Of a stretch of DNA of 64,000 nt, positions 1-64,000 are shown piece by piece. A program made the position numbers and the translations under genes. Source of the stretch: a virus (Duplodnaviria; Caudoviricetes); IMG/VR virus record IMGVR_UViG_3300012979_000002, positions 1 to 64,000 of that record; one strand, 5' to 3'. Every line of letters begins with the position of its first letter. Positions within the stretch are counted from its first letter, which is position 1. The notes beneath the pieces are model-generated. The model saw only the letters and a program-made list of their open reading frames with translations, did no database searches and had not been told where the DNA came from.

Positions 1-7233: not shown

Positions 7234-7342
7234 CCTTTCATAAAAATTTTTAAAGATGTTTTTAAGTCAAAAGACTTGAAAACTGGCACCGATTTATTAT
7301 ATAATTATAATGTAAATCAAAAAGAGATTGTTTTAAATCTCG

Positions 7343-7434
7343 CCAATAGGGAATGGAATATAAGTTGCGGAAATAGTATCCTATGAACATACGCTGGATA
7401 CCTTATACAGGCTAAGTTCTCTATTCTCTATTGG
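7343..7434 (+). ncRNA. candidate rod-shaped ncRNA
   Basis: 15-bp closing stem 7343-57/7420-34; promoter 7276-7305. Confidence 0.55.
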
Positions 7435-7488
7435 GGGGATTTAAACCTCCACATAATTATCAATTTTTTTCAAGAACCCATTTTTTTC

Positions 7489-8250
7489 TCACAACACCTA
7501 TTGTGTGTTGTGATAAGATAATAGTAGGACTACAGAACGGTAAGCCGGAACATCCTGTGAGGAGTGATTGCCAATAATCAGGTAGCCCGTAAGTCGCGTT
7601 GAACACTACTCTTGTCTTATCAGAGCACACAGTTAGTAATTAAGTCAATGGCTTGTTTGTCTTTGCTATTGTGAGTTCTGGAAACCCGGTTGTGAATAGT
7701 CGTTGTGGCTATTGATAGTAATATGAAACGGACCGGCATGCAATCTGTAGAGATTGGGTTTGGGATTGCACAGAGAAACTTTGCTACGAGTACTCTTGAT
7801 GTTGTAGGTTCTATGGCAGGGCACTGCTCCACCATGTTTAGGGGCAGTCTGTGATGGAAGTGCTAACTATAACTAAACTCATTAGCACTGGGTGATAAAT
7901 TAAGAATACTCATAGGAGAGTTTCTCTCCACACACCACCTTGTAAAAATCTTATTAGATGGGCGAGTTATATCTCGCTCGGATAAGATAAGTGATTATAC
8001 CTTATCCTACCCGAGGGGGATACAACCCCGAATAAGATATACTCCACATTTTAATTATGGTAAGCACCTAATAAGGCGAAGCCGCTACGCCATACCTATG
8101 ATTGGGTATGGTTATGGCGAAGCCGCTAGATTAGTTTTGAACCCTCACGGGTTTCCCTCACTGAAATGTTGAGGCAGACCGTACGGTGAGTAGGAGTAAT
8201 TAACCTACAAAAAGTGGGGGCGGGCCGCGAGGGTTTAAAATTACCATAAA
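7489..8250 (+). ncRNA. candidate large multi-domain ncRNA (or tandem ncRNAs)
   Basis: ~760 nt with no convincing ORF, almost fully covered by nested stems. Confidence 0.6.
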
Positions 8251-8334
8251 ATTAGAAAAAAAGAGTAGTCAAAAGGTTATTTAATTTGATATAATATATT
8301 TGTAAATGAAAGAAATAGTGAGTTAGAATATGAA

Positions 8335-8845
8335 GCACATAAGAAAGGGCTGTGTGTATTACCAAATACGAAAGGAGCGTGGTCCGAGGTAGATTACTAC
8401 CGAACCTTGTGCGAAGAATATCAGTGCTGTAAATCTAACCTTTCAATATAACATAATGCAGCCTACTGCTAGCGAAAGTGTAGGCATACGGTGACTCCGA
8501 CAAACAGTGCGTTCGTTTAAATCAACCACCTAGTAGAAATAGTCCTTATTCTCCCTTCCGCAGGACTGAGTAGATAGTATCCACTGAGTCGCTCAGCTCC
8601 TGCGTTTAATATAGTTTTTTATTAGGGGGTTTGAGGTTGGTTCTTCAAACCTTGTAATAAGCAACTATATTAAAACGATAAAGTTGTTATCCATCATACC
8701 GGATAAGAGGCCCCGGTTTCAGTTTAAAGTGCGGCAAGGCTATGGTGCCGGTCAGGTCTGATTCCCTGATGCGGGCAGCTAGATGAATACATACAGAAGA
8801 TGGAAGGAAAAATATGAGTAGCCTAAGTATCGGCGGCTATGATTT
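8335..8845 (+). ncRNA. candidate large structured ncRNA
   Basis: Follows -10 box at 8290; many hairpins including 8606-8673. Confidence 0.5.
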
Positions 8846-8963
8846 TAACCAATGGTCTGAGAGTGAAAATATTTTTCCAAAAAATTAGTAAAAAGACTTG
8901 AATGTTGGTGGCGTCTAGAGTTATAATTTATTTGTAAATGAAAAAAGAAAGAGAGTTGAGTTT

Positions 8964-9122
8964 ATGAGTAGAGAAACTATGCTAGAGTTGATTAAAGAAT
9001 TGTCGGCTCGTATCCAAATTGCTATCAAATACTGTGAAGATGGCAACTATAATAAACAAGACATCATTGACATCTTATCCGGCGACCTAAAAATGGACGA
9101 GGATGAAGAAAATTACTATTAA
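8964..9122 (+). CDS. small hypothetical protein (52 aa)
   Basis: MSRETMLELIKELSARIQIAIKYCEDG...; own promoter 8898-8927. Confidence 0.65.
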   Translation: MSRETMLELIKELSARIQIAIKYCEDGNYNKQDIIDILSGDLKMDEDEENYY

Positions 9123-9217
9123 ATTTAAAAAAACACTTGAAACTCGGCAGTAGAAAGTGTTATAATAAATATGTAAATTAAAGAAAGGAAGAACTAAAAG
9201 TTCTAAGGGTGAAAACT

Positions 9218-9481
9218 ATGAACAAAGAAATCAAAATAACTGCTAAAATGGAATTAGCAATGAAAGTAGTAAAAGAAATGGGAGGTAAAGCATACGCTAG
9301 AGAAGTATTAGAATACTTAGATGCTAACTATGCTGACAGAACAGACTTAACTTCATTCAACGCTGTTAATGCTACATTAGCAGCAATCGCTGGCAAAGAC
9401 CTAATGAAGAAAACAAAAGGTATGTTCAGAGAAAAATTACTAACTCAATACGAATTAGTTGAAGCAGAAGATGCTGAATAG
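9218..9481 (+). CDS. winged-helix DNA-binding protein
   Basis: FNAVNATLAAIAGKDLMKK...LTQYEL; highly expressed codon bias; paralogue of 11827-12129. Confidence 0.8.
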   Translation: MNKEIKITAKMELAMKVVKEMGGKAYAREVLEYLDANYADRTDLTSFNAVNATLAAIAGKDLMKKTKGMFREKLLTQYELVEAEDAE

Positions 9482-9485
9482 TGGA

Positions 9486-9512
9486 AGGACAGTAGAAATA
9501 CTGTCTTTTTTT
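9486..9512 (+). terminator. intrinsic terminator
   Basis: GACAGT-AGAAAT-ACTGTC plus T-run. Confidence 0.8.
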
Positions 9513-9545
9513 ATTTTTAAATTTATTTAAACCTTAAACACCTCA

Positions 9546-9628
9546 TTTAAAGCGATTTAAGGTACCGTAGAGCGCTGAAAATATATTTTTAATATAAATA
9601 TATTATAAAGACCTAAAATCGCTCTAAA
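9546..9628. repeat. imperfect inverted repeat around a dif-like AT core
   Basis: TTTAAAGCGATTTAAGG / CCTAAAATCGCTCTAAA (2 mismatches). Confidence 0.6.
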
Positions 9629-9755
9629 GTGGCTTAAAACGCTTTAAAATAAATTTGGCTAAAAATTATTAAAAAAGAGTTGTCAAATGGCACCACAATT
9701 TGATATAATTTATTTGTAAATGAAAAAGAATAATTAAAAGAAAGAAGGTAGGAAT

Positions 9756-9938
9756 ATGAAAAAAGTGGTAATAGCAGTAGTTGATAAGAAAACAGGTAGA
9801 GCTCTTATGTGGGCTAACTCATTAAGAGAAATTGCGGGCACAGGTCAATGTGCTGATGGCAGTGTGCTTATGTGTTTAACTTGGGAAAGTTATATGCGTA
9901 GGTACCAAGGAGGTCAAAATGAAATCGTTAATGGATAA
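9756..9938 (+). CDS. hypothetical protein
   Basis: Own promoter 9680-9709 and RBS. Confidence 0.7.
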   Translation: MKKVVIAVVDKKTGRALMWANSLREIAGTGQCADGSVLMCLTWESYMRRYQGGQNEIVNG

Positions 9939-10215
9939 GAAGGTCAACCGAGATATAAAAGACCTTAACCGAAAACTAGAACAAGATGTATTTGGACGCA
10001 GGTTCTGGGCACGCCAGTATCAAAAGGCACAGGTAGATGGTATAGGGTATTACCTATACGAGTTATGTGATAGAGAACAACCAGAGCGTAATTATGTAAT
10101 ACGCCACTGGCTAACAGGATATGAAATCTACCGTTTCCACAAAGTATGGGAAGAGATGAACACCTTCATCGTTACAAGTGATTTTTGGGCAAAATATCAC
10201 CAGAAAGACTTGTAA
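9919..10215 (+). CDS. hypothetical protein
   Basis: GGAGG RBS; 98 aa. Confidence 0.75.
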   Translation: MKSLMDKKVNRDIKDLNRKLEQDVFGRRFWARQYQKAQVDGIGYYLYELCDREQPERNYVIRHWLTGYEIYRFHKVWEEMNTFIVTSDFWAKYHQKDL

Positions 10216-10275
10216 TTCCCCACCTCTTAGAGTTATAATATATATATAAAATGAAAGAAGAAAGGGGAGTATGAA

Positions 10276-10428
10276 ATGAAAGCATACATTAAGGAATTGG
10301 AACTAATCCAAAAAGAACTAATTACTTGCAAGGACGCAATAAGGGTTGAGGTATTAGGTAATAGGCTAAAAAAAATTGAAAAAGAATTAGCAAAAATACT
10401 TGAAATGACCCCCCAAGTTGAGATATAA
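10276..10428 (+). CDS. small coiled-coil protein (50 aa)
   Basis: MKAYIKELELIQKELITCKD...; promoter 10210-10239; GGAG RBS. Confidence 0.6.
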   Translation: MKAYIKELELIQKELITCKDAIRVEVLGNRLKKIEKELAKILEMTPQVEI

Positions 10429-10467
10429 TATATATGTAAGATGAAAAAAGAAAGGTGGAATGAAAAT

Positions 10468-10725
10468 ATGGTAAGACCAAATGAAGGAATAATTGTTAAA
10501 ATGTTAAGTGAAGGTATGGCAACACCAAAACAAATTGCTGAAAAGTTAGGCAGAGGCTACACAGAGTTAAAGGCACAATCAATGGTATTAACATTAGCAC
10601 GCAAAGGGCTAGTAGACAAGACTAAGGCGGCAATCATATTAAGAGGCACACCAATGATTAAAATGCTAAATGAAGAATTAGGAAGCGGATTGGCAAAACC
10701 AGTGCCAACACCAGTTAGGAGATAA
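10468..10725 (+). CDS. winged-helix DNA-binding protein
   Basis: IVKMLSEGMATPKQIAEKLG...VLTLARKGLVDK. Confidence 0.75.
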   Translation: MVRPNEGIIVKMLSEGMATPKQIAEKLGRGYTELKAQSMVLTLARKGLVDKTKAAIILRGTPMIKMLNEELGSGLAKPVPTPVRR

Positions 10726-10728
10726 GAT

Positions 10729-10938
10729 ATGACAGACATAATCGGCATCTCTATCCTAATGGTTCTCAGCCTCGTAGCCATTCGCCTATTGCACACAAGA
10801 TTACAGTTCTGGTGCATAACGGGGCTATTGGTTTGCGGGGCAGTATTCGCCATCATATTTAATTGGGAAAGCCATTTCTTTTCCCTAACCATGGGCTATC
10901 TTTTATGTATGGCGGCACACATAAAAGAAAAATTGTAG
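10729..10938 (+). CDS. small membrane protein
   Basis: Hydrophobic ORF; AGGAG RBS. Confidence 0.65.
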   Translation: MTDIIGISILMVLSLVAIRLLHTRLQFWCITGLLVCGAVFAIIFNWESHFFSLTMGYLLCMAAHIKEKL

Positions 10939-10963
10939 TTTTGGCGGCACAAGTATACTATTC

Positions 10964-11270
10964 AGTAAATTAAGTTAATAGTAGTAATTAAATAGTAGTA
11001 ATAATAATATAATAGTAGTAAGTATAAAGTAGTAGTAAGTAGTAGTAATAATATAGTAGTAGTAATAGTAGTTAGTATATAGTAGTAATAGTAAGTAGTA
11101 TTAAGTATATAATAGTAGTAGTATAATAATAGTAGTAGGTAGTATATATAAATAGTAAGTAGTAGTATATAATATATAAGGTAGTATAGTAGTAGTAGTA
11201 GTAGTAGTAGTATAATATACTATACTATTATATATACCTATACCTATACTAATAGTAATAATATATACTC
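10964..11270. repeat. TAG/TAA/TAT low-complexity tract
   Basis: No C on the + strand from 10964 to 11219. Confidence 0.9.
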
Positions 11271-11511
11271 TATAAAAAGTAGGTGTAATACCTAAAATGA
11301 GCAGTAGTACAGGTTATAGGGGTGGTATGAGGTACCTCACGAGAGCCCCTTCTGTCAAGTCTAAACCCTTGTAAAATAAGGGTTTTTTCGCTATGTGAAA
11401 CACTTGACAAGACCTCTTTTTATTTTTTTTATTTTTAAAGACTTGACACGAGGTGCGATTTTGTGATAAACTAGAAGAGAAGAAATATAAATATAAAAAA
11501 GACCGAACACA

Positions 11512-11660
11512 CAGCTCCTTTAACGCGAGCAAATGTTCGCCCCCCACCCAGCTCCCTGAGCATTACAGAGGGGGCTTCGCGCAGCTCCTAGACCGAACAA
11601 ATGTTCGCTTGGGGCGCAGCTCCTTTTTATAGGGGGCACGGCAAATGGGGGCACAGCTCC
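11512..11660 (+). repeat. five spaced CAGCTCC direct repeats (iteron/operator-like)
   Basis: Copies at 11512, 11549, 11582, 11617, 11654; more at 12476, 12751, 12806, 12813, 12821. Confidence 0.8.
11594..11607. promoter_or_regulatory. LexA/DinR (Cheo)-type box
   Basis: CGAAC-AAAT-GTTCG. Confidence 0.65.
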
Positions 11661-11826
11661 TAACCAAAAATATGGTGGCACGCCGAAAAAATACGCTAGA
11701 AAAAATACGCTGGCTGTGGTACCAAATTTTTTAAAAAAATAGTTGACAAAGGGTTGTTTTTATGATATAATATTATTAGAATGGGAGAGTATTATTATAA
11801 AAAAAAATAGGTATAAAAAAAAGATG

Positions 11827-12129
11827 CTATTCAGCAGGTTCTTCTGCTGGAGCATCTTCTTCTTTTTCTAGTTCTGCTTTACCTTCTGCAGTTAGAGTGT
11901 ATTTAGTAAGCACTTTTTCTTCTGCTTCGTATAGTCCTTTTGCTTTTGTAACGAAGCCTTTACCAGCCATTGCAGCAAGTGTTGCGTTTACGCTGTTGAA
12001 AGTTCTTTTGCTTCCAGCTGCAGCCATTTTGTTGAATACTTCTCTGCTGAAAGCTGCTCCGTTTTCAAATGTAGCTAGTACTCCTGCTACTTCTCTGTAG
12101 TTTGCGTTCATTCCGTTCATTTTTGCCAT
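11827..12129 (-). CDS. winged-helix DNA-binding protein
   Basis: FNSVNATLAAMAGKGFVTK...LTKYTLTAEGKAEL. Confidence 0.8.
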   Translation of the reverse strand: MAKMNGMNANYREVAGVLATFENGAAFSREVFNKMAAAGSKRTFNSVNATLAAMAGKGFVTKAKGLYEAEEKVLTKYTLTAEGKAELEKEEDAPAEEPAE

Positions 12130-12911
12130 ATTTTCTCACCATAACTTACACCTATAGCCCGTGTAAGCCCTTTCCTTATTTTTTTTCTTTCTTTGTAATA
12201 TAATTATATCATATTACTGAGTGAAAGTCAACTCTTTTTTAGAAGATTTGGAAGAATCTTTTTTAAACTGTCTTTCTTTCTTCATCTTATATATATATTA
12301 TATCATAAGACTGACCGAAAGTCAACTGTTTTTTTTATTTTTTGCTAGAAATTTTTTATTATCTCTTTCCTTTCTTCATTTTATATATATATTATATCAA
12401 ATAATTTAGCATAAGTCAATAATTTTTTACTTAATTTTATCTCAAAAGTTTTTCAAAAACACTTGACAAAAGCCCAGCTCCTATGATATAATATAATTAG
12501 GGGGGATTATAGGGGGGATTAGGCCACGACAAAAAGAGCCTAACCTAAACACTACTTTCCTCCTTTCTTTATTTATAATATTATTATACCACATTACGCC
12601 TAAAAAGTCAAGAAAATTTTAGCAAATTTTTTTATAAAATTTTTTAAAAAATGCTTGACAAACGCAACCTAAATGTGATATACTAGAAGAGGAGAAATAT
12701 ATATATAATAAAAAAAATATTTTTTTTACTGAAAAAGACTTGACAAGACGCAGCTCCTTATGGTATAATAAAAGGATGGGGGGTTAGGGGGGGCTGGCGC
12801 CGGTCCAGCTCCCAGCTCCACAGCTCCTGGAGGCAATGGTATAGGGGGCGAGGTTGCGGTAGCAAGTTGGTGGTGGCAAACCTAGGTGTCCTCCAGAAGC
12901 AGGAAAAAAGA

Positions 12912-12925
12912 CGAACGAATGTTCG
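12912..12925. promoter_or_regulatory. LexA/DinR (Cheo)-type box
   Basis: CGAAC-GAAT-GTTCG. Confidence 0.65.
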
Positions 12926-12949
12926 CCTGATAGACATGAAAAAAACGGG

Positions 12950-13069
12950 TTAAAACATAAACCCGTCTTTTAATGCTTGTAAAGTTTCTTGTTTCATTTT
13001 TTTAATTGCTTGTTTAATTAGTCTTTTTTCAAGTGTCTTTTTGTTTTCTTTATATTTCCATTTTTTCAT
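12950..13069 (-). CDS. small basic protein (39 aa)
   Basis: MKKWKYKENKKTLEKRLIKQAIKK...; AAGGGG RBS. Confidence 0.5.
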   Translation of the reverse strand: MKKWKYKENKKTLEKRLIKQAIKKMKQETLQALKDGFMF

Positions 13070-13114
13070 TCTATACCCCTTTACTAATTCATGGTATAGA
13101 TAAGGGGGTTGCCC

Positions 13115-13357
13115 TTATCTTATACCATTACATTTTAATTTTTTATCAGTTGCCTTTTTAATTTGCTTGTAATAATGTTTCATGGTTTTCAAGTCAGTTT
13201 GTAAGTTCTTTACTGCAAGATAACTTGCTAGGTGTAAGTCAACCATTTCAGCAACTGTTAAATTGTCTTTTTTTTCTAATTCTCTTATATGTTCCATTTC
13301 TTCAAGGTTTAGACAACCATTTCTTTTAATAATGTCAAAAACTTTCATTTTTAGCAT
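13115..13357 (-). CDS. hypothetical protein
   Basis: GGAGG RBS and upstream SigA promoter. Confidence 0.7.
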   Translation of the reverse strand: MLKMKVFDIIKRNGCLNLEEMEHIRELEKKDNLTVAEMVDLHLASYLAVKNLQTDLKTMKHYYKQIKKATDKKLKCNGIR

Positions 13358-13876
13358 ACTATTACCTCCCCTCGTATATATAATATATCATACTTTTAAA
13401 AATAAGTCAAGCATAAATTAACATTTTTTCATAAAAAAAATAATAGCATGATAGGTTAGGTTTTTGCTATTATTTAAGGTGGTTGATAAGTAAAAATATG
13501 CCTACCAACAATAGACTTAACAAACAAGTTTTTGTTTGGTATAGTATGCTAAAATTATATATTACTTACAAAAACGGGTTGTTTTGTTTGTTAAGTGCCA
13601 TATATATTAACATATAATTTTTTGTTTGTCAAGCATAAAATAACATTTTTTTTAAAAAAGAAAAAAGACAAACAAGTGTCTATTTGAAATATGCTTTTAA
13701 TTGTCTTTTTTCCTTTTGGTATGCTATCAGTCTTTTAGGGTTTTTTATGAACTCTTTACAAGTAGCAACCATATAACTAATTTTTCTTTTAACAAACATT
13801 TGTTTGCCCCCTTTCGTTCGGGTTGTGTCGTTCATTTTAATTTAGGTTTATGCTTTTTATTTAGGGTTGTGTTTTT

Positions 13877-14746
13877 TTATTTAGTTAAATTATGTTTTTC
13901 TAAAATGTATGGTATATGACTTGTATTAAAAATACCACCATTAAAGATTTTTTTATGTCCGTTAAATATGGTATCTAGTTTGTAGTAGTAGTCTTTTCCT
14001 GTGTGCTTTTCGTAGTACCATAACATTTTTAGTAAAATGTTGAACTCGCATAGTGTATCTTCTAGACCTGTATGACATTCTATAAAGTTTATGTCGTTGT
14101 TAACAAATCTATTGAAACATTCAGCATTAGTTTTAACATTCAACCCACTTTCAGTTATAAAGTTATTGTTATAACAAAATAACATAAAACACTCGTATAG
14201 TTCGGGAAACATAGCAACTATATCAGTAGCAATTTTCCAAACATCAACTACATACAACCTTTTGAAATAGTTTTCTTTATAGTTTGTTATCTCAAACAAG
14301 TTATTAATGCTATTGTAGTCAAACTTTACATTAAAAGCAACGAAGTAGGTTATTTTATGCTTTTGTATGAACTCGTTAAGTTCGTTTAGTATTTCCCTAT
14401 CGTGTTTCTTTTGGTATCTTTTGTCAGTTTCTAGTGCCTTTTTATAAAATGGTATTTTGTTTTTATAAAAAGCATTTTCCATCAAGTATTTTTCGTCAAA
14501 TATATCACTATTGATATAACTAACTTGGTGTTTTATTTTTTTTAATTGTACCATTAGAAAACTTATGTCGTAAGGGTATGCCTTTTCACCTTTTGTTATG
14601 TCCCCTATTGTTTCGGTATCTATCAACAACCAGTTTCTTTTGTTTTTAGACAAATTGACTGGTGCTAAGTTATTAGACCTATTTCCAACCTTAGACCATA
14701 TTTTTTCGTTTTTAACTTTTTCATATTGTTTATTTTTAATTATCAT
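13877..14746 (-). CDS. DEDDh 3'-5' exonuclease (DnaQ-like)
   Basis: ExoI LIDTET, ExoII AFNVKFD, ExoIII HTGLED. Confidence 0.85.
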   Translation of the reverse strand: MIIKNKQYEKVKNEKIWSKVGNRSNNLAPVNLSKNKRNWLLIDTETIGDITKGEKAYPYDISFLMVQLKKIKHQVSYINSDIFDEKYLMENAFYKNKIPFYKKALETDKRYQKKHDREILNELNEFIQKHKITYFVAFNVKFDYNSINNLFEITNYKENYFKRLYVVDVWKIATDIVAMFPELYECFMLFCYNNNFITESGLNVKTNAECFNRFVNNDINFIECHTGLEDTLCEFNILLKMLWYYEKHTGKDYYYKLDTIFNGHKKIFNGGIFNTSHIPYILEKHNLTK

Positions 14747-14959
14747 TTTTTTCACCTATCCTATTTTTTTATTTCAATTTCCTTTAAACCTATCCCCTGA
14801 AATAAAAAATTGTTTTTTGTCGGTTCTAAATAATAATTACATAAACCTAAATTTTCAATGAACTATTTTTCAAGTAAATACCATTTTTTTCATTTTGTTA
14901 TTTACTTGTATCTAGCAATTAATTTTTTCAACTAATTACTAGATACAAGAAAATAACTT

Positions 14960-15148
14960 TTAGTTATTTTCTTTAATTTCTTTAAAACTTATACCTTTTA
15001 TTTCGTAGTCTAAATAGTCATACATTTGACGACTTGTTAATGATAGGACTAATTCTTTTATAGTGTATCTACAACAATCTAGTTTATTTAGTTCTATGTA
15101 AATTATTTTGTTAGTAGTATCAACTTTATAATTTATATTAGTTATCAT
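14960..15148 (-). CDS. hypothetical protein
   Basis: Coupled to the upstream gene; AAGGA RBS. Confidence 0.6.
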   Translation of the reverse strand: MITNINYKVDTTNKIIYIELNKLDCCRYTIKELVLSLTSRQMYDYLDYEIKGISFKEIKENN

Positions 15149-15434
15149 TTTTAGTCAGTTCCTTTAAAAGTTCTTTTCCTAAATCAGTCAAATCAATGTA
15201 TGCTTTTTGTTCTACTAACTCGTTGTTTATTTCAACTTTACATTTAGAATGATAATTGATATACAACTTGTTATTTTTTGAACTTGCTGTTGCTACTATG
15301 CAATTTCTAGTTTTTTTAGTTATTGCTAGTATTTCATCAAGTTCTTTTTTGTTGCTAGTTCCTATTGCTTTTATAATTGCTTTTAGGTTTTCGCTTGGTG
15401 TATAAGTTTTAGTTTGTTCTTTTTTAATTTCCAT
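15138..15434 (-). CDS. winged-helix-like protein
   Basis: C-terminal YIDLTDLGKELL typical of wHTH; N-terminal helical region. Confidence 0.65.
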   Translation of the reverse strand: MEIKKEQTKTYTPSENLKAIIKAIGTSNKKELDEILAITKKTRNCIVATASSKNNKLYINYHSKCKVEINNELVEQKAYIDLTDLGKELLKELTKNDN

Positions 15435-15603
15435 TTTATCACAACCCTTCTAAAAAAATTTTTAAAGAACATTTACCAAACAAACCATTGCTTGCTTGGT
15501 GTATTAAATATATCATAAAAAAAAGATAATTGCAATACTTTTTTTGTAATTTCTAAAAAAAGTTTTTAAATACTTATTTTATAAGTATTTATAAAACTTT
15601 TTT

Positions 15604-15714
15604 CTAAACTAATCTAATCTAGTCTAATTTAGTCTAGTCTAATTTAGTCTAATTTAAACTAATCTAATCTAGTCTAATTTTAACTAAACTAATCTAAACT
15701 AATCTAATCTAGTC
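15604..15714. repeat. 5-bp periodic tandem repeat (CTAAT/CTAGT/CTAAA/TTAGT)
   Basis: About 22 consecutive 5-mers. Confidence 0.9.
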
Positions 15715-15971
15715 AAACATATACAAACAACCTAAAAAAGCAATTTAAACCCATTTAAACCCATTTTAAACGACTTTTAACACTTTTTAATATAAACATA
15801 CTAGAAAATAAAAAAGTGCCTTAAAACTCAAAAAAAGACCATTTAAAAGCATATTAAAAAAAGTTAAAAGTTTTTTTATTTTTTTTCATTTTTTGCTTGA
15901 CTTATTTTTTAATATAGTGTAATATATACTTAGATAGACAAACACTATCTAGAAAAAAGGAGTTGAAAAAA

Positions 15972-16196
15972 ATGAAAAAAGAAACAAAAAAAAGAGTATT
16001 AAAAAAAGGAGTAGAAAATGTTTGTATCAGTATAGTATCAATTTATTTTACTTATGTAATGTTTACTATTGAAACACTAAACAACCCATTTAATCAAATT
16101 ATAACTTATATAGCATCACTTGTTATAGGTGGACTAATCACACTACCTTGTTTATATCTTTTAATCAAATATTCTAGACTATTTGAAGAAGAATAA
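15972..16196 (+). CDS. small two-TM membrane protein
   Basis: Basic N-terminus plus two hydrophobic helices; AAGGAG RBS. Confidence 0.7.
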   Translation: MKKETKKRVLKKGVENVCISIVSIYFTYVMFTIETLNNPFNQIITYIASLVIGGLITLPCLYLLIKYSRLFEEE

Positions 16197-16307
16197 AAAA
16201 ACAAACACTTGTTTGTTTTTTTTCATTGCTCATAAACACAAACGACCGTTCGCTTATTTTATAAACACAAACATTCGTTCGTGGGTGGGGGTGGGTTTAG
16301 TAAAATA

Positions 16308-16321
16308 CGAACAAATGTTCG
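16308..16321. promoter_or_regulatory. LexA/DinR (Cheo)-type box
   Basis: CGAAC-AAAT-GTTCG; variants at 16202, 16239, 16268. Confidence 0.65.
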
Positions 16322-16388
16322 TATATAAGGGGTGACGTCCTACCCGAAATTAGAAAATTATTTTTGAGAAGCCCCCGAATTTACAAAA

Positions 16389-16901
16389 TTATACCAGCTC
16401 AGATAGCAGCTTTTGGAATGAGTCGGGAGCCACTACGCCAATCAATGTTGCAACATGTTCTTCTTCAATCAATTCATATTTAAGTGTTTTCACTTTAAAC
16501 TCTTTCAATGCCGCGGTGATTTCTTCGTATAACGCTTTATAATTAGCTGTGTCAACATCTTCTTCAACTGATTGTCCATTTATGAACGCTAAGTATCTGT
16601 CGCGTAACACAAAGTATTCTTCTTTCCACTCCTCTTCTGGGATGCACGCTTTTGCCACGTTCTGGTTCTTTGTATTAACTTTTGTGTCACCTTTCATCAT
16701 TTGGCCCCACTCAACTTTGTCTTTAAGTTCGCCAGACGGTAGTAACAATCTGGCATACGCTGGACGTGTGGGACTGCTGCCCTCCAAAATGTCCGCTACG
16801 CAACATACTTCGCCATCTGTGATGACCAATTTGCCTATGCACTCTCTTTTGCGGTCCGTTTCCCAGTACTTTTTGTTTTCTTCGTTATTAATAAATTCCA
16901 T
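16389..16901 (-). CDS. hypothetical protein
   Basis: AAGGAGG RBS; own promoter. Confidence 0.8.
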   Translation of the reverse strand: MEFINNEENKKYWETDRKRECIGKLVITDGEVCCVADILEGSSPTRPAYARLLLPSGELKDKVEWGQMMKGDTKVNTKNQNVAKACIPEEEWKEEYFVLRDRYLAFINGQSVEEDVDTANYKALYEEITAALKEFKVKTLKYELIEEEHVATLIGVVAPDSFQKLLSELV

Positions 16902-16996
16902 AACCAATTACCTCCTTATGTGTTATTTTATTTATCTTTATAAATACATTATAACACATTGCGCCCCAAATTGCAAGTCTTTTGTGAAAATTTTTA

Positions 16997-17116
16997 TTAC
17001 TTTTTTTCATTTTCTGCGTCGTCTTCAAACAAATACTCATCACATTTGCCCGCTAATACGCAACTTGCGCCCAAAAACACAAGTATTACCACTACTATTA
17101 TCCCTATTATAGCCAC
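16997..17116 (-). CDS. small membrane peptide (39 aa)
   Basis: MAIIGIIVVVILVFLGASCVLAGKCDEY...; AGGAGG RBS. Confidence 0.55.
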   Translation of the reverse strand: MAIIGIIVVVILVFLGASCVLAGKCDEYLFEDDAENEKK

Positions 17117-17173
17117 TGTGCGCCAACCTCCTTTCGCCAAAAAAAGAGAGAACCTCGGCCGTTCTCTCTTATA

Positions 17174-17600
17174 TTATTGCCATGTGCCGTCCGCGTCATA
17201 TACGTCCATGGCGGAACCGTTCGTAAAAGTAAGGCGCATTACAGGTGTGCGTCTATCGTTGAGCACTCCGTATCCTATAAACTGCGCCGACGCTATTTGC
17301 GCCGCGTCCTCATAAACCTTGACGAGACGACCAGGGTGAAAAGTGTCCTCGCCAACATAAGTCACGTACGCAATGTCTTGATTAGTGTTTTGTAAATCTG
17401 GGAGTCGTAATTACGTATTCGTTGTTACCCCCTAAGCAACTACACATTGGAAATTCTTCCATGTCTGCTGATTCATGTTCAGGTACTAATTGCACCATTA
17501 CGTGGCATTCTGCGCCGTCATCAGTAATTGTTTCTACTACATCTCTGTAGAATAATTTTCCACATTCTTCACATTCATAAACTACATATTTTGGTGTCAT
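17174..17600 (-). pseudogene. Cys-rich (CxxC) protein, apparently split by a 1-nt frameshift
   Basis: ORFs 17382-17600 and 17174-17365 join if one base near 17410 is removed; the second has no RBS. Confidence 0.5.
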
Positions 17601-17776
17601 ATTTTTAAAATCCTCCTATTGAGCCATTCGTCAATGCGCCAAAGGGTGAAAGGTTAGCGCATTCACGATTGACTTGCGTAAAAAATATTTTATTTTGTTT
17701 TTTTATTTTTTACAATTATATTATAATTCAAATTTTGACCTCGTGTAAACTTTTTTACGCAAATTTGTGCGAAATT

Positions 17777-17929
17777 TTATTTACGTCTGCGTCGTTTAGC
17801 ATTTTTACGTGCCATTTCCGCTCTGTGCGCGTCGATGCGCATCCAAATGAAGTCATAGACGGTGTAAATAAGTAATACACCTGTCATAAATCCTGCGCCT
17901 AGGCCTATGCCTTGTAAAATACTACTCAT
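17777..17929 (-). CDS. small membrane protein with basic tail (50 aa)
   Basis: MSSILQGIGLGAGFMTGVLLIY...KRRRRK; GGAGG RBS. Confidence 0.6.
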   Translation of the reverse strand: MSSILQGIGLGAGFMTGVLLIYTVYDFIWMRIDAHRAEMARKNAKRRRRK

Positions 17930-18089
17930 GTGCGCCCTCCGCCGGTACGAATGTTTCGTACATTCGCCAGAAACTTAACATCTGGCTGGCTTTTTCCAAT
18001 GCCGGTCGTTCTGTGGGGTCCTGTGCCAGGATATCACAGTAATCTTCCAGCATTACGATTAAGCTACTCACTATTTCTTTACTAATCAT
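17922..18089 (-). CDS. small hypothetical protein (55 aa)
   Basis: MISKEIVSSLIVMLEDYCDILAQDP...; AGGAGG RBS. Confidence 0.6.
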   Translation of the reverse strand: MISKEIVSSLIVMLEDYCDILAQDPTERPALEKASQMLSFWRMYETFVPAEGAHE

Positions 18090-18153
18090 ATTGCCTCCTG
18101 TGCGTAAATAATTTTTTCTCTTTTAATTATTTACAAATATATTATAACATTTT

Positions 18154-18381
18154 TTATAACCGTCTGTAAACTTTTTTTTCGCCTTCTGTAAGGTCTTTCC
18201 ATTTGCGCTCCTCAGTGTAAGGGGCAAATGTGCGAATCTTGCGTTTGCCGCATTTGTTGCACTTATATAACACATCAGTCCAACGACCGACATCTGAATA
18301 TGAGACGAAGTCACAATGGTAAGCCGATTCGCGTTTTTCTATTGGCTCCCAATCGTGACGGCAAAATAATTTTTTTAGCAT
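18154..18381 (-). CDS. small Zn-ribbon phage protein (DUF1660-like)
   Basis: LFCRHDW...YKCNKCGK. Confidence 0.7.
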   Translation of the reverse strand: MLKKLFCRHDWEPIEKRESAYHCDFVSYSDVGRWTDVLYKCNKCGKRKIRTFAPYTEERKWKDLTEGEKKVYRRL

Positions 18382-18764
18382 AAGGTTTTCAACGCCTTTC
18401 TTATATCCTTGATTGAGCGGCGTGTAGAATGACTAGGATTGTAACGCAATCCGTGGTCATCAATGTAAAGGACTCCAACGGCCTTTGCGTTGGTAACGCC
18501 AATTGCTGCAGGATTTCTCCAATACATATTGTCCCCCATATCCTTATTAAAAAGTTCTACCGGGTATCCGGCTTGGGTTAAATATTCTACGATTTGTTCT
18601 GCCGGGCGATTAGATGAAATTACTATGTAGTATTCATCCATTAACTCCACAATGAATGACATTAAGTCTCTGTCCAACTCTCCGTATATATTTCCGTCGC
18701 GCCATCCGTCATATCCTTTATGGATGACTCCATCAAAATCAAATACTATGGTTTTTCGAGCCAT
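18375..18764 (-). CDS. HAD-superfamily hydrolase
   Basis: IVFDFDGVIH (motif I), ISSNR, K, LYIDD. Confidence 0.85.
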   Translation of the reverse strand: MARKTIVFDFDGVIHKGYDGWRDGNIYGELDRDLMSFIVELMDEYYIVISSNRPAEQIVEYLTQAGYPVELFNKDMGDNMYWRNPAAIGVTNAKAVGVLYIDDHGLRYNPSHSTRRSIKDIRKALKTLC

Positions 18765-18765
18765 T

Positions 18766-19140
18766 TTAATCACTCCTTTTTGATTTTTCATCATCATTAT
18801 TATATCTCATAAGTTGTCTTTCTGTCAAGTTTTTTATACTTTCTCCGTAGCGGCGAAGAGTATAGTCAGGGTCACACTGACAAATGACTAGTATAGGATT
18901 TTCTAAGTCATATACATCCCACCATTCGTATTTTCTGGTGTGATAGTTATATAATCTAATTTCCGGGCCAGTTAATCCCATTCTATACGCGATAGCTTTG
19001 TATCTGTATTTTGTTTTAGTAGTTACATGGATGTTAATTTTCTTTTCAGTTGTTTTTATTTTCCAATTCATGCCAAGTTGATTTCCAACTAAGAAACCTA
19101 CAACTATAGCAACAATGATAAGTAAAATGTTCTCAAACAT
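18766..19140 (-). CDS. membrane-anchored hypothetical protein
   Basis: N-terminal TM; AAGGAGG RBS. Confidence 0.7.
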   Translation of the reverse strand: MFENILLIIVAIVVGFLVGNQLGMNWKIKTTEKKINIHVTTKTKYRYKAIAYRMGLTGPEIRLYNYHTRKYEWWDVYDLENPILVICQCDPDYTLRRYGESIKNLTERQLMRYNNDDEKSKRSD

Positions 19141-19417
19141 TGTATCATTCCTCCTTTGATAAAACAATCATATCATTTCCAAATGCCGTCTGTCAAGTGA
19201 AAGTGTCTTTCTTTTTTCTCTGACTTTTTTCTTTCTCCTTTCAGTCGAAAGAAAAAGTCTTATTATTTTTTATTAGTAATTATATTATAATATAATGAAA
19301 ATGATTCGTCAAGTAAAAAAAGTTAAAAAACTTTTACAAAAAGTATTGACAAAGTCATAATAGTATGTTATTATATATATAGTTAATGAATGGTAAGTGA
19401 AGAGAGGAGGAAATTAA

Positions 19418-19984
19418 ATGAATAAATACTGGAAACACTTGGTAACAATAACAAAACATAAATGGATAGTAATGATTAATTGTTTTAAAGCAGGAATATT
19501 TTGGAGAGGACTATTACATGACAATAGTAAATTTGGTCCTACTGAATTTTTTACAAGTGCAAGATACTTTCAAGGACATAGAAGTCCTATAGATGCTGAA
19601 AAAGAAGAAAAAGGATATAGTTATGCTTGGATGCATCATAGAAATCATAATCCACATCATTGGGAATACTGGATTGATAATTTAGGAACTTATTCTAATA
19701 CACCTGTTAAAGTACCTTACAATTATGTAATCGAAATGATTTGTGATTGGATAGGAGCAGGTAAAGTATATTCTAAAGAAAAATGGACACAACATGAACC
19801 ATTAAACTATTACAATAAAGTAAGAGATGAAAGAATTATACATCCACATACTGAAAGATTAATACTACATATGTTAAATGGTATAGACGCATGTGGGTTA
19901 GAATATTTTTATTACGCAGCTAAACGAATGAAAGAAGATTATGAAACCGGTTGGCTAACAGAGGATGAAACAAATGAAGATTAG
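19418..19984 (+). CDS. DUF5662-family HD-like protein
   Basis: H..TIT.HK..V...CF..G....GLLHD.SK...W.HH..HN.HHWEYW...EMICDW. Confidence 0.85.
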   Translation: MNKYWKHLVTITKHKWIVMINCFKAGIFWRGLLHDNSKFGPTEFFTSARYFQGHRSPIDAEKEEKGYSYAWMHHRNHNPHHWEYWIDNLGTYSNTPVKVPYNYVIEMICDWIGAGKVYSKEKWTQHEPLNYYNKVRDERIIHPHTERLILHMLNGIDACGLEYFYYAAKRMKEDYETGWLTEDETNED

Positions 19985-21119
19985 TAATTATTTAGATTTT
20001 AATTTACAAGCGTATCAAGAAAGATTAGGCTTAGTGAATTTCTTAGATGAAGAAGGTATATTAGCACAATGCCCGTCAGCGGAGTTAGATAAAGTAGCAA
20101 ATTATCTATTGTATGCCGAAGATGTGGATGCAGAAGTTGAATTAAAAGAAGGTAGTAAGAAGAAAGTGAGCTATGAATCACTAATTGAATCTACTTTAGG
20201 TGAGAACACAGTGCAAAAAAGCCAAGAGGTTTCTATTTATAGAGTGCCTCGTCCAATGATTGATAAAGTTAAAGATGCTGACATCCCAGGGATGAGAGAT
20301 TTATGGGAAGCTATAGGCATCATCGAAGAAAGATATAAATACTGTAAAGATGTTCTAGAAGGGCGTAGAGATATGGACCCTGAAAGAAAACTAATTCCTA
20401 CTTATCAAAATAAATACTTTATGCGTGAATGGATGATAGATTTACGCAGAGAACAATTCTTGTTAAAAGACATTTTTAAACCTACCATCTGTAACTTACC
20501 TAGTTTTGGTAATTTTACACATAAGCCAGACCACATTGGTATGAAAATAGGGAAACATATGTTGTGCGAGACTGGCATGGAAGTAGACTATGGCAATTGG
20601 AAACACATCTATGCTATGCTAAAATATTATAACGGCATGAAGGCTTTAACTGAAGATAATCCTTATCATGATTGGTGGTATATGTATGAGTTTTTAGATG
20701 AACTAATTGAAAAAGTTAGATGGTCGCCAGAACACGAGATAATTTTAAAACGAAAAATCAATCACGTGCCTAACGAAAACATAGTTGCGGAACTTGAATC
20801 GTTAGGATATAAAGCCTATAGTGTAAACTATGTTAGTACGATTTGGAAACAGCATATTTCAAAACGTATAGCTAAACAAGCAGACTTATGGTGGAGAGAA
20901 AAAGAATTTAAACCAGACGGTACTTTAGAACATATGACTAAATGGAAAGTATGTGCTAAATGCGGAAGACAGTTGTTTGCAGACGAAATTAATTTTGGAA
21001 GATTCCAAGATGGTACTTGGAGAGATGTTTGTAAAGACTGTACTTACCAAGAAAAGATGGAAAAGGAACAAAGGAGAAAAGAACGTGAATCTAACAAACT
21101 TAGCACCAAAAAACATTAA
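19974..21119 (+). CDS. conserved phage protein with C-terminal CxxC..CxxC finger (possible late regulator)
   Basis: L.KVANYLLY N-terminus; KVCAKCG...VCKDC; lies before the packaging genes. Confidence 0.6.
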   Translation: MKISNYLDFNLQAYQERLGLVNFLDEEGILAQCPSAELDKVANYLLYAEDVDAEVELKEGSKKKVSYESLIESTLGENTVQKSQEVSIYRVPRPMIDKVKDADIPGMRDLWEAIGIIEERYKYCKDVLEGRRDMDPERKLIPTYQNKYFMREWMIDLRREQFLLKDIFKPTICNLPSFGNFTHKPDHIGMKIGKHMLCETGMEVDYGNWKHIYAMLKYYNGMKALTEDNPYHDWWYMYEFLDELIEKVRWSPEHEIILKRKINHVPNENIVAELESLGYKAYSVNYVSTIWKQHISKRIAKQADLWWREKEFKPDGTLEHMTKWKVCAKCGRQLFADEINFGRFQDGTWRDVCKDCTYQEKMEKEQRRKERESNKLSTKKH

Positions 21120-21249
21120 GATTACTGAAGAATATTTAAACACGGCCATTACTATTATACTAGATAGTGGAGATGAAGTGGATTTACCAACTTACATTAA
21201 ACATTTAATTGTGGAGGCATTAGAATCGGCTTTGTCTAAGGAGGAATAA
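21085..21249 (+). CDS. small hypothetical protein
   Basis: GTG start after AGGAG. Confidence 0.5.
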   Translation: MNLTNLAPKNIKITEEYLNTAITIILDSGDEVDLPTYIKHLIVEALESALSKEE

Positions 21250-21250
21250 T

Positions 21251-22237
21251 ATGGAAGAATCTATTAGAGTCTGTCCTCAGTGTGGCAAAAAGCAAAAAAT
21301 AGAGATGTACTTACCAACTTCAAATTCGTCAGTATATAATTTGAATGGTAGTAGTTTTATCTGTATAGAATGTATTGCTAGTAAAATAGATAGAAAGGAT
21401 TTAGGTAGCATTGATAAGATGTGCCAATTCCTTGATTTACCTTATGATGCTAATAAATGGATAGACATGGAATCTAAATATGAAAAGCTAGGCCCATTGT
21501 TAATTGATTACTGCCAAGAAATGTCTAATGGCAAATACGCCGACAATGATTGGTATAGATATAATCAAATGTGGGAAAAGTGTAGGGAATATAATACAGT
21601 ATTAGATGAGTTAACATCTATTCATACCGACTTACTAATGTTCTTGCGTAAAAAGTGGGGACATATAGATGGTTTTACTTTAGAAGAGTATATGAGAATG
21701 GAAGAGTATGAGCGTCATACACTAAGCCACTATCCTTTTAAGGATGAAGCCAGACGTGATATGGTACGTAAGCTTGCTAAGTTATCTGCCATATCTGACC
21801 ACTGTATTTCCAGTGGGGATAATAAAGAGGCTACAACTGTATTACAAAGTTATAATACATTAATGAAAGAATTAGGTATTAGAACAGAAACTGCTTCTAA
21901 TGAAAATACTATCGAAAGCCTATCTGAATTAGTTGCTTATTTGGAAAAAACCGGCTTCTTATTAAATTATAAGATTACGGAGAATCGTGACATCGTAGAC
22001 AGAACGATTGAGAATATGCAACAGTATGTACGCCGTTTATTCACCGATTCTAGTGAAACGGCAAATGAAATGTATAATTCACAAATGTTAAGTCTAGATA
22101 GCGGTACTGAGTTAACTGATGATGACATTGACCAACTATACGCAGCATCTGAGGAAGAGGGCATAGATTATGAAGACCCTATGAATGAGATGGAATTAGA
22201 AAAAATGTTCTCACAGGTAGAAAATGAATTCAAGTAG
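21251..22237 (+). CDS. putative terminase small subunit (SPbeta YonG-like position)
   Basis: N-terminal CxxC..CxxC; directly upstream of the large terminase. Confidence 0.55.
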   Translation: MEESIRVCPQCGKKQKIEMYLPTSNSSVYNLNGSSFICIECIASKIDRKDLGSIDKMCQFLDLPYDANKWIDMESKYEKLGPLLIDYCQEMSNGKYADNDWYRYNQMWEKCREYNTVLDELTSIHTDLLMFLRKKWGHIDGFTLEEYMRMEEYERHTLSHYPFKDEARRDMVRKLAKLSAISDHCISSGDNKEATTVLQSYNTLMKELGIRTETASNENTIESLSELVAYLEKTGFLLNYKITENRDIVDRTIENMQQYVRRLFTDSSETANEMYNSQMLSLDSGTELTDDDIDQLYAASEEEGIDYEDPMNEMELEKMFSQVENEFK

Positions 22238-23981
22238 AATTGAAGAAGTATTAGACAATTACTATCATACCTTTATGGAACGTAATGATATGCAACAAGT
22301 TGTAATTACACCGCAGTACGTTGAAGACAATAGAGAGAAGATGGAAGAGATGGTAAGATTATTTACCCTTTACCCTGACTATTTAGTAGATTTGATTACA
22401 CCATCAGATTCTTACTTCAAATTATATTTCTATCAACGTGTGTTCTTGCGTGTGTGTATGCGCTTTAGAGAGGTTTCGGGAACATTCCCTCGTGCGTATT
22501 CAAAATCGTTCCTAGACTTCTTGGCTATGAACATTCGTGGAATTATGCAACCAAGAAGTAAAGGCTTCACTTGTGCCGATACGAAAAAACAAGCGGCGCA
22601 AATTGTTGAAGAAAAAACTAACGAAATTTATCGTATGTTACCTTTCTTAGTAAATGAATTAAATATTAGCGACATAGACAAAGCCAAAAAGAAATATGGT
22701 AATATGGGTTCGGATTATGCCGAACTAAAATTCCGTAACGACAGTCAAATAGATATTGTTAATACCGGTAATGCTGGTCGTGGAGGACGTAGACATTGGG
22801 GAACCCTAGAAGAGTTCGCTATGATGGACGGAGACGCAGTCAATGAAGTTATCATTCCATTAATGAACGTAGACCGTAGAACTGTGGCCGGATTATTAAA
22901 TCCTACTGAACCACATGCCGCACAAACTATGATTACTACAGCGGGATATAAAGGAACATACGCACACGACAGAACTTTAGAGTGTTTAGTTAATATGGCT
23001 ATTGACCCAGACAAAGCTTTTTGTTTTGGTGGGGATTATCGTATTCCAGTTATGCACGGACTTTTATCGGTAGATAAAGTTAAAGATAAACTACAAGCTT
23101 CGTCATATAAGCTTGAATCCTTCTTGCGTGAATATATGTCCGTATGGACTGGAGGAAGTGAAGACAGTTATTATTCTTACACTCAAATTAGCAAATGTAG
23201 AAATCTTATTAGACCTGAATTCAAACGAGAGGAAGGTTTCAAGGGATTCTATGTAATGGCAGTCGACGTTGCGAGATTTGAAGGTGACCAGACCGTTGCG
23301 ATGATTTTTAAAGTTTATACTGAGGGCGAAAGGTATAAAATACATCTTGTTAACATTCGCATATTAAATGGCACTCACTTTAGAGACCAAGCTGCTATGG
23401 TAAAACAATTTGACTTAGATTATGATTTTAAAGCAATCGTACTCGACATCAATGGTAATGGTGCTGGTTTAGCAGATTATTTGATTGATGAGCAAGAATT
23501 TAATGGAGTATATTATGAACCATACGGTTTTTTAAACAAAACTAAGTATTCTACGACAGAAAAACGAAATAATCGTAGAAAATTGTTCGGAATTGAAGCA
23601 AATCGTACACTAAATAGCGAAATTTATACAAATGCACACATTATTTTAAGTTTAAAACGAGTTTCACTACTATTAAATGAGCGACAAGCGCGAAGATATT
23701 TTAGTCAGTATAAAACTTGGAACAAAATGAATCCAGTTAAACAGGCAAACAAGCTTATTCCTTACGCACAGACTACTAAACTGCAAGACCAGTTAGCGAA
23801 TTTAAAAGCTAACCTGGATACTAATAGCACTATAGTATTACAAAAGATTAATACGCATACGCGTAAAGACTTGGTGTCTGCTTTCGTATATGGGTTATAT
23901 TATATTAACCTTATAGAGGAAGATGACCGCAAGAAGAAGAATCGTGATTGGAGCAAGTCTCAGTTTAACTTTTTAAATTAG
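22224..23981 (+). CDS. terL: terminase large subunit
   Basis: Walker A-like FPRAYSKSF, GRGGRRH..LEEF (Walker B), ITTAG, nuclease AVDVAR, D.NGNG.GL.D, KD.VSA..YG. Confidence 0.92.
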   Translation: MNSSRIEEVLDNYYHTFMERNDMQQVVITPQYVEDNREKMEEMVRLFTLYPDYLVDLITPSDSYFKLYFYQRVFLRVCMRFREVSGTFPRAYSKSFLDFLAMNIRGIMQPRSKGFTCADTKKQAAQIVEEKTNEIYRMLPFLVNELNISDIDKAKKKYGNMGSDYAELKFRNDSQIDIVNTGNAGRGGRRHWGTLEEFAMMDGDAVNEVIIPLMNVDRRTVAGLLNPTEPHAAQTMITTAGYKGTYAHDRTLECLVNMAIDPDKAFCFGGDYRIPVMHGLLSVDKVKDKLQASSYKLESFLREYMSVWTGGSEDSYYSYTQISKCRNLIRPEFKREEGFKGFYVMAVDVARFEGDQTVAMIFKVYTEGERYKIHLVNIRILNGTHFRDQAAMVKQFDLDYDFKAIVLDINGNGAGLADYLIDEQEFNGVYYEPYGFLNKTKYSTTEKRNNRRKLFGIEANRTLNSEIYTNAHIILSLKRVSLLLNERQARRYFSQYKTWNKMNPVKQANKLIPYAQTTKLQDQLANLKANLDTNSTIVLQKINTHTRKDLVSAFVYGLYYINLIEEDDRKKKNRDWSKSQFNFLN

Positions 23982-23996
23982 GAGGTGAAAGAGTTT

Positions 23997-25580
23997 ATGG
24001 ACAACAACACAAAATATGGTTTGTATTCAAAGAGTCAATTAAACGAGTTTAGAAAATCTATCCAAAACATGGGAGATACAGTTCATAACGGTACAGTAGA
24101 AATTCCTTTAAGCATGTCTAAAGGAAGAAAGATTACTGACAAAATTAAGATAGAAGACATCATCAAAACACCTTATGCAGACATCCCTACTTGGAGAAAG
24201 TATTCTCGTATTTATTACTCTCATCCTTTATATAAAAGATTGTTAGAGTATTTTGCTTACATATATTATAACAGCTATATTATTTCACCAATCTTTACAG
24301 AAGGGAAAAAACCTAACAAGAAAAAATTAATGAACGATTACAACGCTGCCTTAAGAAGCCTTGATGAAGACATGAACGTAGAAAAATGGACTAGTCAAGT
24401 TTTATTAGAAATGTTAATCGAAGGGCAAACTTTCTATTTCATTGAAGAGTATAAGAAAGGAGCCAACTATTATTTTAAGGCAATTAAATTACCAACAGAT
24501 TATTGTATGATTATAGGAACTGCCGGAACACCTGCTGTTAATATATTTGCGGTTGATTTAACTTTCATAGATACTGCTATGGCTGAATTAACTAAAAATA
24601 ATATGTTAACTAGAGAAGAGGTATTGAAGCAATATCCTAAAGCATTAAGAAATGCTTATAAGGAGTTTAAAAGTGGTAAGGGAGTAAATCAATGGTTTAT
24701 AGTTCCTACAGAAAACTGTGCAGCATTCTCAACTAATGATGGAAGACCACCATTCTCATTCCTAGTTAAGGAATTAGCTCGTATAGACAAGTTTGAAGTA
24801 TTACGTGATGATTACATCGCTACTAACTTAACTAAAATTTTAGTTCAAACTATCGACATCGACAAAGAAGGAAATCCTGAAATTGATTTAGAGTTAGCTG
24901 CTGAGTTTCATAAAAACTTAAAGATGATAGCATCTAAGAAAAATAACGTTGATGCTTTAACTACTTTAGCAAAACAAGTTGAGGTATTGTCTTTAGGTGA
25001 AACAGGAGATGCTACAGACAATTATGAATTCCTACAAACTTATTATGACCAATTTTATGACGACGCTGGTGTATCTACAGAATTGTTTAATTCCACAACT
25101 GGAAGTACGCTATCAGAATCACAAACACGTGACGCTATGTTTATGTATCAATTACGTGAGCAAATTGCTGTGTGGTTTAACTTCTATTTGAACACAATTT
25201 GTAACAAAAAATTAGTGAAGAACTCAAAATTTGTATTTTCTTATTTGGATACATCCTATAAGAATAGAGAGAAAATGATGGAAAGCTATATCGAAGGAGC
25301 TCAATACGGATTTAGTAAGATAGTTCCTCAAGTAGCTTTGGGAGTTAAGCAACGTTATATAGAATCGCTTACTACTTTTGAAAATGATATTCTTAATCTT
25401 GATGAGAAACTTGTTCCCCTACAAAGTTCTCACACTATGAGCGCCAAAGCCAACGAAGAGGCCAATAGTAAAACTGGTAATAAAGAAGCACAGAACGCCA
25501 GTGAAAAAGAAAACGGAAGACCAACAAAAGATGATAATGAAAAGCAAGATTCAACTGTAACGAAGGATGCGAGTTTATAG
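23997..25580 (+). CDS. portal protein
   Basis: ~527 aa directly after TerL; PLQSSHT C-terminal motif. Confidence 0.8.
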   Translation: MDNNTKYGLYSKSQLNEFRKSIQNMGDTVHNGTVEIPLSMSKGRKITDKIKIEDIIKTPYADIPTWRKYSRIYYSHPLYKRLLEYFAYIYYNSYIISPIFTEGKKPNKKKLMNDYNAALRSLDEDMNVEKWTSQVLLEMLIEGQTFYFIEEYKKGANYYFKAIKLPTDYCMIIGTAGTPAVNIFAVDLTFIDTAMAELTKNNMLTREEVLKQYPKALRNAYKEFKSGKGVNQWFIVPTENCAAFSTNDGRPPFSFLVKELARIDKFEVLRDDYIATNLTKILVQTIDIDKEGNPEIDLELAAEFHKNLKMIASKKNNVDALTTLAKQVEVLSLGETGDATDNYEFLQTYYDQFYDDAGVSTELFNSTTGSTLSESQTRDAMFMYQLREQIAVWFNFYLNTICNKKLVKNSKFVFSYLDTSYKNREKMMESYIEGAQYGFSKIVPQVALGVKQRYIESLTTFENDILNLDEKLVPLQSSHTMSAKANEEANSKTGNKEAQNASEKENGRPTKDDNEKQDSTVTKDASL

Positions 25581-25592
25581 GAGGGAGCTACA

Positions 25593-26996
25593 ATGAATGA
25601 ATTACATAAGTATGCTACCTTTTCAGTTGACTTATTAGGGAAACCTAATAGAATCAACAGTGTATTCTCAATGGGAAGAGCGCGTATCTTCTACAAAGGA
25701 ATAAACAGAAATCGTTCTATTATTGAAGGTGAGGTTGCTGAGCAATTGGCTTATACAATTCCAGGCACACCCGTTATAGGAACCTATAACTACGACACTA
25801 ATGATTTTGAAGGGCACGAGCCTAATGCTAGTGCTTATGGATTTATTCCATTAAATCCAAATATGGCTTGGGTTAAATACACAGGTCAGGACGGAACCGA
25901 AAGAGAATATCTTGAGGTTGATGTTGTAATTTGGGACGGACGTTTTGAAGAAGCATCAGAAATACTTACAAATGAAAAACACTTGTCTATGGAATTAAAT
26001 CCTAAGACTATGAGAGGGTCATTTGAAAGAATTGGTGCTAACACTTATTATAAAGTGTCTCACGCTGAATTTGCTGGTATTACTGTTCTTGGTGATGATA
26101 CAGAGCCTTGTTTCCAAGACGCTCAATTCATTACCGCTTATAGTAGAATGGTAAGCGAGTATGCTTTATTTGTTGAAAATACACAAAAGAACGATGAAGG
26201 AGGTAAAGACATTATGGAGAACATTAATGAGATTGTAGAACCAGAAGTTACTACTGATACAGTTATAGAAGAAAATGCTGCTGAAGAAGTTGTTGAAACT
26301 ATTGAAGTAGAAGAAGTTACTGAACCAGTTGTTGAAAACGAAGTTGTTGAACCAGAAGTTGTAGAAACAGAAGTAGTAGAAAACGAAGTTGAAATAATTG
26401 AAACTGAAATCGTAGAAACTGTAGAAGAAGAAGCACCTGAAGCTGTTGAATTCGCTAATGAAGATAAATCAGAAGACGAAGAAACATGTGATAAGTGTGG
26501 AAAGAATCCTTGTGTTTGTGAAGCTGCTTTAGATGAAGATGACAAAGATGACTCTGATGACAAAGAAGACGACCAAGAAGACAAGGAAGAAGACAAAGAA
26601 GAATTCAAGTGTAACAAAGAAGATTATGAAGCTTTAGTAAACGAATTAAACGAATACAAAGCTAACTACGAATCTTTACAAAACAAGTATGATGAAGCTT
26701 TAAATTCATTAAACAAATATACAAAGAAAGAAAAATTAGAAATTATTAACAAGTTCTCTACTAAATTAGAGAGCGAGGAGTTAATTGAAAAATTAACTGC
26801 TAACGTAGACAACTACTCATTAGACCAAATTAAAAACGAGCTAGGTCAAGCATTAGTAGAACAAATGTCTGCAGAAGAAGACGTAACTGAGGATTCAAGT
26901 GAGAATACTAATTTCAGTTTAAACATTAACTTAATGGACAACAATTTAGGAAATTCAGCTTGGGACTTAGTTAAACGCCACAAAGAAAGTAAATAA
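25593..26996 (+). CDS. prohead protease/scaffold fusion
   Basis: G.NRN.S, PV.G, H, LSME, LG...EPCF protease motifs plus acidic coiled-coil C-terminus. Confidence 0.8.
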   Translation: MNELHKYATFSVDLLGKPNRINSVFSMGRARIFYKGINRNRSIIEGEVAEQLAYTIPGTPVIGTYNYDTNDFEGHEPNASAYGFIPLNPNMAWVKYTGQDGTEREYLEVDVVIWDGRFEEASEILTNEKHLSMELNPKTMRGSFERIGANTYYKVSHAEFAGITVLGDDTEPCFQDAQFITAYSRMVSEYALFVENTQKNDEGGKDIMENINEIVEPEVTTDTVIEENAAEEVVETIEVEEVTEPVVENEVVEPEVVETEVVENEVEIIETEIVETVEEEAPEAVEFANEDKSEDEETCDKCGKNPCVCEAALDEDDKDDSDDKEDDQEDKEEDKEEFKCNKEDYEALVNELNEYKANYESLQNKYDEALNSLNKYTKKEKLEIINKFSTKLESEELIEKLTANVDNYSLDQIKNELGQALVEQMSAEEDVTEDSSENTNFSLNINLMDNNLGNSAWDLVKRHKESK

Positions 26997-27012
26997 TAGG
27001 AGGTACATTTTT

Positions 27013-27462
27013 ATGGCAAAAATTTATGGTGATTATGCAACAGTTGAACTTACAAAAGTAGCTAGTCGTAAAACTGGTGAAATCGAAGCTCAATGCGAAT
27101 TAGATAGTGAAATTGAATCATTAGAAAATGGTGCAATCATGTTCATCGATGCTGCTACTGATACAATCGTTAAAGATTACTCAGCTACTTGCGTTGACGC
27201 TATCTACTTACACTTTTCAAATCCACGTAGATATGGAGAATTAGAATCAGGAATGGCACACTTCCGTTATGAAAGAAATGACGATTACGAAACTATGGGA
27301 GTTAAATATCTTCCAAGAATGTACAAATTAACTACAGGAGACTTATTTACAACTGACTTCGCTTTCGAAAGTTTAAAATTCGGAAATCACGAAATCGTTG
27401 CTGTTAAAGAAACAACTATGCCTAACGGTAAAGCTGCTAAACTTTACAGAGTTGTAAAATAA
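27013..27462 (+). CDS. head decoration/cement protein
   Basis: Position before the MCP; LENG...PR....GD.FTT motif; high-expression codons. Confidence 0.6.
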   Translation: MAKIYGDYATVELTKVASRKTGEIEAQCELDSEIESLENGAIMFIDAATDTIVKDYSATCVDAIYLHFSNPRRYGELESGMAHFRYERNDDYETMGVKYLPRMYKLTTGDLFTTDFAFESLKFGNHEIVAVKETTMPNGKAAKLYRVVK

Positions 27463-27482
27463 TAAAGGAGGGACAAATAATT

Positions 27483-28508
27483 ATGGAATTAAGTAAATTA
27501 GTAGAATTAGGTATTGCTGCTGCAACCAAAGAAAATATTCCTGCTGAATATTCATTATCAGATGTTAACGAAACTTTAAGAGAAGAATTAAAAGCGTTCA
27601 ACAATTACTCTTACTACAGAGCTAACAAAAACGTTTTATTCCAATTAATCGAAGAAATCGCTAACGTTGTTGTTCCTAAAAAAGTAATCGCTCAATTTGG
27701 TTCATTCGCTGAAGTTCAATCAGTTAACCCAGGAGAAAAAATTGTTTTCAAACAAAGAATGGGTGTTGCTCGTGGTAAAAGATTTGTTACAGTTGCTGCT
27801 GAATACGGAACTTACCGTACATTCAACATTGATGCTAGAGACATCACAATGAGTCCTAGAGTATATGCTGGAGCTGCAATTCTTGAATTAGGAGATTTCT
27901 TATGCGGTCGTGTTGACATGGCTGAATTAATGGATATTATCATTGAAGGATTATCTGATAGTATTTACAATGAAGTACAAGGAGCTTTAAAAGCTGCTAT
28001 CAACGCTGAAGACAGACCTGCTGCTAACAAAGCAACAGTTGCTGGATTCGATGCTAAAGAATTCGATAGAATCATCAATACAGTTGCTGCTTACGGAGAT
28101 TCAGTTACTATCTACTGTACTAGAGCATTCGCTACAACATTATACAACATGCCAGGATGGGCTGGAGATTCTAACCCAATGACAGCATTACAAGATTATA
28201 ATGATGTTAGAGAAATGGGATATGTAGGACGTTACAAAGGAAACAACGTAGTATTATTAAGTAATTCATTTGTTGATGAAACTAATACTGAAAAAGTTGT
28301 TGACGACCAATACGCTTACATCATGCCAGCTGGAAAAGAAAAACCAGTTAAAATCGGTATCGAAGGTGGAACTTTAATCGACGAACAAAGATTACAAGAT
28401 GGTTCAGTTGAAGTACAAGCTCAACACATGTTTGATGTTGCTGTAGTTGCTAACAACTATTGGGGTATTTATAGAAATACTGAATTAGAAAGTAACTACT
28501 CAATCTAA
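27483..28508 (+). CDS. major capsid protein
   Basis: 341 aa; position; strongest codon bias; G.VG.YKG..V..L.NSF motif. Confidence 0.85.
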   Translation: MELSKLVELGIAAATKENIPAEYSLSDVNETLREELKAFNNYSYYRANKNVLFQLIEEIANVVVPKKVIAQFGSFAEVQSVNPGEKIVFKQRMGVARGKRFVTVAAEYGTYRTFNIDARDITMSPRVYAGAAILELGDFLCGRVDMAELMDIIIEGLSDSIYNEVQGALKAAINAEDRPAANKATVAGFDAKEFDRIINTVAAYGDSVTIYCTRAFATTLYNMPGWAGDSNPMTALQDYNDVREMGYVGRYKGNNVVLLSNSFVDETNTEKVVDDQYAYIMPAGKEKPVKIGIEGGTLIDEQRLQDGSVEVQAQHMFDVAVVANNYWGIYRNTELESNYSI

Positions 28509-28521
28509 TCTAAAATAAAAT

Positions 28522-28560
28522 AGAGTCGGAGACTTAGTCTCCTTCTCTTATATTTTTTTA
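28522..28560 (+). terminator. intrinsic terminator
   Basis: GGAGAC-TTA-GTCTCC hairpin plus T-rich tail. Confidence 0.6.
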
Positions 28561-28583
28561 ATCATTTTTAGGAGGATACATAT

Positions 28584-28997
28584 ATGAACAATGATAGAAC
28601 AATCGTATTAGAGAACGTAAGTACTCAAAACATTGGATTAAAAGATACACAAGGAAGAACTTATCATTTAGGCGTTGGGTCTAAGGTAAGAATTAGTGAC
28701 ACATCACTACAAGACATTTTTGATTATACGCCAAGCAAAGTTATTTTTGCTGAAGGTTTAGCTAAAGTAAGTAATGTTAGCATGGACAAATTATATAACA
28801 TGGGACTAACAGAAGCTGAAATTAAAAAGTTTAGTTTAGATGATTACGAAGCTGCTGTCGTAATTACAGAAACAATGGATGAAGAAGAGGAAGAGGAAAT
28901 TATTAAAGTTGAAAAACCTGCTCCTAAGAAAACTTCTACTACTAAGAAAACTACATCTACAACTAAAAAAACTTCTACATCTAAATCTAAAAAATAA
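28584..28997 (+). CDS. head-associated protein with K/T-rich tail
   Basis: Position after the MCP. Confidence 0.55.
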   Translation: MNNDRTIVLENVSTQNIGLKDTQGRTYHLGVGSKVRISDTSLQDIFDYTPSKVIFAEGLAKVSNVSMDKLYNMGLTEAEIKKFSLDDYEAAVVITETMDEEEEEEIIKVEKPAPKKTSTTKKTTSTTKKTSTSKSKK

Positions 28998-29536
28998 TGA
29001 AAATTACTGAATACTATGACATTTATGTTCGTTTCCTATCAAAGGTAGAAGACGAATACTTAGCATCATTAGATGACGAGCAAATGCACAAAACTCTATA
29101 CCCACTTTTATTAAGTGCCATCAATTCATTTGCCCGTTTATCTGAACATAATTTGAGAAATCGCGACGAAAGAGGCCGCGTTTTCTTTGAAACTTTATCA
29201 GAAGATGAAATAGAAGTTTTAGCAGTTTTAATGAAACCAGTATGGTTAGAAAGATATATTAATAGCAGCAGAAAAATAGAACAGCAATACTATGACGCCG
29301 GAATTAAAACTTATTCGCCAAACGAGAACCTACGTAATTTAACAACGTTATACCAACAATACTTGGCTGATGGTAGAAAGGCTTTGACAGAATATAGTTA
29401 CAAAAGAGTGAGCATCGTTGGTAATTTAGGTGGATTATCTAAAGACCACAAAGAAGCTCGCAATTATAAACCTGGACATACAATCTATAATGGAGATTGT
29501 GATGACCCAATTTTAGTTAACGAAAGAAATAACTAA
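28997..29536 (+). CDS. putative head-tail adaptor
   Basis: Y.DIY..FLSK...LSEDEIEVLA.LM...WL motif; position. Confidence 0.6.
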   Translation: MKITEYYDIYVRFLSKVEDEYLASLDDEQMHKTLYPLLLSAINSFARLSEHNLRNRDERGRVFFETLSEDEIEVLAVLMKPVWLERYINSSRKIEQQYYDAGIKTYSPNENLRNLTTLYQQYLADGRKALTEYSYKRVSIVGNLGGLSKDHKEARNYKPGHTIYNGDCDDPILVNERNN

Positions 29537-29553
29537 TCTTTAGGAGGGAAGTT

Positions 29554-29808
29554 ATGGATACAAACATTATCTATAAGCACATTACATCTAGTTTATATAA
29601 GATGTTGTGTTGGAGAGAAGAAAAGAAACATTGGATTACTATTCACGATGAGCTATTAGCAGAAATTACTTTTAACACTTTTTTAACAGACGAAATTAAA
29701 GGCAACCTAGTTTTAAAGATTACTACTTTAAAATACATAGATTTCCCTAAATTTAGACAAACAATTTTTGAGGTAATAAACTATGTCGAATCGTTACGCA
29801 GCCTATAA
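29554..29808 (+). CDS. hypothetical virion-associated protein
   Basis: Position; GGAGG RBS. Confidence 0.55.
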   Translation: MDTNIIYKHITSSLYKMLCWREEKKHWITIHDELLAEITFNTFLTDEIKGNLVLKITTLKYIDFPKFRQTIFEVINYVESLRSL

Positions 29809-30988
29809 AGAAAGAGTTCATTTCAAAGGGGCAACTAAAAGAGAATATGTTAAAAATAAAGTAAAAGAAAGCATTGAGTCTTTAATCCACGACAGTCAAT
29901 ATGGTTTTACAATTAACATTGACGGTAGAGATGAAGAAGTAGCTATTTTATCTACTAAGACCACTCAGGAGTATGAAGCGGCTAATGTTATTGCTCCATT
30001 AGAAGTTGGTTTAGACAAAGGTACAATCTTTACTTGGGACTCAAACAACTGGATAGTTTTAAAGAAAATGTTTAGACCGGACCAACCGGGATTTAACGGT
30101 ATCGCGTACCGTTGCAACGGGTATTTAAAATGGATAGATGAAAAGACTGAAGAATTACGCATTCAACCTGCTTATATCCGTTCAGGTCGTATTACTAACG
30201 CATTAGGAGTTACACCTGATAAAAACCAAACATATGATAACATTATTATGCACGATACAGACTGGAATATGATGGCTGCTACACCTGCCAACTTAGCTTT
30301 ACATCCTGAAATGCGTTTTATTATTAAAGGACAAGCTTATCGTGTAACCAACGTAGATAATGTATCTATTGATAATGTATCTATCTTATCATTTGTAGAT
30401 GATAGATTATTAGATACTGACGACGCTGTAGAGATGATAGCTTATAACGATGTATATGGTTATAAGTTATATAACAAGATGACAGAGGACTTAAAGATGT
30501 TTGTGGGAGACATTAAAGAACTACCAATAGTGGTACTATACGATGGGAAACCAGTGCAAGAGCCTATTAAGCTAGAGAGCAATAATCCTAGCGTTATAGA
30601 GGTAAGTGGCAATCGTTTAATTGGTAGAGGAATTGGAGATGCAATCATCACCGCTCGCTTAGTTAAGAATGATACAATTACCTTAGAATTACCTATTACT
30701 ATAGGTGAAGAGCACGTGGTACAAGAAGAACAATTGTACATCGATGGTAATAATTACATTGAATGGGGTACTAGTGAAGTTTACACAATGTCCGACCAAA
30801 AGAGCTATGATTTTGAGGTTGAAATTCAATCGAAGATTCGTAATACTATTGAATACTTAAAAGATGAAAATGGGGCTGTAAACGGCGTTAAAATTAGCGT
30901 TGAAGATAAATACTCAGGAAAGATTTTAATCAGTTGTAATACTCCGCAAGGACTTATTACTAAGACTGTTTACATCCGTACTGTATAG
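29783..30988 (+). CDS. putative head closure protein with Ig-like (Big_2) domain
   Basis: G..F.W....W.V...CN..L.W; SNNPSVI.V.G...G.G.G.A.ITA. Confidence 0.6.
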   Translation: MSNRYAAYKERVHFKGATKREYVKNKVKESIESLIHDSQYGFTINIDGRDEEVAILSTKTTQEYEAANVIAPLEVGLDKGTIFTWDSNNWIVLKKMFRPDQPGFNGIAYRCNGYLKWIDEKTEELRIQPAYIRSGRITNALGVTPDKNQTYDNIIMHDTDWNMMAATPANLALHPEMRFIIKGQAYRVTNVDNVSIDNVSILSFVDDRLLDTDDAVEMIAYNDVYGYKLYNKMTEDLKMFVGDIKELPIVVLYDGKPVQEPIKLESNNPSVIEVSGNRLIGRGIGDAIITARLVKNDTITLELPITIGEEHVVQEEQLYIDGNNYIEWGTSEVYTMSDQKSYDFEVEIQSKIRNTIEYLKDENGAVNGVKISVEDKYSGKILISCNTPQGLITKTVYIRTV

Positions 30989-30996
30989 GAGGCAAT

Positions 30997-31494
30997 ATGA
31001 TATTAAATAAAAACATAGTCGAAACAGATAGTTTCTTAGACATTAACAACGACATCTATCGTATTATGACCGTATTAAACGGCAACCAGTCTTTAAAGAG
31101 ATTTTTAGTTTATACTGACAAAAAACCTTTAGAAGGTAAATCAGATATAACCACAGACCTAAGAGACAAACAAATCTCAAGAACTCCTATTTTACCATAT
31201 AATGAAGACGAAGGTAGTTTAATAGTAGTATCTCTTATCTCTGGAGAGATGGACCCTAAAACTTCTACAATGAACACCTCTTTGGCGATTGATGTCTTTA
31301 CCCCAGGCAATCAATGGATAATTAATGAAGGTATTAGACCATTAATGATTGCTCACACAATTAACAACATTATGCGTCAAGAATTAAAACAAACGGGCGG
31401 AGTTAAATACCGCTTAACCGATATAGTAAACTGTCAACTTTCTGACATTCTGTTAGGGTACAGATTAATTTATGCAGTGGTAATTGATGATTAG
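30997..31494 (+). CDS. putative tail terminator/neck protein
   Basis: Position; W......RP..IA..I motif. Confidence 0.5.
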   Translation: MILNKNIVETDSFLDINNDIYRIMTVLNGNQSLKRFLVYTDKKPLEGKSDITTDLRDKQISRTPILPYNEDEGSLIVVSLISGEMDPKTSTMNTSLAIDVFTPGNQWIINEGIRPLMIAHTINNIMRQELKQTGGVKYRLTDIVNCQLSDILLGYRLIYAVVIDD

Positions 31495-32224
31495 TTTAGC
31501 ACAGGTCTTAAGCAATCAACCAATACGCATTAAGGACCAAGTTTATTTTTCTCAACCAATTCTTCAAGAAATTGTGGACATGGGAGAAGCAGAATACTGG
31601 TCGGCATTGAATTTGTGGACCTTAACAAGAAAACAACTTATACCAGAAGAGACTGAGGAGACGCGTAAGCTGGATGATTATGAAATATGGAAAGAATATA
31701 TTTTTGCCACTCCAGCTTTTAGACGTAGCCTTATTATATCGTGTCGGGCTTTCCTAAAAACAAAAATAGAGTTTTTTGATATAAGCCATACTATGTATAT
31801 AGGGGAGAAGGAATCGGGAACGATTCTGGATAATACCTTCTATTTACTCATGCGAGAGCTATGTTTGAAAATTGTACCTGAGAGTGATAGTGCTTCAGAT
31901 TCAAATGCTCAGTACAAAGAAACAGACAATATGAGCGAACGTGAGCGCCAACTGATTGCTAAAATGAAGAAGGCAGAAAAACAAATAGAAGAGACCAAGG
32001 CCGGTCCGAAGGTTAAGCCTGAGGATTATCTTGGGAATAAAATAGTAGGCCTAGTCGCTGTTGGAAATTATACATTTGAGCAGGTGTATAATATGACTAT
32101 GCTGCAGTTCAACATGCTCCTGAAGAAATATGTGGACATTCAATCATTTGAATTACGCACAGTATTAAGCCCATATATGAGTTCAGAAGATGGTCAGAAT
32201 AGTAACAAATTCTGGCTCGACTAA
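31484..32224 (+). CDS. hypothetical tail-associated protein
   Basis: Position before the tail tube; V.NMT..QF C-terminal motif. Confidence 0.5.
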   Translation: MMISLAQVLSNQPIRIKDQVYFSQPILQEIVDMGEAEYWSALNLWTLTRKQLIPEETEETRKLDDYEIWKEYIFATPAFRRSLIISCRAFLKTKIEFFDISHTMYIGEKESGTILDNTFYLLMRELCLKIVPESDSASDSNAQYKETDNMSERERQLIAKMKKAEKQIEETKAGPKVKPEDYLGNKIVGLVAVGNYTFEQVYNMTMLQFNMLLKKYVDIQSFELRTVLSPYMSSEDGQNSNKFWLD

Positions 32225-32245
32225 TATTAATTAGGAGGTATTAAA

Positions 32246-33220
32246 ATGTTAGACATTCAAGGAAGAAAATATGCTTCAGTTACAGTTTGTGACGTTACAT
32301 TATATGACTTAGTTACTAAATACCCAGTTATGTATTTCGACACTTTAAAAGTTACTACTTTAGAAGGAACTGCTGAAGTTACAGATATCCAAGGTGGACA
32401 AGGTAACGCTACTTTAGCATCAGTATCTCACTCTAAAGCTATCAATGTTACATTCGATGACGCTATCATGACTATGTCAAGTTTAGCTATCTTAACTGGT
32501 GGTGAATTAAGAGAAGGTACTAACGATGATAAAATCGTTATGGTTGAAAGTGAATTAGTAAAAGTTGCTGACAAAGCAGAAGAAATCGTTTTATCAAGAA
32601 AAGCACGTAAAGGTTCTTACGTTTACGCTGGACAATTAATTAATGGTATCATCAGTACTGTTTCAAGAATTGATGAAGCATTAACTGCAGAAACTGATAA
32701 AATTTCTTTAAACGCATTCCACAACTACAAAGAAGATTCTGTTGAAGGAGAAGCTACATTCAGAGTATTCTATGAATACGAAATGGGATTCCCTACAAAA
32801 GATGAAGAATTAACTGAAATCACTGTTTTAGCTGACAAATTCGCTGGAACTTACAAATTCATTGGTGATACAGTATTATTCAATCAATTCACTGGATTAA
32901 ACGACATTTTCCAAATCGAAATTCCTAAACTTAAATTAGACAGCTCATTCTCATTCAACTTAAACGCTGCTACAGAAGCTGTAGTATTCTCATTCAAAGG
33001 AAAAGCTTTAAGAGATGACGAAGGACAAATGATTAAATTCCGTCAATTAAGAGTAGAAGGAAAATCTGGAGAAGAAACTTATGGACAATTCGATGGTTCA
33101 TTCAAACGTGTACCAGCTAAAGAAGTTACTGTAGACTCTGTAGACGCTAGTCTTAAAGATACAGGAAACACTTATCCATTAAACGAAAACTACGAAGTAG
33201 TTGAAACACCAAGTATCTAA
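32246..33220 (+). CDS. major tail (tube) protein
   Basis: VCDVT...PV.YFDTLK..GGQGN...F.DA; QIEIPK.K; strong codon bias. Confidence 0.8.
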   Translation: MLDIQGRKYASVTVCDVTLYDLVTKYPVMYFDTLKVTTLEGTAEVTDIQGGQGNATLASVSHSKAINVTFDDAIMTMSSLAILTGGELREGTNDDKIVMVESELVKVADKAEEIVLSRKARKGSYVYAGQLINGIISTVSRIDEALTAETDKISLNAFHNYKEDSVEGEATFRVFYEYEMGFPTKDEELTEITVLADKFAGTYKFIGDTVLFNQFTGLNDIFQIEIPKLKLDSSFSFNLNAATEAVVFSFKGKALRDDEGQMIKFRQLRVEGKSGEETYGQFDGSFKRVPAKEVTVDSVDASLKDTGNTYPLNENYEVVETPSI

Positions 33221-33225
33221 TTATA

Positions 33226-33253
33226 AGAGAGGATTTATCCTCTCTCTTTTTTT
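33226..33253 (+). terminator. intrinsic terminator
   Basis: GAGAGGA-TTTA-TCCTCTC plus T-run. Confidence 0.8.
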
Positions 33254-33371
33254 TGTTATTTTTTTTCATAAAACTATTGACAAGTTTTTAGTTTTATGTT
33301 ATACTGTTAGTAGTAATAGTGAAGAAATGAACTGTTTTTGCTACTATAAATTAGAGAGGAGGAACGATAAC

Positions 33372-34163
33372 ATGTTAGAACAATTAAGAATGCAAGAAGT
33401 TTCTCAAATTATTTTTACTATGCCTGAGGGAGCAATTATCCCGGGTAAAGATTATCATGTTGGAGAACCGGTTATGATTATTGATAACCCTTCACTTTCA
33501 ACTTTATCTTTCTTATCAAGACCAGTTACTGCTGAAGACAACCAAGGACATATTGGTACAGCTGGAATTACTAAGAACCTAGAATTCATTATTAATGATG
33601 GGGCTATCTTATATTCTTTATGGTCTTATGTGTATGGTTATGATAATGGGAAACCTAGCAAAGAACCTTTTTTACGAGGTAATGAATATATCACTTTACA
33701 GGACGATGGATTTTTACCATTAAAGGTTGAACCTAAAAATCTATTCTTGTATTTAGTTAATGACAACAATAACATTTTAATACCTGGTAATCAATATGAA
33801 GTTTATGCTATTGAAAACGAAGATGGAATAGCAGAACGTTACGCTATCAAATATGACAAAGCAACATCTAAAGATACATTTATGGCGTTCTATGAATATG
33901 CTGTAGAGCCAGTAACAGTATCTAATGTTAAACAAATTCACAACAACATTTTTTGTTCTATGGATGTGTACATTAACGCAGTTGATTTAAAAAATGATGA
34001 CAAACATACAGTTTATATCCATTGTGATAAAGTTCAAATAACAACGGATTTAGTACTTTCAATTAATGATAGTAATAAAGCATCATTCACGCCTATTAAA
34101 GTAAAATCTATCCCAGACGGAGACGGATTTAACAAAGACGTAGCTACTATAGTGGTGATATAA
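33372..34163 (+). CDS. tail-tube paralogue
   Basis: Aligns by eye with the N- and C-terminal strands of 32246-33220. Confidence 0.55.
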   Translation: MLEQLRMQEVSQIIFTMPEGAIIPGKDYHVGEPVMIIDNPSLSTLSFLSRPVTAEDNQGHIGTAGITKNLEFIINDGAILYSLWSYVYGYDNGKPSKEPFLRGNEYITLQDDGFLPLKVEPKNLFLYLVNDNNNILIPGNQYEVYAIENEDGIAERYAIKYDKATSKDTFMAFYEYAVEPVTVSNVKQIHNNIFCSMDVYINAVDLKNDDKHTVYIHCDKVQITTDLVLSINDSNKASFTPIKVKSIPDGDGFNKDVATIVVI

Positions 34164-34164
34164 T

Positions 34165-34542
34165 ATGGCACACGCTCCAAGATATAGACAGTTATGTTTA
34201 TTCTCTAGTATTCAGAATTATAACCTAACCATTGATAAAACCTTAACCACAAGAAAGTTTGGGCGTAATGGAATACTATATGAATGGATTTTACCTTATG
34301 GTGCGAATCCAAACAATTATTATAAAGAGGCTGTTGATGTTAAATCTATCAAAGGAAAAAATTCCAATCCAACAACAAAAAAAGGAAAAGAAGGATATGT
34401 TTATCGTACAGGTATGTACCAGCCGGTAGGAGATAAAAGGTATTTTACATACTACCAATTAAATAAGATGACTAAAAAAGAAAGAGAAGAATGGTACTTC
34501 TTTGTAAATGTCATTAAGGTGTTTTTTAAGGAGCTGTTCTAA
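34165..34542 (+). CDS. hypothetical protein
   Basis: ORF within the operon. Confidence 0.6.
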   Translation: MAHAPRYRQLCLFSSIQNYNLTIDKTLTTRKFGRNGILYEWILPYGANPNNYYKEAVDVKSIKGKNSNPTTKKGKEGYVYRTGMYQPVGDKRYFTYYQLNKMTKKEREEWYFFVNVIKVFFKELF

Positions 34543-35408
34543 TGGCAATGGATAAACAAGCAGCAAGAAGGATGCTGGAACAGTTTTTTGACAAACTAAT
34601 TGGAGAATATAAAATACAAGAACGCGACTTTACCCACGCCGTTTTAGGGGATTTATTTTATGAGGCTGCTTGGGACAATGGTTTTGAAGCATATAGAGAC
34701 CGCGTCATGAAAGACCTGCCTGAATTTTTATATCTAACCTTTATAAAATTCAGCCGTGATATAGGTAAAGATGCTCAAGACAGATATACGACCTTTACCG
34801 TAGGAATGAACGACCAGGACTTGGCAAATATGTCTGAGACTGAGGCGTACGGATTAATCTATGAGCGTACTTTAAAAAGTACTTTTGCAACTTTTCAAGA
34901 GAATACGATTAGAATAGGGGCATTTCTGTTGGGTGATACTTTAGAGAAGCTAGGTTTTAAATATAATGCAGATTATAAAGACCTGGCTAATCATGTCGCA
35001 GCACATTTAGAGAAAACTGCTCGTCATATAGACTTTGAGGACATCGCTATGGAGATGAGGCCTGGAGACTTATCTATGTCTATTGAAGGTTCCGTTATGG
35101 GTCTATTAGACATTAAATCTATGAACTTTCAAAGTTTAAAAAGTCTAGAAGACATTTATAGGAATTTACTTAAAAAGGTTCCAGTTAATGATGCGCACGC
35201 GACATATAAAGAGTATCAGCAAGCGTTGGCCAATAGTTTTAAATTTGACACTTCCCTTCCAAGAACATTGGGCTCTAATAATGTATTAATCTTCTTGTTT
35301 AGGGATGAGGCTATATGGGTATCAGAGTTATTAACTAGAGTTAAAGATTTGGTTGTAACTGATTGGCTAGACCGTATTGAAAAAGGAACTATGACTGGCG
35401 GTAAATAA
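34542..35408 (+). CDS. hypothetical protein
   Basis: 288-aa ORF within the operon. Confidence 0.7.
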   Translation: MAMDKQAARRMLEQFFDKLIGEYKIQERDFTHAVLGDLFYEAAWDNGFEAYRDRVMKDLPEFLYLTFIKFSRDIGKDAQDRYTTFTVGMNDQDLANMSETEAYGLIYERTLKSTFATFQENTIRIGAFLLGDTLEKLGFKYNADYKDLANHVAAHLEKTARHIDFEDIAMEMRPGDLSMSIEGSVMGLLDIKSMNFQSLKSLEDIYRNLLKKVPVNDAHATYKEYQQALANSFKFDTSLPRTLGSNNVLIFLFRDEAIWVSELLTRVKDLVVTDWLDRIEKGTMTGGK

Positions 35409-35429
35409 TTAAGGAGGACAAAGAGAGAT

Positions 35430-35972
35430 ATGAAATTAACTTTAAATGAACAATTTAATATTAATTCTGTAGTTGAACAACATAAAATATTAGTTCAAGC
35501 TACAATGTTATTACAAGGGAGAGAAGGAGTTTTAGAAACAGAAAAGGAACTTTATTTAATTTTAGCATTAGTTAATGCTATGGTGAATGAAGACCTAGTT
35601 GAATTATGTAATGACGACAACAGAGATTTAATTACAATTATGGAAGAAGATGTTGAACCATTTTTCTTAGAGCATTTAGGAACTACAATTCCTAGAGAAT
35701 TATATATGGACTTAAGGTTTATGTTACTAAATAGATGTAGAGAAATTTGGGAAAATCAACACTCAGTTATGGGATTAATTGATACTTTATTATTAGCTAT
35801 AGGAAGTTTAAGTGAAGAAGATAAAAAAGAAGCTTTAGTTCAAACAGCACATATAGCTGAAAAGGTATATGAAAACAGAACAGAAAAACTTGAAAAACAA
35901 GGCGAGGAAATGAATGCCAAAATGGCAGAATTAATTAACAAGTATCAAGTGCAAAAAGATAACGCTGAATAA
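35430..35972 (+). CDS. putative tail assembly chaperone
   Basis: Acidic helical protein immediately before the tape measure gene. Confidence 0.5.
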   Translation: MKLTLNEQFNINSVVEQHKILVQATMLLQGREGVLETEKELYLILALVNAMVNEDLVELCNDDNRDLITIMEEDVEPFFLEHLGTTIPRELYMDLRFMLLNRCREIWENQHSVMGLIDTLLLAIGSLSEEDKKEALVQTAHIAEKVYENRTEKLEKQGEEMNAKMAELINKYQVQKDNAE

Positions 35973-36014
35973 TAGCGTTATTTTTTTATGCTTGAAAAGG
36001 AAGGAGGAAGAGAG

Positions 36015-39000
36015 ATGAATAATAAAAGAATTCAAGCACAAATGCAAATAGATGTTTCATTTGTTGGGAAAACAACCAATCTCGTAAAAGATTTACAGTC
36101 TGGCATTAAATCTTTAGACCTTAGCTCCGCTTTAACGAAAAATATAGGGTCTAATCTAAATAAAAGTTTTAAAGACATTTATGCTAACTTAGACCGTATG
36201 GCTGAAGGATTAAGCAAGAAAGGCTTAAGTCCAAAACAATACAACATATTTTTCGATACCATCAATGCGAAGGTAAACGAAACTGCCCAAATTTTTGGCA
36301 ATTTGAAGAAAACATTAGATGATGTTTATAATAGTGAAGAAAACAAGAAAGCGATTAAGGATTTAACAACCTTAAAGAAAGAGCTTGAAGGAATTAATAA
36401 AGTAGTTGCTAATCAAAAGAAACTACAAACAAGGCAAAACACAGCTAAAACAAAAATTAAAGACTTGACTGGTTATGATTATGATGCCATTAAAGGAGAG
36501 TTAAGAAAAATTATTAACCGTCAAGGTACGGGTAAAGATTTAACATCGGGACAAGAAAAATGGTTATATCAAGATTTAAAACTTAGTAAGGAAGAGGCGG
36601 CTGAGGTTTTAAAACTTTTCAAACAAATAGATAGCTTAAGACAGAAAGAATCAGACAATACAAAAGAATTTGGGTCTGACCCTTTTAAGACAAAAATAGA
36701 CACCGAGAAGAAGATAGCTCAATTAGAAAAAACAGCTTATACGGCAGATGCTCACAAACATAACTTGAGTGTGTTTAGACAAGAAGAGCAAGCTCTACAA
36801 GATGTATATAATATTTCGGACACTCTATTAAGTCACTGGAATAGTGAGGTGCCTAGAGCTACACAAGAGGCCAAAGAATTAGCAGAAGCACAAAGTACCA
36901 TTAAAGAGATTTTTGCTCAATTTGGTATTACATTCTCAGCGGCTACACTTGTACGTGGTTTCCAAGACTTAGTAAGAGAAGCATTTAACTTCTATAAAGC
37001 CTTAGACAGTGCTTTAAATGAAATATATGTAGTTAGTAATTTAACTATTAATGAAGTAAATAAATTGCAAACAAGTTTCGTTGACATGGCGAAAACAACA
37101 GGAATGTCTATAGATGACATTACTCGTTCAGCGACTTTATTCTTTCAACAAGGTTTGGATACTGAAGAAGCTATGACCATGACTAAGGTTACTTCTGAGT
37201 TTGCGAAAGTAGCTGGTATAGATGCTACTAGTGCAGCTGACAAATTAACAGCGGCAGTTAATGGTTATTGTTTAGCGGCAGAAGATGCGGCTAGAGTAGC
37301 TGACAAATTTAACAAAGTAGCAGCAGCATCTGCAGCAGACATTGATGAGTTATCAACAGCGTTCTCTAAAGCGGCAGCACAAGCTAACCAAGCCGGAGTA
37401 GGAATGGATAACTACTTAGCATACATAGCAACAATGGTTGAAGCAACACGTGAAGCACCAGAAAACATAGGTACATCATTAAAAACAATCATGTCACGTA
37501 TGCAACAAGTTAAGATGTCAGGAACTACTGAAGATGGAGAAACAGACGTTAACCAAGTAGAAACGGCATTAAAATCAGTTGGAGTAGCTTTAAGAGATGC
37601 TCAAGGTGAATTAAGAAATCTTGAAGATGTATTCGCAGAGTTAGGACCTAAGTGGCAATCATTAGATAGAAATACTCAAGCTTATTTAGGAACTATCATC
37701 GCCGGTACTCGTCAACAATCTCGTTTCATTACATTAATGCAAAACTGGGACCGTGTATTAGACTTAGCAGACCAAAGTGCTAATAGTGCTGGAATGCAAT
37801 CATTGATGCACGCCAAAGCAATGGAAAGCGTAGAATCAAAACTACAACAATTAAATGTAGCTTGGCAAGAATTTGTATCTAACTTAACTGACTCAGGGAC
37901 AATTAAAGTTGTAATAGAATTATTAACAAAATTAGTAGACGCCTTGAACGATGGTACAAAACCTTTAATGTTAATAAGTGGTATTGTAGGATTATTAGGG
38001 CCTAAGATTGCTAAGTTAAATAAACCGTTAGGAAATATGGTTAAACATATGAAAGACGGAATAAAAGGAGTAGCTGCTTCCGTTAAGGGAGTAATTACTA
38101 AGAAGGGAGTTCAAGACAACCCTGCATATTTTACATCTGAAGCAGAGAAGAACTTTGCTATGGCTGACATTAAAATGCAAGTAGATGCCAATAGACAATT
38201 ACAAACTAGAATGCAAATGCGTTATGACGAACTTAAACTACAAGGGTATACAATAGATAATAACCAAGAGATGGTTGAGTTAGAATGCATGATTAATAAA
38301 GCCAAAGAAGATGGTGTAAAACTATCGACTAAACAAATGGAAATTTCCAACAAAGAGGTTATGACTAAAAAACAAGCAATGCAAAACGCTATTATGGCTT
38401 TTGAAGTTGCAGCTCAATCTATTTCTATGATGTTGTCAGAAGTAGATGAAGCAGCAGCTGGAGCTGTATCTGGAGTGAGTGGAGTAGTTGCTGGAGTTGG
38501 TAAGATAGCCACTGGAGATATTGTTGGAGGTACTATTTCCACTATAATGGGTGTTATTCAATTAGTTGAAACATTTAAAGATTGGGATGAAAAGATGGCC
38601 AACAAATTGTCAGAAGCAGCTAATAATATTAATCAGGCTGCCACTGAATTGAGTAATACTAAAACACAAATTAATTCTACTAATGAGTTGTTAGACAGAT
38701 ATGATGAGTTACAAAACAAAATCTATCGTACAGCAGCAGAGCAAGAAGAATTAAATGACATAGCTCAACAAATGGCAGACTCTTTTGATAGTGTTGAAGC
38801 CATTACAGACGCGTATGGTAATTTAACCATTAATGTAGCTAATGCTCGTCAAGAGTTAGCTAATTTACAAGAACAATACAATGAACAATTTGAAGATTTG
38901 AATAAAACAGAAAAAGACAGTGTGTTAGATGCTACTTCTGGTTTAGGTAACACCAATACTTTAACAGAGGCTTACGAGAAGGTATGGTCTACTAATAGAG

Positions 39001-42000
39001 GTACATATCGTGGTATGCTAAAAGGAGTAAAAGATGGTCTAACAGACGAAAGTCGTAATGTATCAAAAGCTGTTGCGCAGGAGTTTAGTGAAAACCTAAA
39101 AGACGCCATTACCGATGAGGTAGAACACAATAGTTTAAAATACGGACATAAAGGATTATTAACTTCAATGGTAGATTTAGAAGAAGGAGTCACAGGAGAC
39201 CTTGAGAGCGAAGATTGGAATGAATTATACAATCAAATGAATGTTCTAGAACAAAACCTAGGGGATATGACTTTTGCTCAAGTACAAGAAAGTTTAGATA
39301 ATTTCTATAATAGCTGGTCAGGTAAAAATCAAACTACGTTAGAAGAGTGGCAGTTATTAAAAGATACTATTAATGGTACGTTGTATGATAATTCATCATT
39401 ATTACAATTTTATAAATCTACTGAAGAAACCATGAACAAATTAACAGACGATGACACTAAAGATATTTTAAAGGCGATGGATAATGTTATTAAGGAAGGC
39501 GCCGAATATCAAGTCACTAAGGCTGGATACATGGCAGGTGGAGCTGCTATTGGGGCTGGAGTTGGTGCTGCCGGTGGAGCTATCGGTGGAGCCATCGGAA
39601 CCTTTGGTGCAGGAGCGGTGCCAGCAGCTATAGCCGGGGCTAAAATAGGAGCTGGTGTAGGAGCGGCCGGAGGAGCGATAGCTGCATATTTCTCTAAAGA
39701 CGCTAAAGAATACCGTTTAGCAAAGAAAGAGTTAAAAGAAATTATCAAAGAAAATGAAGAAACTTTAAAACAAATAATGGAATCCAACAAAAACTTAAAG
39801 ACTGAGGAAGACGCGCTTAAATGGGTATATGCTCAAAATCAAGTGGCTGAGGCTTTAAAGAATACAACTCAAGAAACACAAAACTATTTGTCTGGTTTAG
39901 AGTCTTTATATGATATGTCAGGATTAGACGCAGAGCAAGCTGCTCAGTTCTCAACCGATTTACAATCAGCTTTAAGCCAAATTGAATTAGGTGGAACAGA
40001 CGCTGAAAAATATAATTATTTAGCTAAATGGTACGAAGAAAACCAAGATTCAATGACCGAAGAAATGAGAGAACATTGGCAAGAAATTTTAGACGATGCC
40101 TTCGATGGTTTAAAAATAACTGGACGAATGACTTTCTCACAAATTGGTAATGAATTAAAATCTATTAGCACCGACTTACAATCAATTAATAAATTAACTG
40201 CTGATTTCACTAAGAATGGCGGAATGGCATTAGATAGCTTTATTGAATTAGCTGGTATATTAGATGACATTAGCGCTGGAATAGGAGATTTGGGTCAATT
40301 ACCAGATGGAGCAAAATATGTAGATGAATACATAGATGCGATTGACCAATTAAATTTAGCTTATGATGCTAATACAGGTTATATCACAATGAATGGTGAT
40401 TCATTACAAACTCTACAAAAAATACAAGAAATACAAACTAAAGCAAAAATCGCTGGTATGATAGCAGATTTAAAAGCTAGTCGTGCTACTACAGAAACTG
40501 AGTTAGCATATATAGATGCTCAAATTGCAGCAACAGATGCCGCTATTGAAATGCTAGGAGCAGAAGCTGGTACAAAAATTACACAGTCTCAATTAATGAG
40601 CCAAGCTGATGCTGAATACATGAATGTGTTTGATTCTAAGATGGCCGACATCACAGCAGGATATAAAAACGATGTAACAAACAACAGTGAATGGGCAACC
40701 ACTATTTTAAATAATATAGGTGCGGTAAGTGCTGGATGGAATAAATATTTTACAGGTATTAGAGATGGTTCAGAAATACCTTTAGATGAGATTTATGGCA
40801 AAGCTGATACTGTATTAGATGGAAAGGACCACAAGTGGGAAGCCTCTTATGGAACTTCAGGTATCGATTGGAAATCTTATAGCGGTACTTTAACTACAGG
40901 GTCTGAGGAAGCAAACAGATTAAAAGCTGAACTAGAAGAGTATCGTACAAAACTAGTTAACACTCGTAAAGAGTATCAAGCTACCCTAGATACTACTAAT
41001 GCACAAATCAAAATGTTAGAAGGCATGATGGGTATGGATTTATCTAAATTAGGTTTAGATGGAGCCGTTGAAGAATTAGATAAATACATTGGAAAATTAC
41101 AAGAAATCTATAACATCTTAAATCGTATCCAAAACTTAGAACATCGCTTAAGTACTCTAGATACTTATTCAGAAATAGCGGTTGGAGAAGACTATGGTAA
41201 GTACTATAAAGAAAGATTAAAATACACCGAAGAGTTGAGTGACCAATACAAGTTCTTAGTAACAGAGCAAAAGAAATTCACTAACGGTTATATGGAATTT
41301 ATAGAGAACAGTGCCGTAGGAGACGTATTTGATTTTGACGAATTTGGTCAAATTATTATTGACTTTGAAAAGTATAACGCTTTACAAGATACAGCAGCTG
41401 ATGGTGAGAAGTCATTAAAAGAACAAGCTGATGAATTGTATGAAACTTACACTGGTATGTATGAGGAATTACAAGGATACTTTGATGAGTATATAACTTA
41501 CTTACAAAAAGCTATTGACTTACACCAAGAAGCGATTGACTCTTATGTAGAAGTAGAAAACACTATGGCAGATGCTATTAAAGAAATCTACCAAAAAATA
41601 CTAGATACTAAGTTAGAGGCAATTGACAAAGAAAAAGAAGCTCTAGAAGAATTAAAAGAAGCTAGAGAGCAAGCAAGAAAAGACCAAGAAAATGCTAAAG
41701 AAATTAGTGGATTACAAACTAACATCCAACGTGCGATGATGGATACATCAGGAGCTTCAGACATAGCATTCATAAAAGCTCAACAAGATATGACAGATAA
41801 ATTGGAAGCTATAGCTGATGACAAATACGCAGAAGAACTAGATAATATTATAAATCGTCTAGAAGAAGAGAAAGACACTCTACAACATAATTTTGATGAA
41901 ATGTTTGAAAACACTGATTGGCTATTCGGTTTCATTGAAGAAAACATCATGAACGACGAAGCTAAGATACAACAAATCTTAGAACAAACCGACAATTGGC

Positions 42001-42977
42001 AAACACAAAGTAATTTAGAACGTAAACAACAACTAGAGGCGTTAAGTACCGATTACAACACTTATATGTCTGCCTTAAGAGGAAAAGATGGTGAAGAAGG
42101 TACTATCTATGGTGTATGGAATAAATTACAAGAATTAAAAGGAGCAACTGAGGCCTTAGATAAAGCCCTACAAACTCGCGAAGTAAATGTAGGAACAGCA
42201 GTAGCTAACGCTATCGCAGCTGGCATCCAATCCAACAATTCTAATCCTGGAGGAAATGGAAATGGTGGAAACGGTGGTGGTGGCGGAGGCGGCGGCGGAG
42301 GCGGCGGGGGTGATGAGTATTATACCATTACCTGGGATTATGGTTACGACAACAAGAAAGAACCTCATAAAGTTATTAAAGGTAACCAAATTACGCTTCC
42401 TAAACTAGCTCGTACCGGCTACGAATTTGATGGATGGGATATTCCTTCTAAAAAGATTTGTTCAGTTGGAGCATACACTTATACTCCTACTGGCAACGAA
42501 ACAGTTACCGCAAGATGGAAGGCGCCAAAAACATCTACTACATCTACAACAACCAAGAAGACTGGTACTACTACAACTTACAGCCCTTATGCTGGAAATA
42601 ATAGAGGTATCTTAAGTGGAGTTGATACTCGTATTCCTACTAATAACCGTGGTTATTCTCATGGTGGACTTATAGACTTTACTGGTTATGCTATGTTGCA
42701 TGGCTCTATGACTAGACCAGAGATGGTTTTAGATGCCTTACAAACTAAACACTTTATAGATTTCACTGAAGCATTAGATGAAATGTATCGTGAAAGAGAT
42801 AGCTTCCGAACTTCTTATGAAGGAGGAAATATCACAATAGGTTCAATCGAATTTAATGTTGACTCAATGTCATCTGTTGAAGATGGTAGAGATGCTTTTG
42901 AGGCATTTGTAGATGAGTTCAAAAAAATTGGAGAGAGAACCGGAATTAAAATAAACACTTTTAAAAACATACTTTAG
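36015..42977 (+). CDS. tail tape measure protein
   Basis: ~2320 aa, coiled-coil; TP901-type core (ATREAPENIGTSLKTIMSR, AGTRQ..RF..LM.NW); C-terminal GG..D.TG..MLHG...PE.VL. Confidence 0.92.
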   Translation: MNNKRIQAQMQIDVSFVGKTTNLVKDLQSGIKSLDLSSALTKNIGSNLNKSFKDIYANLDRMAEGLSKKGLSPKQYNIFFDTINAKVNETAQIFGNLKKTLDDVYNSEENKKAIKDLTTLKKELEGINKVVANQKKLQTRQNTAKTKIKDLTGYDYDAIKGELRKIINRQGTGKDLTSGQEKWLYQDLKLSKEEAAEVLKLFKQIDSLRQKESDNTKEFGSDPFKTKIDTEKKIAQLEKTAYTADAHKHNLSVFRQEEQALQDVYNISDTLLSHWNSEVPRATQEAKELAEAQSTIKEIFAQFGITFSAATLVRGFQDLVREAFNFYKALDSALNEIYVVSNLTINEVNKLQTSFVDMAKTTGMSIDDITRSATLFFQQGLDTEEAMTMTKVTSEFAKVAGIDATSAADKLTAAVNGYCLAAEDAARVADKFNKVAAASAADIDELSTAFSKAAAQANQAGVGMDNYLAYIATMVEATREAPENIGTSLKTIMSRMQQVKMSGTTEDGETDVNQVETALKSVGVALRDAQGELRNLEDVFAELGPKWQSLDRNTQAYLGTIIAGTRQQSRFITLMQNWDRVLDLADQSANSAGMQSLMHAKAMESVESKLQQLNVAWQEFVSNLTDSGTIKVVIELLTKLVDALNDGTKPLMLISGIVGLLGPKIAKLNKPLGNMVKHMKDGIKGVAASVKGVITKKGVQDNPAYFTSEAEKNFAMADIKMQVDANRQLQTRMQMRYDELKLQGYTIDNNQEMVELECMINKAKEDGVKLSTKQMEISNKEVMTKKQAMQNAIMAFEVAAQSISMMLSEVDEAAAGAVSGVSGVVAGVGKIATGDIVGGTISTIMGVIQLVETFKDWDEKMANKLSEAANNINQAATELSNTKTQINSTNELLDRYDELQNKIYRTAAEQEELNDIAQQMADSFDSVEAITDAYGNLTINVANARQELANLQEQYNEQFEDLNKTEKDSVLDATSGLGNTNTLTEAYEKVWSTNRGTYRGMLKGVKDGLTDESRNVSKAVAQEFSENLKDAITDEVEHNSLKYGHKGLLTSMVDLEEGVTGDLESEDWNELYNQMNVLEQNLGDMTFAQVQESLDNFYNSWSGKNQTTLEEWQLLKDTINGTLYDNSSLLQFYKSTEETMNKLTDDDTKDILKAMDNVIKEGAEYQVTKAGYMAGGAAIGAGVGAAGGAIGGAIGTFGAGAVPAAIAGAKIGAGVGAAGGAIAAYFSKDAKEYRLAKKELKEIIKENEETLKQIMESNKNLKTEEDALKWVYAQNQVAEALKNTTQETQNYLSGLESLYDMSGLDAEQAAQFSTDLQSALSQIELGGTDAEKYNYLAKWYEENQDSMTEEMREHWQEILDDAFDGLKITGRMTFSQIGNELKSISTDLQSINKLTADFTKNGGMALDSFIELAGILDDISAGIGDLGQLPDGAKYVDEYIDAIDQLNLAYDANTGYITMNGDSLQTLQKIQEIQTKAKIAGMIADLKASRATTETELAYIDAQIAATDAAIEMLGAEAGTKITQSQLMSQADAEYMNVFDSKMADITAGYKNDVTNNSEWATTILNNIGAVSAGWNKYFTGIRDGSEIPLDEIYGKADTVLDGKDHKWEASYGTSGIDWKSYSGTLTTGSEEANRLKAELEEYRTKLVNTRKEYQATLDTTNAQIKMLEGMMGMDLSKLGLDGAVEELDKYIGKLQEIYNILNRIQNLEHRLSTLDTYSEIAVGEDYGKYYKERLKYTEELSDQYKFLVTEQKKFTNGYMEFIENSAVGDVFDFDEFGQIIIDFEKYNALQDTAADGEKSLKEQADELYETYTGMYEELQGYFDEYITYLQKAIDLHQEAIDSYVEVENTMADAIKEIYQKILDTKLEAIDKEKEALEELKEAREQARKDQENAKEISGLQTNIQRAMMDTSGASDIAFIKAQQDMTDKLEAIADDKYAEELDNIINRLEEEKDTLQHNFDEMFENTDWLFGFIEENIMNDEAKIQQILEQTDNWQTQSNLERKQQLEALSTDYNTYMSALRGKDGEEGTIYGVWNKLQELKGATEALDKALQTREVNVGTAVANAIAAGIQSNNSNPGGNGNGGNGGGGGGGGGGGGGDEYYTITWDYGYDNKKEPHKVIKGNQITLPKLARTGYEFDGWDIPSKKICSVGAYTYTPTGNETVTARWKAPKTSTTSTTTKKTGTTTTYSPYAGNNRGILSGVDTRIPTNNRGYSHGGLIDFTGYAMLHGSMTRPEMVLDALQTKHFIDFTEALDEMYRERDSFRTSYEGGNITIGSIEFNVDSMSSVEDGRDAFEAFVDEFKKIGERTGIKINTFKNIL

Positions 42978-42978
42978 G

Positions 42979-43010
42979 ACGTAGCGCTTAGGCGCTGCGT
43001 TCTTTTATTT
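42979..43010 (+). terminator. intrinsic terminator
   Basis: ACGTAGCGC-TTAG-GCGCTGCGT plus T-run. Confidence 0.8.
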
Positions 43011-43065
43011 TTACTCTCTTTTGACTACTTATTATTAGAGAGAATTAAATAATAGGAGGGAAAAT

Positions 43066-44571
43066 ATGGTCAGAAGCGTAAAGACCGGAGAGCTATTTGC
43101 GACTTTTAATTATGACGGAAAAGACTGTGCCGACATGGGTATTTATAATGTTACCAGTGGGGCTGTTTATACAATGAACATTGAACCTACTTTTTCGGAC
43201 AAGAAATTAGAAGTACCAGCTTACGACGGTAAATATTATTATGGCACACAAATAACTGGACAACAATTTCAGTTTAATTGTTTTTGCCACGATTTGTTAG
43301 CAACGGAATATGATAGAATGAGAGCTTGGTTAAATCCAAGAAAAATTGGTAGATTAATTTTATCTGACCAGCCATACAAATACTATTTAGTTAAACCTGT
43401 TAGTGTATCTACATTAGGAGCTTATCCTTTAACTACAATTCAAACACCACAAAATTCATTGTTTGGTAGATACGCACCAGAAGATGTAGTTTATACAGGA
43501 AACTTCACAGTTACTTTTGAAACCGTAGGGTCAGCCTATGGATACGGGTTAAGCTATTATAGGGATGATTTAATTTATGACGCCGTATTTGTTTACGGTA
43601 AAAACTATTATTATGACACAGGACTTTTATATAAAGATATGTGTCCAAAGGCTAATTGGGAAATACAAGCCAATGCAGAATTACAGCCAATTCCTTTATA
43701 TAATCCAGGAAGCGCAGCTATAGCTCCTAGATACTTAATCCATTATGAAGGAGTTTGTAGTAAGAATACTTTTATTCAATTTACAAATAATACAACAAAT
43801 ACCTCAATGGTAGTGGACATGAGTGATTTAGGTGGAGACATGGTTTTAGACTTGGCATCACAAACAATTACTCAAACAGTTATTATTACAGATGAAAACG
43901 GCAAGGAAGTTAAAACAGAGAAACATTACTATGGTCGTTTTACTGGACAGTCATTAACCCTAAACCCACATGGCGAAATTATAGACATACCAGAAACGTT
44001 CACTGTTAATGATGAGAATGTAGCTCTATTTGAATTTAACACTTTTTATATTGTGGGCAATAGAGTATATTTTACAGGTTTTGGCCCAGTTAAAATTACA
44101 CAAGACTTAGTTGGTAAGTACTTTAGTGTTAATCATAACGGAGGTAGTAGAATAATTGCCGTGGACGAAACCCAATCAATTTTAACACTTGACCCAGATG
44201 TATTAACATATGACATTCCTAGACAAGGATGTCGTTATATTTATCGAGAAGTAGATAATGTATTACCATCAGATGATGATGGTACTATAGGAGAAGTTTG
44301 TGTTGTAGATGAAGTCTGGTATACATACCGTTACGATAAATGGGAAAAAACTAGTCTATTCTCTACCAAAGACGAATTCAAAGACTCTCGTGGAAATTAT
44401 ATAGCAATATACAGACCACTAGGAGCGACTATAGTGGAATTGGATAATTTAGTAATCACTACAGGAAACCACATCTCATACAAAGATGCGGCTGATAATA
44501 ATACAATTAAAGAAGGCAATAGTATGAACAGCTTTACTATGGAAGCTGAAATACTGCCTAGATATTTATAG
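43066..44571 (+). CDS. distal tail protein (Dit), extended
   Basis: F.YDGK...MGI...VP..DG.YY.G...WL....G.LILSD.PYKYY; follows the TMP. Confidence 0.8.
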   Translation: MVRSVKTGELFATFNYDGKDCADMGIYNVTSGAVYTMNIEPTFSDKKLEVPAYDGKYYYGTQITGQQFQFNCFCHDLLATEYDRMRAWLNPRKIGRLILSDQPYKYYLVKPVSVSTLGAYPLTTIQTPQNSLFGRYAPEDVVYTGNFTVTFETVGSAYGYGLSYYRDDLIYDAVFVYGKNYYYDTGLLYKDMCPKANWEIQANAELQPIPLYNPGSAAIAPRYLIHYEGVCSKNTFIQFTNNTTNTSMVVDMSDLGGDMVLDLASQTITQTVIITDENGKEVKTEKHYYGRFTGQSLTLNPHGEIIDIPETFTVNDENVALFEFNTFYIVGNRVYFTGFGPVKITQDLVGKYFSVNHNGGSRIIAVDETQSILTLDPDVLTYDIPRQGCRYIYREVDNVLPSDDDGTIGEVCVVDEVWYTYRYDKWEKTSLFSTKDEFKDSRGNYIAIYRPLGATIVELDNLVITTGNHISYKDAADNNTIKEGNSMNSFTMEAEILPRYL

Positions 44572-44585
44572 GAGGTGCACTAAGG

Positions 44586-47500
44586 ATGCAAGATTTTATA
44601 AGAATACGTGGGGAAATAATTTCTTCTCCATTAAACGAGAACTTTAGAAGACTATTAAACCAAATCAGTATCTCTAATACCAACTTGGTGTTCCCAGAAG
44701 AAAACGCCATAGTAAATACTTTAGATGACAGAGATGCTATTAAAAACCCAGATGATGCTCAAGTATGCTATGTTGTATCTAGTGGTGAATTATATCGTTT
44801 TTCTAAAAAAGATGACAAATGGTATAAAATTATGGACATCGGGCAAACCTTTAGACAAGGTTTTTTAAACTCTGGAGCAGTAGTATTAGAAGACATTATT
44901 AAACTAGAAGAAGGTAGCAACACAATACTGTCAATGCCTGATATGCTAGTTTATTTCAAAAACAAAGAAGGAGATAACAGATACCTTAAAGGTATGTACA
45001 AAATTGATGCTCAATCATTTGACGTGTCTCCTTATATAAGCAGTGCAGGAGCATTCTCTATCTTCATTGATGAGAACCAACACTATTTTATTAATGCAGG
45101 TATGCCTACTACAGACACTCCTAGCAACATTTACATAGGTTCATTTTTAACAGACAAGGAATCTCATGTAAGGTCTGATTTTATTTACACTATACCAGAC
45201 ATTGCTTACACCGCAGATAGAGGACATTTCTTCGTAGATGGTGGTAAAGTTAGTGGTTTAGATTTAGCACCAGCTTCAGGTAAGAAGATTGGACGTAAAG
45301 AAGGTTTTTATTATGATGAAGGTATCAGTTGTACTTTGGGAAGTACAGATGCTTTCCCAGCAGATACAGATAACGGGTCAAACTTTAACTTAAAATGGTT
45401 CCCAGCAGAAACCGAAACCGGTAATTTATATTATGCTTATCCTGTTGATACAATTAGTAATGGTTTTGAGCAAGTTCAAACCAATGAATTGATTATAGAT
45501 AAATTCTACAACCCAGACACAAAACAACTTGAGAAAGTAGAGAGTGGCTCATTTACTATACAACACCATTTAGTTACACCAAATGGTCAAAACATAATGA
45601 TTTATGGGCAAGCAGTTTACAACTCTTTTGTAGATGCTCAATCTAACTTAAACACTCCATTAGCAATTGATGCTGATTTCCCTTTTGCAGAAGTAACGAG
45701 AGTTATAGTAGGAAATGTAAGTGGATTTAGCACAGCCCATGAAACTGATTGTGATTTCTTTGTAATGCAACGTTTGGCACAAGTAGGAACTATCAGTCCT
45801 GTATTTGCTGATAATATTTTTACACTTTACAGTGGAGATGCAGAAGATGATGTTCCATCTCAAGTAAAATTCAGTTTAAAACAATTACAAAAAACACAGT
45901 TTAATAATGTTTATACTCTAAACATTAAAACAGATAAAGATAAAGAGTATTTGTTTGCTCTAGATAAACAATACTTATATGGGCATAACGATGCAACTAC
46001 CAATTCGACTATGTCTATCGCTGACAGGATTACAAACAGAGATTATACAAATAAAGTAGATGCAGTTTATGGTTACACAATACCAACTGAACATGATATA
46101 ACCACTTTACGTGATAGGGTTACTGCTATTGAAACAGAATTGTGGAAAGCTCCAGATGCTAAAGCTACTTTAGAAACATTAGAACAAAATATAGTTAATC
46201 AAAGCGTGCGCTTTAGATTATATGATATAGAGCGTAGAGCAACCTTAAATGAAACAGAAATTAAAAATCACGCTCGCGAATTAACTAGATTAAATTTAGT
46301 TAAGGTAGAAAAAGAAACAAGTATTAATGGTCATCCTCTTGGAGACCCAGAGAAAACAACTGTTGAACATATTACTCTATATACAGGGGACATTACTGAG
46401 GGCGCTGGTTTAAATAATAAGCCTAAGAACCTATGGTATACAGAGACTCGTGTTAGTAAAAACCCAGATGTAAAAAATGCTACAGACCATATTAACACAT
46501 TTGGTAGCGGCGCTGAGTCTACTAAAAACCCTCATAGACTAAGTACAGATGATTTAACTGTTGGAAGCAATAAGTTTGTTACACAAAACGACTTAAATAA
46601 ATTAGCAAATGTACCTGCTAATACAAATAATGAGTTAAATAAAAAATTAGAAAGTATTACTATACAATCACTTACAGGTACATCACCTACAACATTAGGA
46701 AAAGTTGATACAATAGCTGTAAAAACTTTTGGGGCTAAAATTTCGGTTGATGAAACTAACCGTATAGCTACTTTAGAATGTGTTGGTCAAATGGACCCAA
46801 ATGATTATATGTCTAAAGCTGATTATGCACATACATCAATGAATGACTCATCTAAATTTGGTTATGTAGATAAAGCCTTAAAGGCAGACAATTTAACAGC
46901 CGTTGCGGATGGAACTCCTAGCCAATACTACGGTACAAACGTAGATGGTATAGCTGGTGTTTATGATTTACCTAAATGGGTAGATACAGAAGACCCAGAG
47001 CGTGTTTTAACAGCAGATGCTGAATCAGTTATGTTCCAACCAGTACCACACAGTATTACTTTAAAACATTTAGCTAATAGTAAGGTATTATATACAAACT
47101 ACAATGAAGAAACTAAATTAAATACTAATGTATATGATTTAGTTAAAAATCATTATCATAAAGTATATAACGATGCTGTGCAAGGACCTTATTCAAATGC
47201 GAATAATACAGACCCAGTGGAAGCTACTGTATATTATGCTTACACAATCCCATCAGGCGGACTAAAGGGACAAACTTACCAATTTGCATGTGGCAATGAT
47301 TTATACCAATTCGCTGGTACCACTTCGATGGTTGCCGGTATGATATTACAATTTAATCCAAAAACCAAAACATTAGTATATGGTAATTTAAAACCTAATA
47401 CAGATTATACTATAAACAATCCAGTAACAGTAGGAGTAGACACACTTGAAGTCGACGACGTTAAGGAAGAGTTGTGGTTAGATTTTACTACTCAGACCGA

Positions 47501-48014
47501 TTGGAATAAAGTTAATGAATGGAATTTTGGAACAGGATTGAGTGTTCAAGTTTTAAATGGTAGGGCTACAATTAATGCCGTAAATCCATCAGCAAGTTCT
47601 GTTCGTCAATTCTCCTCTTTAGAAGACGTATCGGTTACATATGATGACACCAACGTTGGTAAACTGTTACAATTAGGGAAAACAGAATCTGGCGTATATA
47701 ATATAGAATTAACGTCAGCTCCTCCATTACACCTATACATGACTAAAGACAGTTATGCGTTCAATGATGAAAAAATTAAACGAGCAGTTAATTCAGATAA
47801 TGCTGACAGGGCAGATACAGCAGATAAACTACACAATCGTTATGCTGTAAACGATGCCGGTATTTCAAATTCAACTCTATGGTCAGCAGCACAAATTAAA
47901 TCAAACACTACTTCTCAAATTAAAGCTGAAGGTGTTAATACTTTTAGTGGCACTGGAGTGCCTACCAATGACATAGGTAAAGATGGAGATTTATACATCT
48001 TATTAGAAGATTAG
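44586..48014 (+). CDS. large tail/baseplate fibre protein
   Basis: 1142 aa; fibre-type motifs (NPH..., A..AD.AD.L, WSA.QI); ends GTGVP....G.DGDLY. Confidence 0.65.
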   Translation: MQDFIRIRGEIISSPLNENFRRLLNQISISNTNLVFPEENAIVNTLDDRDAIKNPDDAQVCYVVSSGELYRFSKKDDKWYKIMDIGQTFRQGFLNSGAVVLEDIIKLEEGSNTILSMPDMLVYFKNKEGDNRYLKGMYKIDAQSFDVSPYISSAGAFSIFIDENQHYFINAGMPTTDTPSNIYIGSFLTDKESHVRSDFIYTIPDIAYTADRGHFFVDGGKVSGLDLAPASGKKIGRKEGFYYDEGISCTLGSTDAFPADTDNGSNFNLKWFPAETETGNLYYAYPVDTISNGFEQVQTNELIIDKFYNPDTKQLEKVESGSFTIQHHLVTPNGQNIMIYGQAVYNSFVDAQSNLNTPLAIDADFPFAEVTRVIVGNVSGFSTAHETDCDFFVMQRLAQVGTISPVFADNIFTLYSGDAEDDVPSQVKFSLKQLQKTQFNNVYTLNIKTDKDKEYLFALDKQYLYGHNDATTNSTMSIADRITNRDYTNKVDAVYGYTIPTEHDITTLRDRVTAIETELWKAPDAKATLETLEQNIVNQSVRFRLYDIERRATLNETEIKNHARELTRLNLVKVEKETSINGHPLGDPEKTTVEHITLYTGDITEGAGLNNKPKNLWYTETRVSKNPDVKNATDHINTFGSGAESTKNPHRLSTDDLTVGSNKFVTQNDLNKLANVPANTNNELNKKLESITIQSLTGTSPTTLGKVDTIAVKTFGAKISVDETNRIATLECVGQMDPNDYMSKADYAHTSMNDSSKFGYVDKALKADNLTAVADGTPSQYYGTNVDGIAGVYDLPKWVDTEDPERVLTADAESVMFQPVPHSITLKHLANSKVLYTNYNEETKLNTNVYDLVKNHYHKVYNDAVQGPYSNANNTDPVEATVYYAYTIPSGGLKGQTYQFACGNDLYQFAGTTSMVAGMILQFNPKTKTLVYGNLKPNTDYTINNPVTVGVDTLEVDDVKEELWLDFTTQTDWNKVNEWNFGTGLSVQVLNGRATINAVNPSASSVRQFSSLEDVSVTYDDTNVGKLLQLGKTESGVYNIELTSAPPLHLYMTKDSYAFNDEKIKRAVNSDNADRADTADKLHNRYAVNDAGISNSTLWSAAQIKSNTTSQIKAEGVNTFSGTGVPTNDIGKDGDLYILLED

Positions 48015-48030
48015 TGAGGTGAGATAAACT

Positions 48031-49908
48031 ATGGCTAATTATAATTCTGAACCAGATTTAGTAAGTGATGAAGGTGGAAAACCAAGTATAACCTTTACAG
48101 TGCACTGTTATATAGGGCATGGTACTATTACCAGAAGTGGGGATATGGTTACCATTCCCCTTGGTTTAAAGCTAATTCCTCAAAAAACAGGCACTTCTAC
48201 TTGGATATTTAACTCGATAGGAGGGTCTTATGGCACCGAGTCTGGACAAAACATCCGATACGCCTTCAAAGGTAACGCAAGTAATCATTATACCGTTGAC
48301 ACCAAAAATCCACTATATTGCACATCTCGTAGTTTGAGTGTAGGGCAAAAAAATACTACTGATGAAACCCCTTGGAAATTAACTACTAAAGTTGACCCAG
48401 GACAAAAAACAGTAGATGTAAAAATGTGGGCCTCTTGGTCTCAGTTTACATTAGGCGCGGCGGGTAAAAATAATAAATGGGTAGAGGTAACTCGAAGCAT
48501 AGACATACCACAACCAACAGCACCATCTATAGGTGAGGCCACTTTTGAAGCCACTGGACGTACTACTGCATCTTTCCAGTGTGCCATATCGTCTCCTGGT
48601 AATTACAGTACTATTTCATCATATGTTTGGACTGTAACTGCAACCAATTTAGCTGCCACATATGATAGTCAAGATTTATATAAGGTACGCCAACATATTC
48701 TTGGTAATACTTTAATTCCTAATGATGAATTTTATAAATATGATTTTACTGGCGATGGCAAAATAGATGACGAAGATTTAGAACATTTGCGTCGTGCTAT
48801 AACTGGTTACCAAGAAACAACCGACTCTGGCGAAATAACTTATTTAGCACCAAATACAACTTATAATTGGACTTTAACAGTTACTAACTCTAATGATTTA
48901 AGTGCCACTACTTCAGGTAGTTTTACTACCTCTGGTAATTATCCGACAATTAAATCTGTCACAGCTTCATCAGATAGAACTAGTATTATGGTTAGACCTC
49001 AAGCTCTTTTTGATTATAATGATGACTTGGCGTCTTATAATTTAAGTTATGGTACAAGTAGTTCAAATTTATCTAGAGGACCTAGTACAGCCATTGTAAA
49101 CAATTTGCAACCAAACACAAAATATTATTATCAAATTTCAGTAACAAGTACACAAGGAAAACAGAGTACATATAAGACAGGAAATATAACTACCACCTGC
49201 TTAGCTCCTACTAATCCTGTTATTACTAGACTAGATGGCGATACTACTTCATTGAAGATAGGAGTTTCTGCTACAGGGGATACGAATGCTCCAATTAAAA
49301 ATTATGTACTAAAGTATACCGACCCAGATAATAATACCACTTCCATTCCTATGGGTAGTGCCACATCTACAATTATTCCGGGGTTATTACCAGATACCAA
49401 TTATAGATTTGTGTTAGTTGCTACAAATGATGGTGGGTCAGTTACATCATCTAATAATACGATTTATTCTACTGATTTGCCAGACCCAACGATTACCAAA
49501 ATCGAGGCTAGTAATATACTACCTTTTAGTTGCACTTTAACGGTTGATGCTTCTATCGTTCCATCTCGCGATTTAACTTATTCGTTTAGTAAGGATGGAC
49601 AAAACTGGACTCCTTACCAATCGTCACATATATATAATTGGGAAGGATTGAGTGAAGAAACAACATATAACATGCAAGTGCGTGTTAAAGCCGCTCACGA
49701 AGGAGCTAGTTCCAGTGACACTATTGCATCACGCACCATTGAGGTTATTACTCCAGCTGACCAAGCCAAAGTACGTATCCGTAAAGGGAATGCTTGGAAA
49801 AAAGGAAAACTTTGGTTTAAAAAAGGTGGACAGTGGAAGAAAGCTAAAAAAGTATATATTAAAAAAGGTGGTCAATGGGTTGTTGGCTACAATTATGAAA
49901 ACCAATAA
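48031..49908 (+). CDS. fibronectin type III repeat adhesin with inserted dockerin-like domain
   Basis: Four L.P/ENT.Y FN3 motifs; DFTGDGKIDDEDL Ca-loop. Confidence 0.75.
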   Translation: MANYNSEPDLVSDEGGKPSITFTVHCYIGHGTITRSGDMVTIPLGLKLIPQKTGTSTWIFNSIGGSYGTESGQNIRYAFKGNASNHYTVDTKNPLYCTSRSLSVGQKNTTDETPWKLTTKVDPGQKTVDVKMWASWSQFTLGAAGKNNKWVEVTRSIDIPQPTAPSIGEATFEATGRTTASFQCAISSPGNYSTISSYVWTVTATNLAATYDSQDLYKVRQHILGNTLIPNDEFYKYDFTGDGKIDDEDLEHLRRAITGYQETTDSGEITYLAPNTTYNWTLTVTNSNDLSATTSGSFTTSGNYPTIKSVTASSDRTSIMVRPQALFDYNDDLASYNLSYGTSSSNLSRGPSTAIVNNLQPNTKYYYQISVTSTQGKQSTYKTGNITTTCLAPTNPVITRLDGDTTSLKIGVSATGDTNAPIKNYVLKYTDPDNNTTSIPMGSATSTIIPGLLPDTNYRFVLVATNDGGSVTSSNNTIYSTDLPDPTITKIEASNILPFSCTLTVDASIVPSRDLTYSFSKDGQNWTPYQSSHIYNWEGLSEETTYNMQVRVKAAHEGASSSDTIASRTIEVITPADQAKVRIRKGNAWKKGKLWFKKGGQWKKAKKVYIKKGGQWVVGYNYENQ

Positions 49909-49999
49909 AGTAGAGGGAATTAACTTCCCTCTCTTTTTATTTTAGACCATTATAACATACTATAATTATAGAGATAAAAAAACACAAAGGAGGTAAAAT

Positions 50000-52552
50000 A
50001 TGTCATATCCTATTAAATTTTTAGTGGATAAAGAAGGAGTATCTTTTATCCCATACACTAATAGTCGAAGTGTATTAATTGATGGAACAGAGACTAAATT
50101 ACAAGACATTTTAGATGTTAAATTAGACCCAGCTGACGTTAAGGCTGGTGGTGATATTAAAGTAACTCCTACAAAGGACACTACTACTATAGCCTGGGTT
50201 CGTCCTACAAACTTAACCGTGCAAGACAATTTAACTACTGCAGCTGCCGGGCAAGGGGTATTAGACGCTCGTCAAGGAAAATTATTATTAGATAATATCA
50301 ATACTCGTATTTTGGCATCAGAAAAAGGAAAGGCTAATGGAGTGGCTACATTAGATGGCAACGGTAAAGTGCCAAGTGGTCAATTACCAGCTTACGTAGA
50401 CGATGTTATAGAATCATACATTGTAAGTGGAGCAACAGCATTAAGTAAGGGATGGTTATCCGCTACTTCAGGAGGAAGCGCCCTAACACCAGAAACAGGA
50501 AAGATTTATGTTATTATGAGTTCTGGTTCTTACCAAAATAAACAATACAGATGGGGAGGTAGCACATATGTATTGTGTAATCCATCTGATGTTAATTCAG
50601 TTAATGGTATGACTGGAGTTATTACTTTAAAAACATTAACATTAAAAACTGCAGCAGGTACTGCTAATACAGTAAATGAAACTTACAATGCTGGTACTGA
50701 TAAAACAGTTACAATTAATGTACCAACTAAAACTAGCCATATTACCAACGATAGTGGCTTTATCACTTCTTCAGCAAATATTACAGGTAATGCTACTACT
50801 GCTACAACTGCTGATAAGACAAAAGGTACATTAACTATTAAAATGAAAAACTATGACAACAACACCGAAACAACTGATACTTTTAATGGTAATGAAGATA
50901 AGACAATTACAATTGGAGTTCCTACTAAGGTTAGTCAATTAGAAAATGACTCTAAGTTCATCACTTCAAGTGCTTCTATTACAGGGAACGCAGCTACAGC
51001 TACTACTGCTACAACTGCTACGAAGACCCAAGGAACTTTAACAATTAAAATGAAGAATTATGATTCTAATACAGAAACTACAGATACCTTCAATGGTAAT
51101 GCAGATAAAACTATCACTATTGGAGTTCCAACAAAACTTAGTCAACTAAATAATGATACGGGTTTTATTTCATCTGTACCACAAGCAAGTACAACAGTAT
51201 CTGGTACTATTAAGATAGGTACTGGTTTGGCTATGGGAACTAATGGAGTAGTTTACGTAACAGGTGAAGGTGTTAGCGCCGAATCAATCGATTGGGAAAA
51301 CGTAACTAACAAGCCAACATATATTACAGACTGGAAAGATTATATTACTGCTGACAGCGATATTACAGGTAATGCTGCTACCGCTACAACATTAGAAACC
51401 GCTAGAACAATTAATGGAACATCGTTTAATGGTAGCAAAAATATTACAACTGCCAACTGGGGTACTGCTAGAAATATTAGTATATCAGATAGCGATGCTA
51501 CTAATACAGGTACAGCCGTATCTGTAAATGGTTCTGGAGCTGTAACCTTAAAATTACCAGCAACGATTAAAGCTTCATTAAGTGGTAAGGCAACAACAGC
51601 TGGAACAGCAGATAAAGCTAACAAAACAGCTGGAACATTAACAATCCAAAAAAATGGTACCAATGTAGCAACATTCGATGGTTCTGGTAATGCCACAGCA
51701 AATTTTACTTTTAAAACAAGTGAAATAACTAATGACAGTGGTTTCATTACAGCCAGCGCTTCAATCACTGGGAATGCAGGTACTGCTACAACTTTGGCAA
51801 CAGCAAGAACATTAACTATTGGTTCTACTGGTAAAACATTTAACGGTGGAGCTAATGTAAGCTGGACCTTAGACGAGATTGGAGCAGCCCCAAAAAGTCA
51901 TACACATAATTATGCTGGTTCATCTTCTGCTGGAGGAGCTGCAAACAGCGTTAAAACTAACTTAATTATTAAATTAAATAGCGGTACTACTGAAGGAACT
52001 AATCTATTTACTTTCAATGGTAGCACAGCTAAAACAATAAACATTACACCAAGTGCAATAGGAGCATCAGCATCTAGTCATGGTCATGATTATTTACCAT
52101 TAACCGGTGGAACAGTGTCAGGGCCAATAACCTCTTCACAAACTTCTTCAACTTGGATTAATTCAGCAAACGGAAAGAGTGCTATCAATTTAACTGGTAC
52201 AGGTTACACTGGATGGATAGCAGGTCCGTCTAAAACTGGTAGATTACTTATTTCAAGTTACTCAGGGAATGACGATAAAATATATTTTGGATATATGAGC
52301 AATGAAGCAATAACAGCAGGAACAAATTCCCTTACAAGACAAATGTCTTGGGACGGTGCTACTGGTACGCTAACTGCTACAACTTTTTCTGGAAAATTAG
52401 GTAATACTTTAACATTAACTAAAAATCGTTCAGATATAAGTTTTAATGGTTCAGCAGCACAAACTGTAATAATACCAACAATACATAATGGACCAGGCGT
52501 GCCAGCTGCATCATTAGGGCAAGACGGCGATATTTATATCGTAACAGGATAG
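50000..52552 (+). CDS. tail fibre protein
   Basis: KG.ANGVATLD.NGKVP..QLP.YVDDV; ITGNA.TAT repeats; L.TARTING..F.G. Confidence 0.85.
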   Translation: MSYPIKFLVDKEGVSFIPYTNSRSVLIDGTETKLQDILDVKLDPADVKAGGDIKVTPTKDTTTIAWVRPTNLTVQDNLTTAAAGQGVLDARQGKLLLDNINTRILASEKGKANGVATLDGNGKVPSGQLPAYVDDVIESYIVSGATALSKGWLSATSGGSALTPETGKIYVIMSSGSYQNKQYRWGGSTYVLCNPSDVNSVNGMTGVITLKTLTLKTAAGTANTVNETYNAGTDKTVTINVPTKTSHITNDSGFITSSANITGNATTATTADKTKGTLTIKMKNYDNNTETTDTFNGNEDKTITIGVPTKVSQLENDSKFITSSASITGNAATATTATTATKTQGTLTIKMKNYDSNTETTDTFNGNADKTITIGVPTKLSQLNNDTGFISSVPQASTTVSGTIKIGTGLAMGTNGVVYVTGEGVSAESIDWENVTNKPTYITDWKDYITADSDITGNAATATTLETARTINGTSFNGSKNITTANWGTARNISISDSDATNTGTAVSVNGSGAVTLKLPATIKASLSGKATTAGTADKANKTAGTLTIQKNGTNVATFDGSGNATANFTFKTSEITNDSGFITASASITGNAGTATTLATARTLTIGSTGKTFNGGANVSWTLDEIGAAPKSHTHNYAGSSSAGGAANSVKTNLIIKLNSGTTEGTNLFTFNGSTAKTINITPSAIGASASSHGHDYLPLTGGTVSGPITSSQTSSTWINSANGKSAINLTGTGYTGWIAGPSKTGRLLISSYSGNDDKIYFGYMSNEAITAGTNSLTRQMSWDGATGTLTATTFSGKLGNTLTLTKNRSDISFNGSAAQTVIIPTIHNGPGVPAASLGQDGDIYIVTG

Positions 52553-52567
52553 GAGGTGGAGTAAATT

Positions 52568-53902
52568 ATGGCTGGAAATATTAGAGGTAGATATTATGCC
52601 GAAGGTAATAGTTTTAAAGCAAATGTAACAACCAAGGGTAACGCCAGCTCTGCTGGTGGTGCTACCTCAGCATCGCAAATTAGCTCTGGCGCTACAATAT
52701 ATTACAGAAAGCATTCGGCTGGAGCTGCCTATCCAATTGCGGTTTGTAAAACTAACAATAACTGGGTTGATGGTTGGTATCCATTAAACATTGTCCCATG
52801 GGCTACGTATCCCGTATATTTAGATGCAAATGGAGGTTCTGGCGTTGCAGAATCAATCACTAAGACATGGGGAACCAATTACACGCTACCAGAACCAACG
52901 ACCGCCAAGCCTTCTGTAACCTCAGATGGATATAAAGTTACTTATAGTTATGGCAATGGTAACGCTAATACTTCGGAAACGGTAAAAAACACCACTTCAT
53001 ATACATTTGGATACTGGGTTGATGCTAGTTCCGGTGCTACAATAGCACAACCTTTTTCAGATGTTATCAAGGACGACCTAACTGGTTCTGATTCAATTTC
53101 TTATACGGGAGGAACGGCACCTGCCTCACGTTCTTTTAAAGCATATTGGGTAGATTCTTTTAAACGTGGTAGTGTAACGTTACCAACACCAACTTGGGCT
53201 AACACAACAACATCAGGTACTATTACTTATAATGCTTCCACTAATGGAGGTACATCTACTAAGGCATCTGATACTGTTAATTTAAAAGTAACGCATACGT
53301 TTAATGGTTGGTATAATGGAAGTACTAAAGTTGGTAACGCTGGTGCAAGTTATACACCTACAGCTAACGTTACTTTAACAGGTAACTGGACGAACACTTC
53401 AACGGGTAGTGCAAACATTACATTGCCTACTGCTTCTAAGGCAAACGGAACAGCTAGTCGTACGGTTACTATTAATGCTAACGGGGGTTCTACAACCGTA
53501 AGTTCTCGTAAATCAAATGCGACAATCACTTACACAAGTACTGGTTGGTGGACTGCTGCAAGCGGAGGTACAAAGGTTGGGAACAATGGTGCATCTATTA
53601 CACCATCAACAGCCCCTATCACGTATTATGCTCAGTTTAGTAGTTCAACTGGTTCATATAGTGCGGTAACATTGCCTACTGCAGCGCAATGCACCCGTAC
53701 AAATCATACTTTAAAAGGCTTCGCTACAAGCAGCACAGCTACGACAGCGGCATATGCTCCAGGAGCTTCTTATACACCAAGTGGTAATGTAACACTATAT
53801 GCCGTATGGGAAGATTTAACTGGTAGAGTATATGTTAAAAAAGATGGAGCTTGGGTACAAGCTAAAGCTGTTTATACTAAAGTAAACGGGGCTTGGGTAT
53901 AG
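52568..53902 (+). CDS. InlB B-repeat (Flg_new) adhesin
   Basis: ANGG...R..HT.KG.......Y.P....TLYAVW repeats. Confidence 0.75.
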   Translation: MAGNIRGRYYAEGNSFKANVTTKGNASSAGGATSASQISSGATIYYRKHSAGAAYPIAVCKTNNNWVDGWYPLNIVPWATYPVYLDANGGSGVAESITKTWGTNYTLPEPTTAKPSVTSDGYKVTYSYGNGNANTSETVKNTTSYTFGYWVDASSGATIAQPFSDVIKDDLTGSDSISYTGGTAPASRSFKAYWVDSFKRGSVTLPTPTWANTTTSGTITYNASTNGGTSTKASDTVNLKVTHTFNGWYNGSTKVGNAGASYTPTANVTLTGNWTNTSTGSANITLPTASKANGTASRTVTINANGGSTTVSSRKSNATITYTSTGWWTAASGGTKVGNNGASITPSTAPITYYAQFSSSTGSYSAVTLPTAAQCTRTNHTLKGFATSSTATTAAYAPGASYTPSGNVTLYAVWEDLTGRVYVKKDGAWVQAKAVYTKVNGAWV

Positions 53903-53917
53903 GAGGTGAAATAAATT

Positions 53918-55231
53918 ATGGCAGAATTAACATATAAAAAGTCCAACAATGGATATAATCAGGGTAGTAGTTTATTTTGTTTCGTACTAGACGGTGGTTA
54001 TGATACAGTTGGTGATGGTAAAGCTCGTGTTTGGGCTGATTGTTATTTATATTGTTCATGGGGTACTTCGTCTACCCCTTTCTATGGTTATAGTAGCCAA
54101 AGAGGGGGTTGGATAAACGGAGAATGTTTGTTCTGGGGTGAATTTGCTGAAAGTGGTGGCTCAAGTTGGCCATCTAGTGCAAGCTCTTGGTCTGGCAATT
54201 CTAGAACTATTGGAGGCACTGCGTATAAACAGAGAGCTCATGTGTTCTCAATTAGTAAAACTATTACATATGATTATGGTACAACGCCTAAAATTCCTGT
54301 TAGAATGACCTATACTCCTCAATGGACAGGTGGTTATGCTCCTAGCTCAAGTGTAGATATAACTGGCTATGTTACGTTGCCAGAACAAGCGCCACCAGCG
54401 CAATATTTTGATTTAAATGGTAGCTTAGATGGTACGGCACAGGGTGGTATTAGCCCTATGGGTACTGCTGACGTAACCATAGGCGGGACAAAGGTATTAG
54501 AGAATGGTACAGATTATTATACACAGCACGCCGTTGGTTCATCTTATACCGTAAATGATATTAAAGCCAATGCAGGTTATACCTATACTGGTAATAGTAG
54601 CTATACTGGTACCATAGGTAATTCTACAACAACTGTAGTTCTACCATTTACTACCAATTCATATACAGTATCATATAATGCCAATGGTGGAACTAGCACT
54701 CCAAACACACAAACGGCAAAATATAACACTTCTGTAAACCTAGCGTCAGCTATTAAGAAAAATAATACAAATGCTAATGTAACTATCACTATAACTTACA
54801 ATGCAAATGGAGGTTCTGGAGCACCGGGCAATAGTACCGGTACTGCTGTAAATACAACCCCATATACTTTCAGTAAATGGGCATTGGGCAGTACTTCGGG
54901 AACCAAATATGGTGCTGGAGACCCATATACTATTCCAGCGCAAAACAGTGTTATGTACGCAACTTGGACCACAGGTACCACTACCAGAAAATCAAATCCA
55001 AGTATCACTTTAAGTAATACAAAACCAACAAGAAGCGGTTATGTATTTAAAGGATGGAGTACTAGTTCAACGGCTACCTCTGCTTCATATAATGCCAATA
55101 CAGCCTATACTTTTAGTGCTAATACGACTTTATATGCCGTATGGGAGCCAAGCACTCAAGGAAATATTTATGTTAAACAAAACGGGGCTTGGGTATTAGT
55201 ATCTACTAAATACCTATGGGCTTATAGATAG
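53918..55231 (+). CDS. InlB B-repeat (Flg_new) adhesin
   Basis: YNANGG...PTRSGY.FKGWS....TLYAVW. Confidence 0.78.
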   Translation: MAELTYKKSNNGYNQGSSLFCFVLDGGYDTVGDGKARVWADCYLYCSWGTSSTPFYGYSSQRGGWINGECLFWGEFAESGGSSWPSSASSWSGNSRTIGGTAYKQRAHVFSISKTITYDYGTTPKIPVRMTYTPQWTGGYAPSSSVDITGYVTLPEQAPPAQYFDLNGSLDGTAQGGISPMGTADVTIGGTKVLENGTDYYTQHAVGSSYTVNDIKANAGYTYTGNSSYTGTIGNSTTTVVLPFTTNSYTVSYNANGGTSTPNTQTAKYNTSVNLASAIKKNNTNANVTITITYNANGGSGAPGNSTGTAVNTTPYTFSKWALGSTSGTKYGAGDPYTIPAQNSVMYATWTTGTTTRKSNPSITLSNTKPTRSGYVFKGWSTSSTATSASYNANTAYTFSANTTLYAVWEPSTQGNIYVKQNGAWVLVSTKYLWAYR

Positions 55232-55299
55232 TAATTAGATTTTAAGCCCGGATTATTTACTATATATAGAGAGAGAAAAACTATAAAGGAGGTATAAAT

Positions 55300-55947
55300 G
55301 TGGAAACTATATTAGACACAGCGAAAACACTGGGAACAGCCATAGCTGAGTTCATTTTATTAATTTATTTTTGTAAACAGTACATTGAAAAGAACTCAGA
55401 CCGTATTAATATAGGTAGAGGCGTAAAAGAACAAAGTGAAATTAGCAAAGAAATTATTGATACCATGGACCACTACAAAGAATTATTAGGCGCCGACCGC
55501 ATTTTACTTTTTGAATTTCATAACGGACAGCACTATTCAAACTATCGTAGTGCTTTAAAAATGTCGGCTTCATATGAGGTATACAGAGCAGGTTTAGAAA
55601 GCGTACGTGATAAATGTACCGGACTTCCTATTGCAGTAATGCCTCATTTTGTGGCGGCTATTACTAATGAAGGTCAAGCATGGTGTCGTGACATTGAAGA
55701 AATTAAAGGCAAAATGGGGAGCAGTTACGAATTTAAGAAGAACTTAGGTATTAAGTCATTTTATGATGTGGCTATTAGAGATAGCGCAGGAAATACCATT
55801 GGTTTTGTAGCTGTTCAGTGGAACGATACAATGCCAGGCATCGACCCTCATAACATTGATAGGTTAGCTGGGTATCTAGAATCATCAGTTAAAAAGCTAA
55901 CTCAATTAGATAAACAAGAGAAAAAAAAGTTTAATTTTTTTAAATAA
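55300..55947 (+). CDS. single-TM GAF-like protein (possible T4-type holin)
   Basis: N-terminal TM; LGADR...FEFHNG...S..YE...IGFV. Confidence 0.55.
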   Translation: METILDTAKTLGTAIAEFILLIYFCKQYIEKNSDRINIGRGVKEQSEISKEIIDTMDHYKELLGADRILLFEFHNGQHYSNYRSALKMSASYEVYRAGLESVRDKCTGLPIAVMPHFVAAITNEGQAWCRDIEEIKGKMGSSYEFKKNLGIKSFYDVAIRDSAGNTIGFVAVQWNDTMPGIDPHNIDRLAGYLESSVKKLTQLDKQEKKKFNFFK

Positions 55948-56035
55948 AAAGACCTCGGTCTTCTTTATTTTTTTTATTTAGATAATACTATATATTTAAG
56001 GAAAGGAGAAAAGTGATAGTATAAAGGAGGCAAAA

Positions 56036-57160
56036 ATGTTTAAAGTAAAAGTATTATTACAATTCACAGATTTAACTACTAAAAGAAAGGAAGTGCGCAA
56101 ACCAGGAGATATTTACACAATAGACAACTATGACCGTGTAGAAGTTCTGTTAGGGAAGAACCCCCGCAAGGCAAAATTTGTAGAACTAATTGAAATTGAA
56201 AAACAATGCCCTACTACACACACGGAAAATAAAATCGTGGTTTTCCAAGACCTGTTGTATCGTATAGGAGGTATCGAAACTTTTGTGTTCAATTTCGTAA
56301 AGAACTTTAAAGACTATGACATTACTGTTATAGCTCGTGAATTTGCGTTAACACAAATGTTGGCTATAGCTCAATACGCTACTGTGAAGAAATATACGGA
56401 GGAGAGAATAGAGTGTGATACATTAATTCTAGGCAATTATAATTGCGACTATGTATTACCAAGGGTAAAAGCAAAAAAGATATATCAGATAATACATGCT
56501 GATTGGAGAGGTATTAAACAATTACCAGCATGGAAGGATTTCAAATGGACAAAGAACAAACGCATCGATGAAATCATTTGTGTATCGGATACGGCAGCTA
56601 CTGGATTAAAAGCTACCATGAATTATGATAGTAAGGTTATCCATAATATTTTAGACAATGATTATACCATAGAGGATGGCTTAACTTTCATAACAATGTC
56701 AAGAGCTACCCCAGAGAAAGGTATCGAACGAATGTTAAAAATGGCTCAAGAGTTTAAAAAAGCCAATAAAAAGTTTGTATGGTTTGTATGCTGTACATTA
56801 GACCAAGCCGATAGAAAAATTGTAGAGGCTATTAAACAGATACCAGAATTTGTAATCATCCCACCAAGCATTCATAATAAAATGCTAATTAAAGGATGCG
56901 ATTATTTAGTACAATTAAGTGATACAGAAAGTTTTTGTTATAGTGCCTATGAGGCATTACAACGCAATGTACCTGTTATTTTAACTGATTTCCCAGAAGC
57001 TCATAACATTGTAGATGATGGAGAAAACGGTTTTATTATAAAAAGAGATTTAAGCAATTTGGACGTAGATAGAATTTTCAATGAACGTCCTAAATCAACA
57101 TATTATGTAGATAGATGTAACCAAGATTTATGGTTGCAAGTTTTTAAAGGAGAATTATAG
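56036..57160 (+). CDS. glycosyltransferase (GT4/GT-B)
   Basis: IGGIETF, SR..PEKG, DYLVQLSDTESFCYS..EAL...PVI.TD, ENGF. Confidence 0.88.
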   Translation: MFKVKVLLQFTDLTTKRKEVRKPGDIYTIDNYDRVEVLLGKNPRKAKFVELIEIEKQCPTTHTENKIVVFQDLLYRIGGIETFVFNFVKNFKDYDITVIAREFALTQMLAIAQYATVKKYTEERIECDTLILGNYNCDYVLPRVKAKKIYQIIHADWRGIKQLPAWKDFKWTKNKRIDEIICVSDTAATGLKATMNYDSKVIHNILDNDYTIEDGLTFITMSRATPEKGIERMLKMAQEFKKANKKFVWFVCCTLDQADRKIVEAIKQIPEFVIIPPSIHNKMLIKGCDYLVQLSDTESFCYSAYEALQRNVPVILTDFPEAHNIVDDGENGFIIKRDLSNLDVDRIFNERPKSTYYVDRCNQDLWLQVFKGEL

Positions 57161-57161
57161 T

Positions 57162-57431
57162 ATGAGAAAGACGGCTGCTTTTTGGACCGAGGACTTGCTG
57201 AATAAGTTTATAAGAGTGGCCATGCTTACCCCAGAGGAAAGCGAAATAATCAGGTTGAGAATATATAGCTACACTTTGGAAGAAATAGCGGCTGCCACCG
57301 GCTTGAGTACCAGCACTGTTTCTCGCAGAATAAAATTATTAAATGACAAATACGATGAAGTGGAAGTAGAATATGGGTTCCCTCATAGAACCAAATTAAT
57401 TAAGATGGATAAAGATGAGTATCCATCTTAA
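57162..57431 (+). CDS. LuxR/sigma-r4-type HTH regulator
   Basis: LTPEE.EII.L....T.EEIA...GLS.STVSRRIK.L. Confidence 0.85.
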   Translation: MRKTAAFWTEDLLNKFIRVAMLTPEESEIIRLRIYSYTLEEIAAATGLSTSTVSRRIKLLNDKYDEVEVEYGFPHRTKLIKMDKDEYPS

Positions 57432-57446
57432 TTTTTTTTGCCTTTT

Positions 57447-57517
57447 TATCATTTCTCTATCACTAGTTTATCATAATTTTATTAAGTTCTTTTCATAGTT
57501 TTATCATTATCATATCA
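57447..57517 (+). promoter_or_regulatory. 11-bp phased TATCA operator array
   Basis: Sites at 57447, 57458, 57469, 57480, 57491, 57502, 57513. Confidence 0.7.
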
Positions 57518-57639
57518 AAAGCTTGCGAACCCTTGTAAATAAAGGCTTCGCAGCTCTTTTTTCTTTTTATCATTTTTTATTAAACTGCTACTATATGAGT
57601 GAAAGATAAAAAACAAAAAAAGAAAAGAGGTGATACAAA

Positions 57640-57891
57640 ATGTTTATAGGTAGTTTTTTTAGGGTACGCGACAGAACTGAAGCGGAACGAGCAATACCTA
57701 CAGGGACAGGCTCTACAATTATATTTATAGAAACCGAAAATAAGTTGTATGAGAAGAATAGATATGGAATGCTATTAGAGTATAATTTAGGCTTGTCCCC
57801 TAATGCTGAGCTTGATAAGCGTCTAACCGAATTGGAGACCGCTTTTAAAAAATTAAATGAAGAACTAGGAGGAACACAAAATGAGATTTAA
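57640..57891 (+). CDS. hypothetical protein (cassette gene 1)
   Basis: GAGGTG RBS; C-terminal coiled coil. Confidence 0.7.
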   Translation: MFIGSFFRVRDRTEAERAIPTGTGSTIIFIETENKLYEKNRYGMLLEYNLGLSPNAELDKRLTELETAFKKLNEELGGTQNEI

Positions 57892-58126
57892 CCCACAAAC
57901 ACTAATGCAAATGATGGTACAAAGAGACCCTGGACTAATGCAACGCTTTCAACAATTTCAACAAATGATGCAGAATAGTCCACAAATGCAACAACAGTAT
58001 ATGGCTTTCCGTAAGGATATAGCTAACAACCCACAAATGCAAGACCAGGCGGTGAAGAGTGTAATTGATAAAATTAACAATTTACCACCAGCTGGGGGAC
58101 CAACACCCCCAACAAACATTGGATAA
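57881..58126 (+). CDS. Gln/Met-rich small protein (cassette gene 2)
   Basis: MQMMVQ...FQQFQQMMQNSPQMQQQ. Confidence 0.75.
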   Translation: MRFNPQTLMQMMVQRDPGLMQRFQQFQQMMQNSPQMQQQYMAFRKDIANNPQMQDQAVKSVIDKINNLPPAGGPTPPTNIG

Positions 58127-58184
58127 CACTTACTGGGCCCAGTCAAGTTTATCATATATATAGGAAAAGGAGGAAGGAAACACT

Positions 58185-58766
58185 ATGGAAACAATGAATG
58201 GAATTATGCCAGTATATAATATGGCAGACAACAACACTAATCGATGTGGATTTGGAGGAGGAGACGACTGGATTTGGTTATTAGTCTTCTTCGCTTTAAT
58301 GGGAGGAAATGGCTTCGGATTTGGTAACAATGCTAGCGCAGTTACATCAGATTTCTTATTAAATCAAACTAGCCGTTTAAGCGAACAAATCTTAACGCAA
58401 GCTAATGCTACTAATCAAGGTATCTGCGATTCTACTTATGCTATTAATAATAGTTTAAAAGATTTGGGGGCACAATTATCTCAATGCTGCTGCGACAACA
58501 GATTTGAGATGTCTCAAGGCTTCTGCGGAGTAAACAGAAACATAGACAACCTAAGATACGAAATGGCAGAAAAATTCTGTGCAGTTTACAACAATCAAGC
58601 TAGAGACACAGCTCAAATCTTACAAGCTATTTCAGACAAAGGATACCAAGAACAAATTAGAGAATTAGAAAGAGATAATTTAGCATTATCTCAACGTAAC
58701 CAAACTACAACCATTTTATCAGCAGTCCAAGATATGTTAAAAAACAGCGGAACTATTTCAGCGTAG
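58185..58766 (+). CDS. Gly-rich TM, coiled-coil, CCC-motif protein (cassette gene 3)
   Basis: GFGGGDDWIWLLVFFALMGGNGFG...QLSQCCCDNR. Confidence 0.8.
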   Translation: METMNGIMPVYNMADNNTNRCGFGGGDDWIWLLVFFALMGGNGFGFGNNASAVTSDFLLNQTSRLSEQILTQANATNQGICDSTYAINNSLKDLGAQLSQCCCDNRFEMSQGFCGVNRNIDNLRYEMAEKFCAVYNNQARDTAQILQAISDKGYQEQIRELERDNLALSQRNQTTTILSAVQDMLKNSGTISA

Positions 58767-58769
58767 ATA

Positions 58770-59246
58770 ATGTTTAAGACTTACATGGACCGCATTTACG
58801 ATAGATACCACACGGAAACTACGATGCACGATACAATAGCAATTATATCAGAGATTATGGAAGAAGTGAGAGTAAAGGATGAGAAGATATATAATGACAT
58901 GATTTGCAAGTTAAAAAAGTATATGTATAAAGTTAGTTTAGAGGAAGCGGAAAGTATAGTTGCTAATATGTGGAACGAGTATGGTGTAAAAGGTGGTCGA
59001 TGGACATACGACCAAGTATGTGAAGTTGCCAAACAATACTCTATACCCGAAACGATAGATAGGTGTGAGTTATATGTCGTAATGAATATGTGGGCTACGG
59101 ACTATCAAAGAACCATGCAACACTATGGTTTAGACGATAGGGTAGACATTTATTTAATGTTCAGTTGTGATTGGCTAACAGATTGCGACTTTGGTAAAGG
59201 TAAAGTATATAAATACTTTGTAGAAATGAAGAAAGAGGATGAATAA
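58770..59246 (+). CDS. conserved helical phage protein (cassette gene 4)
   Basis: S.EEA..IV..M....G..W...YV.MNM...DY....WL.D.D...GK.YKY. Confidence 0.75.
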   Translation: MFKTYMDRIYDRYHTETTMHDTIAIISEIMEEVRVKDEKIYNDMICKLKKYMYKVSLEEAESIVANMWNEYGVKGGRWTYDQVCEVAKQYSIPETIDRCELYVVMNMWATDYQRTMQHYGLDDRVDIYLMFSCDWLTDCDFGKGKVYKYFVEMKKEDE

Positions 59247-59326
59247 TCCTCTCTTTCTTTTTTTGAGTAAAAGGCGTAAGTTTATACTATATATTAGGGA
59301 AAGAAAAATCAAAGGAGGTATATGTT

Positions 59327-60520
59327 ATGGCAAAAATGACAGACAAAGAAAAGATTGCTCGCATTGAAAAGGCGCCAAAAGAAATGCAAACTATGGTAGC
59401 CAAAGCCTTTATTAGAGAGGACATTGACAATGAAAATATTCAGTTCCTATTTAATACTGACACAATCGAACAATTAAATGACCCTAACGAAGATAGTGGG
59501 GTAGAAAACATTAACGCTGAACAACCGCAAGGAATCGGAGCAGGTGAATTTTTCGTTAGAACTTACAAACCTAGTAACAACAAGAACTTTATAACTACTG
59601 GGTCTGGCGGATGGAACACTTGTATCAAGGGATATCCTATGGACGCTAACGCGAATGTATTGGCAAACTGTGTAGGGTATGCTAGTGGACGCTTCAATGA
59701 AATCATCAATGAAGCAAGAGGAACTACTGGATGCGCTTACAAAGGTTTAAACTGTAATGCAGAGTGGTTCATTGAAAGAGCAAACCAAGCTGGATTGAAA
59801 ACTGGTTCAACTCCAAGAGTTGGAGCTATCATGTGCTGGCAAAAAGGTACAGTAGATGGCGGAGGCGATGGAGCCGGACATGTTGCTATTGTTGAAAAAG
59901 TAAATAGTAATGGAACTGTTTATACATCAGAATCAGGTTATGGCTCAACAGCATTCTGGAACCAAACGAGAAGTAATTCTAATGGAAGATGGGGAAGCGG
60001 AAGTGGATACACATTTAGAGCTTTTATTTATTTACCTAGTGATGTTCAAAAGGTAGTAGATGGAGCAGTTAATCCACCAGCACCAACACCTACACCTGGA
60101 CCAAGTGGTAAGTTTGAAATTGGAAATAAAGTAGTCATTAATGGACCTTTATATTATACAGCAAACGATACAACACCAAATGGTTCAGTATCAAATAAAA
60201 TAACTACTATCACTCGCAAAGCAGTGGGGACAGCTCATCCTTATAATACTGAAGGAGATTTAGGATGGATGGATGAAAGTTCAATCACTCAATATGTTGA
60301 ACCTGCACCAGTACCTACTAAAACATTAGAGATAGGTAATACCGTTAAGATTGTAGGGACTGGAAACGGTAGTTCATATGGTACATCAAATACCGCTTAT
60401 GGTATCGGATGGACTAGACAAATTTTAGACATCTATGAGGGCAGACCTTACCCTTATAGAGTTGGTAATGCAACTGGTACTACAGGTTTTTATAAAGCCA
60501 GTTCGTTACAAAAACAATAG
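59327..60520 (+). CDS. endolysin, CHAP domain plus two SH3-like cell-wall-binding repeats
   Basis: NCVGYA.GR (Cys), GHVAIVE (His), SES; PT linkers; IG.KV...HPY/YPY..G..G repeats. Confidence 0.88.
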   Translation: MAKMTDKEKIARIEKAPKEMQTMVAKAFIREDIDNENIQFLFNTDTIEQLNDPNEDSGVENINAEQPQGIGAGEFFVRTYKPSNNKNFITTGSGGWNTCIKGYPMDANANVLANCVGYASGRFNEIINEARGTTGCAYKGLNCNAEWFIERANQAGLKTGSTPRVGAIMCWQKGTVDGGGDGAGHVAIVEKVNSNGTVYTSESGYGSTAFWNQTRSNSNGRWGSGSGYTFRAFIYLPSDVQKVVDGAVNPPAPTPTPGPSGKFEIGNKVVINGPLYYTANDTTPNGSVSNKITTITRKAVGTAHPYNTEGDLGWMDESSITQYVEPAPVPTKTLEIGNTVKIVGTGNGSSYGTSNTAYGIGWTRQILDIYEGRPYPYRVGNATGTTGFYKASSLQKQ

Positions 60521-60543
60521 ACTAGAAGAGGGAGGAATATTAA

Positions 60544-60849
60544 ATGATAACAGTTCAAGAAAAAACTGTCGATTTAACAAACTATAACTCTGAAGACCTA
60601 TTTATTAGCAAGGCAGACGGAGGCACTCTTTATATTCAATTAGAAGGAGATGCCTCTATTAACCTTACTGGTAAAAATTCAGAACTAGAAACTTATGTTA
60701 GCTTACCAGTAGTTAATATGAGTACATTTGTTAAAACAGACAACATTACATCAGCAGGGTTCTATATGTGTGTAATTGGTGGTTTAGACCAAATTAAAAT
60801 GGAAGCCAACGGTTCAGGGAAAATGCACTGGAAGGTTATGGGTGATTAA
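60544..60849 (+). CDS. small beta-rich virion protein
   Basis: GGAGG RBS; beta-strand pattern. Confidence 0.6.
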   Translation: MITVQEKTVDLTNYNSEDLFISKADGGTLYIQLEGDASINLTGKNSELETYVSLPVVNMSTFVKTDNITSAGFYMCVIGGLDQIKMEANGSGKMHWKVMGD

Positions 60850-60851
60850 TC

Positions 60852-62096
60852 ATGGCAGTAGATGTATTTGCAAGAGCCCTTGCCGTGGCAGCTAGTGATG
60901 GAGCCAAAGTAGATTTAAGTAATTATTATACAAAAGAAGAAGTAGACAACAAAGGATTTGTTCCTACTTTTATGTGGGACGGTAGTAGTAGTGAAGACAA
61001 TCCTGACAACCTTCAACTATTTACTGATTTTTATAAAGCTTGGGAAGAATATAATGGAGAAGTTCATTTAATGGCTACGACTCCACATTCTCAAAACCCT
61101 GTTTATATGGCTTTGAGCGTTCAACGTGACTTGCCTCATGGAGGGAAAGACTATTTTTATTTTTCATCAACGACGGATTGGTGGAGTTCAGAAGACTGGG
61201 ATAGCGAAGAATGTCAATTCTATCAAAAGTCTGCTTCTGCCATTTTCAGAAATGGAGAGTGTATAGAAGTTTCTGAGCTAGGTGATTATGAACTTAACTT
61301 TAACTATTTATCAACTACAAGAGTATACGGTGGAGGAGATTACTACAGCCCAATTTCTGACGGAAGTCCAGTTTCTAAGGGGTATATGGTTGAGGTTTTA
61401 CAGGATGGAACATATTCTGTAAGTCCAGAACAATTAGAAGAAAAGTTTCAAACTTTAATAACAGAACCAATTCTTACCGTTGAGGAAACAGAAACAGACG
61501 AAATAGAGTTTGTTGCTTATGAACCTGAAGAAGGCGGAGAATATGATTTCGTTTATGAAGATAAATGGTGGGGTTCAGGGTATAGGTCTAACAACGGAGC
61601 ACATGATAACTCTTATGCTCTTGGAAAGTTTATACTTAATAACCCAACTGATAAAACTCTTAGATGTTCAATTGACTATGATTTAAGTTGCGCTGTTGGA
61701 GATACAGCGGTATTTTCAGAACTAGATACCGAAGTGGCAGCAAACAGCTGGAATGATTACACTAACGTTCGTAAAGTAATCACAGGAGAAACTTATACTT
61801 ATGGTTCAGTTACATACGATTTAACACCAGGAGAACACTTTATTACCTTTAAATATATGGTAGGCTGGAAAGACGAAGGTGAAGGCGAAGAAGATTCATT
61901 ACTTGTTTCTTATGGTTGGACACATGGAGTGGTTCAAGAACATCAATTAGCCACAGAACAATTTGTAAAAGATTATGTTGCAGCTAACGGTGGAGGAAGT
62001 GGTGAAAGTTATACTAGAGAAGAGATTGACGAAAAAATAGGAGACATCAATTCTATTTTAGCTACCATAGTAACTCCTACAGAAGAGGAGGCATAA
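60852..62096 (+). CDS. fibre/adhesin-like protein with probable jelly-roll domain
   Basis: DLSNYYTKEEVD repeat; SNN..H.NS...GEHFI.FKY. Confidence 0.55.
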   Translation: MAVDVFARALAVAASDGAKVDLSNYYTKEEVDNKGFVPTFMWDGSSSEDNPDNLQLFTDFYKAWEEYNGEVHLMATTPHSQNPVYMALSVQRDLPHGGKDYFYFSSTTDWWSSEDWDSEECQFYQKSASAIFRNGECIEVSELGDYELNFNYLSTTRVYGGGDYYSPISDGSPVSKGYMVEVLQDGTYSVSPEQLEEKFQTLITEPILTVEETETDEIEFVAYEPEEGGEYDFVYEDKWWGSGYRSNNGAHDNSYALGKFILNNPTDKTLRCSIDYDLSCAVGDTAVFSELDTEVAANSWNDYTNVRKVITGETYTYGSVTYDLTPGEHFITFKYMVGWKDEGEGEEDSLLVSYGWTHGVVQEHQLATEQFVKDYVAANGGGSGESYTREEIDEKIGDINSILATIVTPTEEEA

Positions 62097-62099
62097 AAT

Positions 62100-63353
62100 A
62101 TGGCTACCACAGAACAATACTTAAAAGAGATTATAAAACAAAAAGAAACGCTAGCGCAAACCCTAAAAGATAATGGTGTTGAGGCACAGAGCGAAGAGAC
62201 CTTTAATACACTAATACCAAAAACAAGTACTATCAGACCAGAGCCAGAGCAAGGTTTCATAGTTGAAGAATGGACTAAACAAACTAACTCTGGTTCGAAG
62301 GTACCTAAAATAATTAGAACTATAGGATACGAAGTATTACCAACCTTTGGTTTTGCTTGCATATCACCAGGTTTTGGAAGTCCTTGCGGATTTACTGGAG
62401 ATGTAACAGAGGTTTACTTAAATGAAGGATTAACAGATACAGGACGTTATGCCTTTTATTCATCTGCAGGAACTTCATCTGTTAATAGATTAAAAACAGT
62501 TCATTGGCCTTCTACCATTCAAAAGATAGGGTCTTATACTTTCTATAATAATGGTAAATTGGAAATGAGCGAATTACCTGAAACAATTACATCTATTGGT
62601 TCATATGCTTTTTACAACTGTGATAGCATTACTTTTAAAAATATACCAGATGCAGTTAATTCGATTGGTGACTATGCTTTATGCTCTTCAACAGGATTAA
62701 CAGAATTGACTTTGAATGTTGAGTCAGTTGGAGACTATGGGTTATATAACAATACTAATTTAACCACTCTCCATTTTAAGAAGCCAGTATCACTTGGGGC
62801 TAATGCTTTATATGGTAATTCCAAATTAACAAACTTAAACACTGAGAATATTATTACAGCAGGGTCTAACGCTTTTGCTAATGTACCATTAGAAGATTTT
62901 AAATTTGATAGTTGGGAAAGTACAATACCTAAATTAGCATTTTCTGATGTACCAACCCTAAAGATAAAAACTTTACCAGCACATATTACTGGTTTAAGAG
63001 ATGGTAGTTTTAGAAATGACAAGGGTATTACTCAATTGTCTTGTTATATTACCAACGCTTCTGATGGTTCTAGTTACTGGTATCCTTTTAGTGGATGTTC
63101 TAATATTAAGGCTTTGTATTTTGCTGCGCCTTGGGATACTCCAACACAAACTAGAAGTCGTTATATAGGTTCTGGTTGTACAGGATTAAAATATTTATAT
63201 ATTAATATGCCTAGGGCTGAAGTTGAAGCTATGTCTGGTTATAGTTATAAATTTGTTAACAAGGCAGCTCAAGAAGTTACAATCATATGTAATGATGACG
63301 CTGACTGGATAACTAAAGAAGAGTTCGATGCTATAGATTGGACTACTAGATAG
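62100..63353 (+). CDS. BspA-type leucine-rich repeat (LRR_5) protein
   Basis: LP.TITSIGSYAFYNC..I repeats; N-terminal QK..LA..L..GV......F..L anchor. Confidence 0.82.
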   Translation: MATTEQYLKEIIKQKETLAQTLKDNGVEAQSEETFNTLIPKTSTIRPEPEQGFIVEEWTKQTNSGSKVPKIIRTIGYEVLPTFGFACISPGFGSPCGFTGDVTEVYLNEGLTDTGRYAFYSSAGTSSVNRLKTVHWPSTIQKIGSYTFYNNGKLEMSELPETITSIGSYAFYNCDSITFKNIPDAVNSIGDYALCSSTGLTELTLNVESVGDYGLYNNTNLTTLHFKKPVSLGANALYGNSKLTNLNTENIITAGSNAFANVPLEDFKFDSWESTIPKLAFSDVPTLKIKTLPAHITGLRDGSFRNDKGITQLSCYITNASDGSSYWYPFSGCSNIKALYFAAPWDTPTQTRSRYIGSGCTGLKYLYINMPRAEVEAMSGYSYKFVNKAAQEVTIICNDDADWITKEEFDAIDWTTR

Positions 63354-63365
63354 GAGGTATAAAAC

Positions 63366-63785
63366 ATGTTAGATGCTATATTAACAACTTTAAAAATTAT
63401 GGGTTGGTTAGGTGTTGTATTAGCACTTGTAGTAATAGTAAATACAGTATGCGGTACAGTATTTAACATCAGCTCTAAGAAAGAAAATTTCTGCTGGAAA
63501 AGATTATTAAAAGGTTTAGGAAAGTCATTAGTTTTTTATATAAGCGCTACCTTAATGGGAGTTGCTTGTACAATGCTACCTTACATTAATGAAATGATTA
63601 CTAAAGCTTTCGGTACAGTACTACTTTCAAATGATATTTTAACTACACTGTCTAGTGTAGGAGTTTTAGGTGTGGTAGTAGCTGCTATCGTATCGCTAGG
63701 TAAAAAAGCTATCGCAAATGTGGTAAAGTTAGCAAACATGGCTTACGAAACAGAAGAAATTACTTGGAAAGTAGAAGAAGAATAA
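63366..63785 (+). CDS. three-TM membrane protein (holin candidate)
   Basis: Three hydrophobic helices; F.W..L..G..K motif typical of phage holins. Confidence 0.65.
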   Translation: MLDAILTTLKIMGWLGVVLALVVIVNTVCGTVFNISSKKENFCWKRLLKGLGKSLVFYISATLMGVACTMLPYINEMITKAFGTVLLSNDILTTLSSVGVLGVVVAAIVSLGKKAIANVVKLANMAYETEEITWKVEEE

Positions 63786-63803
63786 AAATTAGGAGGCACA
63801 AGA

Positions 63804-64000
63804 ATGGGCATTTATAAGAGAGTAAATAAAACTTGTGGGAACCCAGGAGACTTGTATGCCAATGTAAGAGAAGATAGTAATAAGGCTACTGTTCATACGC
63901 CTTATGGTACTAGAGTATATCAAAAAGTATCAAAAGACCAAATGGACGAAGACTTATTAATGAAAATAAAATCTAACCCAAATCTATCAATGGCGGAGTT
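63804..64000 (+). CDS. hypothetical protein (truncated by window end)
   Basis: AGGAGG RBS; open frame to the end. Confidence 0.6.
   Translation, partial: MGIYKRVNKTCGNPGDLYANVREDSNKATVHTPYGTRVYQKVSKDQMDEDLLMKIKSNPNLSMAE

Follow-up and report, generated by a model that had tools for sequence, protein, structure and literature searches.

Large structured RNAs with solved structures include GOLLD, ROOL and OLE, all of which form self-assembling RNA-only particles, and we know of no function for GOLLD or ROOL despite those structures. Smaller structured RNAs are encoded in the tRNA cluster of phage T4, which yields the stable small RNAs known as species 1 and 2 or RNA C and D. Species 1 and 2 are not tRNAs, are co-transcribed and processed with the tRNA cluster and have no assigned function, and the T4 RNAs are single units of about 120-140 nt in a phage of Gram-negative bacteria. 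In the Bacillus phages SP82 and SPO1, early transcripts contain RNase III processing hairpins that separate protein-coding units; these are long conserved stem-loops with a small internal loop, located between the units of strong early sigma-A transcripts of these large Firmicutes phages. ROOL is a large structured RNA of phages and prophages, often found beside tRNA islands and without known function (PMC5737381, PMC12286853). GOLLD is also phage-borne and located by tRNAs, one copy having first been seen downstream of tRNA-Met, and its 3' region is universally conserved, the 5' region less so (PMC12286853).

The locus analyzed here lies in a window of 64,000 nt of phage DNA, to which all positions refer unless another sequence is named. 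An earlier note had proposed that positions 7489-8040 encode a candidate giant ornate RNA of five or more consecutive multi-branched domains, possibly a new large-ncRNA class. On the evidence of sequence comparison, the locus is best described as a real, new and narrowly distributed modular phage ncRNA family and not as a monolithic giant RNA. Of the earlier proposal, the new conserved structured ncRNA stands, whereas a single giant RNA with at least five obligatory domains is not supported, because only a 5' domain and the rod at 7491-7634 are present in all lineages. Our proposal in full, namely that ~7312-7947 on the plus strand, possibly extending to ~8250, is a trans-acting ncRNA locus of a non-Rfam family, is one that we regard as probable rather than firm; confidence is high in its descriptive part and low in the mechanism. 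As with ROOL, the RNA occurs in a phage near tRNA genes, but here a conserved part of ~310 nt, composed mostly of unbranched rods plus one pseudoknot, is followed by optional domains. With GOLLD it shares the phage setting, the adjacency to tRNAs and the division into one conserved and one variable half, but the polarity is reversed, the 5' core being conserved and the 3' domains variable. OLE (RF01071) is an ornate Firmicutes RNA of ~600 nt, and an OLE-like segment is present in the same island (2912-3067); this match, however, lies 4.4 kb away, and the genes for OLE's known membrane-protein partners were not seen beside the RNA among the nearby ORFs scanned. The likeness to the T4 RNAs, as a structured non-tRNA RNA accompanying a phage tRNA cluster, is one of description. 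The likeness to the SP82/SPO1 hairpins is one of form, and the rods described here differ in having conserved tips and no ORFs.

The absence of recognizable GOLLD- and ROOL-class motifs, which the earlier note had remarked upon, was borne out by scans with all 4227 models of Rfam 15. These covered the window, the slices 6500-9500 and 7300-8262 (963 nt), both at E<=10, and the homologs, and returned no credible match in the region or its homologs, even at E<=10; the best matches were to snoRNA and miRNA models at 12-21 bits (the top one a snoRNA, 21 bits). No match to the GOLLD, OLE, HEARO or raiA models was found in 7300-8262. The ROOL model (RF03087; threshold 99.1 bits) did not match in the window, in the E<=10 slices or anywhere else in the 120.5-kb genome. 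A relative designated G002 (IMGVR_UViG_3300028797_000007) served as positive control for this model with a score of 186.8 bits, as it carries a full-length ROOL immediately downstream of its homolog (L046 593-1181, minus strand). Hence, the RNA is distinct from ROOL and a neighbor of it, since G002 has both side by side and the genome of the window has no ROOL.

The window corresponds to bases 1-64000 of a 120,526-bp IMG/VR virus record, rated complete. The 'terminal repeat' of the record is only a 123-bp overlap of its ends, and the genome start point is therefore arbitrary. Its large terminase shares 37% identity with the Geobacillus virus E3 protein, the remaining terminase matches being to phages of Bacillus, Lactococcus, Enterococcus and Clostridium, and strong AGGAGG ribosome-binding sites precede the genes; this is a 120-kb phage of gut Firmicutes type. 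The genome begins with ~9.3 kb and ends with ~10 kb of a single RNA-rich island of ~19 kb, which runs across the ends of the record and contains 28 tRNA genes (one in the end overlap, called twice), a tmRNA and many ORF-poor, GC-enriched blocks. The tmRNA, flanked by tRNAs, is on the minus strand at genome positions 115010-115407, outside the window (L081 11011-11408), with an ARAGORN-predicted tag ANKVKSLFSFNSVVYA and an Rfam score of 107.6 bits. The RNA locus lies 230 nt downstream of tRNA-Met (7007-7082), and the GOLLD/ROOL-like context proposed earlier, a phage tRNA/ncRNA island, is thus upheld. No ORF of at least 55 aa is present in window positions 6408-9209, and none of the neighboring ORFs scanned could be assigned to a Pfam or PHROG family.

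Several other elements of the island were observed. The OLE match at 2912-3067 (plus strand) is partial but strong (92.5 bits, model positions 437-594 of 616) and sits between phage tRNA genes, which is unusual in a phage; a phage bS21 gene, sought for a link with ideas on OLE and bS21, was not found. A tRNA-like gene at 7087-7229 (plus strand) has intact acceptor, D and T arms and a structured insert of ~75 nt in place of the anticodon loop, and is not called by ARAGORN or Rfam. Its insert contains a repeated ACAGGUAACA and a UUGAUUG loop. This gene is kept in relatives (L030 ~5706-5862, L022 ~4040-4175 and L054), and in G002 and G004 the insert occurs alone with its own closing stem. A further promoter-driven, ORF-free RNA, with a start reading ...GUGAGUUAGAAUAUGAAGCACAUAAG, is located at 8296-8900 on the plus strand; it has clear homologs in G003 (L025 ~2460-2720), L054 and L050, and probably represents another conserved ncRNA family. 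Many promoters of the island also share a transcript start with the consensus AUAUAUUUGUAAAUGAAAGAAAUAG (8283-8312; L022 ~4217-4245 and ~4921-4949; L025 ~1396-1425), and the shared promoter and transcript start suggest a common 5' leader signal for early RNAs.

Homologs were identified through the phages related to the source genome. A terminase search of IMG/VR delineated a clade of 110-118-kb phages with 77-91% identical terminases. BLAST of 7300-8250 against the phages of this clade yielded two short pieces only, and homologs were found by reading the diverged loci at the same place beside tRNA-Met in five related IMG/VR phages. The loci read showed one layout in diverged form: tRNA-Met is followed by the tRNA-like gene, which bears a long insert, and then by a promoter and the structured 5' domain. 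Next come the GC hairpin, the motif CCAUUUUUUUCU and a small hairpin, and a long stem with a conserved tip completes the order. From a motif scan of metagenomes came three further sequences along with several duplicates, a human-gut assembly among the sources. Comparison across lineages gives a core identity of 50-73%. BLAST found no member of the family among 50,697 GenBank phages, and motif scans of IMG/VR and of GTDB species representatives, with matches re-scored by the covariance model or inspected individually, returned no member outside the clade. The RNA family is therefore, on the collections searched so far, narrowly distributed, with members in one phage clade.

The interval 7489-8040 is structured, as the earlier note had supposed. 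Its predicted folding energy on the plus strand is -176.2 kcal/mol, compared to -146.8 +/- 6.7 for shuffled sequences (z -4.37; 0/100 shuffles as good). Domain by domain, folding is strong for 7490-7634 (z -4.2), 7771-7929 (z -5.2) and 7946-8040 (z -4.5) and weak for 7635-7680 (z -1.6) and 7681-7770 (z -1.2). The minus strand of 7489-8040 also folds well (z -5.39), and fold energy alone can hence not pick the strand. The plus strand is instead singled out as the RNA by the excess of G.U over A.C oppositions in supported helices (38 versus 4), together with promoters oriented in the same direction. No conserved ORF is common to the homologs, and one homolog has no ORF of at least 30 aa on either strand over 491 nt. 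Taken as comparative evidence, these data show a locus without coding potential in which structure has been selected on the plus strand. The same observations bear on the possibility that the region functions as DNA, for instance as an origin of replication or packaging or as an inverted-repeat recombination hot spot, or is else a chance fold in an AT-rich spacer. The folding of the minus strand would suit a DNA element, and the region is in fact a rearrangement hot spot among the relatives. However, the 38:4 ratio is expected of a plus-strand RNA and not of DNA cruciforms, single-stranded loops are invariant, promoters lie upstream, and compensatory changes maintain the structure at 50-73% identity. 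We consider this explanation exceedingly improbable.

The proposed start of the interval at 7489 requires revision, as the conserved RNA begins about 170 nt upstream, with a promoter and a 5' pseudoknot domain of its own. The promoter (7276-7305, plus strand) is of sigma-A type and near-consensus (TTGAAA, 18-nt spacer, TATAAT; promoter-scan score 11 of 12), and G005, G003 and G002 have promoters at the equivalent position. The lineage formed by contig 125346, L049, L050 and L054 has no promoter there, the RNA coming straight after the tRNA-like gene. The next promoter downstream is at 8266-8295, and no convincing terminator was found in 7305-8266, where the scan returned a single weak 5-bp site (8115-8128). 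The first structural element is the hairpin P0 (7324-7341; GAGATT/AATCTC), the 3' arm of which can alternatively pair with a G-run at 7433-7440. This alternative is the one used in the minimum free energy fold of the window and in the alifold consensus (positions 13-18 with 116-121), with changes seen on both sides; P0 proper is weak in G003. The 5' pseudoknot, or leader, domain (7343-7434) is built from a closing helix that encloses a hairpin, the loop of which base-pairs with a strand lying upstream. The closing helix, of 12 bp, is 100% paired in the homologs with 8 pairs doubly changed, and at most 1/500 shuffles reached any of five measures. Over the whole 5' domain, of which the window copy is the most divergent, 92.2% of positions are paired and 11 of 22 pairs show changes on both sides; covariation extends to the inner hairpin, and the 7324-7450 region has a fold z of -5.3. 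The pseudoknot helix (CCGUA in the upstream strand with UACGG in the inner hairpin loop) is invariant in eight sequences and becomes CGGCA/UGCCG in G004, this sole double change coming from a single divergent homolog.

The 5' domain is followed by a GC hairpin (7433-7450; GGGGGGAUUU/AAACCUCC), present in five of six lineages as GGGGUU..AACCCC, and by single-stranded U tracts (7464-7489) with U7 at 7464-7470 and 7481-7487. The CCAUUUUUUUCU motif within them is kept in five of six lineages and is duplicated in the window only; G004 has no U tract. The resulting order of aptamer-like domain, GC hairpin and U7 is that of a cis-acting attenuator or riboswitch, in which the 5' pseudoknot domain would act as a sensor and set how far transcription continues beyond the GC hairpin and U tract into the RNAs downstream. 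The conservation of competing pairings (the P0 3' arm and G-run against the GC hairpin, and hairpin A, described below, against the stem extension) is also in keeping with such a device. An intrinsic terminator at this point was nevertheless rejected, since the spacing from GC hairpin to U tract is 7-14 nt, too far for intrinsic termination, and the terminator scan found no site there. A transcription-terminating riboswitch or attenuator has the U tract 0-2 nt after the GC hairpin and controls a downstream gene; with the terminator-like hairpin 7-14 nt from the U tract, the locus falls outside this definition. In addition, the U tract is missing in G004, no downstream ORF occurs before 9209 and no riboswitch or T-box model matches. 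We thus give very little credence to cis-acting control.

The second conserved domain, module 1 (7491-7634), is a 145-nt rod in which a 25-bp stem, interrupted by a G x G mismatch that in the window is G x A, carries an irregular hairpin tip. The tip is invariant (GCCGGAA, UGAGGAGUGAUUR-CCAA and UAGCCCGUAA), and the loop in the conserved core reads GGAGUGAUU. A covariance model of the stem and tip (R1) scores 137.6 bits on the window and 103-155 bits on seven homologs, reaching 146-155 bits in G005, G003 and contig 125346 and 103.5 bits in G002, and detects a weak, shortened copy in G004 (28 bits). In a model-guided alignment of eight sequences (A4), 95.7% of cells are paired, compared to 33-44% when the partners are slid by 1-3 columns, 19 of 41 pairs are doubly changed, and none of 500 shuffles reaches any measure. 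Over the whole core, taken from the 5' hairpin through module 1, there are 61 consensus pairs, 31 of them with compensatory changes (alignment A3). The covariation that the earlier note had called for is therefore present in both the 5' domain and module 1, with modest per-pair statistics given that the homologs represent about six independent lineages of one phage clade. The hairpin proposed at 7489-7513 was recovered at 7490-7512, as were the stems ATAAGATAA/TTGTCTTAT and AGAGAAACTT/GAGTTTCTCT. The comparative consensus of module 1, however, has no branch point: in place of the multiloop with TAAG- and GTGA-capped hairpins drawn at 7513-7620, it is an unbranched, irregular long hairpin, and those capped hairpins are not conserved. 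The hairpin at 7490-7512 (hairpin A; CACAACAC/GUGUUGUG) is mutually exclusive with the base of the module 1 rod. It is present in every lineage with differing arms (GCAGUG/CACUGC, CGCAGUC/GGCUGCG, GCAGC/GCUGC) and the pairing that competes with it lengthens the module 1 stem by 8-9 bp (7501-7509 paired to 7624-7632); every lineage keeps both, and the competition could be a folding guide or a switch.

Two candidate pairing partners of the invariant loop were considered and set aside. The first was mimicry of a Shine-Dalgarno sequence: GGAGUGAUUR can pair with the 3' tail of a 16S rRNA of Firmicutes type, with an energy of about -13 kcal/mol, and is the best 16S-tail site in five of seven homologs. 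Sites of equal strength are nonetheless common (33% of shuffles, 17 of 68 coding windows), and this complementarity is hence at chance level and no evidence of function. The second was phage sequence complementary to the loop, for which only short, unconvincing 9-mers were found (e.g. AAUCACCCC at 6838).

The domains that follow module 1 differ from it in their conservation. The linker at 7635-7680 has little structure and no homolog was found for it, and the domain proposed at 7621-7680 shows neither significant folding nor conservation; the linker holds CUUUGCUAU, which resembles the base of the LS rod. Module X (7681-7770) comprises a CCGG-closed arm and a hairpin GCAAUC[CUGUAGAGAUUGGGUUUGG]GAUUGC. 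Its segment 7681-7764 shares 89% identity with a unit that stands by itself, flanked by two tRNA genes, elsewhere in G005, its hairpin stem covaries (GUAGAC/GUCUAC, GUAGUC/GACUAC, GCAGUC/GUCUGC, GUAUCC/GGAUAC), and in G004 an X-like hairpin lies upstream and not downstream of the 5' domain. Its presence is optional. In the LS rod (7771-7929), a long closing helix with conserved CUUU-G-CUA / UAG-G-AGAG, in which G faces G, ends in a branched tip that varies. The LS homologs in G005, G003, G002, 125346 and L049 fold as long closed rods with differing base sequences, G003 having UUUC-G-UUA opposite UAA-G-GGGA, and the tips are unrelated between lineages. The long rod previously delimited at 7772-7927 accordingly folds and has homologs but is not obligatory, being absent from L054 and L050, both of which are 95-99% identical in the core to the LS-bearing L049.

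In all lineages, the last rod is followed by a tail motif (7930-7947; CACACCACCUUGUAAAAAU, with ACAACCUUUCAU in relatives), of which 7934-7945 has a near-copy at 7230-7241, right after the tRNA-like gene. It could mark the edge of a unit, serve in processing or be the scar of a recombination event. No enrichment of ACAACCTTTCAT was seen elsewhere in the window, and a role as a general signal was set aside. The 3' rod domain (7948-8038) has a partial homolog in G003 only, where its helix UAUCUC-G-CUCGG/CCGAG-G-GGGAUA is matched by UUC-G-CCUGA/UCAGG-G-GGA. Comparison with this one partial homolog favors a long hairpin with a G x G mismatch over the four-way junction drawn by the earlier note, and the 3' rod is a possible part of the same RNA. 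Two further structured domains (8055-8249; fold z -3.0 and -5.0) precede the promoter at 8266-8295 and are probably co-transcribed with the RNA locus, of which they may be part. The 3' domains have little or no comparative support, and 7925-8262 has no BLAST-detectable homolog in the relatives. Among these domains, the hairpin flanked by GGCGAAGCC is matched in G002 by one that lies behind the homolog there. At 8055-8130 (plus strand) the hairpin is flanked by two copies of GGCGAAGCCGCUA, and the G002 counterpart (GGCGAAGCCACCAC ... GGCGUGGCCGCCACC) is located at L046 ~1200-1275 on the minus strand.

The 5' domain and module 1 are thus the only domains jointly present, and in that order, in all six lineages. 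Because L054 and L050 lack LS, X is a separate unit in G005 and the order is shifted in G004, the locus is, on this comparison, a conserved core of ~310 nt with interchangeable rod modules; the close phages show the gain, loss and movement of accessory rods (X, LS and 3' rod). These natural variants also weigh against one indivisible giant ornate RNA of GOLLD/ROOL type, in which the domains from ~7324 to 8040 or 8250 would form a single, possibly self-assembling particle. Such an RNA would fit the lack of a promoter or convincing terminator in 7305-8266, which makes one primary transcript of ~0.95 kb plausible, as well as the G x G feature found in all rods. The niche would also be that of GOLLD and ROOL (a phage, beside tRNA-Met; PMC12286853, PMC5737381), and GOLLD is likewise half conserved and half variable. 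Yet phages lacking LS occur naturally, X exists by itself in G005, the order differs in G004, 7925-8262 lacks detectable homologs, no covarying contact between domains was seen and no ROOL, GOLLD or OLE model matches. A single giant particle is consequently unlikely in our assessment.

The opposite arrangement, a string of unrelated small RNAs cut apart like the adjacent tRNAs, with the 5' domain and module 1 functionally unlinked, draws on the same modularity. The modules fold independently and are gained and lost independently, the linker between the 5' domain and module 1 is U-rich and single-stranded, and these phages do have small structured RNAs that stand alone between tRNAs. Several observations nevertheless tie the two core domains together. 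They are adjacent and in the same order in 6/6 lineages, hairpin A links the linker to the module 1 stem, both domains contain CCCGUAAG and GUCAG(G/C)CG, and the module 1 model R1 weakly recognizes the 5' domain (23 bits, E 0.003, in G002). We rate unlinked small RNAs as a quite unlikely account. The shared motifs and the weak R1 match suggest that the rods may be old duplicates. A further feature common to the rods is a G opposite G, 6-11 bp above the base of each (G opposite A in module 1 of the window), in the context 5'-YY-G-C...G-G-RR-3'. It is found in the 5' domain (A3 columns 19 and 115), module 1 (A4 columns 20 and 141), LS and the 3' rod. A GUGAUUR/UUGAUUG motif recurs at 3416, 6538, 7153, 7564 and 7991, forming hairpin loops in four different structured blocks (3416, 7153, 7564 and 7991), and may be a shared binding site.

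For a conserved core with interchangeable rods, promoters and structure suggest a mode of action along the following lines. Host sigma-A polymerase would transcribe the RNA early from the 7276-7305 promoter, and in the lineages without a promoter the RNA would be co-transcribed with tRNA-Met and the tRNA-like gene. The product would act in trans as a stable structural RNA, and the invariant tip of module 1 would be the place where a protein or RNA partner binds specifically. In the rods, the G x G mismatch would most likely be a shared site for protein recognition or for processing by a double-strand RNase, which may allow rods to be released or bound as separate modules. The field of action would most likely be the host translation or RNA-processing machinery, because the island has 28 tRNAs and a tmRNA and a relative has an adjacent ROOL. 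A more far-reaching and rather doubtful extension is that the two-domain core is the working part of a new phage RNA machine that acts on host translation or RNA processing together with the tRNAs, the tmRNA and the tRNA-like scaffold. ROOL would be its companion or substitute, and swappable rods would tune it to hosts or defences. If true, this would provide a second, simpler entry point to the function of tRNA-island RNAs.

For the biology of these phages, the locus adds a further family, unrelated to GOLLD and ROOL, to the phage tRNA-island niche. Close phages that keep the ~310-nt core while adding, dropping or moving whole rod domains constitute natural experiments, as does the relative with ROOL right behind its homolog when set against the phage of the window, which has none. 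Since the RNA is small and naturally variable, it is tractable for mutational and structural work. More broadly, the genome illustrates that gut phages can give an island of ~19 kb to RNA genes, comprising 28 tRNAs, a tmRNA, an OLE-like piece and several unassigned RNAs.

Follow-up and report, generated by a model that had tools for sequence, protein, structure and literature searches.

Annotation is lacking for most tail fibre genes of phages and for the genes beside them, and the way in which a distal adhesin is fixed to a trimeric fibre is known at the atomic level for few model phages. The locus described here raises this question directly: two tail fibre genes of an uncultured phage (IMGVR_UViG_3300012979_000002:1-64000; the whole stretch of 64,000 nucleotides analysed is called the window below) end in the same short motif, and the genes that follow them all end in a second one. 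We hypothesized that the two motifs are halves of one small beta module, split between genes, that joins trimeric fibre tips to swappable adhesins encoded downstream. We give this reading, which deduces the contact from sequence patterns, a probability of roughly 0.6. The features concerned are:

44586-48014, + strand: fibre 1, an ORF of 1142 aa for a tail tip/fibre protein in the Tal position, 3' of TMP and Dit
47949-48011, + strand: tail motif of fibre 1, GTGVPTNDIGKDGDLYILLED, predicted first half of the split module, kept in relatives
48031-49908, + strand: adhesin 1, 625 aa, with a variable N-terminal head, FN3 repeats and a C-terminal hairpin triple
49771-49890, + strand: hairpin triple of adhesin 1 (residues 581-620), which aligns with 50 other triples in alignment A4
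49912-49943, + strand: terminator-like hairpin and T run, AGAGGGAA..TTCCCTCT then TTTTTATTTT, read from the sequence
50000-52552, + strand: fibre 2, 850 aa, a repetitive fibre shaft matching PHROG tail fibre families
52487-52549, + strand: tail motif of fibre 2, NGPGVPAASLGQDGDIYIVTG, at its C-terminus
52568-53902, + strand: adhesin 2a, 444 aa, Flg_new / InlB B-repeats, with two C-terminal hairpins (53825-53899)
53918-55231, + strand: adhesin 2b, 437 aa, Flg_new, with one C-terminal hairpin and a foldon-like end (55163-55228); its C-terminus reads IYVKQNGAWVLVSTKYLWAYR

Upstream of fibre 1 lie TMP (35988-42977) and then Dit (Pfam Sipho_tail), and the synteny of the fibre 1 gene is preserved in 9 relatives. 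Fibre 1 itself had no Pfam or PHROG family match and no tblastn match among 50,697 GenBank phages; nothing in the GenBank phages matched the window's tail genes by megablast or tblastn. The putative terminator would divide a Tal/adhesin 1 unit from a fibre 2 unit. The fibre and adhesin genes are truly separate: at each junction, one gene is closed by a stop codon and the next opens with an ATG that has its own GGAGGTG-type ribosome-binding site.

The two fibre C-termini share the pattern G.GVP....G.DGD[LI]YI..., as a preliminary description of this DNA had noted. A six-frame search of the 120.5 kb genome placed G.P....G..GD.[YFW] at these two C-termini only. The hairpin motif clustered only at the three adhesin C-termini, and its few remaining matches either were isolated or belonged to a different contiguous motif at genome positions 69682-71775. 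Both motifs were retained in 8/8 table-11 relatives and in one relative in which TGA encodes Trp. The second motif, Y.K..G.W, occurs three times at the end of adhesin 1 (VRIRKGNAW-KKGKL-WFKKGGQW-KKAKK-VYIKKGGQW), twice in adhesin 2a (VYVKKDGAW-VQAKA-VYTKVNGAWV) and once in adhesin 2b. The protein bodies differ, largely as first described: FN3 in adhesin 1 scored 68.4 bits (PF00041, gathering score 25) and the InlB-B assignment held as Flg_new (PF09479, gathering score 27) in adhesins 2a (34.5 bits) and 2b (55.3 bits), but the dockerin proposed for adhesin 1 fell below threshold (Dockerin_1, PF00404, 18.2 bits, E 0.0028, gathering score 22.9). No adhesin of the window matched Gly_rich in the Pfam search. 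A resemblance of the adhesin 2a N-terminus to an endolysin wall-binding domain was unsupported (BLASTP best E 0.73).

We then asked whether the two motifs belong to one structure elsewhere, as the preliminary description had stated to be usual in phage fibres. A contiguous module of the form [ST].P.....GDLW.DT....LY.Y.G..W was present in at least 119 viral (phage fibre) loci, and a dialect of the window's type occurred in eight copies in the collagen-like protein P0023, where the module sits between collagen runs. The fibre 1 tail was 58% identical over 24 aa to P0023 71-94 (pairwise E 4e-7), beyond which P0023 continues into a hairpin. The fibre 2 tail was 50% identical over 24 aa to P0023 589-612 (pairwise E 2e-05), and the adhesin 2a hairpin TGRVYVKKDGAWV was 54% identical over 13 aa to P0023 613-625, which directly abuts the segment matched by the fibre 2 tail. 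Judged from these alignments, the break in the window is exactly at the turn after the predicted first strand of the P0023 module. Both fibre tails have the proline lead and G-D-x-[WY] that stand 8-9 residues before the hairpin in the contiguous form, and neither continues after the turn into a hairpin [LV]Y.[KY]..G..W in the same chain; since the hairpins lie in other proteins, the module is present in the window only as two halves. Profile comparison by hhalign of the contiguous-module alignment (A3) with the fibre 2 tail aligned 6 columns only. Two other probes were discarded: a typed chimera of tail and hairpin gave weak matches to PQQ-type beta-propeller blades and to foldon that we read as generic beta-hairpin likeness, and collagen GXY runs, tried as an indicator of trimers, turned out to detect poly-Gly domains of adhesins.

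The preliminary description would have lost its footing had the motifs occurred independently, and genomic context showed them to be coupled. We collected 119 IMG/VR viral loci solely by a DNA pattern for tandem hairpins (two hairpins), 108 of which had assessable upstream sequence. A tail-type C-terminus stood on the ORF immediately upstream of the hairpin gene in 84/108 loci, with a gap of mostly 0-13 nt, and a tail-ending ORF lay within 1.5 kb upstream in a further 15/108, giving 99/108. Such endings were found on 23/7008 other ORFs of the same loci and on 0/5594 ORFs in control loci. Many of the 119 loci come from few families (37 from one marine family) and do not count as independent events, so the figure per hairpin-protein cluster, 46/51, is the fairer one. 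In the reverse direction, in an independent set of loci, hairpin genes followed 5/5 tail-ending ORFs; four further contigs from a large protein library gave two clear tail/hairpin pairs and two without a clear tail. In the cultured Pelagibacter phage HTVC023P the pair corresponds to the separately annotated genes gp69 and gp70. Adjacency is also expected between any two parts of one fibre.

The number of hairpins was equally regular. We defined the triple as three tandem.VK..G.W units with spacers of 5-6 residues at a protein terminus, and all sequences of alignment A4 (51/51) aligned as three hairpins. The derived profile matched 5741 protein clusters of the protein library; among the best 150 of these 5741 matches, exactly three hairpins were found in 119, and the triple lay at the extreme N-terminus in 112 and at the extreme C-terminus in 26. 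Hairpins may lie N-terminally, centrally or C-terminally in the partner protein, and the N-termini of phrog_25859 and phrog_36019 are terminal modules of this kind. As proposed at the outset, fibre 1 has one partner with three hairpins and fibre 2 has partners with 2+1, and three per fibre proved to be the rule in the window's clade, as 3, as 2+1, or as 3 in one fused adhesin (L001). The 2+1 split of adhesins 2a and 2b is preserved in 8 relatives, L001 having the single three-hairpin adhesin instead, and it recurs in an unrelated lineage (L095, L118). Counting against the rule, one superfamily has only two clear hairpins and a 19-aa end. AlphaFold2 modelled the adhesin 1 triple as a single chain with six strands in three hairpins (pLDDT 83-93). 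The hairpin module has no Pfam family and we found no solved structure: fold searches with a 52-aa triple model gave a best E of 1.3 in Foldseek and no Z of 2 or more in VIA-align, and the A3 and A4 profiles against PDB sequences returned spurious or marginal matches only (TPR designs, NEQ068 and the DUF2793 protein 8rk3, E 0.13).

The suggestion that the adhesins are swappable was borne out by comparison of relatives, in which heads are replaced and adhesin C-termini remain 70-100% conserved. In some relatives the N-terminal 250 aa of adhesin 1 were 2-24% identical and its C-terminus 84-92%; in adhesin 2b the N-terminal 150 aa were exchanged. The last ~45 aa of fibre 2 were constant among 12 close relatives with variable shafts. 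One locus (L043) carried an L001-type Tal tail together with L001-type hairpins, beside a fibre 2 set of the main type. In marine phages the partners are gp38-like Gly-rich adhesins (Pfam Gly_rich_2, 30.6 bits; phrog_863).

Taken together, these observations suggest the following mechanism. The module would comprise three strands: after a lead that contains proline comes the strand GD-x-aromatic, which a turn then links to the hairpin Y-x-K-x-x-G-x-W. Trimeric fibres and collagen-like proteins ordinarily have it in contiguous form; here it is divided between genes. A fibre that ends right after strand 1 would, as a trimer, present three half-modules. The missing hairpins would come from the downstream protein or proteins: adhesin 1 carries the tandem triple in a single chain, and adhesins 2a and 2b contribute 2+1 from two chains. 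The triple would sit on the three fibre C-termini with one hairpin per subunit, implying stoichiometries of 3:1 and 3:1:1. Through this predicted contact and strand pairing, docking would complete the modules, register or cap the end of the trimer, and place monomeric adhesins at a fibre tip of three-fold symmetry, presumably in the virion. Conserved anchors (tail plus hairpins) with exchanged heads point to a modular host-range device. Given the likeness of its end to the T4 foldon, which serves for homotrimerisation, adhesin 2b could alternatively trimerise by itself rather than supply the third hairpin.

Several known systems resemble parts of this arrangement. In the (gp37)3-gp38 tip of Salmonella phage S16 and the T2 type (PDB 6F45), a monomeric adhesin caps a homotrimeric fibre (PMC6851490). 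S16 gp38 is likewise encoded next to its fibre and attaches through a domain of pseudo-threefold symmetry, each repeat element of which has one conserved Trp, and its Gly-rich body is common to the marine partners. It attaches by a three-helix bundle in pockets of an interdigitated beta-helix, whereas here three tandem beta-hairpins are predicted, the fibre ends in a conserved half-module, and the triple is found at either terminus and may be shared by two proteins. Neither the N-terminal three-helix bundle nor the Gly-rich PGII domain of gp38-type adhesins was recognised in the window adhesins: their attachment element is predicted to be beta, and matches to Gly_rich_2 were confined to the marine partners, which are unrelated. 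In T5, a small single-chain subdomain of the monomeric receptor-binding protein pb5 has been proposed to continue the trimeric pb4 spike as a trimer-to-monomer adaptor (bioRxiv 10.1101/2022.09.22.509047); it is a small beta-helix built from distant loops, with no recognisable tail/hairpin code and no split known module. The split arrangement would be a new variant of these adaptors.

At the C-terminal end of the T4 fibritin fibre, the foldon (Fibritin_C, PF07921) arranges three hairpins with three-fold symmetry, each a Y-V-[KR]-K-D-G-x-W-V hairpin after a Pro-rich extended lead, and the adhesin 2b end IYVKQNGAWVLVSTKYL is similar. The last 43 aa of adhesin 2b (18.3 bits, E 0.0027) and adhesin 2a (13.5 bits) scored below the gathering threshold of 21 bits. 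Unlike the arrangement proposed here, foldon is a contiguous homotrimer with one hairpin per chain, and it lacks the extra GD-x-Y strand of the fibre tails. Chaperone-usher pili assemble by donor-strand complementation, in which an incomplete beta unit of one protein is completed by another's strand. Such pili are bacterial, and their Ig-like pilins polymerise linearly; in the present case, a single three-repeat chain would be matched to a trimer. The '3-beta domains' between collagen-like linkers in Tal extensions of streptococcal phages, and the junction module of Tuc2009 BppA, span ~60 aa and are known from AlphaFold models only (PMC9437275). Compared by description, they resemble the P0023 module in having three antiparallel strands per chain between trimeric collagen-like segments, and differ in that neither a partner protein nor a split form has been described for them. 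We did not find the motif pair in the literature on strand complementation, symmetry mismatch, collagen-like fibres or HTVC023P; that coverage was incomplete, and a prior description is possible.

Two other explanations deserve comparable, limited weight. The triple could act in trans as an assembly cap that nucleates and registers trimerisation of the fibre C-termini, with no need to stay on the virion and with the FN3 and Flg_new bodies secondary. Stand-alone ORFs of 40-50 aa that encode only a triple (L050, L144) are consistent with this, as are the 8 of the best 150 of 5741 library matches that are 70 aa or shorter, the match of the marine partner to phrog_863 ('tail fiber assembly') and the likeness of the hairpin to foldon. 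Most partners, however, are of large size and combine swapped heads with domains of the adhesin type (FN3, Flg_new, Gly-rich gp38-like), which fits virion adhesins, and we consider a pure cap unlikely; since it needs the same tail-hairpin contact, it is a variant of the docking model rather than its opposite. Similarly improbable, in our estimate, is a lack of direct contact, in which the halves are remnants of a cut fibre gene held together by synteny, the hairpins homotrimerise the adhesins, and attachment uses other surfaces. The Fibritin_C score of adhesin 2b and the confident folding of the triple without a partner by AlphaFold2 would agree with this, and adjacency by itself does not prove binding. 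Against it, dozens of families that are unrelated to each other and vary in hairpin position have the break at one and the same turn, which is hard to obtain by repeated neutral fission; a constant three per fibre across one or two genes is not expected if each protein homotrimerised; and no part of fibre 2 is more conserved than its tail.

We regard as very doubtful that the hairpins are receptor-binding cell-wall repeats of the choline-binding kind, with the variable N-termini as anchors. The K.NG.W repeats bear what we take to be a superficial resemblance to CW_binding repeats, and the CHAP endolysin and Flg_new domains make a Gram-positive host likely, but no Pfam CW_binding (CW_binding_1) match was found in C-terminal pieces searched to E 10, conservation lies with the hairpin end and variation with the heads, the same triple occurs in gp38-like adhesins of pelagiphages with Gram-negative hosts, and the tight coupling to fibre tails would be left unexplained. 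Least credible of all is production of fibre and adhesin as one polypeptide with a contiguous module by stop-codon read-through or frameshifting. In its favour, fibre 2, 2a and 2b of the window lie in a common frame and some other pairs have an in-frame ATG directly after the stop codon. Against it, every junction combines a pair of in-frame stops with an ATG and a strong ribosome-binding site, fibre 1 is in another frame than adhesin 1, 2a and 2b are out of frame in relatives, and the window's hairpins, lying at the far C-terminus of the adhesins, would still not form a contiguous module.

The docking model may extend well beyond this virus. There is about an even chance that the tail and hairpin triple are a general, sequence-readable trimer-to-monomer connector of tailed phages, a foldon in trans that brings three fibre C-termini into register while holding a distal protein, either monomeric or 2+1 heteromeric. 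Thousands of lineages would use it, gut Firmicutes-type phages and pelagiphages among them. It would then be a third structural solution for joining a three-fold fibre to a monomer, after the helix bundle of S16 gp38 and the beta-helix of T5 pb5, and would account for the exchange of heads with assembly left undisturbed. The motif pair would show what protein each fibre end carries, and in what stoichiometry, so that fibre architecture and adhesin partners would be predictable from sequence alone, including metagenomic sequence. Adhesins would be exchangeable by keeping the tag, which would offer a compact means of placing chosen binding domains on the fibres of laboratory phages.

The phage genome is a single contig of 120.5 kb (35% GC) that begins with the 64-kb window; its tail gene module, and the two genes behind it, read as follows.

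35988-42977: tape measure protein (TMP), 2329 aa
43066-44571: Dit, with a Sipho_tail match
44586-48014: fibre 1, 1142 aa, in the Tal position
48031-49908: FN3 protein (adhesin 1), 625 aa
50000-52552: fibre 2, 850 aa, with PHROG tail fibre matches
52568-53902: Flg_new (InlB B-repeat) protein, adhesin 2a
53918-55231: Flg_new (InlB B-repeat) protein, adhesin 2b
55300-55947: protein whose single hydrophobic stretch (by eye) is N-terminal, with a GAF match too weak for the cut-off (17.6 bits)
56036-57160: GT4 glycosyltransferase

All terminal motifs claimed in the preliminary description were found in these proteins, which confirms the observation: each fibre ends in a tail motif (G.GVP....G.DGD[LI]YI) and the adhesins end in Y.K..G.W units, or hairpins. 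A six-frame ORF search of the complete genome placed the tail motif at the two fibre C-termini and nowhere else. A stop codon, an ATG and a ribosome-binding site of the GGAGGTG type mark every junction, and the fibres and adhesins are therefore separate genes. Fibre 2 and adhesins 2a and 2b share one frame, with TAG ... TAA between them (52550-52567, 53900-53917); the spacer of 15 nt between fibre 2 and 2a is the same in 8/8 relatives, and between 2a and 2b the others have 13 nt. A terminator-like hairpin lies 3' of the FN3 protein gene, and the tape measure protein has about 14 consecutive Gly near residue 2100. The two genes downstream of the adhesins hold the same position in most relatives, with a metallophosphatase replacing the glycosyltransferase in some. 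Past the window end, a 698-aa ORF (genome 69682-71775) contains two copies of LVPAPAAGKQASFLRGDGTWVVP, a contiguous Pro-rich lead plus hairpin resembling the T4 foldon, which suggests from its sequence that the phage may have a second fibre system.

Independent occurrence of the two motifs in genomes had been named beforehand as a result that would count against a split domain, and coupling was found instead. We scanned IMG/VR with a DNA pattern for two tandem Y.K..G.W units only, which returned at least 119 loci, 108 of them assessable (at least 250 nt upstream), and searched for a tail expression, P..G..GD-x-aromatic, within the last residues of ORFs. The tail stood at the end of the directly upstream same-strand ORF in 84/108 loci and in an ORF within 1.5 kb in a further 15, against a background of 23/7008 other ORFs from the same loci and 0/5594 ORFs from 33 unrelated control loci. 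Gaps between tail and hairpin ORFs were mostly 0-13 nt. Because one marine family accounts for 37 loci, a fairer figure comes from the 58 clusters into which the hairpin proteins fall: among the 51 assessable, 37 showed adjacency and 46 had the tail adjacent or within 1.5 kb. In the reverse direction, all five tail-ending ORFs in a second set of at least 119 loci, collected with a contiguous-motif pattern, were followed by a hairpin-repeat ORF. Clear pairs were also present in two of four further contigs picked from the protein library, and a cultured phage of Pelagibacter, HTVC023P, has the two partners as separately annotated genes: gp69, called 'putative tail protein', and gp70, called 'hypothetical'.

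That the two motifs elsewhere form one small domain had been stated in the preliminary description and was borne out by the second set, for which the pattern was GD-x-W, 8 residues, Y-x-Y-x-G-x-x-W (at least 119 IMG/VR loci), and by eight modules of the window's dialect in P0023, a 771-aa library protein that has both an LPXTG anchor and collagen repeats, where they lie between GXY runs. The contiguous module (consensus [ST].P.....GDLW.DT....LY.Y.G..W.L.GP) is often situated at residue ~70-115 of fibre-like proteins and is repeated in some; in contig L091, one tail-ending protein contains a complete module at residue 105 besides the half-module that forms its C-terminus. The fibre 1 tail matched P0023 residues 71-94 (58% over 24 aa) and the fibre 2 tail residues 589-612 (50% over 24 aa), and adhesin 2a TGRVYVKKDGAWV aligned to residues 613-625, immediately after the latter match. 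This alignment to consecutive stretches puts the gene boundary at the turn that separates strand 1 from the hairpin. P0023 being bacterial-type and LPXTG-anchored, the module extends beyond phage fibres. In streptococcal phages, AlphaFold models of Tal extensions contain small three-beta-strand modules between collagen-like linkers (PMC9437275), and these may be the same module.

The hairpins themselves are most often found in threes. Triples from different clusters, the window's included, aligned readily as three units (alignment A4, 51 triples), and AlphaFold2 on A4 predicted six strands forming three hairpins at pLDDT 83-93, compared with 60-80 for the same region with a shallow clade alignment. 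The A4 profile matched 5741 representatives at E <=1e-3 among 1.84 billion; in the best 150 of these, 119 contained exactly three hairpins, and the triple lay at the extreme N-terminus in 112 and the extreme C-terminus in 26. The triple has no Pfam family, sequence and fold searches found no solved structure, and the PHROG families containing it are of unknown function. Complete ORFs consisting only of a triple (about 40-50 aa) also occur, two of them, at L050 908-1048 and L144 21-140, being 40-47 aa; the former lies directly behind a fibre ending GNNGDIIYQY, and both are candidates for minimal caps that lack an adhesin body. The 2+1 split recurs in an unrelated lineage (L095 and L118), where a protein with two C-terminal hairpins is followed by an ORF that begins MATLYNQYIYK[DN]GAW. 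Possibly adhesin 2b trimerises by itself, as its foldon-like end (18.3 bits, below the Pfam cut-off) would allow.

Among relatives, these counts are regular. Twelve proteins of the collection are closely related to the fibre 2 C-terminus, all 12 ending GQ[DN]GDIYIVTG, and eight contigs carrying them share the order TMP-Dit-Tal-adhesin-fibre 2-adhesin(s) with IMG/VR contig L001. The adhesin after Tal has three hairpins throughout the clade and those behind fibre 2 carry two plus one, except in L001, where one 754-aa adhesin with three hairpins replaces 2a and 2b; the total per fibre is constant across the clade. The proposal that adhesins are swappable was upheld by identity profiles: the N-terminal 150-250 residues are exchanged between relatives (2-24% identity), while the C-terminal halves and hairpins keep 70-100% identity. 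In fibre 2, the final ~45 residues are constant and the shaft is variable. Contig L043 combines an L001-type Tal tail and L001-type hairpins with a main-type fibre 2 set, indicating that tail and hairpins travel as a unit. L001 (IMGVR_UViG_3300028797_000007, 1-17857), the window phage's nearest IMG/VR relative, reads TGA as Trp: in-gene stops in its tail module are all TGA, each where relatives have W, and under table 4 Dit, the adhesins and fibre 2 are full-length again. The window phage reads cleanly under table 11.

Homology, genomic coupling, stoichiometric regularity and head swapping together support the proposed split docking, from which we infer that fibre and adhesin bind. Comparable adaptors are known: in S16, monomeric gp38 caps trimeric gp37 via three helices with one Trp each (PMC6851490), and T5 pb5 is proposed to extend the trimeric pb4 spike by a small single-chain subdomain (bioRxiv 10.1101/2022.09.22.509047). 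The marine partner proteins have a Gly-rich domain of the type known from gp38 adhesins, with matches to Pfam Gly_rich_2 (above threshold) and phrog_863. By this analogy and the rule of three, one triple, or 2+1 hairpins, would dock on three fibre C-termini, each hairpin completing one fibre half-module. We found no description of the motif pair in the searchable literature, whose coverage is incomplete. The tail/hairpin pair, which seems to be widespread, would add a new variation to the trimer-to-monomer adaptors known at fibre tips.
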